This document shows, piece by piece, positions 1 through 64,000 of a stretch of 64,000 bases of DNA. The notes below the pieces were generated by a model, which saw nothing but the letters and a program-made list of their open reading frames with translations, searched no databases and was not told the origin of the DNA. The DNA is from an uncultured Mycoplasmatota bacterium. GTDB taxonomy: Bacteria; Bacillota_I; Bacilli_A; RF39; UBA660. Made by a program: the position numbers and the translations under genes. Position 1 is the first letter of the stretch; the number at the start of each line of letters is the position of its first letter. The DNA lies in NCBI GenBank assembly GCA_900551525.1, contig URWD01000002.1, positions 1,152 to 65,151 on the forward strand. Reading direction: 5' to 3'.

Positions 1-303
1 GAATGTCAAATAAAATGTTGTGAGGAACCAGTCATAGAATTAATTCCAAATAGTATTGATGCTTCATTTGAAAAACACGTACCAACATATGAAATAATAA
101 ATGATGAAATATATGTAAAAGTAAATCATGTCATGGAAGATGATCATTTTATTATGTGGATAGCTTTAGTAAATGAAAACGTAACTGAAAAAGTTAAATT
201 ATTAGTAAATGAGCCTGCTGAATGTAAGTTTAAATACATAAAGGGATCAAAATTATATGCATATTGCAATAAACATGGTCTTTGGACTTGCGATGTAAAA
301 TAA
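1..303 (+). CDS. Desulfoferrodoxin / superoxide reductase family protein, 3' part (5' end lies outside the window)
   Basis: Frame +1 is open from base 1 to TAA 301-303. The translation ...CCEEP...EKHVPTYE...HVMEDDHFIMWIAL...YCNKHGLW carries the His/Cys ligand pattern of the SOR iron centre. Confidence 0.7.
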   Translation, partial: ECQIKCCEEPVIELIPNSIDASFEKHVPTYEIINDEIYVKVNHVMEDDHFIMWIALVNENVTEKVKLLVNEPAECKFKYIKGSKLYAYCNKHGLWTCDVK

Positions 304-319
304 AATTCTTGGAGCTAAG

Positions 320-1765
320 ATGAAAAAGCGTAAAATACGAGTTATAATCGGAGTAATATTATCTTTAATAATATTAGTTATCTTAGTAGCTTTGATATTT
401 AACACTAGTGCATTAATAAAAAACATAAATAATAAAAATAATGAATATCCTAAAGAAAAAAATAATACCATTGAAATTATTGATTTAACTAAAAATAACT
501 CTGATATTTCTTGTTTAAATGAAGAAGAATTTTACAAAGATGAAACATATATTTACTATCTACCATGTAATAGCAAATATATAAGTGTTATTTATAATGA
601 AGAAAAATTTGATATTAAAACAGCATTAACTAATAAAATAATTAAATTAACAGACTTAGATAAATATAATATTAAATATATAAAAAAAGAAATTTCCAAA
701 GAAGAAACAAATAAAATAATAACAATTTCATTTGATACCAAAGGTGGAAGTAAATTAGATAGTATCTCATTAGACAATAATCAAACTTTTAGATTACCAG
801 AAAATCCAACATATAATGGCTATATTTTTAAAGGTTGGTTAGACAAAAACAACAATAAAATTACAAATGAGACTATATTTAAAGAAGACACTACTCTTTA
901 TGCTATCTGGGAAAAAGTAGACAAAAAGAACAATGTAGTAACAGAAAAACCAACAAATAATAATAGTGTGAATAATAATCAAAATAATGAAAATACTAGT
1001 AAAGAGCCAGATAAAGTTGATAAACCACAACAAGAAGAACCCCCTAAAGAAACAGAAAAAACTCAAGCTCAAAAAAATAATGAATATCGAAATCAAATTC
1101 AAAACAAATATTCAATTAAAATAGCATATCAAGATGAAATGGACTATTATTCGATGAATGGCTATACAAGACAAATAATCGAGGATGATAATGAAATAAA
1201 TAAGTATCTTATAGAAATAGATAAAGCACTTGCCAAATATCCTGAAGGCTTTTTCAAAGAAATGAAAAACTTTAATATGCCAGCAACTATATATTTAGTT
1301 AAAAGTATAAGTGGTAATGTATCCGGGGTTACAGATGCTCATATAAAAACAAATATCATAATAATGATAGAACCATCACTATTATTTGAATACGTACTTC
1401 ATCACGAAATAATGCATTATATAGATTCATATATTAGTGTTAAAGGTTATCCAATCGATATAAATAAAAGCATGAATGAAGTAAACCCAGATGGCTTCAT
1501 ATATGGAGATGAAAGTAACGATTATGTCTATAATTTCACAGAAGTAAAAAATGCTTATTTTGTATCAAAATATGGAAAAACAAACTATTTAGAAGATAGA
1601 GCAGTAATTTTTGCAGAATTAATGTTTAGAACTTACACAAAAGATTGTTATGCAAAAAATACACCTATAAATAAAAAAGCAAACTTTATAAGTTCACAAA
1701 TAAAAGAACATTTTTCCATTTTAAAAAGTACCGAAAAATATTATTGGGATAGATTTATTAAATGA
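320..1765 (+). CDS. Membrane-anchored extracellular protein: Listeria-Bacteroides repeat plus C-terminal HExxH (ATLF/M34-like) metallopeptidase-like domain
   Basis: GGAG 311-314 precedes ATG 320. It has an N-terminal TM (VIIGVILSLIILVILVALIF) and the repeat ITISFDTKGG...GYIFKGWLD...TLYAIWEK. The C-terminus has HHEIMH followed by EDRAVIFAELMF (HExxH plus a distal FAE glutamate). This C-terminus is paralogous to that of 27970-29589. Confidence 0.65.
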   Translation: MKKRKIRVIIGVILSLIILVILVALIFNTSALIKNINNKNNEYPKEKNNTIEIIDLTKNNSDISCLNEEEFYKDETYIYYLPCNSKYISVIYNEEKFDIKTALTNKIIKLTDLDKYNIKYIKKEISKEETNKIITISFDTKGGSKLDSISLDNNQTFRLPENPTYNGYIFKGWLDKNNNKITNETIFKEDTTLYAIWEKVDKKNNVVTEKPTNNNSVNNNQNNENTSKEPDKVDKPQQEEPPKETEKTQAQKNNEYRNQIQNKYSIKIAYQDEMDYYSMNGYTRQIIEDDNEINKYLIEIDKALAKYPEGFFKEMKNFNMPATIYLVKSISGNVSGVTDAHIKTNIIIMIEPSLLFEYVLHHEIMHYIDSYISVKGYPIDINKSMNEVNPDGFIYGDESNDYVYNFTEVKNAYFVSKYGKTNYLEDRAVIFAELMFRTYTKDCYAKNTPINKKANFISSQIKEHFSILKSTEKYYWDRFIK

Positions 1766-1785
1766 TAAAAAAGAAAGGAGGTCAA

Positions 1786-2145
1786 ATGAAAAATACTTTA
1801 TTATTAAAAATAATTGCTGTAATAATTGTTTTAATAGGAGTTGGATTTGGAATATACAAAAGCGTAACCAAAGAAAAAGATCTTGTTTTTGAAGCTACAA
1901 TTAAAGATGTTGTACCTTCAGATAATAAATATACTATTTTAGTTGAAAAAAAAGACAAAGATAATGTTATAGAATACGAATTCGAAATAGATAACAAAAC
2001 TAAAATAATATATGAAAATAAAGAAGTTACATTAGATAAATTAAAAGTAAATCAACAAGTATCTATAACAGCAGAAGATGTAATGATGCCAAGTGATCCT
2101 GCAAAGTTAGCTAATGTTAAAAAGATAGTTATCTTAAAGGACTAA
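1786..2145 (+). CDS. Small N-terminally anchored protein, function unknown
   Basis: RBS AAAGGAGG 1774-1781 precedes ATG 1786. The track ORF start at 1762 overlaps the previous gene's stop and has no RBS. MKNTLLLKIIAVIIVLIGVGFGIY is a single TM or signal anchor. Confidence 0.55.
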   Translation: MKNTLLLKIIAVIIVLIGVGFGIYKSVTKEKDLVFEATIKDVVPSDNKYTILVEKKDKDNVIEYEFEIDNKTKIIYENKEVTLDKLKVNQQVSITAEDVMMPSDPAKLANVKKIVILKD

Positions 2146-2147
2146 AG

Positions 2148-2176
2148 AGAAAATAAGAAATTATTTTCTTTTTTTT
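2148..2176 (+). terminator. Rho-independent terminator
   Basis: Stem AGAAAATAA (2148-2156) pairs with TTATTTTCT (2161-2169), with loop GAAA and then a T7 run. Confidence 0.6.
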
Positions 2177-2207
2177 AAAAGTCTGTTATAATTAAATTGT
2201 GATTTAT

Positions 2208-2972
2208 ATGAATATAGAAATAAAAAAATATGACCAAGAAAATGCTAGTGTTTGTAATGATTTATTAACCAAACTAATAAATGATGAAACAAAATATGAT
2301 GAAAATTTAAAAATTAACATTATAATTAATGATTATTATAATAAATTAAATGAAAACTCAGTTATATATATAGCATTTATAAATAATAAAGTAGTAGGAT
2401 ATATATATGGATATGTAGCTGAAGATATTCTTGTTAAAGAAAAAACAGCTAAACTAGATGCATTATACGTTATAGAAGAATATCGTGGTAATAAAATTGC
2501 TAGTAAATTAATTGAAGAATATAAAAATTGGTGTTTTAGTAAAGAAGTAAAATACATCGAAGTAACAGCATGGAACGATAATATTGATGCTACTAAAATA
2601 TATTTAAAACAAGACTTTATACCAAAGAAAACAACCTATATTTATGGATGCCCAAAAAAACAATATCAAAAATTAGTAAGAGATAAAATACCTGAAAAAA
2701 TAAAAAATAATAATGAAGAACCAATAACTAGAATTCTAGATGAAAAAGAATTTAAAGAGGAATTAGAAAAGAAATTATATGAAGAATATATTGAAGTAAT
2801 AAGTGCTAAAGGTGAAGAAAAATTAGAAGAACTTGCAGATATGCTTGAAGTTATATCAGCCCTTGCAAATTCTGAAAATAAAACGTTAGATGACATTATA
2901 AACATTGCAAATAATAAAAAGAATAAACGTGGAGCATTTAATGATAAAATATTTTTAGAAGGCATAAAATGA
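2208..2972 (+). CDS. Fusion protein: N-terminal GNAT acetyltransferase plus C-terminal all-alpha MazG/PRA-PH-like NTP pyrophosphohydrolase
   Basis: The start is ATG 2208 (alternative GTG 2199). The N-half has a GNAT pattern (VVGYIYGYV, YVIEEYRGNKIASKLI). The C-half has KLVRDKIPEKI...EEYIEV...EELADMLEVISAL...KRGAFNDKIFL, typical of MazG-like house-cleaning pyrophosphatases. Confidence 0.6.
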   Translation: MNIEIKKYDQENASVCNDLLTKLINDETKYDENLKINIIINDYYNKLNENSVIYIAFINNKVVGYIYGYVAEDILVKEKTAKLDALYVIEEYRGNKIASKLIEEYKNWCFSKEVKYIEVTAWNDNIDATKIYLKQDFIPKKTTYIYGCPKKQYQKLVRDKIPEKIKNNNEEPITRILDEKEFKEELEKKLYEEYIEVISAKGEEKLEELADMLEVISALANSENKTLDDIINIANNKKNKRGAFNDKIFLEGIK

Positions 2973-4465
2973 GCAAATACAAAATAGATTATGAGATATT
3001 AACTTTAGAAAAACTTCAAAAAAGATTAGAAAAAATAATTTCCAATCCAGAAAATAAATTTAAAGTAACAAAATTAGAAAATATAGGATATACAACATGT
3101 GGATTTCCAATTGAACATTATTCTATAGGTAATGGCCCATTTCATGTTACTTATATGGGTGGAGCACATGGTAATGAAATAATAAGTGTAGATTTTGTTA
3201 CACAACTTATGCAAAATTTAGCACTTGGAAACAATTTTGATAATTTTGACCCAGAGATATTTACAATTGATTTTATACCAGTCCAAAATCCTGAAGGATT
3301 TGCAGTCACAACATATGCTTTAGATAGCGTCATGAAAAATATGACTGAAGAAGAGATTGAAAAATTTAGTAAAACGTATTGGACAGTATTTCGTGAAGAT
3401 GATCAAAATGTATTAAAAATAGATAAACTTCTTAAGACAATTAGTGAAGAATTTAACACTTTTGTTGATATTAATTCTTTTTGGATAAATTTTCAAAACA
3501 AAGTAATAACAAGAAATTCAGTATATGATTATTTAATTCAAGAATATCATTTTAATAACTCAAAATTATATTTAGTAATTTCAAATGTCTTAAAAGATAC
3601 ATTATTTATTGAAAGAAAACACACTAATTTCTTTAATAGTGTTACTCCAGAATGCATACCGGAAATTACAAAAGCTCATCAAACTTTAAAATCTAAGATA
3701 ATTAATATGTATCGAAATAATTTATTTCCAAATGGTTCTTTAGCAAATTTTTATTCAAATGCAAATGGTGTAAACTTAAATGATAATAATCCTATTTACT
3801 ACAAAATAATGAAAGAACAAATATCCAAATATGGGAAAACATTAGGTAACATGAGAGATAATCATATTACTAAAAGCATCAAAGGACCAATTGGTATGGC
3901 AAATTATGATATGAGTGAAGAATTTAGATTTGAACCAGAAAATACAGCATTACTTAACTATTTGCATAAATTAGAAAGTAAAGGGGAAAACATAGCTTTT
4001 TTCAACTGCCATGGAACAGGTGGTTTACTATACACATATCCAATATTTATTTATGATTACAACACCAAAGAAAATGAAATAAGAGATTTTACTTTCTATA
4101 TTAATAATAGAATAGCAACTGAATATACAAAAGCAATCGGAGAAATTTATCAAAAAGAAACTGGAAAATATGACACATATAAAATGATGGGACATCCAGA
4201 AAGAATAACAGGAGTGGGAGATCTACTTCGTCAAAAATATATTGCTTCGTTCATGTTAGAACTATCAAAAATGGGAGGTAATCCAATATCTCCATACGGA
4301 GATAAAAATGGTAATTTCTATTTAACTATGACTAGCAACTTTAATGCATTTAACAAAACTTTAGAAACAATATTAAGTATAAAGCATCTTTATAAGAGTA
4401 GTTATATAATGACTTATGATGAATTTGGAATGGTTCATTATGAAGAAAGTTCTAGGTCAAGATAA
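2969..4465 (+). CDS. M14-family zinc carboxypeptidase-like protein
   Basis: ATG 2969 overlaps the preceding TGA (ATGA). YMGGAHGNEIISVDF supplies the HxxE zinc site and FFNCHGTGG a distal His. Confidence 0.55.
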   Translation: MSKYKIDYEILTLEKLQKRLEKIISNPENKFKVTKLENIGYTTCGFPIEHYSIGNGPFHVTYMGGAHGNEIISVDFVTQLMQNLALGNNFDNFDPEIFTIDFIPVQNPEGFAVTTYALDSVMKNMTEEEIEKFSKTYWTVFREDDQNVLKIDKLLKTISEEFNTFVDINSFWINFQNKVITRNSVYDYLIQEYHFNNSKLYLVISNVLKDTLFIERKHTNFFNSVTPECIPEITKAHQTLKSKIINMYRNNLFPNGSLANFYSNANGVNLNDNNPIYYKIMKEQISKYGKTLGNMRDNHITKSIKGPIGMANYDMSEEFRFEPENTALLNYLHKLESKGENIAFFNCHGTGGLLYTYPIFIYDYNTKENEIRDFTFYINNRIATEYTKAIGEIYQKETGKYDTYKMMGHPERITGVGDLLRQKYIASFMLELSKMGGNPISPYGDKNGNFYLTMTSNFNAFNKTLETILSIKHLYKSSYIMTYDEFGMVHYEESSRSR

Positions 4466-4490
4466 GCTCGCACAACTTGCGAGTTTTAAT
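4465..4490 (+). terminator. Possible rho-independent terminator
   Basis: Stem AGCTCGCA (4465-4472) pairs with TGCGAGTT (4478-4485), followed by a short TTTT tract. Confidence 0.4.
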
Positions 4491-4508
4491 GTGCCCTAAA
4501 AAATAGCT

Positions 4509-4536
4509 TTACAACTTAAAAATAATTTGCTATAAT
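4509..4536 (+). promoter_or_regulatory. Sigma-A-type promoter candidate
   Basis: TTACAA (4509-4514), a 16-nt spacer, then TATAAT (4531-4536), about 27 nt upstream of ATG 4563. Confidence 0.4.
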
Positions 4537-4562
4537 TTATTCATAATAAAGGGCGTGATTAA

Positions 4563-5825
4563 ATGAAGATATCAAATGAAGTAAAAGCATTACTAGACAA
4601 ATTATATAATCTTCGTGGTGAAGATAGTGTAATACTAGCTAAAATGAATAAAGAAAGAGAAGAAGCTATTGAAACTGGTGAAAGAACTAAAAATGAAAAA
4701 GAAGTTCTACTTGAAAAAATAGCTAAATTAACTAAAGAAGAAGAAACCCTTCAAGAAGAAGGAAATAAACTAATATCTCTACTTAGTAATATAAATAGAG
4801 ATGATTTTGCTAATGTATTAGATCGTTTACAAATAGATTTTGATCCTGCATCAATAAATGAAAAAGTAAATAATATGCTACCATCAACAATTGAAAAGGT
4901 AGTAGCAGAAAATAAATTAGCTAGTGAAGAACTTGAAAATGTTGAAACAGAAATGAACAATGCTATAACAAAAGTTGAAGAATTAGGCATTAGAAAAGAT
5001 GAAGCATTAAGTAATCAAGCAAAGCTTAATGAATATTTTAATTTAGCTTTAGAAGGTAACATCAATATAACCAGAGATGCAATTACAAGTTTACTTGAAA
5101 AATTTGAATTTAATGAAGATGAACAAAGAGAAGCTGCAAAAATCCTAATGTTCCCAGAAGATGCACTTTATGAATATGATGGCATTTACAAAAGTAGAGA
5201 TAAAGCAAGTAGAAAAACAATAACTGATGTTTTGGTTGAAGCTAAAAAAGAATCTCGTGCTGAAAATAAGGAAGTAGTAAACGAAGTTAAAGAAACTGCT
5301 CCAGAAGTAGAAGCAAGTCTAGAAGCTCCATCAGCATTGGAAGATATTTTTGATAAAGTAATAACTGAAAATAACATCCCAGAAGTAGAAAAACAAAAAG
5401 AAGAAACACCAGTGTTAAGTGAAGAAACTTCTGAAATGGTAACTGAAGTAGTTAGTGAAAAAAATGAAAAAGAAAAATTAATTACATTATTAACATCTCT
5501 AGAAGTAAATGCTAATATATTAACAAATGAACAATTAGAAAAGATTCTTGCTAATTATGATGAAGAATTAATAAAAACAAATATTAGTGTATTAAAAGAA
5601 TACAAAATATCTCTTGATGTTATAAAAGAAAATCCAGAAATTCTTTATGACAAAGAATTAAAAGAAAAATTAGAAAAGTTAATAAATATTGGTAAAGAAG
5701 CTCGTGATATTAGTTTAATGCCAAGTATTTTAGTAAAATATGATTTAAAAGGTTTAAATAACACCATAAATGTATTACAAATAAGTGGATTAGATCCTAA
5801 AAAGGTTCCGTTAATGGCTTATTAG
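4563..5825 (+). CDS. Acidic coiled-coil protein with C-terminal mTERF-like helical repeats (hypothetical)
   Basis: A 420-aa ORF rich in E/K/L with a coiled-coil-like N-half. The C-terminus has about three ~30-aa repeats: ISVLKEYKISLDVIKENPEILY, KLEKLINIGKEARDISLMPSILV and TINVLQISGLDPKKVPLMA. Confidence 0.5.
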   Translation: MKISNEVKALLDKLYNLRGEDSVILAKMNKEREEAIETGERTKNEKEVLLEKIAKLTKEEETLQEEGNKLISLLSNINRDDFANVLDRLQIDFDPASINEKVNNMLPSTIEKVVAENKLASEELENVETEMNNAITKVEELGIRKDEALSNQAKLNEYFNLALEGNINITRDAITSLLEKFEFNEDEQREAAKILMFPEDALYEYDGIYKSRDKASRKTITDVLVEAKKESRAENKEVVNEVKETAPEVEASLEAPSALEDIFDKVITENNIPEVEKQKEETPVLSEETSEMVTEVVSEKNEKEKLITLLTSLEVNANILTNEQLEKILANYDEELIKTNISVLKEYKISLDVIKENPEILYDKELKEKLEKLINIGKEARDISLMPSILVKYDLKGLNNTINVLQISGLDPKKVPLMAY

Positions 5826-5838
5826 AAAGGAGTATATA

Positions 5839-6507
5839 ATGAAATCATTTGAAGAAGTAAAAAGTATATACGAAGAAGAAAAAGTTGGGTTTGACGTAAA
5901 TAAAGAACATCCTGAAAAGTTCTTATTATCATTAGAACTAGCAAATGATGGAAATAAAGAATTTCTAAAAAAATATGGTATAGAATTAAAACCAAGTGAA
6001 TGGATAGTTTTGACAATAGAACCTGAAATTCTAAAAAAAGCAGTATTAAGAGCTAAAGATTTAGGATTTCTAGAAGCTTATGTTCAATCACCATCATTTT
6101 TAAAACAAGATGTTGATAAAGTCATAAAAAGAATAGGTGAACTTGAACATTTAGGTATTCCATATAGAAGTGAAAAAGGAAAATATCAATCATTTCTATT
6201 TAGTGAAAGAGGATATAACTATGTTTTACAAAATAGTGGGAAAGAAGTTGATAAAACTCCCAGTGTGATTGATGCAGAATTAAAAGAACTAGCGGATAGA
6301 GTTATGGAAACTTTTGCTATGGAAGATAAAAAAAATGAAATATATGAAAATCTAGCGAAAATTGAAAAACAAGGTTTAGGAATTAGGGAATCATTAATAA
6401 AAGCATTTGAAGTATATAATGATAGTGGTAATTTAGACTATTTAATATCAAGCATAGATGAAATTCTAGAAGCAAATAAAGAAGAAGTAAAAGGGAGAGT
6501 AGCATGA
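5839..6507 (+). CDS. Hypothetical protein with mTERF-like helical repeats
   Basis: RBS AAAGGAG lies upstream. Repeats are EFLKKYGIELKPSEWIVLTIEPEIL, VLRAKDLGFLEAYVQSPSFL and VIKRIGELEHLGIPY. Confidence 0.5.
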   Translation: MKSFEEVKSIYEEEKVGFDVNKEHPEKFLLSLELANDGNKEFLKKYGIELKPSEWIVLTIEPEILKKAVLRAKDLGFLEAYVQSPSFLKQDVDKVIKRIGELEHLGIPYRSEKGKYQSFLFSERGYNYVLQNSGKEVDKTPSVIDAELKELADRVMETFAMEDKKNEIYENLAKIEKQGLGIRESLIKAFEVYNDSGNLDYLISSIDEILEANKEEVKGRVA

Positions 6508-6791
6508 GTTTTTTAAAAGAATATGGTTTTTTAGATAGTGATATTAGTGAGTATGAAAATAACACTCCAGAAAAGATGAAAAAAGTAATCGAAGAACATG
6601 AAAATCTAGTAAAGGTAAATTTAGAATATTTAAAAAACTTAGGTATTGAAACTTATAAAGAAATATTTATAAATTATCCAGATATGTTCTTAATGGATGC
6701 TAGTAATTTTGAAGAAAGTTTTTCTAAATATGATAAAGAAGAATTAATTACCAAACTAAATGCTAATTTCAAAATGGTAAAATATCTATAA
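6504..6791 (+). CDS. Small protein with mTERF-like repeats (hypothetical)
   Basis: ATG overlaps the upstream stop (ATGA). Repeats are FLKEYGFLDSDISEY and NLEYLKNLGIETYKEIFINYPDMFLMD. Confidence 0.5.
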   Translation: MSFLKEYGFLDSDISEYENNTPEKMKKVIEEHENLVKVNLEYLKNLGIETYKEIFINYPDMFLMDASNFEESFSKYDKEELITKLNANFKMVKYL

Positions 6792-6821
6792 AAAATAATC
6801 GCAAAAGCGATTATTTTTTTT
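6792..6821. terminator. Bidirectional terminator between convergent genes
   Basis: An 11-bp stem pairs AAAATAATCGC (6792-6802) with GCGATTATTTT (6807-6817), with loop AAAA. A T-run lies on the + strand and an A-run on the other side. Confidence 0.7.
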
Positions 6822-7620
6822 GTAAGCTATATAAATTTATTTCAGGTTTATTAAATAATCTAAATTCTATTTTAGGAGTACCAATACCACCAGAAATAAA
6901 TAATTTAGAATTATTTTCTTCATAACTACCATATTTATATTTTTTAGACCAATCTGTTGATATTATACCGCCATAAAAAGGTAAAACAACAAGACCATTT
7001 AGAGAATGTCCAGCAAGCATAACATCAATATCATCATTTTTCAAAGTTTCAAAGTAGTCTGGATAATGAGTAATAACTAAATTAAAAGTAGTATCTAAAT
7101 TATCATCAATACTTATAGCTTTACTAACATTATCCAAATTAGTTAAACCAGTTATTTTGATAGGGTTTACATCCTTATAAAAAATATAATTTGATTCATT
7201 ATCTAGTATTTTAAACTGAGCATCATTCATTATTTCACTATATTTATTTATCTCATCATTATCCCCGATAACAGCATATTTATACAAAGTACAATCCATA
7301 TTCTTTAATAATTCTTTTAATTTATTAATATCATCATTATTTAAATTATTATTCTTATATAATAAATCTCCGGTAAAAACTATAATATCTGGTTTTAAGT
7401 CATTTACCTTTGCAAAAATATTTTGAATTCTGTTTAAATCATTTTTGTCCTTTATTAAAAAGTCGGATAATTGAAGTATTTTAAAACCATCAAAAGAGTC
7501 AGAAAGATTTTGAACTTCTATATTTTTAGATACGATTTTAAAACCTTTTGGGTTAATAAAAAATCCGTATAAAACTAAACAAATTATAAAAATAAATATC
7601 ACTAAAAAAAATTTTTTCAT
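6811..7620 (-). CDS. Membrane-anchored calcineurin-like metallophosphoesterase homolog (YkuE-like) with substituted metal ligands
   Basis: It has an N-terminal TM and the YkuE-like layout: QLSDFL (usually DxH), FTGDLL, VIGDNDE (usually GNHD), ITHYPD and AGHSLNG (usually GHTHGG). Confidence 0.65.
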   Translation of the reverse strand: MKKFFLVIFIFIICLVLYGFFINPKGFKIVSKNIEVQNLSDSFDGFKILQLSDFLIKDKNDLNRIQNIFAKVNDLKPDIIVFTGDLLYKNNNLNNDDINKLKELLKNMDCTLYKYAVIGDNDEINKYSEIMNDAQFKILDNESNYIFYKDVNPIKITGLTNLDNVSKAISIDDNLDTTFNLVITHYPDYFETLKNDDIDVMLAGHSLNGLVVLPFYGGIISTDWSKKYKYGSYEENNSKLFISGGIGTPKIEFRLFNKPEINLYSLQKK

Positions 7621-7681
7621 TATTTACCCCGATTTCTACAATATAAATATATCATATTTATAAATTATTATCAATTTAGAA

Positions 7682-7710
7682 TTGAAAAAACTCAAATAAT
7701 ATGGTAAACT
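7682..7710 (+). promoter_or_regulatory. Sigma-A-type promoter with extended -10, upstream of the pilus-like operon
   Basis: TTGAAA (7682-7687), a 17-nt spacer, then TGgTAAACT (7702-7710). Confidence 0.5.
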
Positions 7711-7732
7711 AAATCATAGGTAGGTGGGCAAA

Positions 7733-8494
7733 ATGCATAGTTTTAAAAAATCTGCAATAATTGCTTTTTCATCACTATTTTTACTAACAAATGTAAACGC
7801 AGCTACATGTGGTTATGAAGAAAAAGCAAAGTTAAATAATGAAATAACAAATGTAAAGGCAAATTATGAAATTAAAGAAAGGGTAATGAATAAAGACGAA
7901 TATACAATTTCCGATGCTTTAATTGGAACTGAATACGAAGATACGTATGAAGCCACAACAGAATATATTCAAGTAAATATTTTGAATTTAACTGAAAATA
8001 TGTATGTTGAAGTAACAAATGATTATAACGATGATAAAGCTATATATCAATATAGTGACACAAAAAACGGGAACATATCATTTGATTGGCATGAAATTGA
8101 TGAACTGGTAACATATACTATTAAGGTTTATGCCTCAAGCGCTACAGGATGTGAAGGAACGATACTAAAAACATTGTATCAAGCTTTACCAAGGTATAAT
8201 GATTACTCAACATATGATATTTGTAAAAATATTCCTGATTCGTATTTATGTCAAAGGTATGTAACATATGAAAATATCGGTTTTGATGTTTTTACTGGTA
8301 GAATATATAAAGAAGTAGAAAAGAAAATTCAAAAAGAAGAAGAAACTAAAGAAAATGAAAAATGGTATAAAAAGGTTCAAAACTTTATTGTTAAACATAA
8401 AGTGCCATTTATCATCGGGGGAACAATATTGGTTGTCGCAGTTGGAAGTACAACATATATAATAATAAAGAAACGTAGGAGAAGTATAATATGA
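7733..8494 (+). CDS. Secreted protein with C-terminal TM anchor and 4 Cys; first gene of the operon (unknown function)
   Basis: The start is ATG 7733 (alternative GTG 7724), preceded by a G-rich RBS (GGTGGG). It has the signal peptide AIIAFSSLFLLTNVNA/ATC and the C-terminal anchor PFIIGGTILVVAVGSTTYIII followed by KKRRRS. There is no LPXTG motif. Confidence 0.6.
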   Translation: MHSFKKSAIIAFSSLFLLTNVNAATCGYEEKAKLNNEITNVKANYEIKERVMNKDEYTISDALIGTEYEDTYEATTEYIQVNILNLTENMYVEVTNDYNDDKAIYQYSDTKNGNISFDWHEIDELVTYTIKVYASSATGCEGTILKTLYQALPRYNDYSTYDICKNIPDSYLCQRYVTYENIGFDVFTGRIYKEVEKKIQKEEETKENEKWYKKVQNFIVKHKVPFIIGGTILVVAVGSTTYIIIKKRRRSII

Positions 8495-11400
8495 AAAAAA
8501 ATTTGAAAATATTAATAATTTTATTAACAATTTTTATTGGTTTTGCTAGCGCTGATGTTAAAGCTAGAACCATTGAAGAAAAAGAACAATTTACAAAACA
8601 AGCTAGTGGAAAACATAGTATCAGTGGTTTGAGCATTTTTGATGGTACTACATTTGGTATGTGGAAATATTCATTTGTTGATACTTCCAGTGAAAATTTT
8701 GTGGGATACTGTATGGACCCACATAAAGACGCATCTAATGGATATAAAGTCGATCGTATTCTCGGAGATACAGCGTATACAAAAAGAATAAATGCTTTTG
8801 ACCTAGGTGTCCTAGAAATTATTAAAAATGGTAAAAACCAATATAATGATAGTTTAACCTTTACAGTTGATGGCAGTTCAAAAACAATTAGTGGAGATTC
8901 ACTTTATGCTGCAACAAGTATAGCGGTACGTGCTTTTGCTTTAGGTGTCTTTGGATATGGCGGAGATGTTGAAAGTGCTAAATCAAGTCTAGTTCCATAT
9001 TATACAGGTGTTGCATCAGCACATATAACTAGGGGAATTCAATGGGCATCATACAACATAGATAAAATAAATACAATAACTGATACAAAATGTACAGGTT
9101 CTGTTGAAGATTTCAGAAAATGTTATGAAAAAACTTTTATTAAAGGATTTTTAAAGAATAATTGGTATAAAAATAGTTATAATTTCAAAATAAGCAGCAG
9201 TAGCTCTGAAGGCTATTTAGTAATGTATGCGGCTCAAAGTTTATTTATGAAAGGTTTTAACAGAGCATATGAAGTAATAACTGGTGATGTAACGACTGCT
9301 ACAGTTACAGCAACTGCCAACCCTTCAACAACAGATAAAACAACAACAGATAATACTATTGAAGAATATTATCATCAAACAATAGAGTTTGCTCAATTTG
9401 ATGCTCAAGATGGAAAAATAGATAATTTTACATTAACATGTCAAGACTGTGCAAAAAATAATATAACTTTAGGAAATCTTGAATTTTTTAATCCACAAAT
9501 AAATGATTGGCAAGTTGTTTCAAATATTAACGTTTTAACAGCATTTGATGCTGATGGTAAAACAAAAAGTGGAAAAATAGAATTGAGATTTAAAGTTACT
9601 AGGATAAAAGATGATGAAAATTGCAAATCAGTAAATTATAAAATATCATATAGATACGATGACCCAAGTTTAAAATACATCGGAGCATTATTGAAAACTA
9701 GTGATACAAGTAAACAAAGATTCTTTATTATTCAAAAAAATGATGGAAATTTAAAAAGTGAAATAACTGGAACGATAAAATGTTCAGCTTCTTGTGATAC
9801 AGAATTAGAATTACCAGTATGTAGCTATGAAGAAGATGATGCTGTTGCAAAAATCAATGGTCCAACCAAGATTAAAACTTGTATAATAGATAACCAAGAT
9901 GATGCAGGTAACACATATCAATTTACATCAGATGTAGGTGGAGTTGACAATTCTTACTGTAAAATCTATTGTAAAGAAGATTATGCAGAAATTAAATTAA
10001 ACCCAATAGTTAAAAATGTAAAATGTGGTGGATATTTCAAATTAACAAGTAAAATAAATGGTACAAAAACTTGTTATACAGGAAGTCCAAATACAACAGA
10101 AAACTCAACAAATGGTAAAAACAGTATAGATAAAGAAAAGTATTTACAAGATATAATTGCTGCTCAAAATAAAATGATTGAAGGCAGAGATTGGATATTA
10201 AAGGCTGAAGCGGCTTGGAAAACTATTCATGAACATACTGTTTCTTGTAGTTGTAATGGTTCTTATGATTATAATCACTCTCATGGTTCATATGCAGGAA
10301 TTGAAGCTGGAACTCCAACTGCAGAAGGATATGTACCAATAAAAAATGCCACACATAGCTACAGCATCGGCGGTGGCGGTGCATGCAATGTTGATTGGGA
10401 TGAATGTCCAAATGCTAACGGAAATGGTACTCATCGTTGTTGCGGAAGTGCAAATCCTACAGATGGAGATAGTTATAGTGATGTTTCTAACAAAATTCAA
10501 TCTCAATATTACAACCACGGAAAACAATTAATAGAAGAAGGTTTCAGAGCTTATGAAAAGGCTTTGAGAGATTACAATGCTTGTACAACAGCATGGACAA
10601 ACGAATTTGCTTTTGCTCAAGAAGTAAGATATTATTATGATGAAAATCGTGGAAAAGATAATACAAACTATGCTCCATACTTTGATTTATTAACTGGTAA
10701 AGATGAATTACAAAAATTAGAAAAATATGGAAATGAAAAAGTTGATACAAAAATTACAGTATGCACTGGGGCAACAAATGACAAGTATGAATGCTTAAAT
10801 AAAAATAATGAAAAAACATTTGACTTATCAATAGATAGCAACAGAAAAGTTGATTATAATTATAATTCATCATATGGAAATGTCTTTGCAACAAAACCAT
10901 ATACAACTTGTACAGTAAATGGTTGCGAAACAAAGAACCCATACGTTTCACAAGCAGCGTTTATAAAAAAAGAAGTAACAAAAGAACAAAAATACATTAC
11001 ACCAACAGCTTTCTATCAAATAGCTGCTAACGGAAAAGTAATAGCTTACGACAATTATTCAATTGATAAGGTTCAACTAGAACCATTAGTTAATAAATTA
11101 CCAATATCAACAAGTTCAGTTGGTGGTGGAGTATTCAAACTACTAGTTGAAAATCTTGGTGAATTCTATGATAAAAAAGATACTTATGGTAGATTAATTG
11201 ATTACAATGGAGTTAATGAAACTAAGAGTGTAGCTTATGCAGTAGGTGTAAACGCATTTGATGGCGAATATGTATGCTACTATGAAAATACATGTAGACC
11301 AAAAGATTGTCCTAACTGTGACTTTGTTTGTGAAGGTGATGGATGTGAATGGAAAGACTGTCCTTCATGCAACATATCATGTGTTAACTGTATATTCAAC

Positions 11401-11937
11401 TTAGACGATTTAAATATAATAGTTAAAACAATTACTACAACAGATGTAAATGCAGCAAATAGAACACATGGTTATAACTGGATTACATCAAGTAGTATGG
11501 AAGCATTACAATTATTAACTAAAAAAGCTTCAATGACAATTAGTGAAATTGAAGAAATAAATGAAATGATATATGATGATAAGACAACAGATGGATCAAC
11601 ACTTGGATTTAGTATTAAATTAACACCTGAAATAATAAATAAAATTACAGCATATAACAAAGACAATGAAGATAATGGTGGTTATATAAATAACTCATTA
11701 ACATGTTATGATGCCACAATTGATGGTGAAACATATAAAAACATTTATTGTTATAGCGAACTAATTGACAAGTTAGTTACTGAAAATGGTGATAATGTTA
11801 CAGTACTTCCGAGTAGAGTAAATGATGAAGCAAGACGTGCTAATGACACTGGAACTAGTGGTTATTGGACATTATGGTCAAATTATAGAATAGATAAAAC
11901 AAGTGAATCCGTAATCGGCGGACCATCTTGGAAATAA
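8491..11937 (+). CDS. 1148-aa secreted cysteine-rich protein (candidate filament-associated adhesin; function unknown)
   Basis: ATG overlaps the upstream TGA, and the RBS is AGGAGAAG. It has the signal peptide MKKNLKILIILLTIFIGFASADVKA and about 37 Cys by my count. Ten of those Cys fall within 39 residues (nt 11275-11391), including a tandem KDCPxCxxxC repeat. It has no TM and no LPXTG. Confidence 0.7.
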   Translation: MKKNLKILIILLTIFIGFASADVKARTIEEKEQFTKQASGKHSISGLSIFDGTTFGMWKYSFVDTSSENFVGYCMDPHKDASNGYKVDRILGDTAYTKRINAFDLGVLEIIKNGKNQYNDSLTFTVDGSSKTISGDSLYAATSIAVRAFALGVFGYGGDVESAKSSLVPYYTGVASAHITRGIQWASYNIDKINTITDTKCTGSVEDFRKCYEKTFIKGFLKNNWYKNSYNFKISSSSSEGYLVMYAAQSLFMKGFNRAYEVITGDVTTATVTATANPSTTDKTTTDNTIEEYYHQTIEFAQFDAQDGKIDNFTLTCQDCAKNNITLGNLEFFNPQINDWQVVSNINVLTAFDADGKTKSGKIELRFKVTRIKDDENCKSVNYKISYRYDDPSLKYIGALLKTSDTSKQRFFIIQKNDGNLKSEITGTIKCSASCDTELELPVCSYEEDDAVAKINGPTKIKTCIIDNQDDAGNTYQFTSDVGGVDNSYCKIYCKEDYAEIKLNPIVKNVKCGGYFKLTSKINGTKTCYTGSPNTTENSTNGKNSIDKEKYLQDIIAAQNKMIEGRDWILKAEAAWKTIHEHTVSCSCNGSYDYNHSHGSYAGIEAGTPTAEGYVPIKNATHSYSIGGGGACNVDWDECPNANGNGTHRCCGSANPTDGDSYSDVSNKIQSQYYNHGKQLIEEGFRAYEKALRDYNACTTAWTNEFAFAQEVRYYYDENRGKDNTNYAPYFDLLTGKDELQKLEKYGNEKVDTKITVCTGATNDKYECLNKNNEKTFDLSIDSNRKVDYNYNSSYGNVFATKPYTTCTVNGCETKNPYVSQAAFIKKEVTKEQKYITPTAFYQIAANGKVIAYDNYSIDKVQLEPLVNKLPISTSSVGGGVFKLLVENLGEFYDKKDTYGRLIDYNGVNETKSVAYAVGVNAFDGEYVCYYENTCRPKDCPNCDFVCEGDGCEWKDCPSCNISCVNCIFNLDDLNIIVKTITTTDVNAANRTHGYNWITSSSMEALQLLTKKASMTISEIEEINEMIYDDKTTDGSTLGFSIKLTPEIINKITAYNKDNEDNGGYINNSLTCYDATIDGETYKNIYCYSELIDKLVTENGDNVTVLPSRVNDEARRANDTGTSGYWTLWSNYRIDKTSESVIGGPSWK

Positions 11938-11948
11938 GGGGTGACTAA

Positions 11949-12362
11949 ATGAAGAATGCATTCTGGGCATACTGGTTGATACTATTAGGTATAGTAATCG
12001 TAGTAATAATGCTACTTGTTCAAAATCTTACAACAAGTAGCACTCAAGATTACTATCTAATTAAAGAAATAACTGAAGCATCTATGATTGATGCAGTAGA
12101 TTATTCTTATTATAGAACCTATGGTGAAGTAAAAATAAACAAAGAAAAATTTTATGAAAGTTTTATACGTCGTTTTTCAGAAAATGCCGCATTAAACACA
12201 ACTTACACAGTAAGCTTTTATGGAGTTTATGAAGCTCCCCCAAAAGCTAGTGTAGAAATTAAAAGTAAATCTAATACATTCAATGTTGTAGGTGATTCAA
12301 CTACATTTGATATGGTAGAAAGAATAGATGCAATACTTGAAGGTAATACACTTGATGAATAA
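11949..12362 (+). CDS. N-terminally anchored small protein, possibly pseudopilin-like
   Basis: RBS GGGGTG precedes the start. FWAYWLILLGIVIVVIMLLV is a TM, followed by a ~100-aa extracytoplasmic domain. Confidence 0.45.
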   Translation: MKNAFWAYWLILLGIVIVVIMLLVQNLTTSSTQDYYLIKEITEASMIDAVDYSYYRTYGEVKINKEKFYESFIRRFSENAALNTTYTVSFYGVYEAPPKASVEIKSKSNTFNVVGDSTTFDMVERIDAILEGNTLDE

Positions 12363-12379
12363 CATAAGGAGGAATAAAA

Positions 12380-13150
12380 ATGGGTGGTAAGAAAAATGTA
12401 TTTACAAAGTTTTTAACAAATAAAACAACAGTTACGTTAGTAGGTATTGTTCTAGGACTAGGAGTTTTAGTGGGATTTTACATATATCGTGTTAATAAAC
12501 AAGTAAATCCCACCCGTATTCCTGTTGCTAAAAGAGCTATAAGTGCTACTGAAGAAATAACAAAAGATGACATCGAATATGTCAAAGTTAGTAAAAGTTT
12601 CTTAAAAAAAAGAGATGTTTATCAATCAGTAACAAATTTAGTTGGTAAATATGTTTCAACTGGAACATCTATTCCTAAGGGAGGAATGTTCTATACAGCT
12701 CAAGTTGTTGAAAAAAAGGAATTACCAAATGCTATATTTGATGAAATACCTGAAGGATATACAATCTATCAATTAAAAGTAGATAATAATACAACATATG
12801 CTAATTCAATATATCCTGGTGATAAAATAGATTTATGGCTTAAAACAACTGAAAATGGTATTTTAGTTTTTGGTGAATTTATATCAAATATTGAGGTCTT
12901 AGCAGTTCGTGATAATGCTGGTCAAAATGTTTTTGATGTTACAAGTGGAAGAACTCCAGCATGGTTATTATTTGCTGTAAAGACTGATTTATATCGTTAT
13001 TTAAAACTAGCTGAAAGCATATCTGGGATGACTATTATTCCGGTTCCAAAAAATAATTTGGCAAATCCAGATGTTGGGTCAACTGAATATACAAGTCAAG
13101 AACTTATAGATATTCTAGATAGACAAACTCTTAGAATGGAGGCCCAATAA
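12380..13150 (+). CDS. cpaB: Flp pilus assembly protein CpaB-like (SAF domain), paralog 1
   Basis: RBS AAGGAGG precedes the start. It has an N-terminal TM, the SAF-like segment IPVAKRAISATEEITKDDIEYVKV, and a C-terminal beta-rich RcpC/CpaB-like part. Confidence 0.6.
   Translation: MGGKKNVFTKFLTNKTTVTLVGIVLGLGVLVGFYIYRVNKQVNPTRIPVAKRAISATEEITKDDIEYVKVSKSFLKKRDVYQSVTNLVGKYVSTGTSIPKGGMFYTAQVVEKKELPNAIFDEIPEGYTIYQLKVDNNTTYANSIYPGDKIDLWLKTTENGILVFGEFISNIEVLAVRDNAGQNVFDVTSGRTPAWLLFAVKTDLYRYLKLAESISGMTIIPVPKNNLANPDVGSTEYTSQELIDILDRQTLRMEAQ
12792..12846. repeat. 55-nt patch nearly identical (54/55) to 13562-13616
   Basis: CAACATATGCTAAtTCAATATATCCTGGTGATAAAATAGATTTATGGCTTAAAAC, with a single t/c difference at 12805/13575. 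The flanking paralog sequence is clearly diverged. Confidence 0.9.
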
Positions 13151-13959
13151 TGAATAATATCTTAGCAAAAATTAAAAATTTATTTCTTAATAGAAATACT
13201 GTTACAATATTGGGCGTTATAGCTGGTGTTATAGCATTATGGTTTGCTTATAGTATAACTTTAGACAAAGCTGTAAAACCTCAAAAAGTGCCAGTTGCAG
13301 CCAAAGATTTAACTGCAGGAACAATTATAACAAAAGAAGATATTGAATATGTTGAAGTAAATTCTGATGTATTAAAAAAGGCAAGTGTAGTAACTAGTTC
13401 TTCACAACTTATTGGTTATTATGTAACAAATAATACATCAGTAGTTCGTGGTTCAATGTTTTACAAAAGTCAAGTTGTAACAAAAGATAAATTAATTGAA
13501 AGAGATTTGGAAACAGTCCCAGAAGGTTATAGACTTTACTGGCTAAAAGTAGACAATGCTTCAACATATGCTAACTCAATATATCCTGGTGATAAAATAG
13601 ATTTATGGCTTAAAACTAAGAATGAAGGCAAATATGTATACGAAGAATTTATAACAAATATTGAAGTTCTTAGTGTTAAAGATTCAAAAGGACAAAATGT
13701 TTTTGATGTATCAAGCGGAAGAACTCCAGCAGTACTTGTATTTGCAGTAACAGATGAAATGTTCTCATATTTAAGTAAAATAGGTTATTTAAGTGGTATG
13801 GATTTATATCCAGTTCCAATTAATAAAAAGAATTCAGATAAAGATGCTACTACAGAAATAACAAATGATGCTTTAAGAACATTAATCGATAGCCAAGCTA
13901 GAAATGTTACACCAGATACAAATGAATCAAATAATGATAATAATACAAATAATGAATAA
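13150..13959 (+). CDS. cpaB: Flp pilus assembly protein CpaB-like (SAF domain), paralog 2
   Basis: The start overlaps the upstream stop (TAATG). The architecture matches 12380-13150: VPVAAKDLTAGTIITKEDIEYVEV, and it shares the block YANSIYPGDKIDLWLKT. Confidence 0.6.
   Translation: MNNILAKIKNLFLNRNTVTILGVIAGVIALWFAYSITLDKAVKPQKVPVAAKDLTAGTIITKEDIEYVEVNSDVLKKASVVTSSSQLIGYYVTNNTSVVRGSMFYKSQVVTKDKLIERDLETVPEGYRLYWLKVDNASTYANSIYPGDKIDLWLKTKNEGKYVYEEFITNIEVLSVKDSKGQNVFDVSSGRTPAVLVFAVTDEMFSYLSKIGYLSGMDLYPVPINKKNSDKDATTEITNDALRTLIDSQARNVTPDTNESNNDNNTNNE
13562..13616. repeat. Second copy of the 55-nt conserved patch (see 12792-12846)
   Basis: Direct comparison of the two stretches gives an offset of exactly 770 nt. 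Confidence 0.9.
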
Positions 13960-13965
13960 AAGAGG

Positions 13966-15072
13966 GTGTTACTAGTGAATGATGCTGTATTTTCACAAAT
14001 AGATTTTGGACCTTTAAAAGAGTTTTTAGAAGAAGATAACATAACTGACGTATCATATTCTAATGGTGGTCAAGTTTGGCTAAAAACTCTTGATAAAGGT
14101 ATATATAGGGTTGAAAGACCAGAAATAAATAATGCTTTAATGGAAAAGCTAGCTTTTCAATGTTCAAATGTTATGGGTAAAACATTTAATATGGCCCATC
14201 CATTTTTGGATGCTGAATCTGCAGAACTTCGTTTAAACTTTGTTCATGAATCTATAGCCACAAATGGTATTTGTTGCGTTATAAGAAAGACGCCTGCCAA
14301 AATCCGTCTAAACAAAGATAAACTGATAAATGAAAAATATGTAACAGAGGATTTACATGACTTTTTAATGACTTGTGTTGAAGGACACTGTAATATTATT
14401 GTAAGTGGGGAAACTGGATCAGGTAAAACAGAACTTGTTAAATACTTAGCCGCTCATACAAAAGAAAATGAAAAAATAATAACAATTGAAGATACTCTAG
14501 AACTTCACTTAGATAAAATATTTCCACATCGTGATATTGTTGCTATGAAAACAAATAATATTGCATCTTACTCAGATGTACTAGTAACATGTATGCGACA
14601 AAACCCAAGATGGATTTTACTATCCGAAGTTCGTTCAGCAGAAGCAGTTACAGCAGTACGTAACTCAATATCATCTGGACACAACATTATATCAACAATT
14701 CACTCAGATAGAGCTTTAAACATACCAATGCGTTTATATAGTTTGCTAGAAAACAGTCAAGATATAGACCAATTCTTAAAGTCAATTCACAGATATGTTC
14801 AAATTGGTGTTCATGTTAAAGGTTACATGAGTAAAGAATTAGGTAGATTCCAACGTGAAATAATCGAAGTCGTAGAATTTTATGTTGATGAAAATAACGA
14901 AGCAAAATCCAATATTATCTTTAAAAAAAGTTTAGATGGCAAGTTCAGTTTTAATAACCCAAGTAAATATTTAATTGACTATTTAGGTGTTCAAGGTGTA
15001 ACATTAAAACCAGATTATTTTGTCAAATCAAAAAATGACACAAATTCAGAAGCTGAAATAGAAAGCTTATAA
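13966..15072 (+). CDS. cpaF: CpaF/TadA-type (VirB11-like) type II/IV secretion ATPase
   Basis: It has Walker A VSGETGSGKTE, Walker B / Asp box RWILLSEVR and His box SGHNIISTIHS, at ~365 aa. The start is GTG 13966 or in-frame GTG 13975; the RBS AAGAGGG at 13960-13966 overlaps GTG 13966, so it favours 13975. Confidence 0.85.
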   Translation: MLLVNDAVFSQIDFGPLKEFLEEDNITDVSYSNGGQVWLKTLDKGIYRVERPEINNALMEKLAFQCSNVMGKTFNMAHPFLDAESAELRLNFVHESIATNGICCVIRKTPAKIRLNKDKLINEKYVTEDLHDFLMTCVEGHCNIIVSGETGSGKTELVKYLAAHTKENEKIITIEDTLELHLDKIFPHRDIVAMKTNNIASYSDVLVTCMRQNPRWILLSEVRSAEAVTAVRNSISSGHNIISTIHSDRALNIPMRLYSLLENSQDIDQFLKSIHRYVQIGVHVKGYMSKELGRFQREIIEVVEFYVDENNEAKSNIIFKKSLDGKFSFNNPSKYLIDYLGVQGVTLKPDYFVKSKNDTNSEAEIESL

Positions 15073-15090
15073 CAGAAAGGAGCGTTTAAT

Positions 15091-16014
15091 ATGTTTACAG
15101 TTAATTTAACAAGTTATTTACCAGAATTGTTAATACTATTAGCAATTGCTACAGTGGTTTTAATAGCTCGTCGAAATCCTGGTGAAAACGTATATAAATA
15201 TGTAACAAATAAAGCAACTGATATGTATGATAAATACGCTCCATACTCATTTAAAATGGTAAGAGAAAAAGCAGTTGAATTAGGACAAGAATATACTCCA
15301 AGACAATATTTAACACAAGTTATAATTCTTGGTGGTATAGCAGCTTTAGTAGGATATTTTTACTTTTATAGTATTGTCATTGCTGTAATATATGCAATTG
15401 TAGCCATAGCATTTATACCATATCTTGCTTATTTAAGACTACAAAGAGTGTATAGTGAATATATATTTGAACAAATACAAACATATACAACAAATGTTAT
15501 AATGGAATTTAATACAACTCAAAGTTTTGTTAAAGCTCTTGAAGGTGTTAGAGATTCAGGGATTCTTGAAGAACCAGTTGTTAGTGATGTCAAAAAGATG
15601 ATTGAAATGTCATATCAAAATGGTACCATAGATGAATCAATAACTTATTTTAATAGCAAATACCCATTTTACATGGTAAAAAATATGCATCAATTATTCC
15701 TACAAATAACCAAAGAAGGTGCCAGAGATTCAGGACAAGCATTAGAAAATATGTCACTTGATATTGATGCCTTAGTAGAAGGTGTATATCGTGACCAAAT
15801 GGACAGAAATAATTTCCATGGCAGATTCCTAAGATTCGGTTTAATTTTATATTTACTCGTTATAGTTTTAAGATTCATGTTAGGTGAAGACAATTATATT
15901 AAATTACTAGATATATGGTATGTACAAATTATTTTACATGCTATTGTCATTATAAATGCTTTCTTTATGTTAAGTGGAGAAAAATACTATAATGAAGATG
16001 TAGGAGGAGAATAA
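15091..16014 (+). CDS. tadB: TadB-like platform protein (T2SS-F family)
   Basis: RBS AAAGGAG precedes the start. It is polytopic, with an N-terminal TM, a central TM pair and a C-terminal TM pair. The cytoplasmic helical domain is TTNVIMEFNTTQSFVKALEGV..., and the gene sits directly after the ATPase. Confidence 0.6.
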   Translation: MFTVNLTSYLPELLILLAIATVVLIARRNPGENVYKYVTNKATDMYDKYAPYSFKMVREKAVELGQEYTPRQYLTQVIILGGIAALVGYFYFYSIVIAVIYAIVAIAFIPYLAYLRLQRVYSEYIFEQIQTYTTNVIMEFNTTQSFVKALEGVRDSGILEEPVVSDVKKMIEMSYQNGTIDESITYFNSKYPFYMVKNMHQLFLQITKEGARDSGQALENMSLDIDALVEGVYRDQMDRNNFHGRFLRFGLILYLLVIVLRFMLGEDNYIKLLDIWYVQIILHAIVIINAFFMLSGEKYYNEDVGGE

Positions 16015-16802
16015 TGCAAATAGAAGTTATTATTGTCGCTGTAATCGTATTTGGTATAATGACTATAACTGGTCAAATAAGTATTAATCAGCTTATAAGT
16101 GATAATCAAATGCTTTTTATGAAGTTAAAAGAAAAAGATTGGGATTTTCTAGTCAGAGCCAAGTATGGAAATAATGTTAATCCAGACATTCTCTTTAATA
16201 AAAGAATAAAAAATGCTCTAATTACTATGGCTATAGCATTTGCCTTTTTAATCAAAGATTTAAATGCTGTTAAAGTATTATTAATATTTGTTCTAGGAGT
16301 GTTTATCTTTAAAACATCTTATAATGATATAAAAAAATATTATCAACGACATATGTCTGAAATAGACTCGATGTTACCACATTATTTAAAAAACCTAGAA
16401 ATATTAATTCAACATTATACTGTACCAGTTGCTATTGGTAAATCAATGGCTGAATCACCAGAAATATTTAAAGATGGATTACAAGAAATGATTGACTCTA
16501 TAAATTCTGGGGATGATACGATCGAACCATATATGGAATTTGCTAGAAAGTATCCAGTACGTGATTCAATGCGTATGATGCGTTTATTATATCGTCTAAG
16601 TTTAGGACGTCAAGAAAGAAAACAAGAACAAATACTAACATTTTCAAGATCAATATCTTCACTTCAACAAAAAGCTCGTGAAACAAGATACAAAAATAGA
16701 CTAGAAAAAATGGAAGGCAAAACCATGAGTATGCTTATAACAACTGGGGTAGGATTAATGATATTACTAGTTTTAGCTGTTATACAACTTATGGACATAT
16801 AA
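16014..16802 (+). CDS. tadC: TadC-like platform protein (T2SS-F family)
   Basis: TAATG overlap with the upstream gene. It has LPHYLKNLEILIQHYTVPVAIGKSMAESPEIFKDGLQEMIDSINSGDDTIEPYMEFARKYP and a C-terminal TM, typical of GspF/TadC domains. Confidence 0.65.
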   Translation: MQIEVIIVAVIVFGIMTITGQISINQLISDNQMLFMKLKEKDWDFLVRAKYGNNVNPDILFNKRIKNALITMAIAFAFLIKDLNAVKVLLIFVLGVFIFKTSYNDIKKYYQRHMSEIDSMLPHYLKNLEILIQHYTVPVAIGKSMAESPEIFKDGLQEMIDSINSGDDTIEPYMEFARKYPVRDSMRMMRLLYRLSLGRQERKQEQILTFSRSISSLQQKARETRYKNRLEKMEGKTMSMLITTGVGLMILLVLAVIQLMDI

Positions 16803-16826
16803 ATTTACAAAAAGTTTAAAATATAA

Positions 16827-16855
16827 TTGATATTTTAAGGAAATTAAGTTATAAT
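16827..16855 (+). promoter_or_regulatory. Internal sigma-A-type promoter in front of the pilin genes
   Basis: TTGATA (16827-16832), a 17-nt spacer, then TATAAT (16850-16855). A strong RBS GGAGG (16871-16875) follows. Confidence 0.55.
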
Positions 16856-16882
16856 AAAAATATATTAAAAGGAGGATAACAA

Positions 16883-17128
16883 ATGAAAGAAGCTACTGGA
16901 GAATTAAATATGACTGTAGTTACTGTAGTTGCAATTGCTGCTGTTGGTGCTTTCTTCTATTTCTTTATCTGGCCTGGTATTCAAGCTGGACTTTCAAGAA
17001 ATACTTGCCTAAATCTATGTCCAGGCGGAGAATTGGACACAGCCCAAGGACGTGGTGGTGTAGATGTTAATAACAGAACTTGTTTTTGTGCAGATGGAAC
17101 ACAAATAGATTTTGGCGACGAAGAATAA
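16883..17128 (+). CDS. Small Flp-sized pilin candidate 1 (81 aa, 4 Cys in the head)
   Basis: The layout is a short polar leader MKEATGELNMT, a ~22-aa hydrophobic helix VVTVVAIAAVGAFFYFFIWPGI, and a small Cys-containing C-terminal part. It sits in a Tad-like operon. Confidence 0.5.
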   Translation: MKEATGELNMTVVTVVAIAAVGAFFYFFIWPGIQAGLSRNTCLNLCPGGELDTAQGRGGVDVNNRTCFCADGTQIDFGDEE

Positions 17129-17150
17129 GACAAAACATAAGAGGTGAAAA

Positions 17151-17411
17151 ATGAAAGAGGCTACAGGAGAATTAAATATGACGATAATAGTTTCTATATC
17201 GATCGGTATCTTGGCAGCCTTTTTTTTCGGCTTTTTATGGCCAATGATTAATGGAAATTTTCAAAAAAATTCACAATGTAGCAAAGCTATATGTGATTGT
17301 AGTACTGAAGTAAGAAATACAATAGAAAACGAAACTGGTCAAAAAAATCATTGTTTATGCAGAAATAGTGCAACAGATGAAAACACTTTTTATTGCCCAT
17401 TCAAAGGTTAG
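17151..17411 (+). CDS. Small Flp-sized pilin candidate 2 (86 aa, 6 Cys in the head)
   Basis: RBS AGAGGTGA precedes the start. The leader MKEATGELNMT is identical to pilin 1 at the protein level and nearly so at the DNA level. A hydrophobic helix follows, then a divergent Cys-rich head. Confidence 0.5.
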   Translation: MKEATGELNMTIIVSISIGILAAFFFGFLWPMINGNFQKNSQCSKAICDCSTEVRNTIENETGQKNHCLCRNSATDENTFYCPFKG

Positions 17412-17420
17412 GAGGAAATT

Positions 17421-17918
17421 ATGAAAGAATCGATGAGTGTAACATATATATTTCAAATAGTAATACTATTTATTCTATTATTTACAGCAATAATGGCTTT
17501 AACAATAAATAATTCCAACGCCTTTGGAATTAAAGACCAAATAGTAAATATATTAGAAGCAAATGGGGGAAATTACTTAGAAGACGGAAATTTAGATGAA
17601 GAAATAATAAATTTAATAGAAAGTACATCATATCGTACAACTGGAAAATGCGATGAAGATTATCAAGGTTTTGATAGAACTGGAGCTGCTGTTTCATCTA
17701 ATCAAGATGCATCAATATGCATAAAAGAAGTAAATGCAACAGATGGTGTAGATAATTATCTATCGGATATTTTTGGCACTGGTAAAGTTGCAACAGGTGA
17801 TTTTATGCCAGGCAAATATTATCAAATAGTAGTATTTTTCCAATTAGATTTACCAGTTGTAAAACAAGTTTATAATTTTAAATCTAAAGCTGAAACAAAA
17901 GTTATATACCAAAAATAA
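17421..17918 (+). CDS. TadE-like pseudopilin candidate 1
   Basis: RBS AGGAGG precedes the start. The N-terminal helix is TYIFQIVILFILLFTAIMALTI, followed by a ~135-aa domain. It shares TGKC(D/P)E(D/N)... with 17932-18384. Confidence 0.4.
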   Translation: MKESMSVTYIFQIVILFILLFTAIMALTINNSNAFGIKDQIVNILEANGGNYLEDGNLDEEIINLIESTSYRTTGKCDEDYQGFDRTGAAVSSNQDASICIKEVNATDGVDNYLSDIFGTGKVATGDFMPGKYYQIVVFFQLDLPVVKQVYNFKSKAETKVIYQK

Positions 17919-17931
17919 GGAGAGAAATTAA

Positions 17932-18384
17932 ATGAAAACAGTAAGTGAATCAACATGGACATTTCAAATGATTATCTTCTTCATTCTAATATTTGCTTGT
18001 TTTCTAACTTTAGTTTTAAGTTATAATAAAGCTTATACAATAAAGAATCGTATGCTTAATATTATTGAAAAATATGAAGGTGTAACACCAACATCAGCTG
18101 AGCTAATAAATGACTACATATATAATAAAGGATATACCAATACTGGTAAATGTCCAGAAAACTGGATGGGAGCAACAAATATAGATGGAGAATTTGAGTT
18201 ATCAAAAAGTGATAACAGATATTTATATTGCTTTAAAAAAAGTTATAAAAATAATTTAGTATATTATGATGTAAAAGTTTTTTTTAGATTTAATTTACCT
18301 GTTATAGGTAGTATAGCAAACTATGAAATAGATGGAACAACAAAGACTTTTATAGGTGCAGAAGATCAAATAGAGGAGTATTAA
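17932..18384 (+). CDS. TadE-like pseudopilin candidate 2
   Basis: RBS AAGGAGAG precedes the start. The N-terminal helix is TWTFQMIIFFILIFACFLTLVL. It is a paralog of 17421-17918. Confidence 0.4.
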   Translation: MKTVSESTWTFQMIIFFILIFACFLTLVLSYNKAYTIKNRMLNIIEKYEGVTPTSAELINDYIYNKGYTNTGKCPENWMGATNIDGEFELSKSDNRYLYCFKKSYKNNLVYYDVKVFFRFNLPVIGSIANYEIDGTTKTFIGAEDQIEEY

Positions 18385-18385
18385 T

Positions 18386-19375
18386 ATGAATGTAATAGTA
18401 TCAAATAAATATCAATCATTATTATCAAGTTTAAATATTGATGTAATTAAAAGTATAAATGGAGAATTTACAGTAGAAGAATTAGTAAGTCAATTTCAAA
18501 GTTTTTACTTTAATAAAATGATTATAGACATAACAGCAATAAAAGGTTATGAAGAAATAACAGTAATGCAAAATTTATCTGTAAATTTTGATATGTCTAA
18601 AGTTATTTTATTACTAGATGATTCAGAAAAAGTTAATTCTCCAGTATATATATCACAATTAATATCTATGGGAATATACAATTTCACCAGTGATATAAAT
18701 ACAGTAAAATACCTAATAGATAATCCCAATCAATACAAAGATGTAGCAAACTATCATAATATAAGTGGATTTAAGAAACCAGTATTAAATGAAAGATCTG
18801 TTGATAATACTCGTGGTAAAATGGGGCAAAAGATTATTGGCTTTAAAAACATTACAGAACATGCTGGTGCAACAACACTAATATATTTGCTTAAATTACA
18901 CTTAGAAAAGGCATATAATGTTAAAGCTGTAGAAATAGATAAAAATGACTTTATATATTTTAATGATAATACACTTGAAAGTGTATCAAGTTTAGGTTTT
19001 AATGATTTTTTAAGTAATAATACCAATTATGATATAATTTTAGTTGATTTAAATGATGGAAACGTATCTGAGTACTGTCATGATATAATTTATTTAATTG
19101 AACCAGGTCTTATTAAATTAAATAAGTTAATTAGAGAAGACAATGCTATATTTACTAAATTAAATGAAAAAAAGATAGTTCTTAACAGAAGTGTACTTGA
19201 CACAAAAGATGTACAAGACTTTGAAAAAGAAAGTGGAAGTAAAGTTTTTTTCAATATGCCTTGTTTAGATGATAAGTTAGATGATCAAATGGTAGTTAAT
19301 GCTTTTTTAACAGCCTTAGGTTTTAGTAGAATTGATGCAAATGGAAGTTCAGGAATATTTAGTATATTCAAATAG
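18386..19375 (+). CDS. TadZ/CpaE-like protein: receiver-like N-domain plus ParA/MinD-like domain with degenerate Walker A
   Basis: RBS GAGGAG precedes the start. The N-terminus has a flavodoxin-like pattern (MNVIVSN...KMIIDITA...VILLLDD). The C-terminus has IIGFKNITEHAGATTLIYLL (where KGGxGKTT is expected), DIILVDLN, IYLIEPG and KIVLNR. Confidence 0.5.
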   Translation: MNVIVSNKYQSLLSSLNIDVIKSINGEFTVEELVSQFQSFYFNKMIIDITAIKGYEEITVMQNLSVNFDMSKVILLLDDSEKVNSPVYISQLISMGIYNFTSDINTVKYLIDNPNQYKDVANYHNISGFKKPVLNERSVDNTRGKMGQKIIGFKNITEHAGATTLIYLLKLHLEKAYNVKAVEIDKNDFIYFNDNTLESVSSLGFNDFLSNNTNYDIILVDLNDGNVSEYCHDIIYLIEPGLIKLNKLIREDNAIFTKLNEKKIVLNRSVLDTKDVQDFEKESGSKVFFNMPCLDDKLDDQMVVNAFLTALGFSRIDANGSSGIFSIFK

Positions 19376-19389
19376 GGAGGTAATGGAAT

Positions 19390-19740
19390 ATGAATTTTTG
19401 TTATAAGACTGCAAGTGTATGGTTATTTATTGGTAAATTATTATTCATTTTAAAGATATTAATACCAATAGCTATTATAGTATTAGGAAGCATAGATTTA
19501 GGAAAAGCAGTAATTTCAAGTGATGATAAATCAATAAAAACAGCTAGTACCAAGCTATTAAAAAGAATAGTAGCTGGAATATGCATTTTTTTCATACCAG
19601 TTATTATAAAAGTGTTATTTTCTATGATTGGCATTATAAGTGATGAAATAAAAAATGACTATATAAATTGTATAAACTGCATTACAGATCCGTATAACAA
19701 TTGTGATGCATCGTATGAAGGCAATATATACAAAAAATAA
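19390..19740 (+). CDS. 2-TM small membrane protein with N-terminal Cys and C-terminal C-x2-C-x6-C tail (family member 1)
   Basis: RBS GGGAGG precedes the start. Sequence: MNFCYKTASVWLFIGKLLFILKILIPIAIIVLGSIDLGKAVISSDDKSIK...RIVAGICIFFIPVIIKVLFSMIG...INCINCITDPYNNC. Confidence 0.6.
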   Translation: MNFCYKTASVWLFIGKLLFILKILIPIAIIVLGSIDLGKAVISSDDKSIKTASTKLLKRIVAGICIFFIPVIIKVLFSMIGIISDEIKNDYINCINCITDPYNNCDASYEGNIYKK

Positions 19741-19769
19741 TTGACTTTAATGTAAAATTAGGGTAAAAT
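19741..19769 (+). promoter_or_regulatory. Sigma-A-type promoter candidate
   Basis: TTGACT (19741-19746), a 17-nt spacer, then TAAAAT (19764-19769). RBS GAAGGAGG follows. Confidence 0.5.
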
Positions 19770-19796
19770 AAATATATACAGAAGGAGGAAAGTTTT

Positions 19797-20135
19797 ATGA
19801 ATTTTTGTGAAGATGCTGGTTCAGTTTGGTATACTCTTGGAATGTTTATGTTAGTATTCAAAGTTGTTATTCCAGTACTATTGATTGTTTTTGGAATGGT
19901 AGACTTAGGAAAAGCTGTAATATCAAGTGATGACAAAGCTGTATCAAAGGCTGCTAAAACATTATTAAATCGTGTTATAGCTGGGGTATGTATTTTCTTT
20001 ATTCCAACTATTGTAGGATTAGTATTTAAAATGGTTGGGGCATTTGGTGAGGTTAAAAATCAATATGATTATTGTGCTGCATGCGTAAGTAATCCAACCG
20101 GTGATAAATGTTCAGGTATAAAAAATAATGGCTAA
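19797..20135 (+). CDS. 2-TM small membrane protein with N-terminal Cys and C-terminal C-x2-C-x6-C tail (family member 2)
   Basis: Sequence: MNFCEDAGSVWYTLGMFMLVFKVVIPVLLIVFGMVDLGKAVISSDDKAVS...RVIAGVCIFFIPTIVGLVFKMVG...YCAACVSNPTGDKC. It is a paralog of 19390-19740. Confidence 0.6.
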   Translation: MNFCEDAGSVWYTLGMFMLVFKVVIPVLLIVFGMVDLGKAVISSDDKAVSKAAKTLLNRVIAGVCIFFIPTIVGLVFKMVGAFGEVKNQYDYCAACVSNPTGDKCSGIKNNG

Positions 20136-20157
20136 AAAAAATTAATAATTTAAACTT

Positions 20158-20196
20158 AACAAATGAGAAATTATTATTTCTCATTTGTTTTTTATT
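20158..20196 (+). terminator. Strong rho-independent terminator closing the operon
   Basis: A 14-bp perfect stem pairs AACAAATGAGAAAT (20158-20171) with ATTTCTCATTTGTT (20176-20189), with loop TATT, followed by TTTTTATTT. Confidence 0.85.
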
Positions 20197-20298
20197 TATA
20201 AAATATTTGATAAAAGATAAAGTATTACAGAATGTCAATATATCATTTTAAATAATATTATACAAAATGTGTAGATATAACAAATTAAAATTAATTCA

Positions 20299-20325
20299 TA
20301 AAAAATAGAGCTTATTCAGCTCTAT
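20299..20325 (-). terminator. Terminator of the 514-aa minus-strand gene
   Basis: Stem ATAGAGC (20305-20311) pairs with GCTCTAT (20319-20325) and spans the stop codon. The A-run 20300-20305 gives a U-run on the minus strand. Confidence 0.5.
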
Positions 20326-21856
20326 CTTCATATTCTCCAGTATAAGTATATCCTGCAAGTGATTTTTCTTTGCTCCATTTATATTCAAATGTTCTATGTG
20401 TCCAAGTATATTCAGTGTCAGTATCTATAATAGCATAGTCTTCATACTTAGATGCATTAGAAGCTAAATCCCATTTACATTTGCTTTCTCTTGTATAACT
20501 AACATCAAATTTCAATGGTACAAAATATACATTTTGACTTAAATTGCTAGCATAATATGGTGATACACCATTTAAATTTTTATAATTAATTGTAATTGTT
20601 GTAGCATAATTTCCTTCAGCTCTATTATAATAAGCTCCAGAAACTTCAAATGTAAAGTTATTTTTCTTTAATGAAGTATTTCTAAATGTTGATGCATTAT
20701 TTATTGCAACATTATATTTTCCAGTATTACCAGTCATATATAGGTTACCACGATTGTTAATATAAGCTTGATAGTCAGTATTTGAATTACTGAAATAAGA
20801 TTTACTATTGCCTACAATAGCAACACTATTAACATCACTAGGTAAATCTAGGAATTGAACTTCATAGTTATATTTACCAACTTTAGTAGTATCAGTAACA
20901 TATCCAGTTGAATAATAAGTTTTTTCATATTCTTTACAATAATTATTAGTTTCTACCAATTGTTTTTTATTTTCAGCATTAGAAGCATTAGAGTAACCGT
21001 TTTCCCAATCACTATATTTTACATATTTATAATATCTAACCTTGGTAGGTGTAGGATTAGGTTTGTTGTTATCGTTATTATTATTATTATTATTGTTATT
21101 GTTATTATTATTGTTATTGTTGCAATTTGTTTGACAACAACCATTTGAACAAGTTATTTTTATTGTAACCTTAGTAGTAACTGTTGTTTTAGTACTTGTA
21201 CTAGTGCTTGAACTATTTCCTTTACTAGTATTAGTATTATTTGAACTATTGTTACTATTTGTATTATTGTTAGTATTACTATTATTCTTATTTGTATTAG
21301 AATTTGTATTATTAGAGTTATTATTGTTGTTATTGTTATTATCAACAACATCAGTATTAGTTTTTGTATTATCTACTGTACAAGTTCCATTATCACATGA
21401 AGTCTTTTCAATAGTAGTAACAATAAAGTCTGATTGTTTTCCACAAGTTAAACTAACTTTTAATGCATAATTACCATCAGCAGTTTTAGTAGTTTGAATG
21501 TAACTTGAATTATTATCACAAGTTTTACCATCGTTAGTAAAATCGATTAATAACTTTTGGTTAATCATTTGTGCTAGTGTTACTTTTTCAGTTGCACCAA
21601 CTTTTTCAGGTAATTTTGATTTTGTGAAATATTCAAATGCTGCAGTTTTCATAGTGTTTATATTATTAATATATTTACTATTACTATCAGCTAATGTGTT
21701 ACTAGATTTAGTTGAACTATTGCCGGTTACTTTAACAAATATCCAACCAGCTATAAACACAATAACTGCAAGAATCACAAGTTTAATTGCAAGTGATCCC
21801 CAATTTAAACTTAAACTTTTCTTTCCATCTTCGTACATATAACGTACCCCCTTCAT
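20312..21856 (-). CDS. N-anchored surface protein with a pilin-like proximal domain, long Asn/Ser/Thr low-complexity spacers and a beta-rich C-terminal domain
   Basis: RBS GAGGA lies 8 nt upstream of ATG 21856. The TM is LAIKLVILAVIVFIAGWIFV. It has a Cys-bracketed domain (...DGKTCDNN...KVSLTCGKQ), poly-N runs, and a 250-aa Y/N/T-rich C-terminus. Confidence 0.7.
   Translation of the reverse strand: MKGVRYMYEDGKKSLSLNWGSLAIKLVILAVIVFIAGWIFVKVTGNSSTKSSNTLADSNSKYINNINTMKTAAFEYFTKSKLPEKVGATEKVTLAQMINQKLLIDFTNDGKTCDNNSSYIQTTKTADGNYALKVSLTCGKQSDFIVTTIEKTSCDNGTCTVDNTKTNTDVVDNNNNNNNNSNNTNSNTNKNNSNTNNNTNSNNSSNNTNTSKGNSSSTSTSTKTTVTTKVTIKITCSNGCCQTNCNNNNNNNNNNNNNNNNDNNKPNPTPTKVRYYKYVKYSDWENGYSNASNAENKKQLVETNNYCKEYEKTYYSTGYVTDTTKVGKYNYEVQFLDLPSDVNSVAIVGNSKSYFSNSNTDYQAYINNRGNLYMTGNTGKYNVAINNASTFRNTSLKKNNFTFEVSGAYYNRAEGNYATTITINYKNLNGVSPYYASNLSQNVYFVPLKFDVSYTRESKCKWDLASNASKYEDYAIIDTDTEYTWTHRTFEYKWSKEKSLAGYTYTGEYEDRAE
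21063..21123. repeat. Imperfect trinucleotide (ATT/GTT on +, i.e. AAT/AAC Asn codons on -) tract
   Basis: gttgttatcgttattattattattattattgttattgttattattattgttattgttg encodes an uninterrupted run of 15 Asn within NNNNNNNNNNNNNNNDNN. Confidence 0.9.
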
Positions 21857-22019
21857 TTGGAAAATCCTCTTTTCCTTTAAGTCGCCATTATTTTACCATA
21901 AAATATTCATTTTGTCAAATTTTATGCAATAAAAATTGTGGTATTTACAATAATTATATACTTTTGAAAAACTAATATTAAATATCTTTCTTAAAAAGTA
22001 TATTTTGAAAGAATATTAC

Positions 22020-22049
22020 TTGACTACAAATATATGTTTGTGATATATT
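22020..22049 (+). promoter_or_regulatory. uvrA promoter candidate (extended -10)
   Basis: TTGACT (22020-22025), an 18-nt spacer, then TGaTATATT (22041-22049). Confidence 0.4.
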
Positions 22050-22105
22050 ATTTCTGCATGAAAATTATCTTTTTGTGTCAAAATATGAAAAAGAGGTGTT
22101 TACTT

Positions 22106-24910
22106 ATGAATAATGATAAAATAATAATAAAAGGAGCTAGAGAAAACAATTTAAAAAATGTAGATTTAGAAATTCCTAAAAATAAGTTAGTTGTTATGAC
22201 CGGAGTATCAGGTTCAGGAAAAAGTAGTTTAGCATTCGATACTATTTATGCGGAAGGACAACGAAGATATGTAGAAAGTTTATCTGCTTATGCCCGTCAA
22301 TTTATTGGTGTAAATGAAAAACCAGATGTAGACTCTATTGAAGGATTATCACCATCAATATCAATTGACCAAAAATCTACAAACAAAAATCCACGTTCAA
22401 CTGTAGGTACTATAACTGAAATCTATGATTATTTACGTCTTTTATTTGCTAGAATTGGTAGACCTTACTGTCCAACACATCATACACCAATTAAAAGTCA
22501 AAGTATTGAAGAAATGACTAATAAAGTAATGGAATACAAAGGAAAAACAGTTACTATATTAGCACCTGTAGTTCATGGCGAAAAGGGAACACATAAAGAT
22601 TTATTTGATGAACTTCGTAAAGAAGGTTTTACACGTGTTCGCGTAAATGGCAAAAATATGAGTTTAAATGAAGAAATAACTCTAGAAAAAAATATTAAAG
22701 ACAATATAGATATTATAATAGATAAAATTACTGTAGATAATGAAGAATATAGCAGAATATTTGAAGCCGTAGAAACAAGCACCAAGAAAGCTGATGGTAA
22801 AGTAGTATTACTAGTTGATGATGAAGAAATATTCATGAGTGAAAAATATGCTTGTGAAATATGTAATTATTCAATACCAGAACTAGAACCAAGATTATTT
22901 TCATTTAATGCCCCATACGGAGCTTGTGAAGAATGTAAAGGCTTAGGTACAAAGCTTCATATCAGTAAAGATTTACTAATACCAGATCCTAATAAATCTT
23001 TAGTGGAAGGTGCCATATCTGCTTTAAGTATGGATTCAAATATGTACTTTACACAAATAGAAACAGTATGTAAAAGGTATGATATCAATATGTTTGCACC
23101 TGTAAAAGACATTCCTGAAGAAAAATTAAACTATATATTATATGGTACAAATGAAATTCTTGAATTTAAATATGTATCCAAAAATGGTAGTACCAGAAAT
23201 ACAAAAGGTACATATGAAGGTGTAATTCCAACACTAGAAAGAAGATATGTTGAAACAAAAAGTGGATGGATCAGGGAATGGCTTCAAGGGTATATGATTG
23301 AAACAGAGTGTCCAGTTTGTAAAGGAAAAAGATTACAAAAATCAGTATTATCTATATATATTAATGATAAGAATATTTTTGATATGTGTGATATGTCTAT
23401 AAGTGACTTACTTGATTTTGTTAAAAAGTTAAAACTAAATAACGAAGAAAAAGAAATAAGTAACCTTATATTAAAAGAAATAATTTCTAGACTAGAGTTT
23501 TTAAATAACGTTGGTTTATCATATTTAACTTTAACAAGAAGTGCAGGAACATTATCTGGTGGGGAAGCACAAAGAATAAGACTTGCCACTCAAATTGGTT
23601 CAAAATTATCTGGTGTTTTATATGTTCTTGATGAACCAAGTATAGGGCTACATCAAAAAGATAATGAACGTTTAATTAATTCATTAAAAGAAATGCGTGA
23701 CTTAGGTAATTCACTAATTGTTGTTGAGCATGATACAGATACTATGCTAGCATCAGACTATTTAGTAGATGTAGGACCTGGCGCAGGTGAATATGGTGGA
23801 CAAATTATGGCAGCAGGAACACCTGAAGAAGTTATGAAAAATCCAAATAGTTTAACAGGAAAATATCTAAGCGGAGAGTTAAAAATAGAAGTTCCAGAAA
23901 AACGAAGAAAAGGTAATGGTTTAAAAATTAGTATTAAAGGTGCCAAAGAAAATAATTTGAAAAATGTAAATGTAGATATTCCTCTTAATAAATTAGTTGT
24001 TGTAACTGGTGTATCAGGTTCAGGTAAATCTTCACTCATCAATGAGGTATTATATAAAAAACTAGCATCAGAAATTTATAAAAGCAAAGTAGTTCCTGGA
24101 GCATGTAAAGAAATAACTGGTCTTGAAAATATTGATAAAGTAATTCAAATAACTCAAGATGCTATAGGTAGAACCCCAAGAAGTAATCCAGCAACCTACG
24201 TTGGAGTATTTGATGATATTAGAGATTTATTTTCTCAAACAAAAGAAGCCAAAATGCGAGGCTATGACAAAGGACGTTTCTCATTTAATGTAAAAGGCGG
24301 AAGATGTGAAAATTGTTGGGGAGACGGTGTTAAAAAAATTGAAATGCATTTCCTAGCAGATGTTTATGTTCCATGTGATGTATGTAAAGGTAAAAGATAT
24401 AATAGAGAAACTCTGGAAATAAAGTATAAAGGCAAAAACATAAGTGAAGTTTTAGATATGAGAGTAAGTGAAGCACTAGAATTTTTTGAAAATGTTCCGA
24501 AAATTTACAATAAATTAAAAGTAATGATGGATGTTGGACTTTCATACATTAAATTAGGACAATCAGCACCTACATTATCAGGTGGGGAAGCCGGTCGTGT
24601 AAAGCTTGCAAAAGAACTTCAAAAAAAAGCAACAGGAAAATCAATATTTATACTTGATGAACCAACAACAGGACTTCATTCTGATGATATCAAAAAACTA
24701 TTAGTTATCCTAAATAGAATTGTGGATAACGGAGATACAGTTATAGTAATTGAACACAACCTAGATGTTATAAAAGTGGCAGATCACATTATAGATTTAG
24801 GCCCAGATGGTGGTAAATATGGAGGAAAAATCATTGCAACAGGAACTCCAGAACAAGTTGCAAAATGCAAGGGTTCATATACAGGTGAATTTTTAGCCAA
24901 AATACTATAG
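22106..24910 (+). CDS. uvrA: Excinuclease ABC subunit A
   Basis: RBS AAGAGG 22091-22096 precedes ATG 22106; the track start at 22034 is an unsupported extension. It has IIIKGARENNLKNV, two GVSGSGKSSL Walker A motifs, two LSGGEAQR/LSGGEAGR signatures and zinc-finger CxxC pairs. Confidence 0.95.
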   Translation: MNNDKIIIKGARENNLKNVDLEIPKNKLVVMTGVSGSGKSSLAFDTIYAEGQRRYVESLSAYARQFIGVNEKPDVDSIEGLSPSISIDQKSTNKNPRSTVGTITEIYDYLRLLFARIGRPYCPTHHTPIKSQSIEEMTNKVMEYKGKTVTILAPVVHGEKGTHKDLFDELRKEGFTRVRVNGKNMSLNEEITLEKNIKDNIDIIIDKITVDNEEYSRIFEAVETSTKKADGKVVLLVDDEEIFMSEKYACEICNYSIPELEPRLFSFNAPYGACEECKGLGTKLHISKDLLIPDPNKSLVEGAISALSMDSNMYFTQIETVCKRYDINMFAPVKDIPEEKLNYILYGTNEILEFKYVSKNGSTRNTKGTYEGVIPTLERRYVETKSGWIREWLQGYMIETECPVCKGKRLQKSVLSIYINDKNIFDMCDMSISDLLDFVKKLKLNNEEKEISNLILKEIISRLEFLNNVGLSYLTLTRSAGTLSGGEAQRIRLATQIGSKLSGVLYVLDEPSIGLHQKDNERLINSLKEMRDLGNSLIVVEHDTDTMLASDYLVDVGPGAGEYGGQIMAAGTPEEVMKNPNSLTGKYLSGELKIEVPEKRRKGNGLKISIKGAKENNLKNVNVDIPLNKLVVVTGVSGSGKSSLINEVLYKKLASEIYKSKVVPGACKEITGLENIDKVIQITQDAIGRTPRSNPATYVGVFDDIRDLFSQTKEAKMRGYDKGRFSFNVKGGRCENCWGDGVKKIEMHFLADVYVPCDVCKGKRYNRETLEIKYKGKNISEVLDMRVSEALEFFENVPKIYNKLKVMMDVGLSYIKLGQSAPTLSGGEAGRVKLAKELQKKATGKSIFILDEPTTGLHSDDIKKLLVILNRIVDNGDTVIVIEHNLDVIKVADHIIDLGPDGGKYGGKIIATGTPEQVAKCKGSYTGEFLAKIL

Positions 24911-24946
24911 TAATGAAATTTTCTAAAATATGATATTTTTATTAAG

Positions 24947-24980
24947 CACTACACTTCTATTAAAATGTGTAGTGTTTTTT
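24947..24980 (+). terminator. Rho-independent terminator after uvrA
   Basis: Stem CACTACAC (24947-24954) pairs with GTGTAGTG (24967-24974), followed by T6. Confidence 0.7.
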
Positions 24981-25106
24981 CTAGAATAAAGTTTTATTAA
25001 TAAGAAACAACTTTAAAATGTAAAATTTTACATAAAATTATAAATACGATATTAATAATAGATAAATTTAAAAAAATTTGTTACAATATTAATGGAGAGT
25101 GAATTT

Positions 25107-25916
25107 ATGAATAAATATATTTTTGAAATTGGCAATTTTAAATTAGAATGGTATTCAGCCTTAATAATAGTTGCAGCTATGATTGGTATAACAATGGTTT
25201 TAAAAGAAGCCAAAAGATACAAATATCCAACTGAATTTGTTTTTAACATGATATTCTGGGCCATAATATTTGGTATTATCGGGGCTAGAGCATATTATGT
25301 ATTATTCAATTTGGAATTATATGATAGTTTTTGGGAAGCTTGTAAAATCTGGGAAGGTGGACTTGCTATTCATGGAGGTATAATTGCTGGAGTTTTGGTT
25401 ATTCTATTATATTGTAAGAAATATAAAGTAAGAAGTATCAGAATGTTTGACTTTTTAGCCCCAGCTATGCTTCTTGCACAAGCAATAGGTAGATGGGGAA
25501 ATTTCTTTAATGGTGAAGCTCATGGACCTGCAACAACACTAGCCCATCTACAAAATTTACATATTCCAGAATTTATTATAAATGGTATGAATATTGATGG
25601 AATATACTATACCCCAACATTTTTATATGAATCAATTTGGTGTCTAGTAGGACTTTTACTACTTCTTATAATAAGAAGATTAAAGATTACCAAAGTTGGT
25701 CAACCATTTGCGTTATATTTAATGTGGTACGGACTAGGTCGCTTTATAATTGAGTCAATGCGAACTGACTCTTTAATGTTAGGTGGTTTCAAAATGGCAC
25801 AAATAGTATCTGTAATAATGATTTTTATAGGATTAATAATTATTATGATTACTGGTAGAAAAGGTCGATATGAAGATTTATATGATCAAGATGAAAATGA
25901 GGTAATAAGGTTCTAA
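25107..25916 (+). CDS. lgt: Prolipoprotein diacylglyceryl transferase
   Basis: GGAGAG 25094-25099 precedes ATG 25107 (alternative 25092). Motifs include WEGGLAIHGG and GRWGNFFNGEAHG, in a polytopic protein. Confidence 0.9.
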   Translation: MNKYIFEIGNFKLEWYSALIIVAAMIGITMVLKEAKRYKYPTEFVFNMIFWAIIFGIIGARAYYVLFNLELYDSFWEACKIWEGGLAIHGGIIAGVLVILLYCKKYKVRSIRMFDFLAPAMLLAQAIGRWGNFFNGEAHGPATTLAHLQNLHIPEFIINGMNIDGIYYTPTFLYESIWCLVGLLLLLIIRRLKITKVGQPFALYLMWYGLGRFIIESMRTDSLMLGGFKMAQIVSVIMIFIGLIIIMITGRKGRYEDLYDQDENEVIRF

Positions 25917-25927
25917 GGAGGAATTTT

Positions 25928-26803
25928 ATGTACGATATAATTATAATTGGCATGGGTATAAGTGGTATAACTGCAGGTATTTATGCTAAACGCAGTAATA
26001 AAAAGGTATTACTTATTGATAAAGGTATGCCCGGAGGCCTTTTGAATAACATAGATAAAGTTAGTAATTATCCAGGAGTTCCTGAAATAACTGGCCCAGA
26101 TTTTGCTGAAATTCTTGAAAAACAAGTAGAACATTTAGATATTCCGTATGTTTTGGAAGAAGTAAAGAGTTTAGAATTAAACGAAGAAACTAAAAAAGTA
26201 ATAACCGAAAACAATACATATGAGGCTAAAAGAGTAATATTAGCAATGGGAAGAAAACCAAAATATTTAGGCTTAGATAATGAAAAATCTTTACTTGGAA
26301 AAGGATTGTCGACATGTGCAGTATGTGATGCATTCTTTTACAAAAATGAGAATATAGCAATCGTAGGTACTGGCAATAGTGCTCTTCAAGAAGCGTTATA
26401 TCTAGCAAATATCGTTGGCCATATTTATATTATCAATCGAAGAGATGATTTTCGTGGAGAAGAAATTCTTGTAGAAAATATAAAGAAAAATCCTAAGATA
26501 GAAATAATTTACAATGCTAATATCGAAAGTATGAATGAAGAAAATAACAAATTATCCAGTATAACTCTAGATAATGGTACCACATTAAATGTTAAGGGTG
26601 TATTTATCTATGTCGGATATAGACCCGTAACAGATTTTATACCAAAAGAAATACTTGATGAAAATGGTTATGTAAAAGTAAATGAAAAATTAGAAACAGA
26701 AATAAATGGAGTATATGCTATCGGCGATATCATTAATAAAGATACATATCAACTAGTAACAGCAGCAGCAGATGGGGCTAGAGTAATAACAAATATGAAA
26801 TAA
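25928..26803 (+). CDS. trxB: Thioredoxin-disulfide reductase
   Basis: RBS AAGGAGG precedes the start. It has the FAD motif IIIIGMGISG, the redox motif CAVCDAFF and the NADPH motif IVGTGNSA. Confidence 0.9.
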   Translation: MYDIIIIGMGISGITAGIYAKRSNKKVLLIDKGMPGGLLNNIDKVSNYPGVPEITGPDFAEILEKQVEHLDIPYVLEEVKSLELNEETKKVITENNTYEAKRVILAMGRKPKYLGLDNEKSLLGKGLSTCAVCDAFFYKNENIAIVGTGNSALQEALYLANIVGHIYIINRRDDFRGEEILVENIKKNPKIEIIYNANIESMNEENNKLSSITLDNGTTLNVKGVFIYVGYRPVTDFIPKEILDENGYVKVNEKLETEINGVYAIGDIINKDTYQLVTAAADGARVITNMK

Positions 26804-26965
26804 GATGAAAATTCTTATTTTTCTTTGATAAAAATTGCTATGCGACGTAATAAATTTTTTATCTACTTTTGTAAAGTTTTTACATATTTTGTAACTCAAA
26901 AATGTAAAGAAAAGTTAATTCATGCAAAATGGTGTGTCGAACCATGAGAGGTTTTGTCGAAAGCC

Positions 26966-26993
26966 TTGAAAGTGGTAAAAAGGTGTGTATAAT
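26966..26993 (+). promoter_or_regulatory. Sigma-A-type promoter candidate for the Rpn-like gene
   Basis: TTGAAA (26966-26971), a 16-nt spacer, then TATAAT (26988-26993). Confidence 0.45.
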
Positions 26994-27021
26994 AGCTTGG
27001 CAAGAAAGGAGGTTTCCACTT

Positions 27022-27891
27022 ATGCAAAGATTAGAAATCAAGAAAATCAATGCCAGAGATAGTATTGTCAAAAAGATATTCACCTCAACTGAAGATGGGC
27101 TTAAATATTTAAGTAAAATTGTATGTAAAGTTTTAGATATTTCTGAAGAAGATGTAACATTTTCTTTAATTCATCCAGATGTTAGTGTAAATGAAAATTC
27201 TGTAAATAGTGAAGTTGATGTAGCATTAGAAAGTAATGAAATGCTTGTAAATGTTGAAGTAAATAGTGTAAGAAGCAGAAAAAATGAACGTAAGAACAAT
27301 ATGTATATTTGTCATTTAGTTTTAAGGCAGACTCGAAATGCTGAAGATTATAGTAAGAAGTTTAAGAAGGTTTACCAAATAAATCTAAACACATATAGTG
27401 TTACAAATGATGATAGATTTATAGTTAGAAGTAGACTTTTAGATGATAAAACATATGAAGAAATACACTCATTTTTTGAAATCTACGACATAAATCTTGC
27501 AAAAATTCTTGATATGGATTATACTAAAATTATGAAAGACGATGAGTCTTTAGAAAAATTATTATATCTTTTAATCAGTGATGATGAAAGATTAATAAAA
27601 AAGGTATATGATGGTGATGATTTTATGGCTAAAATAATACGTGAAGTAAAAAATAATTCAGATGACTTTGATAATCTACTTAGATATAATAGAGATGTTA
27701 TATTTGATGGTAATGAAAAAGAAGAAGCTTTTGAAGATGGTTTAGAACGTGGAGTTAAAAAAGGCTATAAGCTTGGTGTTGAGCAAACAGCCAAAGAAAT
27801 GCTTCAAGAAAATTGTGATGTAAATTTAATTTGTAGAGTTACCAAATTATCACTTGATGAAGTTGAAAGATTAAAAGAAGAATTGAAATAA
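27022..27891 (+). CDS. Rpn/YhgA-like PD-(D/E)XK recombination-promoting nuclease / putative transposase family protein
   Basis: RBS AAAGGAGG 27005-27012 precedes ATG 27022; the track start at 26929 lies upstream of the promoter. Supporting motifs are SEVDVALES...VNVEVNS, NMYICHL and the C-terminal helical repeat GLERGVKKGYKLGVEQTAKEML. Confidence 0.6.
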   Translation: MQRLEIKKINARDSIVKKIFTSTEDGLKYLSKIVCKVLDISEEDVTFSLIHPDVSVNENSVNSEVDVALESNEMLVNVEVNSVRSRKNERKNNMYICHLVLRQTRNAEDYSKKFKKVYQINLNTYSVTNDDRFIVRSRLLDDKTYEEIHSFFEIYDINLAKILDMDYTKIMKDDESLEKLLYLLISDDERLIKKVYDGDDFMAKIIREVKNNSDDFDNLLRYNRDVIFDGNEKEEAFEDGLERGVKKGYKLGVEQTAKEMLQENCDVNLICRVTKLSLDEVERLKEELK

Positions 27892-27906
27892 AATTCTTCT
27901 TTTTTA
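27877..27906 (+). terminator. Rho-independent terminator
   Basis: Stem GAAGAATT (27877-27884) pairs with AATTCTTC (27892-27899), followed by T6. It overlaps the stop codon. Confidence 0.6.
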
Positions 27907-27969
27907 GTTAAAATAACAAGCTTTTATATAAATTTTATGGTAAAATATATTTACATGGAGTTGACCTGT

Positions 27970-29589
27970 ATGAAGAAAAATACTACTCTTACATTGCTTT
28001 TACTTTTAATAATAATGCTTCTTGTCATGCTTGGATTTAAAATGTACGAAGATTATAATTCTGATGATGTCACCAAAAGTATTTATTCCTTCGAAGCCTA
28101 TCCTTTATATATAGATAATTATATCTTTATAAATAGTGAAATAAACAATAATAAAATGTACTTATTATACGAAAATAATAATGACTATTTACTTAAAGAA
28201 ATAGATACTATAAGTAAAAAAGAAAATATTTATAGTAAAAATATTAATATGTCTTGTAACTTAAAAAATGATAATAACAATCCGTATATAGTTTGTAAAG
28301 ATGAAAGTAAAATAAGTGTATATAATATATACCTAGAGCTTCTAGAAGAAAGAGAGCTAATCACTGAAAATGACTATACAGTAAAATCTAGTATATATGA
28401 AAATAATTTTAATGAATATTCTGAAGTAATTGACAGCATTTGTAATTTAAAATGTTTACTTATAAGAAAAGATAGTATTACAGAAAAAATAAATTTATAC
28501 AAAGAAACTATTTTAAAAGAAGAAAACATTAAAAATTATGATATTTTTGAAAAAGGAGTATTTACATATAGTAATGATAAAATAAAAATATATAATACAA
28601 ATAATGATTACAAGGAATTCAAAAGCCCTACTGAAAATTTAACAAGTAAAATAGTACACCTAAGTAAAAATGAATACAATTTATATGTATTAGAAAACAA
28701 AGAAATAGATGTTTATAATCTATATGAAAAAAGTAAAACCACCAGAATAGATATATATAAGGTTAAAGAAAATGTCAAAAGCATTAAAGTTTATGAAAAT
28801 AAACTATATGTGTTAACAGATAAAACGATATATGTTTATGATGTTTTTGATATTGAAGAAAGTATAAATAAAGACAATTTATTTGAAAATAATTATATAA
28901 GCAATAAAGTTACAGAAATAAAAGAAAATTATGGTATAAATGTAAATCTAAAAGAAAGTGTTAATATCATGCATAAAGACTACAACATAACTGAAGTAAA
29001 TAACTATAATGATATTATAGATGCTTTAAGTTATCTTGAAGATTATCTTCTTATTTTTAACAAAGAATTTTTTCAAAGATTTTATGAGTATGATATGAAA
29101 GGCTTAAATATATATTTTGCTTATGACATAACTGGTGGAGAACTGGAAAGTAGTCAAACAGATGTAGTTGGTTTATCATTTGTTAAAAATAGTGAATATG
29201 TAATAATAATTAAACTTAATTCCAAAGATAATTTACTTAATATACTAGCACATGAAACTATGCATATTATAGATGCTTATCTTAAACTTAAAGATTTTTC
29301 ATATGACTGGAATAATTTGAACCCAGAATATTTTACATATCAAAATGTATATTATCCAAATGTACTATATAAAGATGTTTTAGGAACTGGTAAATTTAAA
29401 GATGAAATATATTTTGTGGATAACTATGCTAGAACGAATGAAGGGGAAGATAGAGCACGTCTTTTTGAAAGTATTTGTTCATGTAAAAATTATGAAGAAT
29501 ATCCAAACTTAAATAACAAAATGAATTATCTAAAAAAAGTCTTAACTACTAATTTTCCTGAAATAAGTTATATAAAAGCTTTTGAATAA
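27970..29589 (+). CDS. Membrane-anchored extracellular protein with C-terminal HExxH (ATLF/M34-like) domain, paralog of 320-1765
   Basis: GGAG 27957-27960 precedes ATG 27970 (track start 27937). The TM is LTLLLLLIIMLLVML. The C-terminus has AHETMH...EDRARLFESIC and is colinear with the C-terminus of 320-1765. Confidence 0.6.
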   Translation: MKKNTTLTLLLLLIIMLLVMLGFKMYEDYNSDDVTKSIYSFEAYPLYIDNYIFINSEINNNKMYLLYENNNDYLLKEIDTISKKENIYSKNINMSCNLKNDNNNPYIVCKDESKISVYNIYLELLEERELITENDYTVKSSIYENNFNEYSEVIDSICNLKCLLIRKDSITEKINLYKETILKEENIKNYDIFEKGVFTYSNDKIKIYNTNNDYKEFKSPTENLTSKIVHLSKNEYNLYVLENKEIDVYNLYEKSKTTRIDIYKVKENVKSIKVYENKLYVLTDKTIYVYDVFDIEESINKDNLFENNYISNKVTEIKENYGINVNLKESVNIMHKDYNITEVNNYNDIIDALSYLEDYLLIFNKEFFQRFYEYDMKGLNIYFAYDITGGELESSQTDVVGLSFVKNSEYVIIIKLNSKDNLLNILAHETMHIIDAYLKLKDFSYDWNNLNPEYFTYQNVYYPNVLYKDVLGTGKFKDEIYFVDNYARTNEGEDRARLFESICSCKNYEEYPNLNNKMNYLKKVLTTNFPEISYIKAFE

Positions 29590-29618
29590 AATTTTTTTCA
29601 CAAATTAACAAATTTTAC

Positions 29619-29647
29619 TTGACTTTGATATAGACTATGTATATATT
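29619..29647 (+). promoter_or_regulatory. Promoter candidate for mazEF
   Basis: TTGACT (29619-29624), a 17-nt spacer, then TATATT (29642-29647). Confidence 0.4.
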
Positions 29648-29666
29648 AGAGATGGAGGGATAAGTT

Positions 29667-29909
29667 ATGGCATATAAAGTACAAAAATGGGGAAATTCTA
29701 ATGGAATAAGAATACCCAAAGTTTATTTAGAGGCTTTAAATTTAAAATCAGGAGATGCAGTAAACATTACAAGAGAGGGGGAACAAATCATTGTTACTAA
29801 AGCTCTTAGAAAGCCAGAAACACTAAAATCAAGAATTAAAAAATACAAAGGGCCTGAAAAAGTAGAAGACTTTACATGGGACGAAGCGAGGGGAAAAGAG
29901 TTATGGTAA
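29667..29909 (+). CDS. mazE: MazE/AbrB-fold (SpoVT-AbrB) antitoxin
   Basis: RBS GGAGGG precedes the start. VQKWGNSNGIRIPK is the swapped-hairpin motif. The 80-aa ORF overlaps the toxin gene. Confidence 0.75.
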   Translation: MAYKVQKWGNSNGIRIPKVYLEALNLKSGDAVNITREGEQIIVTKALRKPETLKSRIKKYKGPEKVEDFTWDEARGKELW

Positions 29910-30241
29910 AATATATTCCACAAGAAAGAGATATCGTATATATTAATTTTAACCCTATAAAAGGGCATGAACAAAAAGGAGAAAGACCAGCCTTGGTAAT
30001 AAGTAGTAGATTATTTAATCAGTTTACGAATATGGCAATAGTTTGTCCAATTACAACAAATACTAAAGGCTTTCCAACTCATTATGAGCTTACTGGTTTA
30101 AAAAAAATAAAGGGGTCAGTTTTGTGTGAGCACATCAGAAGCATTGATTATGCTGAGCGAAACATTGAGTTTATAGAGCGATGTAGCGACGAAGAATTTA
30201 ATAACATATTAGAATTAATAAAAAGTTTTTTTGAAAATTAA
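29903..30241 (+). CDS. mazF: MazF/PemK-family endoribonuclease toxin
   Basis: ATG 29903 overlaps the mazE stop (ATGGTAA). Motifs are YIPQERDIVYINFNPIKGHEQKGERPALVIS and VCPITTN. Confidence 0.85.
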   Translation: MVKYIPQERDIVYINFNPIKGHEQKGERPALVISSRLFNQFTNMAIVCPITTNTKGFPTHYELTGLKKIKGSVLCEHIRSIDYAERNIEFIERCSDEEFNNILELIKSFFEN

Positions 30242-30256
30242 GAAGGAGAATTATTT

Positions 30257-31678
30257 ATGAAAGTAAGAACACGTTATGCACCAAGTCCAACTGGATACAT
30301 GCACATAGGAAATTTAAGAACAGCAATATTTGAATATTTATTAGCTAAAAAATATAATGGAGATTTTATATTAAGAATTGAAGATACAGATCAAGAACGT
30401 GAAGTTGAAGGCGCAGTAGATTTTATTTACAATACTTTAGATTTATGCGGCTTTAAAATAGATGAAGGACCAAATAATGAAAAAGGTTATGGTCCATACA
30501 TTCAAAGTAAGAGAAAAGCTATTTATAAAGAATATGCTTTAAAACTTGTAGAAATGGGTAAAGCTTATTATTGTTTTTGTTCTGAAGAAGAACTAACAGC
30601 AATGCGTGAAAAAGCAGATGCTAGACATAAACCATTTTTGTATGATGGCAGATGTTCTAGACTAAGTAAGGAAAAGATTGAAGAAAATTTAAAAAATGGA
30701 GTTCCTTATGTAATTAGACAAAAAATGCCTAAAACTGGACAAACTATAGTTGAAGATGTCGTATATGGCAAAATTAAAATTGATAATAGCATCTTAGATG
30801 ACCAAATACTACTTAAAAGTGATGGCTTTCCAACATACAATTTTGCTAATGTAATTGATGACCATTTAATGGAAATAACTCATGTAATTCGTGGTAAAGA
30901 ATATCTAGACCAAACAGCTAAATACAATTTACTATATGAAGCATATGGCTGGGAAAAACCAACATATATTCATGTTGCTATGGTTCTAGGTGAAGATGGC
31001 AATAAATTATCTAAACGTAATGGTGATGCATCGTTCATGGATCTTTACAATGAGGGATATTTACCAAGTGCTGTAGTAAACTATCTAGCATTACTTGGAT
31101 GGAGTCCAGAAAGCAACCAAGAAGTATTCACAATGGAAGAACTTATTGCAAACTTTAATGAAAACAGAATAAGCAAATCATCAAGTCAGTATGATGTTAA
31201 AAAACTAAAATGGTTTAACCATCATTATATAAATAATCTAAGTGATGAAGAATATTTAACTTGGATTAAAAAATATTTTACAAACAATACGGAAGGTAAA
31301 ACTGAAGATTGGATTAACAAATTATTACTTGTTTATAAAAATCATATTGATTATGGAGCAGAAATTAATGAAGTAACAGCATCCTTCTTCGATAGTAACT
31401 TTGAAATAAATGAAGACGCAGCAGAATTTATGAAAAGTGATGAAGTAATACCTCATGTTGTTGAAGTTTTCAAAGAAGAAATTGAAAATACAACTGATTG
31501 GACAGTTGAAACTCTATCAAATGTTATAAACAATGTTAAGGAAAAAGCTGGAGTAAAAGGCAAAATGTTATACATGCCAATAAGAATAGCTGCAAGTGGT
31601 ATTATGCACGGACCAGAACTAGCAGATACTCTATACTTAATAGGCAAAGAAGAAATATTAAATAGGTTAACAAAATGA
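30257..31678 (+). CDS. gltX: Glutamyl-tRNA synthetase
   Basis: It has RYAPSPTGYMHIGNLRTA (the HIGH motif) and KLSKRNG (the KMSKS motif). Confidence 0.95.
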   Translation: MKVRTRYAPSPTGYMHIGNLRTAIFEYLLAKKYNGDFILRIEDTDQEREVEGAVDFIYNTLDLCGFKIDEGPNNEKGYGPYIQSKRKAIYKEYALKLVEMGKAYYCFCSEEELTAMREKADARHKPFLYDGRCSRLSKEKIEENLKNGVPYVIRQKMPKTGQTIVEDVVYGKIKIDNSILDDQILLKSDGFPTYNFANVIDDHLMEITHVIRGKEYLDQTAKYNLLYEAYGWEKPTYIHVAMVLGEDGNKLSKRNGDASFMDLYNEGYLPSAVVNYLALLGWSPESNQEVFTMEELIANFNENRISKSSSQYDVKKLKWFNHHYINNLSDEEYLTWIKKYFTNNTEGKTEDWINKLLLVYKNHIDYGAEINEVTASFFDSNFEINEDAAEFMKSDEVIPHVVEVFKEEIENTTDWTVETLSNVINNVKEKAGVKGKMLYMPIRIAASGIMHGPELADTLYLIGKEEILNRLTK

Positions 31679-32070
31679 AAAAAAGAATAGGTTGGCTTGT
31701 TATACCAATAGTATTTATTGTCATCGGAGTTTATATATATCTTTTCTTTAATGAAGGTGAAAATATTTATACTCATAGAAATCAAGAATTTACAATGAAA
31801 GTTAAAGATTTTGCTAACATAGAGGATGATATCTATTTAAAATACTCCAAAGTAAGTGACAATAGATGCAAAGGGGAAGATTGTGAAAGAGAAGGAGAAA
31901 AACTAGCTAAATTAATAGTTATACATAATCCTTACATTGATACAGTAGAATTAAGTAGTATCAATAATGATGAGATTGAAATTAATAAAACAAAATACAA
32001 AATAAAACTGATAAAATATGATACTAATAGTGATGAAATTACTTTAAAATTATTATATGAAGAAAAATAA
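31675..32070 (+). CDS. N-anchored small protein, unknown function
   Basis: ATGA overlap with gltX. The TM is WLVIPIVFIVIGVYIYLFF. Confidence 0.5.
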   Translation: MKKRIGWLVIPIVFIVIGVYIYLFFNEGENIYTHRNQEFTMKVKDFANIEDDIYLKYSKVSDNRCKGEDCEREGEKLAKLIVIHNPYIDTVELSSINNDEIEINKTKYKIKLIKYDTNSDEITLKLLYEEK

Positions 32071-32081
32071 AAGGAGAAAAA

Positions 32082-33470
32082 ATGAAAATATATAATACAC
32101 TTACAAGAAAAATTGAAGAATTCGTGCCATGGCAAGAAGGTAAAGTCGGATTATATACATGTGGACCAACAGTATATCATTATGCTCACATAGGAAACAT
32201 GAGAAATTACATTGGTCATGATATTTTAGATAAAACTTTAAGATATCTTGGCTATGATGTTAAACGAGTTATGAACATTACTGATGTTGGTCATTTAACA
32301 AGTGACTCAGACTCTGGTGATGACAAAATGGTAAGTAGTGCCAAAAAAGAACATAAAACAGTAATGGATATTGCTAGATTTTATACTGATGCATTCTTTA
32401 AAGATTTTGAAGATTTAAACAATAGAGTTCCAGATGTAGTAAGTCCTGCCACAGCTAATATAAATGAATATATTAAAATAATAGAAAGTTTACTTGCTAA
32501 AGGTTATGCTTATAAAAGCGGAGGAAATATATATTTTGATACATCAAAATTAGATGATTACTACAAGCTTACAAACCATAAAGCTGATGAAATGGTTGTT
32601 GGAGTTCGTGAAGGTGTTGAAGAAGATTCTTCTAAGAAAAATCAAAATGATTTTGTTCTTTGGTTTACTAAATCTAAATTTGATGAACAAGATTTAAAAT
32701 GGGAAAGTCCATGGGGACTAGGATATCCTGGTTGGCATATAGAATGTACTGGTATAAGCATCAAATACTTAGGAGAATACTTAGACATTCATGGTGGTGG
32801 AGTAGATAACATATTTCCACATCACACAAATGAAATTGCCCAAAGTGAAAGTTATCTTGGACATAAATGGTGTAATTATTGGTTCCACAATGAACATTTA
32901 AATGATGAAACTGGCAAAATGAGTAAAAGTCATGGAGCAATTTTAACGGTTCAAGTACTAAAAGAAAAAGGTTATGATCCACTAAGTTTTAGATATATGT
33001 GTCTTTTAAGTCATTATCGTCGTCAATTAACATTTTCATATAGTTCGCTAGATGGTGCAGAAAATGCATATAAAAAATTACGTAGTAAAACATCAAGTCT
33101 AAAATTTGATAATAACATTAATGAAGAAGATTATAAAACTTGGAAAGACAAATTTGTGTCATGCCTAGAAGATGATTTAAACACAGCAAATGCTATAACA
33201 GTTTTACATGATTTACTAAAAAGTGATGTAAATGAAGGCACAAAATACAAATTAGTTGGTGAATTTGATAGCGTACTAAGCCTAGATTTATTAAAACAAG
33301 ACATAAAGAAAATTGATAATGAAGAAGAAATTATCAAAAAAATAAATGAACGTAATGAAGCTAAAAAGAACAAAAATTACGAACTTGCTGATAGTATCAG
33401 AGCTGAATTACTTGCAAAAGGAATTGTATTAAAAGATACTCGCGAAGGCACAACTTATGAGGCTATATAA
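32082..33470 (+). CDS. cysS: Cysteinyl-tRNA synthetase
   Basis: Motifs are [24 protein letters not shown] and GKMSKSHG. Confidence 0.95.
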
Positions 33471-34639
33471 TGAAGAAAGTTAGTATTTTTCTTCTAAGCC
33501 TCTTTTTCTTTATCTATCCTGTATATGCCGAAGAATTTTCTATTACTGGTGAAAATGTAATTTTATACAACATGAATGATGATAAGGTATTATATAGTAA
33601 AAATGCAGATGAAATAGTTGAAATAGCTAGTTTAACAAAGATGATGACAGCTTTAGTAACAATCGAAAATACAAGTGATTTAACTAAAGAAATAACTATT
33701 ACAGAAAAAGATTTCGAAGGCACAACAGAGTATTCAAAAGCCGGTTTTAAAGTCGGAGATAAAGTAACATATGAAGATTTACTTTATGGTATTTTACTTC
33801 CAAGTGGTGCAGATGCTGTTAACGCTGCAGTAAATAATACATTAGGTTATGAAAAATTCATAAGTAAAATGAATGAAACAGCCAAAAAAATAGGATTAAA
33901 TAATACTAAATTTTCAAATCCAATTGGCAAAGATGATGAAAATAATTATTCAACAGCAAGTGATATAGCTAAACTTTTAAAATATGCTTTAAAAAATGAA
34001 ACCTTTAAAAGAGTATTTACAACTAAAAGTTATAAAACAACAAATGGTTTAAATTTAAAAAGTACAATAAGTAACTATGATAATATTTTACAGACGAATA
34101 AAATAGATGGTGCAAAAAGTGGATTTACTAAAGAAGCAGGTCGCTGTCTTGCTTCAATAACAAATCTTCATGATGTAAATTATTTACTTGTAGTAATAAA
34201 ATCAAGTACAGAATATCCATATAATGCAGTTAAAGATACAATAAATATTTATAATTATTATGATGAAAATTACAGTTATCAAAGTATTTTAGATGATGAT
34301 ACATTTATTAAAGAAATACCTATCAAATTAAGTAATAACAAATCATATAAAATAACAGGTTCTGAAAATATATCGTTATATTTAAAAAATGATACTAAAG
34401 TAAATTATGTTTACGAAGGTGTAGATGAGATATCTTATAAAACTAAAAAAGGTGCAATACTTGGAACAATAAAAATTTATGAAGGCGAAAAATTACTTGA
34501 AACAAGTATTGTCTACCTTGAAGAAAATATTAAATATTATCCATTAGAACTATGTTTAATTATTTTAATAACTTTAATAATATTAATTATATTTATTTTG
34601 AAAAATAAGAAAAGAAAAAGAAGGAGAAGACGTAAATGA
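33470..34639 (+). CDS. D-alanyl-D-alanine carboxypeptidase (S11) with C-terminal TM anchor
   Basis: It has a signal peptide, SLTKMMT (SxxK), LPSGADA, KSGFT (KTG-like), and a C-terminal TM followed by KKRKRRRRRK. Confidence 0.8.
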   Translation: MKKVSIFLLSLFFFIYPVYAEEFSITGENVILYNMNDDKVLYSKNADEIVEIASLTKMMTALVTIENTSDLTKEITITEKDFEGTTEYSKAGFKVGDKVTYEDLLYGILLPSGADAVNAAVNNTLGYEKFISKMNETAKKIGLNNTKFSNPIGKDDENNYSTASDIAKLLKYALKNETFKRVFTTKSYKTTNGLNLKSTISNYDNILQTNKIDGAKSGFTKEAGRCLASITNLHDVNYLLVVIKSSTEYPYNAVKDTINIYNYYDENYSYQSILDDDTFIKEIPIKLSNNKSYKITGSENISLYLKNDTKVNYVYEGVDEISYKTKKGAILGTIKIYEGEKLLETSIVYLEENIKYYPLELCLIILITLIILIIFILKNKKRKRRRRRK

Positions 34640-35337
34640 CAAAGGTAAATCACATTGGTATTATAGTTGATGGTAATGGCAGATGGGCAAAAGAAAAAGG
34701 AAAAAGTAGAAGCGAAGGGCATAAAGCTGGAGCAGAAACTCTTGAAAAAATAATTTTGTATATAAGTAAAGAAAATATAGCAAATTATTTAAGTTTATAC
34801 GTTTTTTCAACAGAAAATTTTAGTAGAAGTCCAGAAGAAGTAAATTATTTAATGGAACTTTTTATGAAATGGTTCAAAAAATGCAAAGAAAAATATAAAG
34901 ATGCAAATATTAAAGTTTTATTTTCATCTCAAAAAGAGTTTTTAAAACCAGAAATTGTAAAAGCCATAGATGAACTTGAAGAAGCCACTAAAGATAATAC
35001 TGGCTTAGTTGTTAACTTTTGCTTAAGTTATGGAGGCAGACAAGAAATAGTTGATGCTACTAAAAAAATAGCAACAGCTGTTTTAGAAAATAAATTAAAT
35101 ATTAATGATATAAATGAAGAATTATTTAAAAAATACTTATATAATGACTTACCAGATGTTGACTTTTTAATTCGCACAAGTGGTGAAAATAGAGTTAGCA
35201 ACTTTATGCTATGGCAAATATCTTATGCTGAAATGTACTTTCCAAAAGTATATTTTCCTGACTTTACTCCAAAATGTTTGGAAGAAGCAATTGAAGAATA
35301 CGAAAAAAGAGATAGAAGATTTGGTAATGTAAAATAA
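34636..35337 (+). CDS. uppS: Isoprenyl transferase (undecaprenyl-diphosphate synthase)
   Basis: Motifs are HIGIIVDGNGRWA and IRTSGENRVSNFMLWQISYAE. Confidence 0.9.
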   Translation: MTKVNHIGIIVDGNGRWAKEKGKSRSEGHKAGAETLEKIILYISKENIANYLSLYVFSTENFSRSPEEVNYLMELFMKWFKKCKEKYKDANIKVLFSSQKEFLKPEIVKAIDELEEATKDNTGLVVNFCLSYGGRQEIVDATKKIATAVLENKLNINDINEELFKKYLYNDLPDVDFLIRTSGENRVSNFMLWQISYAEMYFPKVYFPDFTPKCLEEAIEEYEKRDRRFGNVK

Positions 35338-35369
35338 AAAATTGGTGATACAAATTCACCAATTTTTTT
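35338..35369. terminator. Bidirectional terminator between convergent genes
   Basis: An 11-bp stem pairs AAAATTGGTGA (35338-35348) with TCACCAATTTT (35356-35366), flanked by A/T runs. Confidence 0.75.
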
Positions 35370-36114
35370 AACCAATTAATTTTAACGCTAGATACATTCC
35401 AAATGTAATCGCAGAAGTAATTATTAAAATTAAACTTGTATATCCAGCCATTCCCATTCTATCTTTTTTATTAAGCTCATTTAAATAATCTACATTTTTA
35501 TCAAATTCACTATAACCACCAAATTCAGGTTTTGTTCGTGTTAAAGTCATTTCTTTTCCCATTGTATTTGATTGTTGTTGATTCATACTAGTCATCTCAT
35601 CATTATATGCATTAGAAACCATTTGATAAGCGTTATAAGCATTTGGATTTGCAAGTCTTCTAGCTTCTTCAATAATTTTCTTAGTAGCCATAAAATCTGT
35701 TATAAACATCCTAACACTTTCGTTTTGATAATATTTATCAAAAAATTGTGCATTTCTAGCATAAATATTTAATTTATCAATATATTGACTAACATATTTT
35801 TTTATAGTTTCTTCTTCATCTTCAGTTATTATAAGTTGATTAAAATATTCCTCAATTTGAGCATTTTTATTCCCAGTTTGATAAAATCCATCTTTAAAAT
35901 AAATAAAAATATCTTCAGGATTCATATTAAAAAATACAGGATCAATTCTACTTAAACCATAACCGGAAAGCTTAACGTAATTTCCTTCATACACCAAACT
36001 ATCAGTTGGGATATCATAAGAAAATTCAGCTAAATTTGGGTATGTTTTTTGATAGTTTCTTAGTATCATATCATTATAGCTCACAACATTTTCATTATTT
36101 ATAATGTCACTCAT
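35368..36114 (-). CDS. Hypothetical protein with C-terminal TM
   Basis: A 248-aa ORF with the C-terminal TM GYTSLILIITSAITFGMYLAL. I recognise no motif. Confidence 0.5.
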   Translation of the reverse strand: MSDIINNENVVSYNDMILRNYQKTYPNLAEFSYDIPTDSLVYEGNYVKLSGYGLSRIDPVFFNMNPEDIFIYFKDGFYQTGNKNAQIEEYFNQLIITEDEEETIKKYVSQYIDKLNIYARNAQFFDKYYQNESVRMFITDFMATKKIIEEARRLANPNAYNAYQMVSNAYNDEMTSMNQQQSNTMGKEMTLTRTKPEFGGYSEFDKNVDYLNELNKKDRMGMAGYTSLILIITSAITFGMYLALKLIG

Positions 36115-36333
36115 GTTAAATCAACACTCCTATTTTCTAGTATTAAGTTTATCAAATATTAATAAAAATTACAATATCTATTTTTTAATAATTATTAAAT
36201 TTAATTTAAAAAAAACAAAAAAATAGGTAATTTTTAACCAAATTTTATAATTAATCTTATAAAAATTAATAAATTTCTAATTTTGAAATAAAAATAAAAA
36301 ATGATAAAGTGGACTTGAAAGGAGGTAAAATTA

Positions 36334-36711
36334 ATGAATCAAGTAATATTAGTTGGAAGATTATCTCAAGACCCTGAATATGAAATAACGGAAACTGGTA
36401 AAAAAAGAACTATAATAAATATTGCTGTAACTAGAGGTTTTAAAAATTCTGAAGGAAAATATGAAACAGATTTTATCAGATGTGTTCTTTGGAATGGTAT
36501 GGCATCAGCCACAAAAGATTATTGCCATACTGGAGATACAATTGGCATCAAAGGTCGTGTACAAAATAGTAGTTATGTAAATGATCAAAATGAAACAAAA
36601 TATATCACAGAAATAATTGCAGAAAGAATATCATTTATAGCATCATCAAATAAAAATCGTGGACTTCGTGAAGTTTCAGATGAAGATGATGCAATCATTG
36701 AATGTTTCTAA
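36334..36711 (+). CDS. ssb: Single-stranded DNA-binding protein (short paralog)
   Basis: RBS AAGGAGG precedes the start. The OB fold is MNQVILVGRLSQDPE...FIRCVLWNGMA...GDTIGIKGRVQNSSY. The acidic tail DEDDAIIECF differs from the canonical DDDLPF. Confidence 0.8.
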   Translation: MNQVILVGRLSQDPEYEITETGKKRTIINIAVTRGFKNSEGKYETDFIRCVLWNGMASATKDYCHTGDTIGIKGRVQNSSYVNDQNETKYITEIIAERISFIASSNKNRGLREVSDEDDAIIECF

Positions 36712-36757
36712 CATCTTCTTTTTTCAAAGGCATATACTTAACTAAGGTGATTTTAAA

Positions 36758-37534
36758 TTGAAACATTTTCGAAATATTGGCATTCTTGCTATTGCAGCCT
36801 TTAGTTTTATTTACACAGAAAAAATAGCTAATTTAACACTTGAAAATAGTGAAATTTATCAAAAGATTAAGAGTGAAGAAGGAGAGTTTAATGAAGCATT
36901 TGTAAATGCAGAAATTACTGATAAGTATATAACTCCGGGATTAAATGGCAAAGTAGTAAACATCAAAAATAGTTTCTATAACATGAAAGATTTAAATGCC
37001 TTCAATTCCTATTATTTAATTTTTGATACATCTTACCCCGAAGTTACACTTGAAAATAATAAAGATAAAATAGTAAACAAAGGCAATCGTTACAAAAAAA
37101 GTGTTTCTTTCATATTAGAATATGATAAAGAATTAATAAATTACTTTAAAGAAAATAATATTGAAGCAAGCATACTTGTTACTATGGACAATTTTAATAA
37201 AAATGAAAATTTAGAGCAAATCAATAATGAGGTAAATAAATATAAAGACTTAGAAGCACTAATAAATAAGTATAGTAATAATACTCATATCTGCTATGTA
37301 ACAAATAAAAATGAAAAAATATGTCGTAAAAACCAAAAATACTTGGTAAAAACTGATAAAATATTAAACAATAACACTTTCATAACTCTTAAAAATTCGA
37401 TTGAATCAGGTGACATATACTATGTAGAAAAAAATGCAGATGTTAAAAATATTAAGATATTAATTAATAGTATTATTTATAAAGATTTAGACATTATTTC
37501 TTTAAGTAGGATGCTAAGTGAAGAAAGAGATTGA
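36758..37534 (+). CDS. N-anchored hypothetical protein
   Basis: RBS AAGGTGA 36744-36750 precedes TTG 36758. The TM is IGILAIAAFSFIY. Confidence 0.45.
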   Translation: MKHFRNIGILAIAAFSFIYTEKIANLTLENSEIYQKIKSEEGEFNEAFVNAEITDKYITPGLNGKVVNIKNSFYNMKDLNAFNSYYLIFDTSYPEVTLENNKDKIVNKGNRYKKSVSFILEYDKELINYFKENNIEASILVTMDNFNKNENLEQINNEVNKYKDLEALINKYSNNTHICYVTNKNEKICRKNQKYLVKTDKILNNNTFITLKNSIESGDIYYVEKNADVKNIKILINSIIYKDLDIISLSRMLSEERD

Positions 37535-37604
37535 TTTAATTTAAGTTTTTTGGTATAATTTATTTACCGAAGAACTTATTTTTTTTAAATGAAGGTGATA
37601 ATAT

Positions 37605-39239
37605 ATGAGTAAAATAAAGATTTTTGGTTTGGGAGGACTTTCTGAAAGTGGAAAGAATTCCTATGTAATTGAAGTGGATGACGAAATATATGTTTTTGAT
37701 GCCGGAATAAAATTTGCTAGTGGAAATTTACTAGGAATTGATTACATTATGCCTGATTTTAGTTATCTAGTTAAAAATAAAAAAAGAATTAAAGGTTTAT
37801 TTATAACCCATGGACATCCAGAAAATATGGGAGCTGTCCGTGACCTTTTAAAAGATATTCCATCGTTAAAAGTATATGCCACAAAATATACTAAATTTGA
37901 ACTTATGGAAGATGGCGTAAATGAAAATAATATTGAATTAATTAAACCACACAAGAAAATTAATTTTGGTAATGTTTCTATATTTCCAATTTCTGTTTCA
38001 CATTCTGTACCAGATGCAGTTATGTATGTTGTAAATACTAAAGATGGAGCAATATGTTATACTGGAGATTTCATTATTGACCCAAGTATGCAAGGTGCTT
38101 ATGATATGGATATAGGTAAAATTGCCTATATTGGTAAACAAGGAGTATTATGTTTATTATGTGAATCTTCTTTTGCAGAAAAAAATGGTCATACATCTCC
38201 GAAACACAGACTTGTAAGCTTTTTTGAAGATGTCATAAAACATCATGACAAAAGAATTATTTTTTCTGTATTGCCAACACATTTATATACAATATCTGAA
38301 ATATTTGAAGCTGCAGCAAATTCGCATCGTAAGATAGTTTTAATGGGAAAAAGACTTCAAAATGTATTAAATTTTGCAAGTAAAGAAGGCTACATGCATT
38401 ATAATGAAGAATTACTAGGGGATTTATCAAATATTAATGATGATAATGCCATTCTTTTAGTAATGGATGATAGAACAACGCCTTATGCTAACATGAATAA
38501 AATTCTAAACGGCTACGATAAATTTATTACACTAAAACCAACAGACACAATAGTTTTCGCAGAACCACGTTATGACAGTACTGAAAAAGTTTTAGTAAAA
38601 CTTCAAAATGAACTTGCTAAATTTGGCTGCAATATTGAAACTATTGATAAAGAAAAAGAAATACTACATCATGCATCACGTGAAGATTTAATGCTAATGA
38701 TTAAGCTAATAAATCCGAAATTCTATATGCCAGTAAAAGGTGAATATCGTTACATGGTAAATAATGCTAATCTAGCAAGTAACTTAGGAATTCCAGATAG
38801 TAACATTTTACTTAAACAAAATGGAGATGTTGTGACATTTGAAAATGGTAAACTTATAGATAACTTTGCCAGAATTAAAGTAGATGATGTTTTAATAGAT
38901 GGAACAAGTAATGATGATATTGGGGATTTAGTTATCAAAGATAGAGAAATGCTTTCGGAAAATGGTATAGTACTAATTAGTGCCACAGTTGACAAGAAAG
39001 ATAAAGTTCTACTTGTGGGTCCAGAAGTTACAACCCGTGGATTTATCTATGTTAAAGATTCTGCAGACATGATTAAAGAGATAAAAGTAATATGTGAAGC
39101 CATTATTAATAGAAATATAACTCCAAAATACATTGATTTTAATCAAATAAAAGTTGAAATAAGAGAAGAACTAAGTAGATACTTATATGAACAAACAGAA
39201 TGTAAACCAATGATAATTGCGGTTGTTCAAGAAGTATAA
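37605..39239 (+). CDS. rnj: Ribonuclease J family protein (J2-like; non-canonical motif II)
   Basis: It has the beta-CASP metallo-beta-lactamase layout: KIFGLGGLSESGKN, ITHGHPENMG (canonical HGHEDH), VSHSVPDA and YTGDF, plus a C-terminal domain, at 544 aa. Confidence 0.85.
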   Translation: MSKIKIFGLGGLSESGKNSYVIEVDDEIYVFDAGIKFASGNLLGIDYIMPDFSYLVKNKKRIKGLFITHGHPENMGAVRDLLKDIPSLKVYATKYTKFELMEDGVNENNIELIKPHKKINFGNVSIFPISVSHSVPDAVMYVVNTKDGAICYTGDFIIDPSMQGAYDMDIGKIAYIGKQGVLCLLCESSFAEKNGHTSPKHRLVSFFEDVIKHHDKRIIFSVLPTHLYTISEIFEAAANSHRKIVLMGKRLQNVLNFASKEGYMHYNEELLGDLSNINDDNAILLVMDDRTTPYANMNKILNGYDKFITLKPTDTIVFAEPRYDSTEKVLVKLQNELAKFGCNIETIDKEKEILHHASREDLMLMIKLINPKFYMPVKGEYRYMVNNANLASNLGIPDSNILLKQNGDVVTFENGKLIDNFARIKVDDVLIDGTSNDDIGDLVIKDREMLSENGIVLISATVDKKDKVLLVGPEVTTRGFIYVKDSADMIKEIKVICEAIINRNITPKYIDFNQIKVEIREELSRYLYEQTECKPMIIAVVQEV

Positions 39240-39280
39240 TTTATAAAAAATCACTCATACTATAAATGGGTGATTTTTAA

Positions 39281-39697
39281 ATGAATGATGTAGAAGCATT
39301 AAATGAACTATATAAAGTAGTTACAATGGGAATAATAGGAATTGATGAAGTAAAAGGGCATATCGAGGATAAAGCATTAGCAAAAACTATGAGTGATGCC
39401 AAGAAAAAATACATGGTAAATAAAATGGATATTACAAACATGTTAAAAGAACTTGGTGAAGAGCCAACAGAAATAAACATAATCATCAAAATGTTTAATG
39501 AAATTTATACAGGAATAGAATTAATTAAGTGTGATGATGCAAAAATAGCAAAAATGTTAACTGAAGGAACTAATAAAGGCATTATCAAAGTTGAAGAAAT
39601 ACTGAACTCTGAAACTGATAAAAAAGTAACTGAACTTGCTGAAGAATTATTAGAACTTTTAGAATTTCAAATTAAATCATGGAAATCATATCTTTGA
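39281..39697 (+). CDS. Hypothetical helical protein
   Basis: A 138-aa ORF with codon usage like its neighbours. I recognise no motif. Confidence 0.45.
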   Translation: MNDVEALNELYKVVTMGIIGIDEVKGHIEDKALAKTMSDAKKKYMVNKMDITNMLKELGEEPTEINIIIKMFNEIYTGIELIKCDDAKIAKMLTEGTNKGIIKVEEILNSETDKKVTELAEELLELLEFQIKSWKSYL

Positions 39698-39775
39698 TAT
39701 TTTTAGTATAAAATTTTAACCTCTTGACAATAATTAAAAAAAGTTATATTATATCTAGGCATTCGAGGGGAAATT

Positions 39776-40351
39776 ATGATTAAAAATAATATTGAAGAAA
39801 AAAATAGTAAAAGAAAAGAAGAAATTGACCAGATAATAGGTAATTTAGAACTTGTCCAAAATGATTTAAAGGTACTATTATTAGAAGAGGATACAAAATT
39901 ATCAATAGAAAAAGGTAGATTATCTGAGCTTAGTTCATTATCAACAAAACTCAGAAATAAAAAAGACAGAGGAACAAATGATTTTTTAATGAGCACAACA
40001 ATTTTTTTATCGATAGTATTAATGCAAGCTATAACTTCACTTGGAACTTTGTTTTATTTAGTTTTAGTTATCTATTTATTAAAAGTTCCTAAATTCATAA
40101 AGTTATACAAAATGATAAAAAATAAGGATATTGAGAATTTAGAAAATGCTAAAAGTGATATTAAAAATAAAATAGATGAGTCTTTATATTACAAAAGAAT
40201 GTTAGAACAAAGGATTCGAAAAACACAATATAAAATTGAAGAAATGGCAGTTGAAAAAAGTGTTTTAGATGACATTAATTTTTATTTTGAAAATCAAGAA
40301 GAAATTAAATGTGATAGAGAATTTAATCTTCAAAGAACAAGACAAATGTAA
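39776..40351 (+). CDS. Hypothetical membrane protein with coiled-coil flanks
   Basis: RBS GAGGGG precedes the start. It has central TMs (TIFLSIVLMQAITSLGTLFYLVLVIYLL). Confidence 0.45.
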   Translation: MIKNNIEEKNSKRKEEIDQIIGNLELVQNDLKVLLLEEDTKLSIEKGRLSELSSLSTKLRNKKDRGTNDFLMSTTIFLSIVLMQAITSLGTLFYLVLVIYLLKVPKFIKLYKMIKNKDIENLENAKSDIKNKIDESLYYKRMLEQRIRKTQYKIEEMAVEKSVLDDINFYFENQEEIKCDREFNLQRTRQM

Positions 40352-40479
40352 GTTTTTATTTTCATACTTGTTATGGCACAAAAAAGTATTGGAATAGATA
40401 TATTATCAAATACTTTAAAAAATGAAGTTGTACCATATTGTTTAAGTAGAAAATTAATAAAATGAGCAAAAAAATATTA

Positions 40480-40508
40480 AAAAAGATAGATTAATCTATC
40501 TTTTTTTT
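40480..40508 (+). terminator. Rho-independent terminator
   Basis: Stem AAAAGATAGA (40481-40490) pairs with TCTATCTTTT (40495-40504), with loop TTAA and then a T-run. TATAAT at 40510-40515 follows immediately and is a candidate ackA -10. Confidence 0.65.
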
Positions 40509-40534
40509 GTATAATAGAAGAAGAGGTGAAAGAA

Positions 40535-41722
40535 ATGAAAATATTAGCAGTAAATGCAGGTAGTTCATCATTAAAATTTACATTAATTGAATTACCAGAA
40601 AAAAATGTCGTAGCAAGTGGATTGTTCGAAAAAATAGGTATAAATGGTTCTTGTTATACAATTAAATATAATGGAGAAAAAGTTAAAAAAGAAGTAAATT
40701 TAGTAGATCATTCAGTTGCTGTAAGAATATTAATGGAAGAACTTATTAATATGGGAATAATAAGTTCATTAGATGAAATTGAAGGAGTAGGACATCGTAT
40801 GGTTCATGGTGGACAAGAATTCACAGAATCAGTTGTATTAACAGAAGATGTTCTAGCTAGAGTTGCTAAATATAATGAATTAGCACCACTTCATAATCCA
40901 GCCAATATCATGGGAGTAAAAGCTTTCATGAAGGCATTACCAAATACAATTCAAGTTGGTGTATTTGATACAGCATTCCATACAACAATGAAAGAAGCTG
41001 AATATTTATATCCAGTTCCATATGAATGGTATGAAAAATATGGTGTTAGAAAATATGGTTTCCATGGTACAAGTCATAGATTCATTAACAAAACAATTAG
41101 TGAATATTTTGGTAGAAATGATTTAAAAGTTATCTCTTGTCACATTGGTAATGGTGGTTCTATAACAGCTATTGATTCTGGAAAAGTAGTTGATACTTCT
41201 ATGGGATTTACACCACTTGCAGGTATAATGATGGGAACTCGTAGTGGTGATATTGATGCATCAATGTTATCATACTTAGAAGGCAAAACTGGTAAATCAC
41301 TTGAAGAACTTACAAATGACTTAAATAAAAAGAGTGGACTTTTAGGTGTAAGTGGAGTAAGTAGTGATTCAAGAGACGTTGAAATGGCTGCTGATGAAGG
41401 AAATGAAAGAGCAATATTAGCTCAAGAAATGTATGCTAAAAAGATAGCTAATTATATAGCAATGTATAACAATTTACTTGGTGGAGCAGATGTAATTACT
41501 CTAACTGCAGGTGTTGGTGAAAACAGTAAAACAATGCGTAAATCAATCATTGAAAAAATAGCATCTCTAGGTGTTAAAATAGATGATGAAAAAAATGATT
41601 TTCGTGGAGAATTCCGTCTTATTTCAACAGATGACTCAAAAATTCCAGTATATGTTGTTCCAACAGATGAAGAATTAATGATTGCTATGGATACTATGGA
41701 ATTAAAGAATAAAAATAACTAA
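40535..41722 (+). CDS. ackA: Acetate kinase
   Basis: RBS AGAGGTGA precedes ATG 40535. Motifs are MKILAVNAGSSSLKF, GHRMVHGG and FHGTSHRF. Confidence 0.95.
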   Translation: MKILAVNAGSSSLKFTLIELPEKNVVASGLFEKIGINGSCYTIKYNGEKVKKEVNLVDHSVAVRILMEELINMGIISSLDEIEGVGHRMVHGGQEFTESVVLTEDVLARVAKYNELAPLHNPANIMGVKAFMKALPNTIQVGVFDTAFHTTMKEAEYLYPVPYEWYEKYGVRKYGFHGTSHRFINKTISEYFGRNDLKVISCHIGNGGSITAIDSGKVVDTSMGFTPLAGIMMGTRSGDIDASMLSYLEGKTGKSLEELTNDLNKKSGLLGVSGVSSDSRDVEMAADEGNERAILAQEMYAKKIANYIAMYNNLLGGADVITLTAGVGENSKTMRKSIIEKIASLGVKIDDEKNDFRGEFRLISTDDSKIPVYVVPTDEELMIAMDTMELKNKNN

Positions 41723-41739
41723 TTAGAAAGAGTGATAAA

Positions 41740-42705
41740 ATGAAGGAAATGTACAAAAAAATAATTAAGATAATCAAAAAATATGACAAAATAGTACTGG
41801 CACGTCATATTAGTCCCGATCCAGATGCTATAGCTAGTCAAATAGCTTTAAGGGATTCAATTAAATTAACATTTCCGAATAAAGAAGTATATGCAGTAGG
41901 TGCAGGAGTTCATAAATTTAAATATTTAGGAGCTCTTGACAAACCTGATTTAAGTACTTTAAATAATTCTTTATTAATTGTACTTGATGTTCCGAACTTT
42001 TATAGGGTGGATGGTATAAATGGATTAGAATACGATGCTATTTTAAAAATTGACCATCATCCAGCAGAAGATATCGTTGGTGATGTTGACTGGACTGACT
42101 CAACTAAATCTAGTACATGTGAAATGATTGCAGAACTTCTTCTTTATAGTCCACTTGCCATGGATACCAAAATTGCTGAAGATTTATATGTAGGAATGGT
42201 TTTTGACAGTGATAGATTTTTACTACCAAACACAAGCGCTGAAACTTTAAAAACAGCATACGAACTTGTTAAAACAAGCAATATCAATTTTGTAAATCTT
42301 TATGACAATTTATATGAAAGAAGCATAAATGAAGAAAAGTTCCGTGCATATCTCATAAACAATATAGAAATAACTGAAAATAGATTTGGTTTTATCTTTG
42401 TTCCAAGTGAAGACTTAAAGAAATTTAATGTTGAACCAACAAGTGTATCAAATCAAGTTAATGATTTCTATTTTATTAAAGAACTTATGTGTTGGATGTT
42501 CGTAGTATACGATGAAAGAAATGATATTTATAAAGCAAATATCAGAAGTCGTGGACCAGTTATCAACGAAGTGGCAACAAAATATAATGGGGGAGGACAT
42601 AAATTTGCATCTGGATGTCGAACTAGTGATTATAAAGTAATTGAAGCTTTAGCTAAAGATTTAGATGCAACATGTAAAAAGTATAATGATGAAGAAAATA
42701 TCTAA
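41740..42705 (+). CDS. nrnA: DHH/DHHA1 phosphoesterase (NrnA-like oligoribonuclease / pAp phosphatase)
   Basis: Motifs are ARHISPDPDAIAS, LDVPN, KIDHHP and GGGHKFASG. Confidence 0.8.
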   Translation: MKEMYKKIIKIIKKYDKIVLARHISPDPDAIASQIALRDSIKLTFPNKEVYAVGAGVHKFKYLGALDKPDLSTLNNSLLIVLDVPNFYRVDGINGLEYDAILKIDHHPAEDIVGDVDWTDSTKSSTCEMIAELLLYSPLAMDTKIAEDLYVGMVFDSDRFLLPNTSAETLKTAYELVKTSNINFVNLYDNLYERSINEEKFRAYLINNIEITENRFGFIFVPSEDLKKFNVEPTSVSNQVNDFYFIKELMCWMFVVYDERNDIYKANIRSRGPVINEVATKYNGGGHKFASGCRTSDYKVIEALAKDLDATCKKYNDEENI

Positions 42706-43453
42706 TATAAAAAAGAAAAATAACAAATATATAATAACTCTAGGTGATAAAACTCAGCTAGAGTTTTATAGTGATACATTAATTAAATATAATTTATTAA
42801 AACCTAGAGAACTATCTGATATAGAGTTTAAGGAAATTATAAATTATAATAATTATTATGAAGCTTTCAATAAGTCATTAAAACTCATTAGTAATAAACA
42901 AAGAACAAAAAAAGAATTAGAAAATAAATTAAAAGATTATTCTAAAGAAACAATAGGTAAAGTAATTAAAAAGTTAGAAGAACTAGATTATTTAAATGAA
43001 CAAAATTACATAAGAAGTTATATCAACGATCAAATAAATCTAGGAATAAAAGGTCCAAACTATATAAAAAGAGAATTGGAAAAATTAAAGTTAAATTCAT
43101 TATATATAAACGAATCCATCGTTAGTATAGATGAGTCTATTTGGAAAGAAAAAATAGAAAAAATTATAAATAAGAAAATAAAAGCTAATAAAAATTTAAG
43201 TAGGAATAATCTTATTTTAAAACTTAAAAGTTATTTAATATCACTAGGTTATAAATCTAGTATGGTAGTAGAAATGCTCAATTTAGTAGATTTCGAAGAA
43301 AATAATTCTATATTAGAAAAAGAATATCAAAAAGAATATAAGAAATTAAATAAAAAATATAATGGGAAAGAATTAGAAAATAAAATAAAGTATAACCTTT
43401 ATAAAAAAGGCTTTTCTTTAAATGATATAGATAAAATTCAAAACAAATACTAG
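42686..43453 (+). CDS. recX: RecX-like regulatory protein
   Basis: The start is ATG 42686 or 42689, overlapping the nrnA end. It has three-helix repeats with KVIKKLEELDYLNEQNYIRSYIND. Confidence 0.6.
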   Translation: MMKKISNIKKKNNKYIITLGDKTQLEFYSDTLIKYNLLKPRELSDIEFKEIINYNNYYEAFNKSLKLISNKQRTKKELENKLKDYSKETIGKVIKKLEELDYLNEQNYIRSYINDQINLGIKGPNYIKRELEKLKLNSLYINESIVSIDESIWKEKIEKIINKKIKANKNLSRNNLILKLKSYLISLGYKSSMVVEMLNLVDFEENNSILEKEYQKEYKKLNKKYNGKELENKIKYNLYKKGFSLNDIDKIQNKY

Positions 43454-43504
43454 ATTATCACCAAAATAATTGCTATAATAATTGTATAAGATAAGGTGAT
43501 ATTA

Positions 43505-44812
43505 ATGAAGTATATGAAAATAATGATACTTGCAATAACTCTTTTACTATTAACCGGATGTGGGTGGAGTGATGTCCAAGATAAGTATGAAGATTTATTA
43601 AATCAAAATATTTCTTGTACTTATTATACAGAAGAAAAGAGTGCCTCAGACGATTTTTTTGGAGTGGGAACCATGGTATTATCTGCAGATTATAATGGTT
43701 TTTATCTAAATTTGAACAATAATAAAAAAATAGTTTTATATGACAATAATGGAGAAAATACTTATTTAGACTTTCCAACTCAATATGTTTATATGCAAAC
43801 AGATTTCAAAGAAAGTTATTTCAAAAAATATCTAGAAAATAATAGCTGTCCTTCTACAATTTATATTTATATGGGAGGAGATCCTTATTTTTCAGTTAAT
43901 AGTTGCGATGGAATAGGAGCTTGCAGTTCTTATGTTCTTAAACAAAATCAAGTAACAGATGAAAATGGTGAAAAGATTGATTGTCACTATCCAAATGCAG
44001 TTGCGTGTGCTAAAACATCAACAGAAAATACTAAACCTAAGTATTATTTAGAGTTTGGTTATTATAAAAAATCAAATGGTACAATATCAAAATATTTTGG
44101 TGTTTCATCAGATAAAAACTACAAAAATATGGAAGTTGCTATAGATGACGATGAATTGACAGTTTATGAAAATTTATCATTTTTTACGGTTACGTCAGAT
44201 GCTTCAAAAGAAATATATCTTTCTAACAATAAATTTATTGCCATGGATAAGTTAATCATAAAACCAACTGTGACAACCAACACAACTTACTTTATTACGG
44301 GACCAAATTCAACAAATTATGGAGATTTAGATGAAGTTGGTAACGAGGAAGTTCCAAACATTGATCCGGACAATTCAGAAATTGAAAATACACCGCAAGA
44401 GGATTTGGATATAACAGAAGTTGAAGTATGTGGTGCAGGAACAACATCGCTTCTTGTATTTCAAGTAATAGGTTATATAATATTAATAATAAAAATATTA
44501 GTACCAATTATATTAATAGTACTTGGAAGCATAGATTTAGGAAAAGCATCATTAAGTGGAGATGACAAAGCAGTAAAAGAAGCAGCAATTAGCTTCGCTA
44601 AAAGAGTATTAATTGGATTAATAATATTCTTCGTACCAACAATATTAGATTTCTTTTTAGGACTTGTTGAAGGCACAACTGATGTATCCAGTAAATACCG
44701 TGGATGTACAGATTGTGTACTAAATCCAAATAATAGTAGTAAATGTTCTCCAAAAAAGTTGAATGATAATAACTCTGCCCAAGATGGTGTTTCTACTAGC
44801 GGAAAATTTTAG
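43505..44812 (+). CDS. Lipoprotein with a ~300-aa extracellular domain fused to the 2-TM / C-x2-C-x6-C module (family member 3)
   Basis: AAGG 43493-43496 precedes ATG 43505. The lipobox is LLLTGC. The C-terminus reads EVCGAGTTSLLVFQVIGYIILIIKILVPIILIVLGSIDLGKASLSGDDKAVK...LIGLIIFFVPTILDFFLGLV...GCTDCVLNPNNSSKC. Confidence 0.7.
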   Translation: MKYMKIMILAITLLLLTGCGWSDVQDKYEDLLNQNISCTYYTEEKSASDDFFGVGTMVLSADYNGFYLNLNNNKKIVLYDNNGENTYLDFPTQYVYMQTDFKESYFKKYLENNSCPSTIYIYMGGDPYFSVNSCDGIGACSSYVLKQNQVTDENGEKIDCHYPNAVACAKTSTENTKPKYYLEFGYYKKSNGTISKYFGVSSDKNYKNMEVAIDDDELTVYENLSFFTVTSDASKEIYLSNNKFIAMDKLIIKPTVTTNTTYFITGPNSTNYGDLDEVGNEEVPNIDPDNSEIENTPQEDLDITEVEVCGAGTTSLLVFQVIGYIILIIKILVPIILIVLGSIDLGKASLSGDDKAVKEAAISFAKRVLIGLIIFFVPTILDFFLGLVEGTTDVSSKYRGCTDCVLNPNNSSKCSPKKLNDNNSAQDGVSTSGKF

Positions 44813-44822
44813 TAAAAGAGGT
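44384..44822. repeat. 439-nt direct repeat, copy 1 (437/439 identical to 45614-46052)
   Basis: A base-by-base comparison finds differences only at 44778 (c vs t) and 44796 (c vs g). The repeat covers the last 143 codons, the stop, and 10 nt beyond it including AAAAGAGGT. Confidence 0.95.
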
Positions 44823-44830
44823 GAAATAGA

Positions 44831-46042
44831 GTGAAAAAATATTTTTGCATAATAACTTTGTTAGCTTTATTTATTTTGCCAACATCAATTAAGGCAGAAG
44901 AATATGATTGCTACTATTATTCCAAAAATAAAAGAAGTGAGGTTGGATATAATCTTCAAGAGAAACATGTAGGATTATTTGGAAATAATTCAATTGATAT
45001 CATTAAATTTAAAGGAAAAGCACTAAACAAAAGTACAACTGGAAACAAAAGTGTTGGAGATCAAATTCCCGATAAATGTTATGAATATGTTTCAATAAAA
45101 GCATCCAAAGTTATGACTTCAGGAAGAACAACATATTCTTTTAAATTAGGTGATGATATTACTGATGTAAGTTCCCAAAGTAATGCTGATGATGTTATTT
45201 TAAAACTAAATGGTTTTCTAGAGGATAGTGAAGAAAAAATTTGTCAAAATGAAGTTAAGTCAAGCATTAATTATAACAATGACTTAGATGAACTAGATTT
45301 AGATATAAAGGCAACATATGCAGTTAGATTTAAGTTTGTAACAAAAGAAGATGGCAAAAGAGAATTTATTGTTTCATATGATGGAGCTGAAAAAAGTAGT
45401 GGGGAATTTGAAAGTACAAACGTGCCAAGTGTCAGTTTAGATAATGTAAAAAATGATAATGGTGATATTGCCACATTCGGTGTAGATAGTGAATATGTGG
45501 AAAAATTTTGGGGAGCATGCGTTGCACCATCCATGTTCAACATCAAAAAAAGTGGTTCAACCTATACCTTGTTTTCAGATAGAAAAGAAGATAATGAAAA
45601 TTATCAAAAAGAAGAAAATACACCGCAAGAGGATTTGGATATAACAGAAGTTGAAGTATGTGGTGCAGGAACAACATCGCTTCTTGTATTTCAAGTAATA
45701 GGTTATATAATATTAATAATAAAAATATTAGTACCAATTATATTAATAGTACTTGGAAGCATAGATTTAGGAAAAGCATCATTAAGTGGAGATGACAAAG
45801 CAGTAAAAGAAGCAGCAATTAGCTTCGCTAAAAGAGTATTAATTGGATTAATAATATTCTTCGTACCAACAATATTAGATTTCTTTTTAGGACTTGTTGA
45901 AGGCACAACTGATGTATCCAGTAAATACCGTGGATGTACAGATTGTGTACTAAATCCAAATAATAGTAGTAAATGTTCTCCAAAAAAGTTGAATGATAAT
46001 AACTCTGTCCAAGATGGTGTTTCTAGTAGCGGAAAATTTTAG
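44831..46042 (+). CDS. Secreted protein with a ~260-aa extracellular domain fused to the 2-TM / C-x2-C-x6-C module (family member 4)
   Basis: RBS AAAAGAGGTG precedes GTG 44831. The signal peptide is LLALFILPTSIKA/EE. The C-terminal 143 aa differ from those of 43505-44812 at only 2 residues. Confidence 0.7.
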   Translation: MKKYFCIITLLALFILPTSIKAEEYDCYYYSKNKRSEVGYNLQEKHVGLFGNNSIDIIKFKGKALNKSTTGNKSVGDQIPDKCYEYVSIKASKVMTSGRTTYSFKLGDDITDVSSQSNADDVILKLNGFLEDSEEKICQNEVKSSINYNNDLDELDLDIKATYAVRFKFVTKEDGKREFIVSYDGAEKSSGEFESTNVPSVSLDNVKNDNGDIATFGVDSEYVEKFWGACVAPSMFNIKKSGSTYTLFSDRKEDNENYQKEENTPQEDLDITEVEVCGAGTTSLLVFQVIGYIILIIKILVPIILIVLGSIDLGKASLSGDDKAVKEAAISFAKRVLIGLIIFFVPTILDFFLGLVEGTTDVSSKYRGCTDCVLNPNNSSKCSPKKLNDNNSVQDGVSSSGKF

Positions 46043-46052
46043 TAAAAGAGGT
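45614..46052. repeat. 439-nt direct repeat, copy 2
   Basis: See 44384-44822. The offset is exactly 1230 nt. Confidence 0.95.
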
Positions 46053-46102
46053 CATTTTTAGCAAAAAAATGCTAGATTTGACTTTTTTTTAGTTAACATT
46101 TG

Positions 46103-46150
46103 TGATATAATTTAACTATCAGTTTTAAGTGGGCAGGAAATCCCACTTTT
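46103..46150 (+). promoter_or_regulatory. Extended -10 promoter candidate followed by a leader hairpin/terminator upstream of rimP-nusA
   Basis: TGaTATAAT lies at 46103-46111. Stem AAGTGGG (46127-46133) pairs with CCCACTT (46142-46148), with an 8-nt loop, followed by TTTTATTATT. Confidence 0.4.
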
Positions 46151-46172
46151 ATTATTAGTTATGGAGGTGTTT

Positions 46173-46427
46173 ATGAAACTAGTATTAGACAAACTTAAAA
46201 TTGATTTACAAGAGGCTTTTGAAAAGACAGACATAATTGTTGATGACATAACTTTTGAAGAAAAAGGAAAATATAAGTTTTTAACAGTAACTTTAGATAA
46301 AATCGGAGGTATTGATTTAGAAACCATAGTTGAAGCCACCAAAGTTGTAAATGAAGTAGTGGATAAAGCCGATATAACAGATGATAGCTACATATTAGAT
46401 GTAGTAAGTAAAGAAAGAGGAGAGTAA
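46173..46427 (+). CDS. rimP: Ribosome maturation factor RimP, N-terminal domain only
   Basis: RBS GGAGGTG 46163-46169 precedes ATG 46173. FLTVTLDKIGGIDLETIVEATKVVNEVVDKADITDDSYILDVVS matches the RimP N-domain. The ORF stops 2 nt before nusA, so there is no room for the C-terminal domain. Confidence 0.6.
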   Translation: MKLVLDKLKIDLQEAFEKTDIIVDDITFEEKGKYKFLTVTLDKIGGIDLETIVEATKVVNEVVDKADITDDSYILDVVSKERGE

Positions 46428-46429
46428 AA

Positions 46430-47557
46430 ATGAGTAAACAACAATCAAGTGGAAGTGAATTAATTAAGGCATTAAATGTTTTAGTAGAAGAAAAAAACAT
46501 AAGCCCAGATGTAGTATTTGAAGCTTTACAATTAGCCCTTCAAACTGCATACAAGAAAAATTTTAATTCCAAGACAAATGTTAGAGTAGACATCAATCGT
46601 GAAACTGGAGATATCAAAGTATATTCATATTACGTTGTAGTTCCTGAAATAAAAGAAGCAGAACTAGTGGAAGATGAAGAAGGAAATATTACTAGAATAG
46701 AACCAGAAATTAATCGTGATGCTCAAATACTTTTGGAAGATGCCCAAAAGAAGGTGCCAAATATCAAAGTTGGTGAAACAATTGAAGAAGAAGTAACACC
46801 TAAAGATTTTGGTAGAGTAGCAGCAGGAACAGCAAAACAAGTTGTAATGCAAAAAATAAGAGAAGCAGAAAAAAACAGTGTAATTGAAGAATTTTCTGAT
46901 AAACAAGATGAATTAATGATTGGTATGGTAGCAATGGAAGACCAAAATAACTACTATATTGATTTAGGTAGAACCAGAGGAATACTTCCAAAAAGAGAAA
47001 CAATACCAGGTGAACAAATCATAATGGGTTCAAATATTAAAGTATATGTTAGTAAAGTTGAAAGTGGACCAAAAGGACCAATCATCAAATTATCAAGAAA
47101 TAATTATGGATTTGTTAAAAGATTATTTGAACATGAAATACCAGAAGTTGCAAATGGCACAATCGTAATTGCTGGTGTAGCTAGAGAACCTGGTATTAGA
47201 ACAAAAATTGCTTTATATTCAATTAATGATAGAATAGATGCAATAGGTTCATGTATCGGTGAACGTGGTTCAAGAATAGCTGGCATTTTAAAAGAACTAA
47301 AAGGTGAAAAAGTAGATTTAGTTTTATATAGTGAAGATGCAGCAGAATATATAAAAAATGCTATGACACCAGCAAAAGATGTTATAGTATCAATACCAGA
47401 TGCTGAAGTAAGAAATGCTCTAGTTATTGTGGGTAGTGATAACTTATCAGCAGCTATAGGTAAAAAGGGAAGCAATATTAAATTAGCTAGTAAACTAACC
47501 AAATATCATTTAGAAATTAAGACCATGGAAGAAATACAACAAGCAGGAAACAAATAA
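46430..47557 (+). CDS. nusA: Transcription termination/antitermination factor NusA
   Basis: It has the NusA N-terminal domain, an S1 domain (MIGMVAMEDQNNYYIDLG) and two KH domains (GACIGERGSRI-like CIGERGSRIAGI; AIGKKGSNIKLA). Confidence 0.95.
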   Translation: MSKQQSSGSELIKALNVLVEEKNISPDVVFEALQLALQTAYKKNFNSKTNVRVDINRETGDIKVYSYYVVVPEIKEAELVEDEEGNITRIEPEINRDAQILLEDAQKKVPNIKVGETIEEEVTPKDFGRVAAGTAKQVVMQKIREAEKNSVIEEFSDKQDELMIGMVAMEDQNNYYIDLGRTRGILPKRETIPGEQIIMGSNIKVYVSKVESGPKGPIIKLSRNNYGFVKRLFEHEIPEVANGTIVIAGVAREPGIRTKIALYSINDRIDAIGSCIGERGSRIAGILKELKGEKVDLVLYSEDAAEYIKNAMTPAKDVIVSIPDAEVRNALVIVGSDNLSAAIGKKGSNIKLASKLTKYHLEIKTMEEIQQAGNK

Positions 47558-47814
47558 TGAAAAAAATACCAATGCGTTCTTGTATCATTACTAAAGAAAA
47601 GCTACCAAAAAAAGAATTAATCAGAGTAGTTAGAACCCCTGAAGGAGAAATAGTAATTGATGAAATAGGAAAAGCAAATGGCCGTGGAGCTTATTTAAAA
47701 AAAGATATTGAGGTTATAAAAAAAGCTAAAAATAATAAAGTATTAAATAGAGTACTTGAAGTAGAAGTGCCCGATTCTATTTACGAAAAATTAGAAGAAA
47801 TAGTACAAAAATAA
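47557..47814 (+). CDS. ylxR: YlxR/RnpM-family RNA-binding protein (DUF448)
   Basis: TAATG overlap with nusA. Motifs are PMRSCIITKEKLPKKELIRVV and GRGAYL. Confidence 0.8.
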   Translation: MKKIPMRSCIITKEKLPKKELIRVVRTPEGEIVIDEIGKANGRGAYLKKDIEVIKKAKNNKVLNRVLEVEVPDSIYEKLEEIVQK

Positions 47815-47831
47815 CGAAAGGTTGTGATTAA

Positions 47832-49940
47832 ATGAAAGTATCAGAATATGCAAATGATGTAAATTTATCTGTAGCAGAAATCCTAAAAAAATGTCATGAA
47901 CTAGCAATAAATGTTAATACAAAAGATGACTATTTAACAGATGATGATATCATAATGCTAGATAACACTATTAATTTAATTAGTACGGATGAAGAAATTA
48001 CTTACGAAGAAGAGGAAGATATCGAAGATAAAGTAGATGAAATAATGACATCTTCAAAAGTAGATAAAACAATGAAAGAAAGCGTAAGTAAAGAAAAACT
48101 TAAGAAAAAAGATGCCAATAAACAAGAATTTAACATGTTAAAGAAAGAAATGTACAAGCATAAAAATAAGCTTATGAAAAATGAAGCTGATGAAAACGTT
48201 GTGCTTTACAAAAATGGCATGAGTGTTAGTGAATTTGCTAGCGTTTTAAATGTTGGTGGAGCAGAAATCATTAAAAAATTAATGGAAAATGGTTTAATGT
48301 TAAGCTTGAATCAACCAATAGATTTTGAAAATGCAGAAATTATAGCACTTGACTATAATAAAACTTTAAAAAGAGAAGAAACACAAGATGTTACTAATTT
48401 TGAAGAATATGAAATAATAGATAAAGAAGAAGATTTAGTAAAAAGACCACCAATAGTAACTATAATGGGCCATGTTGACCATGGTAAAACAACACTTCTT
48501 GACTATATAAGAAATACACATGTAGTTGATAAAGAATTTGGCGGAATTACACAACATATTGGAGCTTATCAAACTAAATACAAAGATGAACTTATAACAT
48601 TTATTGATACACCAGGCCATGCAGCTTTTACAGAAATGCGTGCCAGAGGTGCATCAGTTACAGATATCGTAATTATAATAGTTGCAGCTGATGATGGTGT
48701 AAAACCACAAACGAAAGAAGCAGTGGATCATGCGTTAAGTGCAAAAGTTCCAATTATTGTTGCAGTTAACAAAATTGATAAACCAGATGCAAACATTGAT
48801 AGAGTTTTAACAGAAATGGCTGAAATAGGCATAACACCGGAAAGTTGGGGTGGAGATATTCCATTTATAAATATATCTGCTCACACAGGTGAAGGAATTG
48901 ATTTACTTCTTGAAACAATTCTTACAATTGCTGAAGTAGGTGAGTTAAAGGCCAATCCAAATCGTTATGCAGTCGGAGCAGTTATTGAGTCAAGACTTGA
49001 TAAAAATGTTGGGGGTATTGCATCATTCTTAATTCAAAACGGAACACTTAGAATTGGTGACCCAATTGTTGTTGGAACAAGTTATGCTAAAGTAAGAACT
49101 ATGAAAAACGATCGTGGTGAATCAATCGTTGAAGCTGGACCATCAACACCAGTTGAAATAACAGGTTTAACTGAAAATCCATCTGCAGGTGATAAATTTA
49201 TGGCTTTCGAAACAGAAGCAGAAGCAAAATCTGTAGCAGAAAAAAGAAAAGATGCTGCTAAAATGAATGCTGGTAAAGATAAAAAAGTATCACTTGATGA
49301 TTTATTTGCATCTGTTGATGCTGGAAATAAAGAAATTAATGTAGTTTTAAAAGCTGATGTTCGTGGTTCTGAAGAAGCAGTAAAAAATGCTTTAGAAAAA
49401 ATCAAAGAACAAGATGTTTCTGTTAAAGTAATAAGAAGTGGTATTGGTGCCATCACTGAATCAGATGTAGTTTTAGCTAGTGCATCAAATGCCATTATTA
49501 TTGGATTTAACGTTGTAGCATCTTCAAGTGCCAAAGATATAGCCAAAGATAATAATATTGATATAAGATTATATACAATTATTTACAAGTTAGTTGAAGA
49601 TATTGAAGCTGCTATAAATGGTATGTTAGACCCAGAATTTGAAGAAAAAATACTTGGTGAAGCCGAAATTAGAAAAATATTCAAATTTTCTAAAATTGGT
49701 AACATTGCAGGTTCATATATTACAAATGGTATAGTTAAAAATGGCGCTCTTGCTCGTGTTATACGTGATGGTGTAGTAATTGCTAGTGACGAAAAAATAG
49801 CATCTCTTCAAAGAGAAAAAGACACAGTTAAAGAAGTTAAAAAAGGTTTTGAATGTGGTATTACCTTAGAAAAATTTAATGATTTCAAAGAAGGCGACAC
49901 TATCGAAGCTTATGAAATGATCGAGGTAAAACATGCCTAA
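47832..49940 (+). CDS. infB: Translation initiation factor IF-2
   Basis: G-domain motifs are [17 protein letters not shown] and NKIDK, and the C-terminal domains are conserved. Confidence 0.95.
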
Positions 49941-50277
49941 GTATAAGATTGCTAGAATAGCAAGTGATATTCAAAGATATCTTGGTGATATTTTAATAAA
50001 TGAAGTAAACGATGAAATTTTAAAGCATATAACTATAACAGGCTGTGATTTAACAAATGATTTAAGTTATTGTAAAGTATATTTTACTTCATTTGACAAT
50101 TTAGATATTAAATCTTTAGAAAAAGAAGTTAACGAAGCAGCACCATTTATACGTGGAAAACTTAGTGAAAAATTAGAAATCAGACATACACCAGAATTAA
50201 AATTTGTATTTGATAAATCAATAGCTTATGGGGAAAAAATAGAAGCAATAATAAAGTCAATAGACAAGGGGGAATAA
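49933..50277 (+). CDS. rbfA: Ribosome-binding factor A
   Basis: It overlaps the infB end by 8 nt. Sequence: RIASDIQRYLGDIL...ITITGCDLTNDLSYCKVYF...IRHTPELKFVFD. Confidence 0.85.
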   Translation: MPKYKIARIASDIQRYLGDILINEVNDEILKHITITGCDLTNDLSYCKVYFTSFDNLDIKSLEKEVNEAAPFIRGKLSEKLEIRHTPELKFVFDKSIAYGEKIEAIIKSIDKGE

Positions 50278-50278
50278 G

Positions 50279-50857
50279 ATGATAACTTTAGTAAAAAAAA
50301 TACCTGCTGCATACGAAAATGCAGTTCTTGAAAGATATTATAAATTTTACCAATTTCTAAATTGTGAAAGAGATATTTTAAACAAAAATCTTAGATTCAC
50401 AATGGATGAAAGTAAACTAACTGACAAAGAATTATACAACAAATCATTTATGGATTCTAGAAAAACAATAAAGAATGAAAATTACAATTTCTCTTTCTTA
50501 TTATCATTTGATTGTGAAGAAAGGTTAGTAGCAGTAACAAGAATTTATATAACTAAAACACGTGTTAACGTATGTGATATGGTTTATTTAAATTATCCAG
50601 ATATAGCAGAAAAATTAATGTTACTAAATGAAATTATTCAAAAAGTTGAAGAAATTGCTAGTTTAAGTGGTCAAGAAATTGATTTTGAAATTCCAATTAA
50701 TGATACAGCTGCTATGAGTTTTGCTACAACATGTGGTTTTGAACAACTAACAGGAGAAAAGGAATCATATAGAACTTTAGTATTTATCAAGCAAATAGAA
50801 AAGAGAGAAATAGATGGACAAACTCTTAGTCGTAAACAAGGAAAAGAATCTAACTAG
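50279..50857 (+). CDS. Hypothetical protein, possibly GNAT-like
   Basis: A 192-aa ORF whose C-terminus ...FEIPINDTAAMSFATTCGFEQ resembles a GNAT tail. It is wedged between rbfA and truB. Confidence 0.4.
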   Translation: MITLVKKIPAAYENAVLERYYKFYQFLNCERDILNKNLRFTMDESKLTDKELYNKSFMDSRKTIKNENYNFSFLLSFDCEERLVAVTRIYITKTRVNVCDMVYLNYPDIAEKLMLLNEIIQKVEEIASLSGQEIDFEIPINDTAAMSFATTCGFEQLTGEKESYRTLVFIKQIEKREIDGQTLSRKQGKESN

Positions 50858-51653
50858 TAGAGATATAGTTAATAATTTAACAAAAATATTTAATACCAAA
50901 AAAATAGGTCATACAGGCACTTTGGATCCAATTGCAACTGGAGTACTTGTATGCCTTTTTGGTAAATACACCAAACTAGTGGATTTACTAACATCTCTAG
51001 ACAAAGAATATATTGCAGAAATAAAGTTAGGAATTAAAACTGACACTGGTGATATAACAGGTTCTATAATAGAAAATAAAAAATATAACATTACTAAAGA
51101 AGAAATTATAAAAGTATTTGAGAAATTTCCACAAAAATATGAACAAACAGTGCCAAAATATTCAGCAGTAAAAATAAATGGTAAGAAACTATATGAATAT
51201 GCAAGAAATAATATTGAAATTGAATTACCAAAACGTGAAGTAAGTATATTTTCTCTTGAGTTAATAGATTATGAAAAAGATATAATTAAATTTAAAACTC
51301 ATGTTTCAAAAGGAACATACATTAGAAGTTTAATTGAAGATATATGTGAAAAATTAGGTACTATAGGTACAATGAATAATCTTATAAGAACTAAGCAAGG
51401 AGGTTTTGATATAGAAGATTCATTTATACTAGATGATATAAAAAATGGTAACTTTAAATTTCAAAACATTCATGAATTTTTAAAATATCCAAGTATAGAA
51501 ATAAATGATGAATTAATTAAAATTATAAAAAATGGTGGAAGAATTAAAAATATTTATAATGTTCAAGATAAAGTAATATTTACATATCAAGGTGAAGATA
51601 TAGCAATATATGAAACAAATAATGAAACTTTAAAACCATACATAATGTTTTAA
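50814..51653 (+). CDS. truB: tRNA pseudouridine(55) synthase
   Basis: Motifs are VNKEKNLTSRDIV and GHTGTLDPIATGVLV. The start overlaps the upstream ORF by 44 nt. Confidence 0.9.
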   Translation: MDKLLVVNKEKNLTSRDIVNNLTKIFNTKKIGHTGTLDPIATGVLVCLFGKYTKLVDLLTSLDKEYIAEIKLGIKTDTGDITGSIIENKKYNITKEEIIKVFEKFPQKYEQTVPKYSAVKINGKKLYEYARNNIEIELPKREVSIFSLELIDYEKDIIKFKTHVSKGTYIRSLIEDICEKLGTIGTMNNLIRTKQGGFDIEDSFILDDIKNGNFKFQNIHEFLKYPSIEINDELIKIIKNGGRIKNIYNVQDKVIFTYQGEDIAIYETNNETLKPYIMF

Positions 51654-51748
51654 AGTTTTTGTTTGAAAAATTTTTTTCTTCACAAACTAATATAAAACAA
51701 TTGTATATAAAATAAAACTATGTTAATATAAAAAGATGGAGGTAACTT

Positions 51749-54700
51749 ATGCAAATAGATAATATTGAAGAACTAATTAATAAAACAAATATTACAGCAT
51801 TTGTCCATACATCCGATATAGTAGCAGGCAAAACATATGATGTTAGTAAAATTTCATTTTTAAATAAAAAAGAAAATTATAATGAAAATGGTAAAGTAAC
51901 TCACTATTGGTACGAAGTAGATGATGAAGAAAAGCCAACATATTACGATGTTATGGTTTCAATTGAAAACAATAAAAAAATATTAAGAACAGCATGTGAT
52001 TGTAAAAATTTCCGAAGCATAAGAAGTTGCAAACACATTGCTGCAGTAATATTAAATAATTATGAAGAAATGTTTGGTAAAATGTTTATTAACATTCCAA
52101 AGATATCAAGTAGTATATTAGAAAAATTTATTACGAGTGAAGAAAACATTATTAAAAAAGAGTTAACTGTTAATTTGATAATTAACGTTACAGAAAGAAA
52201 AAGCAATTATTACTACTATTATAATTCTATAGAATGCACCGTAAAAATACTTATCGGAGATGAAAAATTATATACTCTAGGAAATCATGCAAGTGCTTTT
52301 AAAAGTGTATATGAATCCGGAGAAGGTGAAGTTTATTTTGGCAAAAGTTTTACATATAATCCTCAAAAATATTATTTAAGTAGTGATGCAGAAACAATTT
52401 TAAAAGCTTATTATAATACTTTTGATGATGGAGGATATAATTATATCAATACATCATCTTTAAAAAAATTTTTAAATAAACTAAAAAATATAAAATTTGT
52501 TATTAACAATTATGAAGTTGATGGCATTAGTGAATACTTTCCAATTGATACAAATTTAATAAAGAAAAATGAAACTTATGAATTAGATTTTGATTTAGAA
52601 AACATAGAAAACTTAATAGAAAAAGATTATGAATACATATTTTACAAAGGAAAGCTATATCATTTAAATGCCAAAGAACAAGAATTAATCGAAGATTTAA
52701 AACAGAATGAATTAGATAAACTAATAATATCTAAGGATAAATTAGACCTATTTAACAAAGGTCTTCTTAAAGTAGTTAGAAAAAAATTAAAAATAGATTC
52801 CTCCGTTGATGATATAGTTTTACCAAGTATTATTAAAGCAAAACTTTATTTTGATATTAGAAATGAATATATAATTTCTAATATAGTATTTAATTATGAT
52901 GATAAAGAAATAGATTACTTTAATAAATCAAATGAAATACTACGAGATATAAATTTTGAAACGAGTGTCTTAAATGATGTTGGCAAATATGGTTTTATAC
53001 TTGAAAAAGATAAACTAGTTTTACGAGATATAGAACAAGAAGTAGAATTTTTAGAAAATGGTCTTGAACAACTTGCTACCAAATACGAAATATTCACAAC
53101 TGAAAAATTTAAAAATATTAAAATTAAAAAGAAAACATCTGTATCATCAATGTTTGGCATAGGTCAAGACAATATATTAAGTTATAACTTTAATTTAGGT
53201 GATATTAATAGTAGTGAACTAGTAAGTATATTTGATAGTATTAAAGATAAGAAAAAATATTATCGTCTTAAAAATGGTGATATTATAAATCTTGAAGATG
53301 AATCACTGCAAGAACTAAACAATTTAACTGAAGAATTAGAACTAACTGACGAAGAAATAATAAATGGCAAAGGAAGTATATTAAAATATCGTGCTATTTA
53401 TTTAGATAGTTTAAAGAAAACAAAATATTCAATTATTTCCACAGACAATTTATTTGACAACTTTATAAAAAACTTTTATGAATATAAAGATAGTAATTTG
53501 AGTTTAGAAGATACAAGTATCTTACGTGATTATCAACTAACCGGAGTAAAATGGCTATACAATTTAGCTAAAACAGGTTTCGGTGGTATTTTAGCAGATG
53601 AAATGGGACTAGGTAAAACAATTCAAGTCATCTATTATATAAAACAAATGTTAAAAGATAATCCTACATCTAAATTTTTAATAGTGGTTCCAACATCACT
53701 TGCATACAACTGGGAACATGAGTTTGATAGTTTTGCAAGCCAAATAAAAAAAGCAATTTGCATAGGTTCAAAAGAAAAAAGAAAACATATTTTAAAAGAT
53801 TTAAATAAAATAAATGTAATAATCACTACATATGGCTTATTACGTGAAGATGAAGAAATTTATGAAAATTTAAATTTTAATACCATGATAATTGATGAAG
53901 CTCAAAATATTAAAAATAATCATGCTGGTATTACAAAAGTAGTAAAAAGCATAAAAGCAGAAACAAAATTTGCTTTAACAGGTACTCCGCTTGAAAACTC
54001 AATACTTGAATTATGGAGTATATTTGATTTTATTATGCCAGGTTATTTAGCAAATTTAACTAAATTTCAAAGTAAATATAAAATTAAAGATTTTGATGAA
54101 GATAGTGAAATATTAATTAAAGGTTTAAGCAAACAAATTAATCCATTTATTCTAAGAAGAAAGAAAAGTGATGTTGTTAAAGAACTTCCTGAAAAATTAA
54201 TAAATGACATATACATTGATTTAAAAGATGAACAAAAGAAACTATATGTTGCAGAACTAAACAGAGTAAAAGAAGAAATGGATAAGATTATTAAAGAAGA
54301 GGGAATGAATAAAGCCAGATTTTTAATTCTTCAGTTACTTACTAAATTAAGACAAATTTGTATAGACCCAAGTATCGTATATGATAACTATACTGATGGT
54401 TCAAATAAAATTGAACAGTTGGAAAATATTGTAAGTGAATATACAAAAAACAATCATAAAGTATTAATATTTTCATCATTTAAAACTGCTTTAAACATAG
54501 TTAAAGAAAAATTAAATAATGCCAAAATAAAAACTTATATGATTGATGGATCAGTACCAGCCAAAACTAGAATAGAAATGGTAGATAATTTCAATGAAAA
54601 TGATGATATAAAAGTATTTTTAATAATGTTAAAATCCGGAGGAACAGGATTAAATCTAGCATCAGCAGATGTTGTCATTCACTTAGATTTATGGTGGAAT

Positions 54701-54937
54701 CCTCAAGCTGAAAATCAAGCAACAGATAGAGCCCACCGAATAGGTCAAACCAACACAGTTGAAGTAATTCATTTAATAACCAAAGGAACTATTGAAGAAA
54801 AAATATTAGAACTTCAAAATAAAAAGCGAATATTAAGTGATAAATTAATAGATGGAGAGATAAGAGATAAAAATATTATATCAGAACTTACCAAGGAAGA
54901 TATTGAGAAGTTATTATCGTATGAAAATAGAGAATAA
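51749..54937 (+). CDS. SWIM zinc-finger / SNF2-family helicase (YwqA/RapA-like)
   Basis: RBS GGAGG precedes the start. The SWIM motif is CDCKNFRSIRSCKHIAAV. SNF2 motifs are LADEMGLGKT, DEAQNIKN, TGTPLEN and QATDRAHRIGQ. Confidence 0.85.
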   Translation: MQIDNIEELINKTNITAFVHTSDIVAGKTYDVSKISFLNKKENYNENGKVTHYWYEVDDEEKPTYYDVMVSIENNKKILRTACDCKNFRSIRSCKHIAAVILNNYEEMFGKMFINIPKISSSILEKFITSEENIIKKELTVNLIINVTERKSNYYYYYNSIECTVKILIGDEKLYTLGNHASAFKSVYESGEGEVYFGKSFTYNPQKYYLSSDAETILKAYYNTFDDGGYNYINTSSLKKFLNKLKNIKFVINNYEVDGISEYFPIDTNLIKKNETYELDFDLENIENLIEKDYEYIFYKGKLYHLNAKEQELIEDLKQNELDKLIISKDKLDLFNKGLLKVVRKKLKIDSSVDDIVLPSIIKAKLYFDIRNEYIISNIVFNYDDKEIDYFNKSNEILRDINFETSVLNDVGKYGFILEKDKLVLRDIEQEVEFLENGLEQLATKYEIFTTEKFKNIKIKKKTSVSSMFGIGQDNILSYNFNLGDINSSELVSIFDSIKDKKKYYRLKNGDIINLEDESLQELNNLTEELELTDEEIINGKGSILKYRAIYLDSLKKTKYSIISTDNLFDNFIKNFYEYKDSNLSLEDTSILRDYQLTGVKWLYNLAKTGFGGILADEMGLGKTIQVIYYIKQMLKDNPTSKFLIVVPTSLAYNWEHEFDSFASQIKKAICIGSKEKRKHILKDLNKINVIITTYGLLREDEEIYENLNFNTMIIDEAQNIKNNHAGITKVVKSIKAETKFALTGTPLENSILELWSIFDFIMPGYLANLTKFQSKYKIKDFDEDSEILIKGLSKQINPFILRRKKSDVVKELPEKLINDIYIDLKDEQKKLYVAELNRVKEEMDKIIKEEGMNKARFLILQLLTKLRQICIDPSIVYDNYTDGSNKIEQLENIVSEYTKNNHKVLIFSSFKTALNIVKEKLNNAKIKTYMIDGSVPAKTRIEMVDNFNENDDIKVFLIMLKSGGTGLNLASADVVIHLDLWWNPQAENQATDRAHRIGQTNTVEVIHLITKGTIEEKILELQNKKRILSDKLIDGEIRDKNIISELTKEDIEKLLSYENRE

Positions 54938-54983
54938 AAAAAGAAATGTTAATTTAGTTCTCGAACTAAATGCATTTCTTTTT
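54938..54983. terminator. Long bidirectional hairpin between convergent genes
   Basis: The outer stem pairs AAAAAGAAATG (54938-54948) with CATTTCTTTTT (54973-54983). The inner stem pairs ATTTAGTT (54952-54959) with AACTAAAT (54964-54971). Confidence 0.65.
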
Positions 54984-56394
54984 GATTTGGATATAAATTT
55001 TCAAGTAATTGATATTGTATAGCTAAGTCAAGTGCTAAGGTAACAAGTACTTCTTTAGCTTTTGTGTAATCACAACACACAATTTTTTCAGTTCCATCAG
55101 GCATCACAAAAGTCTTTTTATTATGTTCATCAATTTTAATATTATGCATTTGTGAATTATGAATTTGATATATTCTATTATGAAGCCTAGGTGAGCCAAC
55201 AAATAAAGAAATTTTATTAATAGGATCAACAACAAGTTGAGTTCCAGCAAATCCAGGTGACATAAAAGCTCTACCAGAAAGTGGAGGATATACAGATAAA
55301 AATTCAGGATCTGGTTGTTTTAAATAAACTAAAGAACCATAAAATCTCGTATATTTATCATCATCTTTGAAGCCAGTTTCAGTATCACTCATAGATAATA
55401 AACTATCTTTAGTAATTAATCTTTCATCTATTAAGGCTTTAGCAAATTTTATCATATCATTTTTAGTAGAAAAGAAACCTGCATGACCTGGAGCAATTCC
55501 TTCTTTTTGACCAATAGCGTTAGCTTTTGGATCATGAACCGTACCAGGAACATTATCATATCTAGTTATAGCACTGCCATCCTGAGTAATAATCGTAGAG
55601 TAATTTTCATTAGCAACTCTATCTAAATCATAAGAAGGAACATTTAAATAAGTATTATACATTCCACATCTTCTAAATATCATTGTTTCTACAAATTTAT
55701 AAAACTTCATACAAGTAACTTTTTCCACTAAAACTCTTAAAATCATAGCTCCAATATCAGTATAAGCATTCTCAGGTTGAACATCTCTAGGATAAGCTTG
55801 ATATAAAATATTTAAAGCTTCTTCTTTATTTTTAGCGCTATCTATTCTACTTGGAGTAGCAACACTCACTCTAAATTTAAGTAAATCATATATAGTAGTA
55901 TTACCTAAGTTTTTAAATTCAGGTACATATTTTGTAACAGGTTCAAAAACATCAATTAATTTATCTTCAGCAAGTATCAAAATTGCAACCGCAGTAAATG
56001 TTTTTGAAGTTGAAGCTAAATCAAAAATAGTATTTTGTTCAATAGGTAATTCATCTTTAACTAGAATACCATTTTTCATAACATATTCTTGTCTATTACC
56101 ACATATAACAGTATCCCTATTTTTAAATGTTCCAAAATCCAATATAAGTCCCGGAGTAATCTGAGTATCTTTAACAAAATTATCAATTATTTCCTTTAAT
56201 CCACTTTGAAGAAATAATTTTAATCTAAGACTAGTTAAACTAGCATATGGATTTTCGCTGATAACTTTCATAACTGGTTTCAAAATCTTTTTATAATCTT
56301 TTTCAGTATAAATATCTTGCAAACAAGGTATATTAGTATCATATTGATTTTTTAATAATGTATCTAAATATTTTTTATAAGTAACATATTTCAT
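54949..56394 (-). CDS. Serine hydrolase of the beta-lactamase/transpeptidase-like (class C / esterase) family
   Basis: Motifs are ASTSKTFTA (SxxK), NAYTDIG and APGHAGFFST (HxG in place of KTG). Confidence 0.75.
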   Translation of the reverse strand: MKYVTYKKYLDTLLKNQYDTNIPCLQDIYTEKDYKKILKPVMKVISENPYASLTSLRLKLFLQSGLKEIIDNFVKDTQITPGLILDFGTFKNRDTVICGNRQEYVMKNGILVKDELPIEQNTIFDLASTSKTFTAVAILILAEDKLIDVFEPVTKYVPEFKNLGNTTIYDLLKFRVSVATPSRIDSAKNKEEALNILYQAYPRDVQPENAYTDIGAMILRVLVEKVTCMKFYKFVETMIFRRCGMYNTYLNVPSYDLDRVANENYSTIITQDGSAITRYDNVPGTVHDPKANAIGQKEGIAPGHAGFFSTKNDMIKFAKALIDERLITKDSLLSMSDTETGFKDDDKYTRFYGSLVYLKQPDPEFLSVYPPLSGRAFMSPGFAGTQLVVDPINKISLFVGSPRLHNRIYQIHNSQMHNIKIDEHNKKTFVMPDGTEKIVCCDYTKAKEVLVTLALDLAIQYQLLENLYPNQKEMHLVRELN

Positions 56395-56498
56395 CTTATT
56401 ATCCCCCTAAGACAATCTTATTATAATAAATGTTAAAAAATTTGTCAATTTATAGTGCATAATTTTCCAATATGTGGTAAAATGAAAAAGGTGAAAAT

Positions 56499-57674
56499 AT
56501 GAAAAGGACAAATAAGACAACAGAAGTAAAATGCACAGATTTTGCTAACACAATCTACAATATCAGAAAGAAAAGAGATATAACACAAAAAGAACTCGCA
56601 GATTTAATTGGTGTTTCAGATAGAACTATATCGAAATGGGAGAATGGTTCGACAGTTCCAGACTTAGAAACAATAAAGAAATTATGTAATGAATTAGGAA
56701 TATCTCCAGATTCAATAGTTAAATCGGAGAAAAATTATAAAGATAGACTTCAAGATTTTAAGAGAATGGTAGGTAAATTTTTAAATTATATTTTGAAAAA
56801 TATCTTTTTAATAGGTTTTATAGTTAATACAATAAGAATTTATAATCTGACTTATGAAAGTGAAAATATTACTTTTGAAGATGGTTATTTCTTCAAAACA
56901 AAGGTTTTAAATATAATAACTATCAACAACATCAAATTAGAGAAAATAAATTATGAACCAACAAGTACAAAAATAGAACTTTATACATACTTGAATGGAG
57001 ATAAACATGTAATTTACGAAAGTGATACACTTAACAACATTTATATAGAGGAAAGCAAATCCTACTCAGATTTATTAACAAAAGATGTAATTGAAAACAT
57101 CAAGAACAATTTATATATTAAAATTTATACAACAGATATAGATAACAATAATTATTCTTATGAAAGCAAATTAATATTAAAGCAAAAGTTAAACAATAAT
57201 AAACTTTGTTATAATGAATACATCAAAGAACAAAATAAAAAAATAGAGGATTTGGGTTTGCAAAATCCTTTTTTAGTGCTCAAAGAAAATAAGTATAATA
57301 ACGATAATACAACACCAGTAGTAGAAAGTGATAATAGTATAAATAAACTAGAAAGTTTAGGCTTTACTTATGATGAAAAAACTGAAACTTACACTAAAAT
57401 TGATGAAGATGGGGAGATCAAATACAAAACTAGTACAAATATAATAAAGATAACACACAGCTACGAAAGTAATTTATATGAAACCACACTCACAATTGCA
57501 AATCAGAGAATTTCTTGTACGATATTTGATAATAATGGTAATGTAGTAATGAATGTTAAATATATTATTGGAAGTAAAAATAAAGAGTGTCTCCTTGGCA
57601 ATTGCAAAAATTATAGTAATGAAATTAATCATATTCTCAGTATTTATAATGAAATAGTGAATGTTCTCCAATAA
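56499..57674 (+). CDS. XRE-family HTH protein with a TM segment and a large extracytoplasmic domain
   Basis: The HTH is IRKKRDITQKELADLIGVSDRTISKWENGSTVPDLETIKKL. The TM is ILKNIFLIGFIVNTI. Confidence 0.7.
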   Translation: MKRTNKTTEVKCTDFANTIYNIRKKRDITQKELADLIGVSDRTISKWENGSTVPDLETIKKLCNELGISPDSIVKSEKNYKDRLQDFKRMVGKFLNYILKNIFLIGFIVNTIRIYNLTYESENITFEDGYFFKTKVLNIITINNIKLEKINYEPTSTKIELYTYLNGDKHVIYESDTLNNIYIEESKSYSDLLTKDVIENIKNNLYIKIYTTDIDNNNYSYESKLILKQKLNNNKLCYNEYIKEQNKKIEDLGLQNPFLVLKENKYNNDNTTPVVESDNSINKLESLGFTYDEKTETYTKIDEDGEIKYKTSTNIIKITHSYESNLYETTLTIANQRISCTIFDNNGNVVMNVKYIIGSKNKECLLGNCKNYSNEINHILSIYNEIVNVLQ

Positions 57675-57728
57675 GAGAAATGCAACTCCCGCGATTTTCT
57701 ATTTCCTTTTTCGACATAATCTGATACG

Positions 57729-58583
57729 ATGAATGTGGAACAGAGAGGAGGTGCACTTGAACAGCTGAAAAAAATTATTATGACTATTTCAATTCTGTTA
57801 ATTATGATTATTTCAACAAATGTAAAGGCAGCAAATCTAACAGATGAAGAATATGCAAGACTTAGAAATTTATTTTCAGATGCACGTATATCAATGATGA
57901 GCGATGAAGATGCAGCAAGATATTTAAGTTATGATTTAGAGCATGTCAACAAAGTAAGTAAGTACTACAAGGTTACAGAAACAACAAATGGAACTATTGC
58001 AACAGAGGTCAGCAAAGAAGAAGCAATAGCGGCAGCAGAGACAGAGAATAATATATCCCCAACGGCTACTTACCATACAACATCATACAAAAATATCGAA
58101 ATATCTTCAACATATGTAAGCAAAAATAAATATTATATTAATTTGGTTAACGCATGGTTAATTACACCAAGAGTAAAATCATATGATGTAATTGCTATAC
58201 GTGTTAATGATGCCACAGTGGTTGATGGTACACAAATGGGGACACAATCATACGGCACAGGAAGTTCAAATGATATGGTAAATTATTCATATCAAGGAAC
58301 CAATATGGTTCTAAGTTCAAATGGTTTTGGTATATCAATGAATCTAGTTGATGCAGCAACAACATTTACTTGCGATATAGAAGCAGTGGTAACAGCAACA
58401 TCTCAGTGGGCTACAGTTTATGGTAGCTACCAACATGCAATGACAGCAGTTACACTAGCTAAATCAAAATCATACACAATAAGTCACAATGGTTATGGTA
58501 AAGTTATCAATTTTGCCACAGCTGTTCAAAACGATTATGATAACATGCAAGGAGTGTCAATTTCATTGGGATACACAGCATAG
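57729..58583 (+). CDS. Secreted T/A/S/G-rich protein of unknown function, compositionally atypical
   Basis: The ORF has the signal-like segment MTISILLIMIISTNVKA/AN. The start is uncertain: ATG 57729 has no RBS, and ATG 57780 lies 29 nt after GGAGG 57746-57750. Local G+C is far above that of the neighbours. Confidence 0.5.
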   Translation: MNVEQRGGALEQLKKIIMTISILLIMIISTNVKAANLTDEEYARLRNLFSDARISMMSDEDAARYLSYDLEHVNKVSKYYKVTETTNGTIATEVSKEEAIAAAETENNISPTATYHTTSYKNIEISSTYVSKNKYYINLVNAWLITPRVKSYDVIAIRVNDATVVDGTQMGTQSYGTGSSNDMVNYSYQGTNMVLSSNGFGISMNLVDAATTFTCDIEAVVTATSQWATVYGSYQHAMTAVTLAKSKSYTISHNGYGKVINFATAVQNDYDNMQGVSISLGYTA

Positions 58584-58764
58584 TAACAATTCTGAAATGC
58601 TATCATATAAGTATTCTATAAAAGCATATACAATACGTAGAGATTATAAGTGGTATTCAACAACAGTCAATTTAATAGTGTAGGAACTATACGAGGTTTG
58701 TGTTTAACATATATAATATATTAAGCTTTTGTAGTACAAAAAATCATCTTAGAATATTGCAACA

Positions 58765-58862
58765 TTTCCATTAATCCACCATGAGTCTAATTGTAGGAAT
58801 AAATTCCGTCCACACATCATACGATTAGAATAGAAAAATGAAAGATGGTGGATTAATGGAAA
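58765..58862 (+). promoter_or_regulatory. 18-nt perfect inverted repeat whose distal arm covers the spoIVA RBS and start codon
   Basis: TTTCCATTAATCCACCAT (58765-58782) is the exact reverse complement of ATGGTGGATTAATGGAAA (58845-58862). The second arm contains GGTGGA and ATG 58856. Confidence 0.6.
58799..58825 (+). promoter_or_regulatory. Sigma-E-like sporulation promoter candidate
   Basis: ATA (58799-58801), a 16-nt spacer, then CATACGAT (58818-58825). The published consensus is ATa-16/18-cATAca-T. This is matched by eye only. Confidence 0.3.
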
Positions 58863-60334
58863 AAGAAAAAATTATATCATCAATAGCAAAGCGCGGGGAT
58901 GGTGAAATCTACTTAGGAGTAGTTGGCGCTGTTCGTACAGGTAAATCAACATTCATTAAACGATTCATAGAAAATCTAGTTGTACCTAATATAACAGATG
59001 AATATGAAAAGAAAAGATGTTTAGATGAAATACCTCAAAGTGCGCAAGGTAAAACCATAATGACTACAGAACCTAAATTTGTACCAAGTAATGGTGCAAC
59101 AATCAAAGTCGGCGAATTCGAAACAAGCATCAAGTTAGTTGATTGTGTAGGTTATGTCATTCCTGAAGCTAATGGTTTTGTTGATGAAGAAGGAAATCCA
59201 AGGATGGTAAAAAGTCCATGGTTCGAGGATGCGATTCCCTTTGTTGAAGCGGCTGAAATAGGAACAGAGAAGGTTATCAAAGATCATGCAACAATAGGGA
59301 TTGTTGTCACAACAGATGGTTCATTCGGTGAAATCAAAAGGGAATCTTATCTCGATGCAGAAGAAAAAGTTGTAAGTGAATTAAAAACTATTGGAAAACC
59401 ATTCATAGTTATTCTAAATAGTATTCACCCAACTAATACTGAAACACAAGAACTAGCAAGAAACTTAAGTGATGCTTATGATGTGCCAGTAATGCCAATA
59501 AGTGCAGAGTTAATGAATGAAAAAGAGATAATGGAAATACTTAAAACAGCACTTTATGAATTCCCAGTTTTAGATATCAAAGTTAAAGTGCCAGAGTGGG
59601 TAAACGTATTACCAAATAATAATGAAATTAAAATGCATTATTTAGAAAAAATTAAAGAAAGTGTAATCAGTGTTGAAAAAGTTAAAGATGTTGACTATAT
59701 ATTGGAACATTTCAGCGATTCAGAATATATTTCAAACTCCTTTATATCTGAATTAGATGCATCTACGGGAACTGTTACAATAACTTTAGAAAGTTCAAAT
59801 GAACTTTACACACAAACACTTAAATCTTTAATGGGCGATATGGTAACTACTAAAGCAGGACTTTTAAAAATATTTGCTAATTATAAGGAAGATAAAGAAG
59901 AAATGGATTCTTTAAGAGGTGCTATAAAAATGGCCAAAAGTACTGGTTATGGAATAGTATATCCTGGATTAAAAGAATTAAAACTTCAAACTCCTGAACT
60001 TGTTAAACAAGGTAGCAGATATGGGGTAAAACTTAAAGCTGTTGCATCAAGCATTCACATGTTAAAAGTAGATGTTGAATCGACTTTTGAACCTATAATA
60101 GGTAGTGAATTGCAATCTAAAGAATTAATTGATAGATTAATGAAAGATTATGAAAACGATGCATCAAGTATTTGGAAAAGTGAAATATTTGGTAGAAGTC
60201 TTGAAGCAATTGTACAAGAGGGTATTCAAGCAAAACTTAGCATGATGCCAGATAATACAAGATATAAACTTAAAGACACAGTTTCTAAAATAGTAAATAA
60301 AGGTTCAAATACTTTAATTGCAATAGTAATTTAG
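58856..60334 (+). CDS. spoIVA: Stage IV sporulation protein A
   Basis: MEKEKIISSIAKRGDGEIYLGVVGAVRTGKSTFIKRF matches the SpoIVA N-terminus and Walker A. The track start at 58838 adds 6 residues that B. subtilis SpoIVA, as I recall it, lacks. Confidence 0.9.
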   Translation: MEKEKIISSIAKRGDGEIYLGVVGAVRTGKSTFIKRFIENLVVPNITDEYEKKRCLDEIPQSAQGKTIMTTEPKFVPSNGATIKVGEFETSIKLVDCVGYVIPEANGFVDEEGNPRMVKSPWFEDAIPFVEAAEIGTEKVIKDHATIGIVVTTDGSFGEIKRESYLDAEEKVVSELKTIGKPFIVILNSIHPTNTETQELARNLSDAYDVPVMPISAELMNEKEIMEILKTALYEFPVLDIKVKVPEWVNVLPNNNEIKMHYLEKIKESVISVEKVKDVDYILEHFSDSEYISNSFISELDASTGTVTITLESSNELYTQTLKSLMGDMVTTKAGLLKIFANYKEDKEEMDSLRGAIKMAKSTGYGIVYPGLKELKLQTPELVKQGSRYGVKLKAVASSIHMLKVDVESTFEPIIGSELQSKELIDRLMKDYENDASSIWKSEIFGRSLEAIVQEGIQAKLSMMPDNTRYKLKDTVSKIVNKGSNTLIAIVI

Positions 60335-60358
60335 CTATTGCTTTTTTTGTTAATTGAT

Positions 60359-60390
60359 AGGCACTTTTTATAAAAATGTGCCTTAATTTT
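60359..60390 (+). terminator. Terminator after spoIVA
   Basis: Stem AGGCAC (60359-60364) pairs with GTGCCT (60378-60383) with inner A/T pairs, followed by TAATTTT. Confidence 0.5.
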
Positions 60391-60402
60391 AAGTAATAAA
60401 AA

Positions 60403-60430
60403 AATCTAGGAGAATAATTTCTTCTAGATT
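60403..60430 (-). terminator. Terminator downstream of tRNA-Lys (minus strand)
   Basis: An 11-bp stem with one mismatch on the minus strand pairs AATCTAGGAGA (60403-60413) with TCTTCTAGATT (60420-60430). The A-run 60397-60402 becomes a U-run on the minus strand. Confidence 0.55.
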
Positions 60431-60445
60431 TTATAAGACTTTCAA

Positions 60446-60521
60446 TGGTGGGCTGTTAGGGATTCGAACCCTAGACCCATTGATTAAGAGTCAATTGCTC
60501 TACCAACTGAGCTAACAGCCC
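60446..60521 (-). tRNA. tRNA-Lys (anticodon CTT), CCA encoded
   Basis: The reverse complement is GGGCTGTTAGCTCAGTTGGTAGAGCAATTGACTCTTAATCAATGGGTCTAGGGTTCGAATCCCTAACAGCCCACCA. All four stems pair, the anticodon loop is CT-CTT-AA, and the T-loop is TTCGAAT. Confidence 0.95.
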
Positions 60522-60608
60522 ATTGTTAACATTTATTGTTTTAATTTCCAACAACAAATAGATTATATCAAAAAGTTATTCATAATGCAAGGTATTTGCA
60601 TAAAATAA

Positions 60609-60637
60609 TTGTTAATTTTTAGAATAAATGTTATACT
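60609..60637 (+). promoter_or_regulatory. Promoter candidate for the HerA-like gene
   Basis: TTGTTA (60609-60614), a 17-nt spacer, then TGtTATACT (60629-60637). Confidence 0.35.
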
Positions 60638-60662
60638 TAAATAAAGAATAGGAATGGTTGTT

Positions 60663-62390
60663 ATGTTTGGTAAGATAAAAAGAATAAATAATAATGAAGT
60701 TACTATTGAAAATACTTCTGGTAAAGCTATATCTAGTTTAATTGGATGTCATGTTATTTTTTTAGAAGATATCAGAAGAATAGTGGGTGAAGTAACATAT
60801 ATAGATGAAGTAGAAGCCAAAATACTTTTAGTTGGTGAAATAATAAATAATGTGTTTAATGCTGGTATAATTAAGAAACCTAGTGGTATAGCCCCAGTTA
60901 GAGTTATAAATAAAGATGAACTAGAACTTATTATCGGAAAAAGTGAAATTCAAAAAGAAAATTTATTACTTGGAACGTCTTCAATATATAAAACATTCAA
61001 TGTATCAGTACCATTAAATGATATATTTGCCAATCACTTAGCAATCATTGGTAATACTGGTTCAGGTAAATCCTGTGGAGTAGCAAGAATGCTTCAAAAT
61101 TTATTTTTTATAAACAAACCTATAAATTCTCACATAGTTTTATTTGATGCTTATGGTGAATACGTTGAAACATTTAAAAATATAAATAATCTAGGATTAA
61201 ATTTTGCTAGTTTTTCGGGAAATTCTAAAAATGGCAAAGAATATCAACTTAAATTTCCAGCATGGTTTTTAGACGTTGATGATTTAGCATTATTACTTCG
61301 AGTTTCTAGTCCAGATCAATTACCAGTTTTAAAAAAATCATTAAAATTAGTTAAAATATTTAAAAGTAATACCCCAGAAATTAAAAGATATAAAAACGAT
61401 ATTATAGCTAAATGTTTAATGGATATATTAACAAGTGGAAGATCATCAAGTACTATCAGAGACCAAGTAATTGCAGTTTTAACTCATTATAACACTGAAG
61501 ATTTAAATCTTGATTCAACCATACATCAACCAGGTTATGACAGAACATTTAGGCAATGTTTGTTAATTGATGATTCTGGAAAAATGAATGCAATTTTCGA
61601 AGTCATGAAGTTTTTACAACAATTTGAAAATATAGATTTAGAAAGCATAGATATTGTAGATGCTATGTGTTATTCTCTTGAAGATTTATATAGTGCTCTA
61701 GAGTTTTCTCTTATTAGTGAAGGAACCATTAATAATGATATAATTTATAAAGAGATGAATATTTTAAAAACAAGACTTCAAAGTATAATAAATAGTGATA
61801 CCAAACACATATTTAATGTTGATGAGTATATTGGAAAAGAAGAATTTGTAAGAGATATGTTTATTAAAAATAATTTAGTAAATATAGATTTAAGTGATAT
61901 TGATGATGATTTTGCTAAAGTACTAACTAAAATATATAGTAAGCTTTTATTTAATTATACAACTTCATTAGAAAAAAGAGGTAGTTCGTCATTTAATATT
62001 ATTTTGGAAGAAGCCCATAGATATGTACAAAATGATAATGATATAAATATAATTGGCTATAACATATTTGATAGAATTACTAAAGAAGGAAGAAAATATG
62101 GAACACTTCTTACATTTATTACGCAAAGACCTAGTGAACTTTCTACAACTTCTTTAAGTCAATGTGCAAACTTTATAGTATTCAGAGTATTTCATCCAGC
62201 AGACTTAGAGATTGTAAGAACAATGAGCACCAATGTATCAATGGCTAATATTGAGCAAATTAAATCGTTATCACCAGGTTCAGCTTTTGCCTTCGGGGTA
62301 GGATTTAAAATACCAATTTTAGTTAATTTTGAACTTCCAAATCCAATTCCGGAAAGTACAAGTGTTAATGTTAAAAATATTTGGTTTTAA
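60663..62390 (+). CDS. HerA/FtsK-like ATPase (DUF87 'helicase HerA central domain' family), stand-alone
   Basis: AGGA 60650-60653 precedes ATG 60663 (alternative 60654). The N-terminal barrel is KIKRINNNEVTIEN...IVGEVTYIDE. It has Walker A AIIGNTGSGKS, Walker B NIILEEAHRY, and ITQRPSELSTTSLSQCANFIVFRV. Confidence 0.75.
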   Translation: MFGKIKRINNNEVTIENTSGKAISSLIGCHVIFLEDIRRIVGEVTYIDEVEAKILLVGEIINNVFNAGIIKKPSGIAPVRVINKDELELIIGKSEIQKENLLLGTSSIYKTFNVSVPLNDIFANHLAIIGNTGSGKSCGVARMLQNLFFINKPINSHIVLFDAYGEYVETFKNINNLGLNFASFSGNSKNGKEYQLKFPAWFLDVDDLALLLRVSSPDQLPVLKKSLKLVKIFKSNTPEIKRYKNDIIAKCLMDILTSGRSSSTIRDQVIAVLTHYNTEDLNLDSTIHQPGYDRTFRQCLLIDDSGKMNAIFEVMKFLQQFENIDLESIDIVDAMCYSLEDLYSALEFSLISEGTINNDIIYKEMNILKTRLQSIINSDTKHIFNVDEYIGKEEFVRDMFIKNNLVNIDLSDIDDDFAKVLTKIYSKLLFNYTTSLEKRGSSSFNIILEEAHRYVQNDNDINIIGYNIFDRITKEGRKYGTLLTFITQRPSELSTTSLSQCANFIVFRVFHPADLEIVRTMSTNVSMANIEQIKSLSPGSAFAFGVGFKIPILVNFELPNPIPESTSVNVKNIWF

Positions 62391-62396
62391 TTTAAG

Positions 62397-62428
62397 ACTA
62401 TTCTAAATTGCATTAGAATAGTTTTTTT
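62397..62428 (+). terminator. Rho-independent terminator after the HerA-like gene
   Basis: A 10-bp stem pairs ACTATTCTAA (62397-62406) with TTAGAATAGT (62413-62422), followed by T7. TATAAT at 62431-62436 follows. Confidence 0.8.
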
Positions 62429-62456
62429 GCTATAATTAATAAGGAGGGTATTTATA

Positions 62457-63443
62457 ATGGGCTTATTTGATAAATTAAAAAATATAATTAATAAAAAAGA
62501 AAATATAGAAGTAAAAGATGAAAATGTACAAAAATATGATGAGGGTTTAGAAAAATCAAGAAATGAATTTGTTTCTAAACTTAGTATGCTTGGTATTAAA
62601 TATACTAAAATAAATGATGAATATTTTGATGAACTTGAAAATATTTTGATTATGGCTGATATTGGTATTAATACAGTTATGGATTTTATGGATAGACTTA
62701 GAAAAAGAGTAAAGTCTGAAAATATAACTGATACTAAATATTTAAATGAAGTTATTGTAGATGAACTTTTTATAATATATGTTAATAATGAATCTATAAC
62801 TGATAAAATAAATATGGCTGAAGATGGACCAACAGTTATACTTATGGTTGGTGTTAATGGAGTAGGTAAAACCACAACAATTGCCAAACTTGCTCATAAA
62901 TATAAAAATGAAGGCAAAAAGGTAATGTTAATAGCAGGTGATACGTTTAGAGCTGGAGCTGTTGAACAATTAAAAATTTGGGCAGATAGAACTAATTCTT
63001 TATTTTATGGTAAAGAAAATACTGACCCCGCTGGTGTTATTTATGATGGACTTGTAAAAGCAAAAGAAGATGGTGCTGATATAGTTTTAATTGATACTGC
63101 AGGTAGACTTCATAATAAAGTTAATTTAATGAAAGAACTAGAAAAAATAAATAAAGTTATTGGTAGAATTATTCCTGGGGCACCTCATGAAACATTACTT
63201 GTAATTGATGCCACTACTGGTCAAAATGGTATTATGCAAGCTAAAGCATTTAAAGAAATTACTGATATTACAGGAATAGTTTTAACTAAACTTGATGGAA
63301 CTGCTAAAGGTGGAATTGTACTTGCCATAAAGGAAGAAGTAAATATTCCTGTTAAGTTTGTAGGTCTTGGGGAAAAAATGACAGATTTAATTCCATTTGA
63401 TATAGAAAACTATATATATGGTTTATTTAAGGATTTGATGTAA
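62457..63443 (+). CDS. ftsY: Signal recognition particle receptor FtsY
   Basis: RBS AAGGAGGG precedes the start. Motifs are MGLFDKLKN, GVNGVGKTTT, DTAGR and TKLDGTAKGG. Confidence 0.95.
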   Translation: MGLFDKLKNIINKKENIEVKDENVQKYDEGLEKSRNEFVSKLSMLGIKYTKINDEYFDELENILIMADIGINTVMDFMDRLRKRVKSENITDTKYLNEVIVDELFIIYVNNESITDKINMAEDGPTVILMVGVNGVGKTTTIAKLAHKYKNEGKKVMLIAGDTFRAGAVEQLKIWADRTNSLFYGKENTDPAGVIYDGLVKAKEDGADIVLIDTAGRLHNKVNLMKELEKINKVIGRIIPGAPHETLLVIDATTGQNGIMQAKAFKEITDITGIVLTKLDGTAKGGIVLAIKEEVNIPVKFVGLGEKMTDLIPFDIENYIYGLFKDLM

Positions 63444-63742
63444 TGGAAGATTTTGTATATTATGGAGAACTATTTAATATATATGGTTCACTTCTAAATG
63501 AATCAAACAGAAAGTTTTATAAACTTTATTATGAAGAAAACTTTACATTACAAGAAATAGCAGATTTAGAAAAAGTATCTAAAAGTTATGTAGGTAATAT
63601 AATAAATAAAACAAGTAAAAAGTTAAAAGAATATGAAAGTAAGTTACATATTTATGAAAGTAAGAGAAAATTAGAAGAAATATTGTTTTTTGATAATATA
63701 AATCAGATAAAAAATAGTATAAAAGAAGTAATAGAGTTCTAA
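63443..63742 (+). CDS. ylxM: YlxM/UPF0122 putative DNA-binding protein (sigma-70 region-4-like)
   Basis: TAATG overlap with ftsY. Sequence: YGSLLNESNRKFYKLYYEENFTLQEIADLEKVSKSYV. Confidence 0.8.
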   Translation: MEDFVYYGELFNIYGSLLNESNRKFYKLYYEENFTLQEIADLEKVSKSYVGNIINKTSKKLKEYESKLHIYESKRKLEEILFFDNINQIKNSIKEVIEF

Positions 63743-63780
63743 TAAAAAATAATAATCATAATAATTAGTAAGGTGTATAT

Positions 63781-64000
63781 ATGAAAAAAATTTTATTAAT
63801 TATTATGAGTTTTTTATTTTTAACTCTAGGAGTTAAAGCTGAAGAAGATTTTGCTCCGAATGCCAAAAGTGCTATCTTAGTGGATAATCTATCTGGTAAA
63901 GTGCTTTACGAAAAAAATGCTGATGAAAAGTTAGCTCCAGCATCGATGACAAAACTTGGAAGCATGCTTTTAATTATGGAAGCAATAGATAATGGAAGCT
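63781..64000 (+). CDS. D-alanyl-D-alanine carboxypeptidase (S11), 5' part truncated by the window edge
   Basis: AAGGTG 63770-63775 precedes ATG 63781. It has the signal peptide MKKILLIIMSFLFLTLGVKA, then SAILVDNLSGKVLYEKNADEKLAPASMTKL (SxxK). It is absent from the ORF track because it is open-ended. Confidence 0.7.
   Translation, partial: MKKILLIIMSFLFLTLGVKAEEDFAPNAKSAILVDNLSGKVLYEKNADEKLAPASMTKLGSMLLIMEAIDNGS

Follow-up and report, generated by a model that had tools for sequence, protein, structure and literature searches.

We found that four similar small membrane modules encoded in a 64,000-nucleotide stretch of the genome of an uncultured Mycoplasmatota bacterium (contig URWD01000002.1; hereafter, the window) belong to a large, unnamed family of predicted two-helix hairpins that resemble conjugative pilins of the VirB2 type. 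In related uncultured gut bacteria, this family lies between a Tad-type pilus operon and a minimal type IV secretion gene set, an arrangement so far reported among single-membrane bacteria only for the Patescibacteria.

Four copies of a ~105-aa module in the window

In order to verify the module, which a preliminary description based on sequence alone had proposed, we located the four open reading frames and their surroundings. The features considered are as follows:

7724..19375 (+), Tad-like pilus operon upstream of the free copies, encoding, in order, a Cys-rich 256-aa protein, a 1148-aa Cys-rich surface protein, DUF5411, two CpaB/RcpC-SAF proteins, a CpaF-like ATPase (13966-15072), two polytopic proteins (15091-16802; TadB/C-like by size and position only), two 81/86-aa pilin-like proteins (16883-17411), two 150-165-aa pseudopilin-like proteins and a 329-aa protein
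19390..19740 (+), free-standing module copy 1 (116 aa), starting M-N-F-C with no leader, with predicted extracellular Cys at 4, 94, 97 and 105
19741..19769 (+), promoter-like site (TTGACT-17-TAAAAT) in the 56-nt gap before copy 2
19797..20135 (+), free-standing module copy 2 (112 aa), the last gene of the operon, the more conserved copy and the orthologue of the single free copy in other clades
20158..20189 (+), terminator-like hairpin (14-bp stem plus T run) 23 nt after the stop of copy 2, closing the operon
43505..44812 (+), lipoprotein (lipobox LLTGC) with a fast-evolving ~290-aa ectodomain and the module at its C-terminus (nt ~44423-44812)
44384..44822 (+), 439-nt repeat, 437/439 identical to 45614-46052
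44831..46042 (+), secreted protein (signal peptide ...SIKA/EE) with an unrelated ~265-aa ectodomain and the same module at its C-terminus (nt ~45653-46042)

The observation of two free-standing and two C-terminally fused copies was confirmed. A profile built from 30 free-standing orthologues hit exactly four ORFs in the window, with E-values of 1.5e-46 (copy 1), 1.1e-54 (copy 2) and 3e-39 for each fused protein (residues 312-423 of the open frame in the lipoprotein). The copies are 38-45% identical, and the N-side Cys, DLGKA, S..DDK, R59, IFF.P and C-x2-C...C are invariant, which is far more than transmembrane hydrophobicity, the generic similarity that would have counted against the module. 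Both free genes have strong Shine-Dalgarno sites (AGGGAGG, 8 nt upstream of copy 1), and comparison with 12 orthologues gave dN/dS values of 0.09-0.23 for copy 1 and 0.11-0.28 for copy 2. The exact copy 2 protein is indexed in 1,780 blocks of the public assembly collection. The terminator-like hairpin is one of 2 found against 0.1 expected in shuffled sequences, whereas the promoter-like site (10 of 12 consensus matches) is only a lead, because the overall number of promoter-like hits in the region was not above shuffles.

Two points of the preliminary description required correction. The modules of the two fused genes are not independent, since they lie within the 437/439 identical repeat while their N-terminal domains show no BLASTP similarity to each other. 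This reflects gene conversion or recent duplication of the module onto two different ectodomains and leaves three independent copies. In addition, the loop, described as Lys/Arg-rich, is only moderately basic, with 5 K/R against 3 D in the second free copy and no K/R in the N-tail. A homologue search with the lipoprotein ectodomain gave only 4 hits, of which one was real at 44% identity, too few for an alignment-based structure. The whole lipoprotein, however, matched the second fused gene of the array next to the VirB block in one related locus (L078) at E 4.9e-36, far stronger than a module-only match.

Predicted topology and cysteine pattern

Hydropathy analysis showed two hydrophobic segments (~7-35 and ~60-82), and an AlphaFold2 model (mean pLDDT 81.7) placed helices at 8-43 and 46-82, together supporting a two-helix hairpin by prediction. 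About half of 150 diverse representatives are fusions behind exported domains, most of them carrying the module at the extreme C-terminus, and 64 of 74 fused representatives start with a signal-peptide-like or lipobox N-terminus. This places the N-side of the module outside and is a better argument than loop charge for the termini-outside topology, which remains the most consistent prediction. Cysteines pair in number across the hairpin: type A modules have 1 N-flank Cys (134/173) and 3 tail Cys (160/173), and type B modules have 1 N-flank Cys (30/36) and 1 tail Cys (34/36). This pattern fits the previously suggested disulfide staple between the outside N- and C-terminal ends, and other exported proteins of the operon also carry even Cys counts.

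Possible relationship to type IV secretion pilins

To investigate whether the module is an orphan, we searched sequence collections with the profile, which revealed 9,411 cluster representatives (4,159 at E<=1e-10) and 516 loci in species genomes, all in uncultured low-GC gut Bacilli. In contrast, tblastn against 72,556 plasmids gave no match at E<=1, and a pattern-plus-tblastn scan of IMG/VR viral contigs found no relative. In line with a chromosomal and non-mobile location, the loci have housekeeping flanks.

Of 30 orthologues, 23 matched Pfam T4SS_pilin (PF18895) at E<=0.01 (best E 2.5e-8), whereas none of 10 reversed-sequence controls did at E<=0.1, and several homologues already carry a precomputed PF18895.6 hit. 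The window's own proteins fall below the 26.6-bit gathering threshold, with 19.7 bits (E 9e-4) for copy 2, 10.1 bits for the 403-aa fused protein and no hit for copy 1 or the lipoprotein. Moreover, the same members gave clearly spurious 7tm_1 and Frizzled hits down to ~1e-5, so that hairpin noise is only about 3 orders of magnitude weaker than the best PF18895 hit. The top NCBIfam family by member count was the Mycoplasma ICE Mbov_0395 family pilin-like conjugal transfer protein (NF045849; 12 of 30 at E<=0.1, best 7e-4), although below its 40-bit cut-off (12.2 bits for copy 2). No hit to the classical TrbC/VirB2 family (PF04956) was obtained at E<=1. A profile search of PDB sequences at E<=10 returned only opsin (rhodopsin) and channel (Shaker) noise and no conjugative pilin, and a Foldseek search of the AlphaFold2 model against the PDB gave nothing better than E 2.6, a bare helical hairpin being uninformative. 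The free copies start directly before TM1 without the long leader peptide that signal peptidase removes from classical propilins, and the 10-25 extra N-terminal residues of some orthologues have no hydrophobic core. The module also differs from Flp/Tad (type IVc) pilins, which have a class III signal peptide and a single N-terminal hydrophobic helix, as it has two TM helices and no prepilin motif, and the operon has its own single-helix pilin-like genes.

Gene order in related species

The upstream operon was assigned based on matches to Pfam DUF5411 (3.5e-58), RcpC/SAF and T2SSE (7.6e-29), to TIGR03177 CpaB (3.7e-10) and to CpaF as the closest solved ATPase (2.7e-19), together with single N-terminal TM segments in the pilin-like proteins. 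The same gene set lies upstream of the module in 51-57 of the 84 fetched loci, four of which are other assemblies of the window's own species. Among loci from 80 species, 59 have the module directly after this operon, following the 329-aa last gene, 32 have the module array directly before a VirB6-like gene and a split VirB3/VirB4 ATPase, and 19 have all three blocks contiguous. The VirB arrangement was also found in loci L085-L087 and L090. The gene after the array matches the MMCAP2_0566 conjugal transfer family (5.8e-10), and the next three ORFs tile the Mycoplasma ICE VirB4 model at residues 2-91, 100-276 and 294-889, with the ATPase part scoring 8.3e-101 and the middle ORF carrying Pfam TraC-like. 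A 1,532-aa FtsK/SpoIIIE protein upstream of the array in locus L048 was considered as a coupling protein but rejected, since it looks EssC-like and has type VII secretion-associated small genes beside it.

In contrast, 30 of the 80 species keep the modules with the Tad operon and no adjacent VirB block, and the window is of this type. No homologue of the VirB6-like, VirB3-like, TraC-like or VirB4-like proteins was found among the window ORFs (phmmer E<=0.01), and no VirB4 or VirB6 lies within 10 kb of either end. ORF 60654-62390 (DUF87), considered as a hidden VirB4, is HerA-like. Two prevalent VirB4 proteins sit on other contigs with other flanks, one with a GC content of 30% and the other with 26.8% but with modules only about 70% identical to those of the window at the nucleotide level. 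The associated VirB4 is 83-93% identical across more than a hundred sequence clusters (90% identity) from many metagenomes and MAGs, while the hairpins are about 50% identical, which points to a core, vertically inherited machine rather than a mobile element.

The interpretation given in the preliminary description was thus supported only in part. The module is a genuine conserved family, its linkage to the Tad-like operon is strong, contrary to the refuting condition set beforehand, and the loose resemblance to TrbC/VirB2 is better founded than had been assumed. However, the module is only partly new, given the precomputed PF18895 hits, and the statement that no conjugation genes are nearby holds for this window only. 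The proposed docking or anchoring function for the filament machine is conjectural and now competes with a role as a type IV secretion subunit.

A VirB2-like subunit or anchor as the favoured model

We favour, with moderate confidence, a model in which the module is a lineage-specific, VirB2-like (Pfam T4SS_pilin-type) membrane hairpin serving as subunit or anchor of a chromosomal surface apparatus. The gene orders are established by comparison, as is the state of this window, in which the free copy is duplicated and still closes the Tad-like operon and two fused copies lie 24 kb away. Topology, disulfides, ancestry and all roles, including any filament formation, are inferred. In this view, the hairpin inserts into the cytoplasmic membrane with both short tails outside and a helical K/R-bearing loop inside, and disulfide(s) between the N-side and tail Cys tie the two ends together, a non-covalent-backbone analogue of the head-to-tail cyclisation of TrbC/VirB2 pilins. 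The fullest arrangement seen, which we take to be ancestral, is one chromosomal super-operon with Tad-like pilus genes, one free module, an array of up to seven modules fused behind variable secreted domains, a VirB6-like polytopic protein and a split VirB3/VirB4 ATPase, often followed by a cell-wall hydrolase, with no relaxase or coupling protein seen nearby. The free copy would be the major structural subunit, either pilin-like or channel- or base-lining, whereas the fused copies would use the same hairpin to enter the same assembly or membrane site and display fast-evolving ectodomains as adhesin-like minor subunits. Ectodomains of 45-526 aa fused to a VirB2-type pilin are not known from other systems, and would be hard to pack at every subunit of a pilus.

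The earlier idea that the hairpin is a dock or anchor for the filament machine appears less likely but remains possible. In this case, the hairpin would be specific to the Tad-like pilus machine and might tether the base or hand surface proteins to the filament, and its adjacency to VirB genes elsewhere would be secondary. This reading agrees with the Tad linkage, with the loci lacking an adjacent VirB block, with the location of the free copies inside the operon's terminator and with their purifying selection. In addition, no window-type MAG appears twice among the 80 best loci, which is weak evidence against a second, VirB-linked free copy in those genomes. However, 10-13 species loci have arrays with the VirB block and no Tad operon in the upstream DNA available (at least 6 kb in the ten scored Tad-negative, too little to judge in the other three), sequence matches point to T4SS pilin-like families rather than to any Tad component, and no Tad system is known to have such a component. 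A generic C-terminal membrane anchor replacing sortase, with the free copies as partner or regulatory subunits and no filament or secretion role, is unlikely. The many fusions, the unrelated, fast-evolving ectodomains and one solitary free copy between ezrA and iscS/thiI in locus L075 are in line with it, but an anchor would not need invariant loop residues (DLGKA, R59), four conserved Cys, 75-85% identity of copy 2 to its orthologues in related species, a free-standing copy at the head of every array or a fixed position between the Tad and VirB blocks. Chance or compositional similarity, supported only by the general noisiness of TM-hairpin matches, is refuted by the profile E-values, motifs and synteny.

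A more far-reaching reading, which we consider unlikely although not excluded, is that all three blocks encode one composite, chromosomally fixed contact organelle, in which disulfide-stapled VirB2-like hairpins, both free and ectodomain-bearing, would be assembled into a surface filament or channel used by uncultured gut Bacilli with many auxotrophies to attach to other cells and exchange material with them. This would be a Bacillota counterpart of the essential T4SS-plus-pilin array of epibiotic Patescibacteria, and window-type species would represent a derived state in which the hairpins work with the Tad machine alone.

A 2025 review of type IV secretion states that VirB2-type pilins are absent from Gram-positive systems, with Patescibacteria as the single exception (PMC12857230). 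This family would be a second and large case, in a prevalent but uncultured lineage of human and animal gut Bacilli. Literature searches for RF39 with type IV secretion or pili, and for DUF5411, found nothing relevant. Fusion to variable exported domains, a conserved N-to-C cysteine pattern and physical coupling to a Tad-type pilus operon have not been described for CPR or proteobacterial pilins. The family is a concrete candidate for how these bacteria, which are reported to have many auxotrophies if they belong to RF39, interact with neighbours or the host, and species with the Tad genes, hairpins and VirB block offer a natural experiment when compared with species that have only the Tad genes and hairpins.

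Comparison with known systems

Classical TrbC/VirB2 conjugative pilins (RP4 TrbC, Agrobacterium T-pilin VirB2, F TraA) share a two-helix hairpin, predicted here, with both ends outside and a basic loop at the cytoplasmic face, ends that are tied together (by cyclisation in TrbC/VirB2, by a putative disulfide here) and, in related genomes, an association with VirB4/VirB6. They differ in the lack of a PF04956, sequence or fold match in our searches, in the missing leader peptide of the free copies and in the absence of an outer-membrane complex, VirB5 or VirB10 context here. The archaeal Ced/Ted DNA-import systems (VirB2-like CedA1 pilin, VirB6-like CedA, VirB4-like CedB) resemble the present loci in a minimal VirB2/VirB6/VirB4-type set without a relaxase and in a functional link to a separate type IV filament (PMC12102498), a link that is inferred here. 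The VirB4-like ATPase gave a weak NCBIfam CedD match (1.5e-12), whereas no direct sequence match of the module to Ced pilins was found in the PDB search and the domain of life differs.

The Mycoplasma ICE conjugation module (Mbov_0395/MMCAP2_0565 pilin-like conjugal transfer protein, MMCAP2_0566 family protein and Mbov_0397 VirB4; NF045849, NF045848, NF045975) provides the best-scoring named relatives, namely the VirB4-like ATPase and the VirB6-like protein, as well as the top NCBIfam family for the module, although all matches are below NCBIfam cut-offs. The order of small hairpin, polytopic protein and VirB4 matches, that of Mycoplasma being inferred from the locus-tag numbers in the family names. 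The Mycoplasma proteins are about 80 aa (profile length 80) and are not known to carry the Cys tail or ectodomain fusions. They sit on mobile ICEs with a DDE transposase (PMC6030558); these elements also carry a relaxase. Here, in contrast, VirB4 is split into three ORFs and the locus is chromosomal with housekeeping flanks.

The VirB2-like (PF18895) gene arrays of the Patescibacteria/CPR type IV secretion system, which comprise 2-11 genes near virB4 and are essential in one species (PMC12102498; PMC12857230), provide a precedent. In both cases the host is a single-membrane bacterium (reduced genomes are reported for order RF39, to which this lineage is assigned), the locus is chromosomal, and a separate type IV filament system is present in the genome. 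Tandem arrays of sequence-divergent PF18895-type hairpin genes, here up to 8 and putatively of this type, lie next to VirB6/VirB3/VirB4 of the monoderm (MPF-FATA-like) type, and no relaxase or coupling protein was seen in the fetched loci. The present family differs in its Bacillota host, in that most array members are fusions behind 45-526-aa exported domains, in the four (or two) conserved outside Cys, and in that the array is physically sandwiched between a Tad-like operon and the VirB block, of which this window holds only the Tad-linked part.

Conserved two-helix modules in the window

In order to verify the four related ORFs listed in the preliminary description, we examined their reading frames, aligned their shared modules and searched the window with a profile of free-standing orthologues. 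All four ORFs were present as described, confirming the observation:

19390-19740, free-standing module copy 1, 116 aa
19797-20135, free-standing module copy 2, 112 aa
43505-44812, fused gene encoding a protein with a lipobox (LLTGC)
44831-46042, fused gene encoding a protein with a signal peptide

The four modules share 38-45% identity, with the N-side Cys, DLGKA, S..DDK, an Arg before TM2, IFF.P, Y..C..C and P as invariant residues. A profile of 30 free-standing orthologues detected exactly these four ORFs in the window, at E-values of 1e-54 to 3e-39, and nothing else. Both free genes have strong ribosome-binding sites, a terminator with a 14-bp stem follows the second one, and a promoter-like site lies in the 56-nt gap before it. 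Comparison with 12 orthologues gave dN/dS values of 0.09-0.28 (with dS near saturation for several pairs), so these are real genes under purifying selection. In contrast to the preliminary count of four copies, the last 439 nt of the two fused genes are 437/439 identical (44384-44822 against 45614-46052), whereas their N-terminal domains, i.e. the 5' two-thirds of these adjacent genes, show no similarity. This indicates recent gene conversion or duplication of the module (plus 10 nt past the stop) onto different ectodomains, and the window therefore holds three independent copies plus one gene-converted copy.

A Tad-like operon upstream of the free copies

The window has 27% GC. Identical or near-identical loci occur on metagenome contigs of up to 323 kb, and the exact copy-2 protein is indexed in 1,780 blocks of the public assembly collection. 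The operon upstream of the free copies (7724-19375) is Tad-like and encodes:

two CpaB/RcpC-SAF proteins (TIGR03177, 3.7e-10)
a T2SSE-family ATPase whose closest solved relative is CpaF (2.7e-19), ahead of FlaI and VirB11
a DUF5411 protein (3.5e-58)
two polytopic proteins, TadB/C-like only by size and position and without a Pfam hit
two 81/86-aa and two 150-165-aa proteins with single N-terminal hydrophobic helices

The two small pilin-like proteins (16883-17128 and 17151-17411) share the identical N-terminus MKEATGELNMT followed by one hydrophobic helix, which is not a canonical Flp G/xxxxEY motif, and no prepilin peptidase gene was seen in the operon. Convergent with the operon lies a gene on the minus strand (20312-21856) for a 514-aa protein with an N-terminal TM helix and long poly-Asn/Ser/Thr low-complexity runs. 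This protein has no family match, but a homologue sits in the same position in 30 of the 84 fetched loci, all of them with the Tad operon and no adjacent VirB block.

The flanks consist of housekeeping genes, with uvrA and lgt on one side and recX, nusA and infB around the fused pair. No VirB4, VirB6 or VirD4 homologue was found in the window or within 10 kb of either end. The DUF87 protein encoded at 60654-62390, next to spoIVA, is HerA-like (NF042943, 2.2e-49, below cut-off). The presence of spoIVA, and of cotJB/cotJC-like genes just outside the window, indicates a spore-forming lineage (window 58838-60334 and 60654-62390; 19338-20325 in the fetched locus L088), even though relatives are labelled 'Tenericutes' or 'Mycoplasma sp.'. 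Other assemblies of the same species (loci L001, L003 and L004, about 19860-20339, downstream of lgt/trxB) carry a PDDEXK_2 gene and a MazE/PemK toxin-antitoxin pair a few kb downstream of the operon.

The module belongs to a large protein family found in uncultured gut bacteria

A word-seeded search yielded 223 homologues, most of them 105-135 aa long, unnamed and from 'Bacilli', 'Firmicutes' or 'Clostridia bacterium' MAGs, although several carry a precomputed PF18895.6 hit. An exhaustive profile search over 1.84 billion cluster representatives returned 9,411 hits at E<=1e-3 and 4,159 at E<=1e-10. Among the best 150 of these, 76 are free-standing and 74 are fusions, and most of the 150 carry the module at the extreme C-terminus. 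Based on a crude heuristic for signal-peptide calls, 64 of the 74 fusions begin with a signal-peptide-like or lipobox N-terminus.

In contigs representing one genome per species, 516 loci encode a relative. The best 80 are nearly all labelled uncultured Bacilli, 'Tenericutes' or Erysipelotrichaceae gut MAGs, with a few odd labels (Agathobacter, Muribaculaceae) that may be binning errors. Named records include Firmicutes bacterium CAG:460, Clostridium sp. CAG:609, and Candidatus Ventrenecus, Onthocola and Coprovivens, which presumably belong to the GTDB order RF39 and its neighbours. No relative was found in PLSDB plasmids or IMG/VR.

Sequence similarity to pilin-like families

Copy 2 of the window matches Pfam T4SS_pilin (PF18895) at an E-value of 9e-4 and 19.7 bits, below the 26.6-bit cut-off, while copy 1 does not match. 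The window's own sequences therefore do not qualify as members of PF18895. Across the family, 23 of 30 orthologues match at E<=0.01, with a best E-value of 2.5e-8. Because the same proteins also gave obviously spurious 7tm_1 and Frizzled matches down to ~1e-5, we included ten reversed sequences as a control; these gave no PF18895 match at E<=0.1, and their best spurious hit was 0.0025. In NCBIfam, the family matched by most members is the Mycoplasma ICE 'Mbov_0395 family pilin-like conjugal transfer protein' (12/30, best 7e-4), followed by other ICE membrane families, all of them below cut-off. There was no match to PF04956 TrbC/VirB2, to any solved pilin sequence or, by Foldseek, to any solved structure. 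Homology to classical VirB2 rests on the Pfam family name and its clan placement, and on its own, the sequence evidence is suggestive rather than decisive.

Gene order links the module to a VirB6/VirB3/VirB4 block in related species

To investigate the genomic setting of the family more systematically, the ORFs of the 80 species loci were searched with the operon proteins of the window and with the proteins found downstream of the module arrays. In many species, the free module is followed on the same strand by one to seven further genes, each of which ends in the module behind a different exported domain of 45-526 aa, giving up to 8 module genes in a row (locus L070). The array is then followed by a 700-780-aa protein with about 8 hydrophobic segments, which matches the MMCAP2_0566 family conjugal transfer protein at 5.8e-10, and by three ORFs of ~104, ~200 and ~600 aa. 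Together, these three ORFs tile the Mycoplasma ICE VirB4 model (residues 2-91, 100-276 and 294-889). The ATPase part scores 8.3e-101 against that model and 3.2e-53 against the CD1110 VirB4-like family and also carries Pfam AAA_10 and P-loop_TraG, while the middle ORF carries Pfam TraC-like. An NlpC/P60-type hydrolase often follows; in locus L090, an NlpC/P60 protein lies just before the VirB6-like gene.

Classification of the 80 species loci by gene order
Tad operon, modules and VirB block, contiguous: 19
Tad and modules with no VirB block downstream (the type of the window, always two free copies): 30
Tad and modules with the contig ending: 10
Modules and VirB block with no Tad upstream: 10, plus 3 with too little upstream DNA
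Solitary: 1-2
Undeterminable: the rest

The loci are chromosomal. For example, loci L085-L087 read pyk, free module, six fused modules, VirB6-like, VirB3-like, TraC-like, VirB4, a pgsA-like gene and ftsK. We saw no relaxase or coupling protein. The large FtsK/SpoIIIE protein (1,532 aa) upstream of the stand-alone array in locus L048 looks EssC-like and is accompanied by several small genes, one of which weakly matches a type VII secretion-associated family, such that a T7SS-like cluster (218-9651) abuts the array and VirB block in that genome.

The VirB4 homologue is consistently split into three overlapping ORFs in L026, L028, L048, L064, L085, L090 and about 25 other loci (e.g. L048 15376-18012), namely a VirB3-like TM part of ~104 aa, a TraC-like N-domain of ~200 aa and an ATPase of ~594 aa. 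The ATPase is strikingly conserved: the 120 best of 7,258 hits are 83-100% identical to the query, and identity is 83-93% across more than 100 sequence clusters, which is unusually high for a T4SS gene. In contrast, the hairpins of the same genomes are only about 50% identical to those of the window.

Predicted topology and cysteine pattern

AlphaFold2 modelling with the 30-sequence alignment gave a confident helical hairpin with a mean pLDDT of 81.7, helices at 8-43 and 46-82, and a short helical tail. The loop carries five K/R and three D, and the N-tail is acidic. Exported N-terminal domains in the fusions place the N-side of the module outside and, with two TM helices, the C-tail must then be outside too.

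The 209 modules from the 80 loci fall into two types. Type A (n=173) has one Cys before TM1 (134/173) and three in the tail, C-x2-C...C (160/173). Type B (n=36) has one Cys before TM1 (30/36) and one in a C-terminal C-G-I motif (34/36 with one tail Cys; 31/36 with the motif). Type B modules, found among loci L026-L084 (e.g. L074 7827-10171; L064 14699-15958), have the STIDYxKA loop motif and only two Cys, are always encoded by the last gene or genes of the array, immediately before the VirB6-like gene, and are absent from the window. An N-side Cys is thus accompanied by tail Cys residues, and the total is even. For type B, the only possible intramolecular disulfide joins the N- and C-tails. 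This supports the part of the preliminary interpretation according to which outward-facing Cys could staple the two ends together, and it invites comparison with the head-to-tail cyclisation of TrbC and VirB2.

Other exported proteins of the apparatus (7724-19375 and 43505-46042) are also Cys-rich with even counts (4, 6, 2, 2, 4, 6+4 and 4+4), with 4 and 6 Cys in the pilin-like proteins, 2 and 2 in the pseudopilin-like proteins, 4 in the 256-aa protein, and 6 and 4 in the ectodomains, against a background Cys frequency of 0.86%. The 1148-aa protein has 37 Cys, including a CPNCDFVCEGDGCEWKDCPSCNISCVNC cluster. This points to a disulfide-dependent surface machine in a gut anaerobe.

Inferred role and relation to known systems

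These analyses demonstrate that the module is a conserved family, that it is tightly linked to the Tad-like operon and, in related genomes, to a VirB6/VirB3/VirB4 block, that it occurs both free and fused behind exported, fast-evolving domains, and that the loci are chromosomal. Beyond this, it is by inference only that we regard the module as most likely a VirB2-like hairpin with both ends outside, stapled by one or more disulfides. The free copy would, likewise by inference, be the major subunit of a pilus-like or channel-lining assembly, and the fused copies would enter the same assembly or site and display variable ectodomains. The arrangement in the window (Tad plus two free copies, fused genes displaced, no VirB block in 84 kb) is compatible with two possibilities: the VirB block may lie elsewhere, or the hairpins may work with the Tad machine alone. 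No MAG of the window type appears twice among the 80 best loci, which is weak evidence against a second, VirB-linked free copy.

The literature searched contained no paper on this arrangement. The closest described system is the T4SS of Patescibacteria with its arrays of 2-11 VirB2-like genes, of which a six-gene array is essential in Southlakia epibionticum (PMC12102498, PMC12857230), and a review states that VirB2 and VirB5 are not found in Gram-positive T4SSs apart from that case (PMC12857230). The order of small hairpin(s), MMCAP2_0566-like protein and VirB4 parallels the PF18895 arrays next to virB4 described for Patescibacteria (PMC12102498), and it is also the order suggested by the Mycoplasma locus-tag numbers in the NCBIfam family names, as we infer. 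Because NCBIfam already has a 'pilin-like' family for Mycoplasma ICEs and some of the orthologues carry PF18895, proteins of this kind are known. What is new is their combination in a Bacillota lineage with ectodomain fusions, the Cys pattern, the sandwich between a Tad operon and a split-VirB4 block, and extreme VirB4 conservation on the chromosome.

Follow-up and report, generated by a model that had tools for sequence, protein, structure and literature searches.

In Neisseria pilE/pilS and in the surface lipoprotein families of mycoplasmas, a conserved segment supplies the homology for recombination among variable surface paralogues. The Anaplasma/Bartonella variant VirB2 and TrwL/TrwJ arrays vary in the exposed stretch before the N-terminal Cys and at the C-terminus, which is thought to vary surface recognition. 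According to recent reviews, Gram-positive T4SSs lack pilin genes and the Patescibacteria are the sole monoderms with VirB2-like pilin arrays. In gut Clostridia, a 'predicted secretion operon' with CpaF, PilC/GspF and DUF5411 has been described (PMC9523054). Here we analyze a 64,000-nt stretch of DNA from an uncultured gut bacterium of the Mycoplasmatota (the window), in which two tandem genes, g1 and g2, encode predicted surface proteins with different ectodomains and a nearly identical C-terminal module.

Gene and repeat structure of the locus

The initial annotation placed a lipoprotein gene and a signal-peptide gene between recX and rimP. Both genes are present, and the Pfam domains of their neighbors agree with this placement, with three RecX_HTH domains in RecX on one side and RimP_N on the other. 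The locus comprises the following features:

43470..43478, + strand: putative promoter, an extended -10 element (TGCTATAAT) upstream of g1, read from the sequence
43505-44812, + strand: g1, open reading frame of 435 aa from an ATG, ribosome-binding site AAGGTGA 7 nt upstream; beta-rich ectodomain (aa 20-250), disordered acidic linker (aa 253-314) and C-terminal hairpin module
44384..44822, + strand: repeat copy 1, with the linker end, Cys309, TM1 (44450-44527), cytoplasmic tip (44528-44605), TM2 (44606-44668), CTDC (44705-44716), Cys414, tail and stop codon; its last 10 nt are non-coding and contain the g2 ribosome-binding site
44831-46042, + strand: g2, open reading frame of 403 aa with a GTG start and a signal peptide ending IKA/EE; N-terminal 'YDCYY' domain (~aa 24-115), orphan middle region and C-terminal hairpin module as in g1
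45614..46052, + strand: repeat copy 2, with TM1 (45680-45757), TM2 (45836-45898) and CTDC (45935-45946)
46044..46089, + strand: intrinsic terminator, the 5' arm being the 'orphan' AAAAGAGGUCA, followed by a U-run

The signal of g1 reads MKYMKIMILAITLLLL-TGC and ends in the lipobox LLLTGC with Cys19, in accordance with the lipoprotein pattern [LVI][ASTVI][GAS]C. This lipobox is kept in the g1 orthologues P0003, P0004, P0005 and P0007, the first three of which are 40-51% identical to g1. Judged by its sequence, g1 is a bacterial lipoprotein. In the AlphaFold2 model of g1, the ectodomain has a pLDDT of 75-90 and the module forms helices 313-351 and 354-387; a Foldseek search with this model returned no PDB match for the ectodomain fold at E<=1e-3. 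The YDCYY domain of g2 is 30-35% identical to domains in three proteins of related species (L008_gA, L006_gA and L006_gB), and a word-indexed homologue search with the g2 ectodomain gave only g2's own strain-level cluster. A Cys-Tyr-Tyr start and scattered Cys had been taken as a faint hint that the two ectodomains are related. BLASTP of g1 against g2 aligns the module alone, with no alignment in the ectodomains, and hhalign among the three ectodomain-type profiles gave probabilities of 13-57% that cover just the signal peptide or linker. No homology of the ectodomains is detectable by either method, and the hint was dropped. The element TGCTATAAT could conceivably act as the g1 promoter; a promoter scan of the g1/g2 region found no enrichment over shuffled sequence.

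The two repeat copies are direct, 439 nt long and offset by 1230 nt, with exactly two mismatches. The first (44778 C / 46008 T) exchanges Ala for Val and the second (44796 C / 46026 G) Thr for Ser, and these two non-synonymous changes fall in the C-terminal tail. This recovers the 3' cassette of the initial annotation with its 99.5% identity, a value that may be slightly inflated because bubble popping during short-read assembly can erase isolated SNPs in the 394-nt identical core. Beyond the TAG stop, the copies stay identical for another 10 nt, as far as the end of TAAAAGAGGT, as had also been claimed, and the boundary falls immediately after 44822. The edges are sharp, with background identity directly 5' of 44384 and 3' of 44822. 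In this genome, no synonymous difference separates the g1 and g2 modules across 142 codons.

Downstream of g2, the sequence AAAAGAGGT had been described as orphaned. It is actually the 5' arm of a strong terminator hairpin (dG -19.1 kcal/mol, z -7.05 by RNA folding) that is conserved in single-gene species: in L004, L012, L013, L014 and L042, the slot's last gene is likewise followed by the corresponding hairpin (GGCCA...TGGC plus a T-run).

Gene conversion between the paralogs is confined to the module

A comparison with related strains had been proposed for this locus, and in 12 assemblies of this species, all short-read metagenomes, the two copies indeed vary, from 2 to more than 30 differences. 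The observed g1-versus-g2 counts are 2, 2, 2, 11, 22, 22, 24 or at least 30 sites. Repeat positions 1-383 contain 34 polymorphic sites, 20 of which are common to both paralogs, with no fixed difference. Two haplotypes, told apart by about 13 mostly synonymous sites, segregate in g1 as well as in g2. Mosaic tracts, some of which repeat collapse or strain chimeras in short-read assemblies can mimic, are present as well; L043_g1, for example, carries the g2 haplotype at positions 57-250. At positions 304-308, g1 of L052 and g2 of L048 carry a TCAG haplotype, in both cases beside a partner copy with a different haplotype. In a sister strain with 99.4% identity over 13 kb, g1 and g2 differ at 11 sites, 10 of them in the last 113 nt (P=1e-5), and identical tail variants are found in protein alleles of both genes. 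Among strains, pi is 2.3-3.2% in the module versus 0.35-0.63% in the ectodomains, and thus 4-9 times higher in the module. The strain of the window has a single haplotype in both copies, and in other strains the copies are 2.5-5.5% apart or have differing tails.

The same picture emerges between species. Modules are 100, 98, 90.5 and 78.8% identical in nucleotide sequence within genomes versus 61-73% between genomes, and they cluster by genome in three separate lineages; the ectodomains cluster by type. Ectodomain types are orthologous between genomes, as evidenced by L008_gB and L006_gA, which are 51% identical over their full length. Likeness within genomes that exceeds likeness between genomes, shared polymorphisms, sharp tract edges and mosaic alleles are all characteristics of concerted evolution, and all of them are seen here. 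The near-identity of the modules is caused by recurrent, bidirectional gene conversion between the paralogs, confined to the module, and is unlikely to come from a recent segmental duplication. The initial annotation had left these two origins as an either/or. Its conversion half holds, given the shared polymorphisms, the mosaics and the modules grouping by genome; its duplication half is unlikely, as the unrelated ectodomains have orthologues elsewhere and most strains show 11-24 or more copy differences.

If duplication without conversion were at work, the 5' halves would have been replaced or have diverged and the 3' halves would still be young. The tandem, direct orientation of the copies, their 99.5% identity and the 10 nt shared beyond the stop are what such an event would leave behind. 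Against it stand ectodomains that lack detectable homology, each type having orthologues in other species, a within-species spread of copy differences from 2 to more than 30, the 20 polymorphisms common to the paralogs with none fixed, the mosaic tracts, and the grouping of modules by genome in three separate lineages. We consider this reading largely refuted and its remaining chances very slim.

Purifying selection alone, with every substitution deleterious and no recombination, is in line with the strong conservation of the hairpin protein across its family. It fails at the synonymous sites: none of the 142 codons differs synonymously here, yet orthologous modules of sister species are 61-73% identical in nucleotide sequence, and the ~13 mostly synonymous sites define two haplotypes that segregate in both genes. 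The identity also continues 10 nt into non-coding sequence. This explanation is refuted by the synonymous-site pattern, and we give it next to no weight.

An assembly artefact, in which repeat collapse or a misjoin of short-read metagenome data creates the near-identity or the tandem layout, had been named as a possible refutation. The repeat is longer than a typical read, and the two mismatches are no more than 45 nt away from the unique 3' flank, close enough for an assembler to phase them. The L049 assembly contains a scaffold gap in its g2 module, and the low-coverage contig L041 skips g2. The graph path from g1 ectodomain through repeat, intergenic region plus g2 ectodomain and second repeat to rimP, however, has a single traversal, and at least 12 independent metagenome assemblies, from as many samples and made with SPAdes, MEGAHIT and other assemblers, show the tandem layout. 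Several assemblies keep 11-24 dense interior differences, so divergent copies do get resolved. Haplotypes shared in trans between the paralogs sit beside a different partner haplotype: the TCAG haplotype does so in both L052 and L048, a pattern that assembler collapse cannot produce. Overall, we regard an artefact as quite improbable.

Deletion between the direct repeats had been suggested as well. No reliable deletion variant was found in the assemblies of this species. The sole junction-like contig, L041, joins the g1 ectodomain, a module and the flank downstream of g2, but was rejected as evidence: it appears chimeric, its coverage is 1.7x, and its 5' end carries 641 nt that are unrelated to the locus.

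The hairpin module and its genomic setting

According to the predicted structure, the module is a helical transmembrane hairpin flanked by four conserved Cys. The most conserved motif of the family, GSIDxGKA...DDKA, sits at its cytoplasmic tip. Sec or lipoprotein signals precede the module in g1 and g2, and fusions with extracellular enzyme domains occur at either end of it: a glucosaminidase follows the module in P0005 and P0007, and other family members carry M23, C39-like or alpha/beta-hydrolase domains. In g2 the YDCYY domain precedes the module, and in both L006 proteins it follows the module. These export signals and extracellular domains suggest that both ends of the module are outside the cell.

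A profile search with the module returned 9,704 representative clusters (50% identity), in which every member that any source names is called hypothetical, and family members show strong protein-level conservation of the hairpin. For the genome scan, an alignment of 6 close sequences was used. In the window, the module recurs at the end of a Tad-like operon:

11949..19375, + strand: Tad-like operon upstream of s1 and s2, assigned with Pfam and NCBIfam, gene order kept in ~20 species; contains DUF5411, two CpaB/RcpC genes, a T2SSE ATPase (CpaF/VirB11-like), two polytopic membrane proteins, two small pilin-like proteins, two TadE-position proteins and one TadZ-position protein, where only DUF5411, CpaB and the ATPase are family matches and the remaining names are positional
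19390..19740, + strand: s1, bare module protein of 116 aa, first gene after the TadZ-position gene
19797..20135, + strand: s2, bare module protein of 112 aa

The s1 protein matches the module with 41% identity in tblastn and with E=1.4e-42 against the module HMM, and its position is conserved in L019 and L020. The AlphaFold2 model of s2 (pLDDT 81.8) shows hairpin helices 8-43 and 46-81 plus two short C-terminal helices; all source-named members of its 223 homologues are called hypothetical. The modules of g1 and g2 share ~42% amino-acid identity with s1 and s2 and are not homogenised with these operon copies. The claim that the cassette is a module of the Tad-like operon is thus borne out by recurrence at the operon end, at this level of identity.

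The operon combines a CpaF/TadA-type T2SSE ATPase (PF00437, 100.9 bits, cut-off 24.9) with CpaB/RcpC, as Tad/Flp loci do. A match to TIGR03177 was obtained with E=3.7e-10, and the second CpaB copy matches RcpC PF16976 with 31.6 bits (cut-off 28.8). Models for VirB11, TadA and TrbB score the ATPase about equally, all under their cut-offs. Of the other Tad/Flp components, T2SSF (TadB/TadC), Flp prepilin and TadE/TadF were not detected, as 15091-16802, 16883-17411 and 17421-18384 gave no Pfam or NCBIfam match, nor did the TadZ-position protein. The small proteins of the operon begin with MKEATGELNMT..., which differs from the Flp motif G/XXXXEY.

In 16 related loci the gene order is TadZ-position gene, bare module, ectodomain plus module, MMCAP2_0566-like protein (E=8e-11) and split VirB4 (VirB4_plasma, E=4e-102), so that the module genes lie between the CpaB/CpaF (Tad-like) set and VirB6-like plus VirB4 genes. 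Next to the operon in the window and in its closest relatives, L019 and L020, tblastn (E<1e-5) found no VirB4 or VirB6-like gene, and the T4SS link therefore rests on more distant species. In the genus of the window, two bare modules close the operon, and modules with ectodomains are found downstream of recX. Neither the T4SS-pilin likeness of the module nor the VirB6-like/VirB4 continuation in relatives appeared in the initial annotation. A comparison with the TANB77 'pilin' gene cluster (PMC11680825) showed that it is a different system, whose pilin-like proteins span the membrane with one helix.

The slot downstream of recX holds a different ectodomain in each species. Even between sister species, whose flanking AckA, DHH and NusA proteins are 94-98% identical, these ectodomains are non-homologous, which supports the earlier idea of interchangeable ectodomains on a common anchor. 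The proposed tie to the Tad-like machinery also gains support: most related species have an ectodomain-plus-module gene inside the operon, directly after a bare module gene.

Taken together, the explanation we favor, with a probability of about 0.6, is that g1 and g2 are two surface proteins with a common hairpin anchor, in which conversion is limited to a module that docks into a machine. The two genes would form a unit for cell-surface proteins, each exporting its own ectodomain via a Sec signal (lipid-modified in g1) and then being held in the membrane by the common C-terminal module. In this strain, conversion has overwritten both copies with one haplotype. We infer that it is the module that may dock into an envelope machine or be handled by it, and that the ectodomains may be interchangeable, fast-turnover working ends, adhesin-like here and peptidoglycan hydrolases or esterases in relatives. 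As a docking part, the module would have to stay uniform within a genome.

Alternatively, the module could be a true polymerising VirB2-type pilin, with the bare copies as the fibre and g1 and g2 as minor pilins that display their ectodomains on it or at its tip, comparable to VirB5 or to variant VirB2/TrwL paralogues. Matches to PF18895 (T4SS_pilin) recur across the wider family, in 6 of 17 members at E<0.1 and in 23 of 135 at E<1e-3 (best E=1.1e-7). Both g1 and s2 fit a hairpin in which a short charged loop joins two hydrophobic helices and the ends lie outside, based on AlphaFold2 and the inferred topology. The 16 loci are syntenic with VirB6-like and VirB4 genes, much as mycoplasma ICEs order a pilin-like gene, MMCAP2_0566 and VirB4; the regions before the N-terminal Cys and at the C-terminus vary, as reported for Anaplasma VirB2 paralogues, and Patescibacteria have arrays of 2-11 such genes. 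Yet s2 scores 19.7 bits (E=9e-4) and g2 10.1 bits against the PF18895 cut-off of 26.6, s2 reaches 12.2 bits of the 40 required for NF045849 (Mbov_0395 pilin-like), and no window protein attains the curated cut-off of any pilin family. Foldseek of the g1 and s2 models against the PDB returned nothing at E<=1e-3 and no pilin among the matches listed, simple helical hairpins being poor queries; the hairpin matched just generic two-helix proteins, HtrII among them. When PDB sequences were searched with the module profile, only spurious matches to GPCR helices and no solved T4SS pilin came back. In addition, a VirB2-type helical lattice would have difficulty accommodating a 300-aa domain on each subunit, no VirB4 is adjacent in the window lineage, and Gram-positive T4SSs are generally described as pilin-free. 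We consider a polymerising pilin doubtful and retain the docking anchor as the preferred explanation.

A broader reading, which we think rather unlikely, is that a group of uncultured small-genome gut Bacilli, as monoderms outside the Patescibacteria, possess a hybrid Tad-like/T4SS machine with a VirB2-like fibre, exchangeable heads of the g1/g2 type and a cassette site at recX. If so, the ectodomain heads would serve recognition or cell-wall cutting on the fibre, and the shared anchor sequence would let new heads from other strains or species recombine into the recX slot. A tblastn search of plasmid and phage collections with the module gave no match and hence no sign that it is plasmid- or phage-borne.

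Comparison with known systems

By its sequence relationships, the module belongs to a large, unannotated family that borders the Pfam T4SS_pilin and NCBIfam 'pilin-like conjugal transfer protein' models. Gene conversion itself is ordinary biology; what is new is this family of ~9,700 clusters and its setting beside VirB4, VirB6-like and Tad-like genes in common human-gut Bacilli, where adhesin-like domains and peptidoglycan hydrolases alike appear to use it as a universal anchor. The tandem pair amounts to a clean natural experiment, in which the anchor evolves in concert and the outward domains are replaced wholesale between species. On this pattern, the anchor would be the interface under constraint, and the ectodomains would experience diversifying pressure exerted by phage, by immunity, or by the recognition of hosts or partners. 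For surveys of surface variation in uncultured gut lineages, the recX slot and the module HMM provide concrete handles.

The closest described proteins are VirB2/TrbC-type T4SS pilins, namely the PF18895 arrays of Patescibacteria and the NCBIfam Mbov_0395/MMCAP2_0565 proteins of mycoplasma ICEs. They share with the module the two-helix hairpin, charged loop and outside ends, as well as tandem paralogue arrays, MMCAP2_0566-like/VirB4 neighbors in relatives and weak recurrent HMM matches. Unlike these pilins, the window proteins stay below the cut-offs and match no solved pilin by sequence or fold, many family members bear ectodomains of 200-500 aa or enzyme domains at either end, and the module genes follow a CpaB/CpaF Tad-like set, in a lineage without adjacent VirB4. 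The CPR pilin arrays diverge, with a mean identity of 25%, whereas the module core is homogenised here.

Monoderm Tad/Flp loci and the operon of PMC9523054 resemble the operon of the window in combining DUF5411, CpaB and a CpaF-type ATPase in one gut-Firmicutes operon. The window proteins differ from that system in having no T2SSF, Flp or TadE family match, and the system as described there includes neither the hairpin-module genes nor the T4SS continuation.

Compared with Neisseria pilE/pilS and the mycoplasma lipoproteins, no programmed switching is indicated, both copies are complete, expressed-looking genes rather than silent donors, and conversion homogenises the anchor instead of the variable part. 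The Anaplasma/Bartonella arrays likewise consist of multiple tandem pilin paralogues; those are small pilins of diderm pathogens that differ by point variation, whereas here whole non-homologous domains are swapped around a concerted core in a monoderm commensal.

A repeated anchor module at the end of two genes

Two genes of the same orientation, flanked by RecX and a short RimP, share their 3' ends as a direct repeat of 439 nt (44384-44822 and 45614-46052, offset 1230 nt). Its copies differ at two positions, 44778 C / 46008 T (Ala to Val) and 44796 C / 46026 G (Thr to Ser). The edges are sharp, with background identity on either side, and the match extends 10 nt past the TAG stop. These coordinates bear out the initial annotation, which had described a 439-nt 3' cassette in two genes with two non-synonymous substitutions and a 10-nt extension. 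Its view that the Tad-like operon contains the same module also holds, as window-wide tblastn found two further copies (~42% identity) in small ORFs.

Genes carrying the module
43505-44812, + strand: g1, lipoprotein gene; ATG start, RBS AAGGTGA 7 nt upstream, lipobox LLLTGC, TGCTATAAT element just upstream
44831-46042, + strand: g2; GTG start, signal peptide ending IKA/EE
19390-19740: s1, bare module
19797-20135: s2, bare module

The faint similarity proposed between the g1 and g2 ectodomains (a Cys-Tyr-Tyr start) was not recovered. BLASTP aligned them nowhere, and profile-profile matches among the three ectodomain types of the clade were confined to the signal peptide or linker.

The 10 nt after the g1 stop provide the RBS of g2, AAAGAGGT, which lies within the final 8 nt of repeat copy 1. 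After g2, UAAAAGAGGUCA and UGACUUUUUUUU form the stem of a terminator that encloses an inner hairpin (dG -19.1 kcal/mol, z -7.05); the RBS sequence there, previously called orphaned, is thus not idle but forms a terminator arm. An equivalent terminator with arms GGCCA...TGGC lies 3' of the last gene at this locus in single-gene species and in short-tail g2 alleles, and the window arms GGTCA...TGAC represent a compensatory pair of changes. Because the long g2 tail joins the terminator arm, the sequence suggests that this tail and the RBS were once copied from g1. The stretch from the terminator to rimP (46094-46160) contains TGTGATATAAT, which resembles a promoter, as well as the hairpin AAGTGGG...CCCACTT with a U-rich 3' flank (dG -8.9 kcal/mol, z -2.1). 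Four related loci (L004, L012-L014) conserve both elements, which may serve the rimP-nusA-infB operon as leader or attenuator. RimP itself (46161-46427) has just 88 aa, the RimP_N domain alone, as in relatives.

Gene conversion restricted to the module

Twelve assemblies of the window species, from SPAdes, MEGAHIT and other pipelines, contain the g1/g2 pair. Comparing related strains, as initially proposed, revealed that the copies vary: g1 and g2 differ at 2, 2, 2, 11, 22, 22 and 24 sites per genome and at more than 30 in five strains, whose g2 tail is different and 14 aa shorter. Contigs L001-L003, from three samples, are collinear with the window and 99.4% identical to it over 13 kb. Their g1 and g2 differ at 11/439 sites, of which 10 fall within the final 113 nt (binomial P=1e-5). 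The 99.5% repeat identity is an upper estimate, because single SNPs within a long stretch of identity can drop out of a short-read assembly.

Repeat positions 1-383 contain 34 polymorphic sites, 20 at which g1 and g2 segregate for one shared pair of alleles and 14 private to one gene; none is a fixed g1-versus-g2 difference. Sites 57-250 form two deep, mostly synonymous haplotypes, usually one per gene. The g1 type occupies both copies in the window, L001, L050 and L051, and the g2 type both copies in L043. At 304-308, a TCAG haplotype occurs in g1 of strain L052 (own g2 ATAA) and in g2 of strain L048 (own g1 ATGA), a placement that rules out repeat collapse as its source. Protein variants common to both genes include NVTDKY, NVTNKY and DVSSKY, SPQKLNE-stop, and the tails AQ..ST, VQ..SS and AQ..SN.

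Diversity among strains is 2.3-3.2% in the module, 1.0% in recX and 0.35-0.63% in the ectodomains. Across species, module nucleotide identity is 100, 98, 90.5 and 78.8% within genomes versus 61-73% between them. Ectodomain types, on the other hand, are orthologous across genomes: full-length identity is 51% between the second module gene of locus L008 and the first of L006, and the YDCYY domains of g2 and the first L008 gene share 35%.

The shared polymorphisms, strain haplotypes and cross-species identities together therefore argue for concerted evolution of the module by recurrent, bidirectional gene conversion restricted to it, a reading to which we assign a probability of roughly 85%. Each of the rival causes of the near-identity, namely recent duplication, selection by itself and assembly artefact, fails on particular points. 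Of the two origins first offered, recent segmental duplication or ongoing conversion, the shared alleles, the mosaic haplotypes and the grouping of modules by genome favour the second, confined to the anchor.

In contig L041 (1366 nt, coverage 1.7), the 3' portion of the g1 ectodomain leads through a single module into the sequence that follows g2, the junction expected of deletion between direct repeats. We rejected it as a deletion variant: its first 641 nt are unrelated (ABC-transporter-like) and it is probably a chimera.

The recX slot and the module family

The window has a G+C content of 24-33% and uses the standard genetic code. Homologues come from metagenomes and MAGs only, many from human gut samples, under labels such as uncultured Bacilli, 'Clostridium sp. 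CAG:609', 'Firmicutes CAG:321' and 'uncultured Tenericutes'; their bearers appear to be small-genome gut Bacilli. In all relatives examined at the locus, one or two module-bearing genes lie directly 3' of ackA, a DHH-family gene and recX, and are followed by rimP-nusA or a UvrD-type helicase gene. Because very different genes occupy this slot within one apparent genus (AckA, DHH and NusA 94-98% identical), it is a replacement hotspot for ectodomains.

Contents of the recX slot in the apparent genus
Window species: g1 and g2 pair
L004, L013: 415-aa g1 orthologue
L011: 451-aa 'YTTTGDKC' type
L012: 489-aa hybrid, YDCYY start, then g1-like
L014: 308-aa unrelated type

In L011 (10381-10520), a species-representative genome, an in-frame TAG cuts a long Gly/Lys-rich tail 3' of the module. 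The frame runs on to ...GGGGHGRSGKF, and P0014 encodes the tail without a break. SGKF or SGTF closes several of the long tails and is a candidate conserved C-terminal motif. Distant relatives have additional module genes upstream of ackA (L017 857-2421; L015 and L016 6308-6703).

AlphaFold2 models of g1 (helices 313-351 and 354-387) and s2 (pLDDT 81.8) show a long helical hairpin, with the CxxC of s2 on two short C-terminal helices. The hydrophobic cores have 26 and 21 residues. The most conserved residues of the family lie at the hairpin tip between them (G-x-x-D-x-G-K-A), and TM1 has an invariant Lys and Pro. One Cys N-terminal to TM1 and three C-terminal to TM2 are invariant or nearly so. 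The N end of the module is predicted to lie outside the cell, because Sec or lipoprotein signals precede it, and so is the C end, because extracellular domains are fused C-terminal to it: P0005 and P0007 have a glucosaminidase there and both L006 proteins the YDCYY domain. Other members bear M23, C39-like or alpha/beta-hydrolase domains. P0005 and P0007 (597 and 598 aa), each a g1-type lipoprotein ectodomain, module and glucosaminidase, are themselves a tandem pair at a different locus (L055 5765-9772). In L017 (1240-2421) an N-terminal module precedes a 280-aa domain with GDS...GVNDL motifs, a putative GDSL-type hydrolase.

A module profile matched 9,704 representative clusters (E<=1e-3), arranged as bare module, ectodomain+module or module+ectodomain; every source name given is 'hypothetical'. 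The sole recurrent Pfam match is PF18895 T4SS_pilin, in 6/17 and 23/135 members and always near or below cut-off. Sequence and fold searches gave no match to solved pilins, and plasmid and phage collections yielded no module.

Association with Tad-like and T4SS genes

The operon that closes with s1 and s2 begins with DUF5411, two CpaB/RcpC genes and a T2SSE ATPase that VirB11, TadA and TrbB models score about equally. Next come a pair of polytopic membrane proteins, a pair of small pilin-like proteins, and two TadE-position and one TadZ-position protein, so named from gene position alone, before s1 and s2. This order is conserved in ~20 species. Most of them have, 3' of the TadZ-position gene, a bare module of 107-120 aa ahead of an ectodomain+module gene of 290-440 aa. 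In 16 loci (L018, L021, L022, L024, L025, L030-L039, L053) three more genes continue a single co-oriented cluster (e.g. L053 573-18078, followed by an NlpC/P60 protein).

Genes continuing the cluster
First: 700-aa polytopic protein; mycoplasma ICE 'MMCAP2_0566 conjugal transfer protein', E=8e-11
Second: 206-aa TraC-like piece of a split VirB4
Third: 594-aa VirB4; VirB4_plasma/Mbov_0397 E=4e-102, CD1110-type E=6e-52

None of these T4SS genes lies beside the operon in the window, L019 or L020, and in the window genus the ectodomain-bearing genes are at the recX slot, not in the operon. The two small proteins at the pilin position (16883-17128, 17151-17411), conserved between species, start MKEATGELNMT before a hydrophobic helix. 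Neither has the Flp G/XXXXEY motif or matches a Pfam or NCBIfam family, and the window revealed no prepilin peptidase. Directly upstream of DUF5411 (11949-12362) and CpaB, a secreted Cys-rich protein of 1148 aa (8491-11937; no family match, 46-63% identity in L019 and L020) is a candidate adhesin or fibre-associated protein of the system. Convergent with the operon end, 20312-21856 (- strand) encodes a membrane-anchored protein of 514 aa with long poly-Asn/Ser/Thr tracts (no family match; 75% identity in L019, 57% in L020).

We treat the gene structure, repeat, gene conversion, hypervariable slot and conserved genomic association as established; the working mechanism is one that we infer. Sec would export both ectodomains, g1 being lipidated as well and so tethered at both ends, and the hairpin would insert with both ends outside. 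Its conserved cytoplasmic tip would contact some component of the Tad-like or T4SS machine. Conversion keeping the paralogues uniform would be tolerated or favoured because every module-bearing protein must presumably fit the same partner, leaving the outward domains free for swapping, and the shared module and conserved recX/rimP flanks would supply homology for importing new ones. We regard this anchor or adaptor picture as somewhat favoured overall; a more far-reaching variant, with the module polymerising as a fibre that displays the ectodomains, seems unlikely.

Gene conversion is nothing unusual in tandem surface-protein genes. The 16 loci resemble mycoplasma ICEs in gene order, with a pilin-like gene, MMCAP2_0566 and VirB4; this order and the PF18895 matches are the best evidence that the module may be a monoderm counterpart of a VirB2-type subunit. 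Anaplasma and Bartonella have variable VirB2 paralogues in tandem, and Patescibacteria have arrays of 2-11 genes. In Anaplasma, VirB2 variation falls ahead of an N-terminal Cys and at the C-terminus, both of them sites at which the module family attaches domains. Current reviews describe Gram-positive T4SSs as being without pilins, Patescibacteria being the exception, and a gut Clostridia operon with CpaF, PilC/GspF and DUF5411 has been flagged only as a predicted secretion system (PMC9523054). Against these systems, three features appear undescribed: this hairpin serving as general anchor of large ectodomains and cell-wall enzymes, its placement between Tad-like and VirB6/VirB4 sets in monoderms other than Patescibacteria, and its core evolving in concert.
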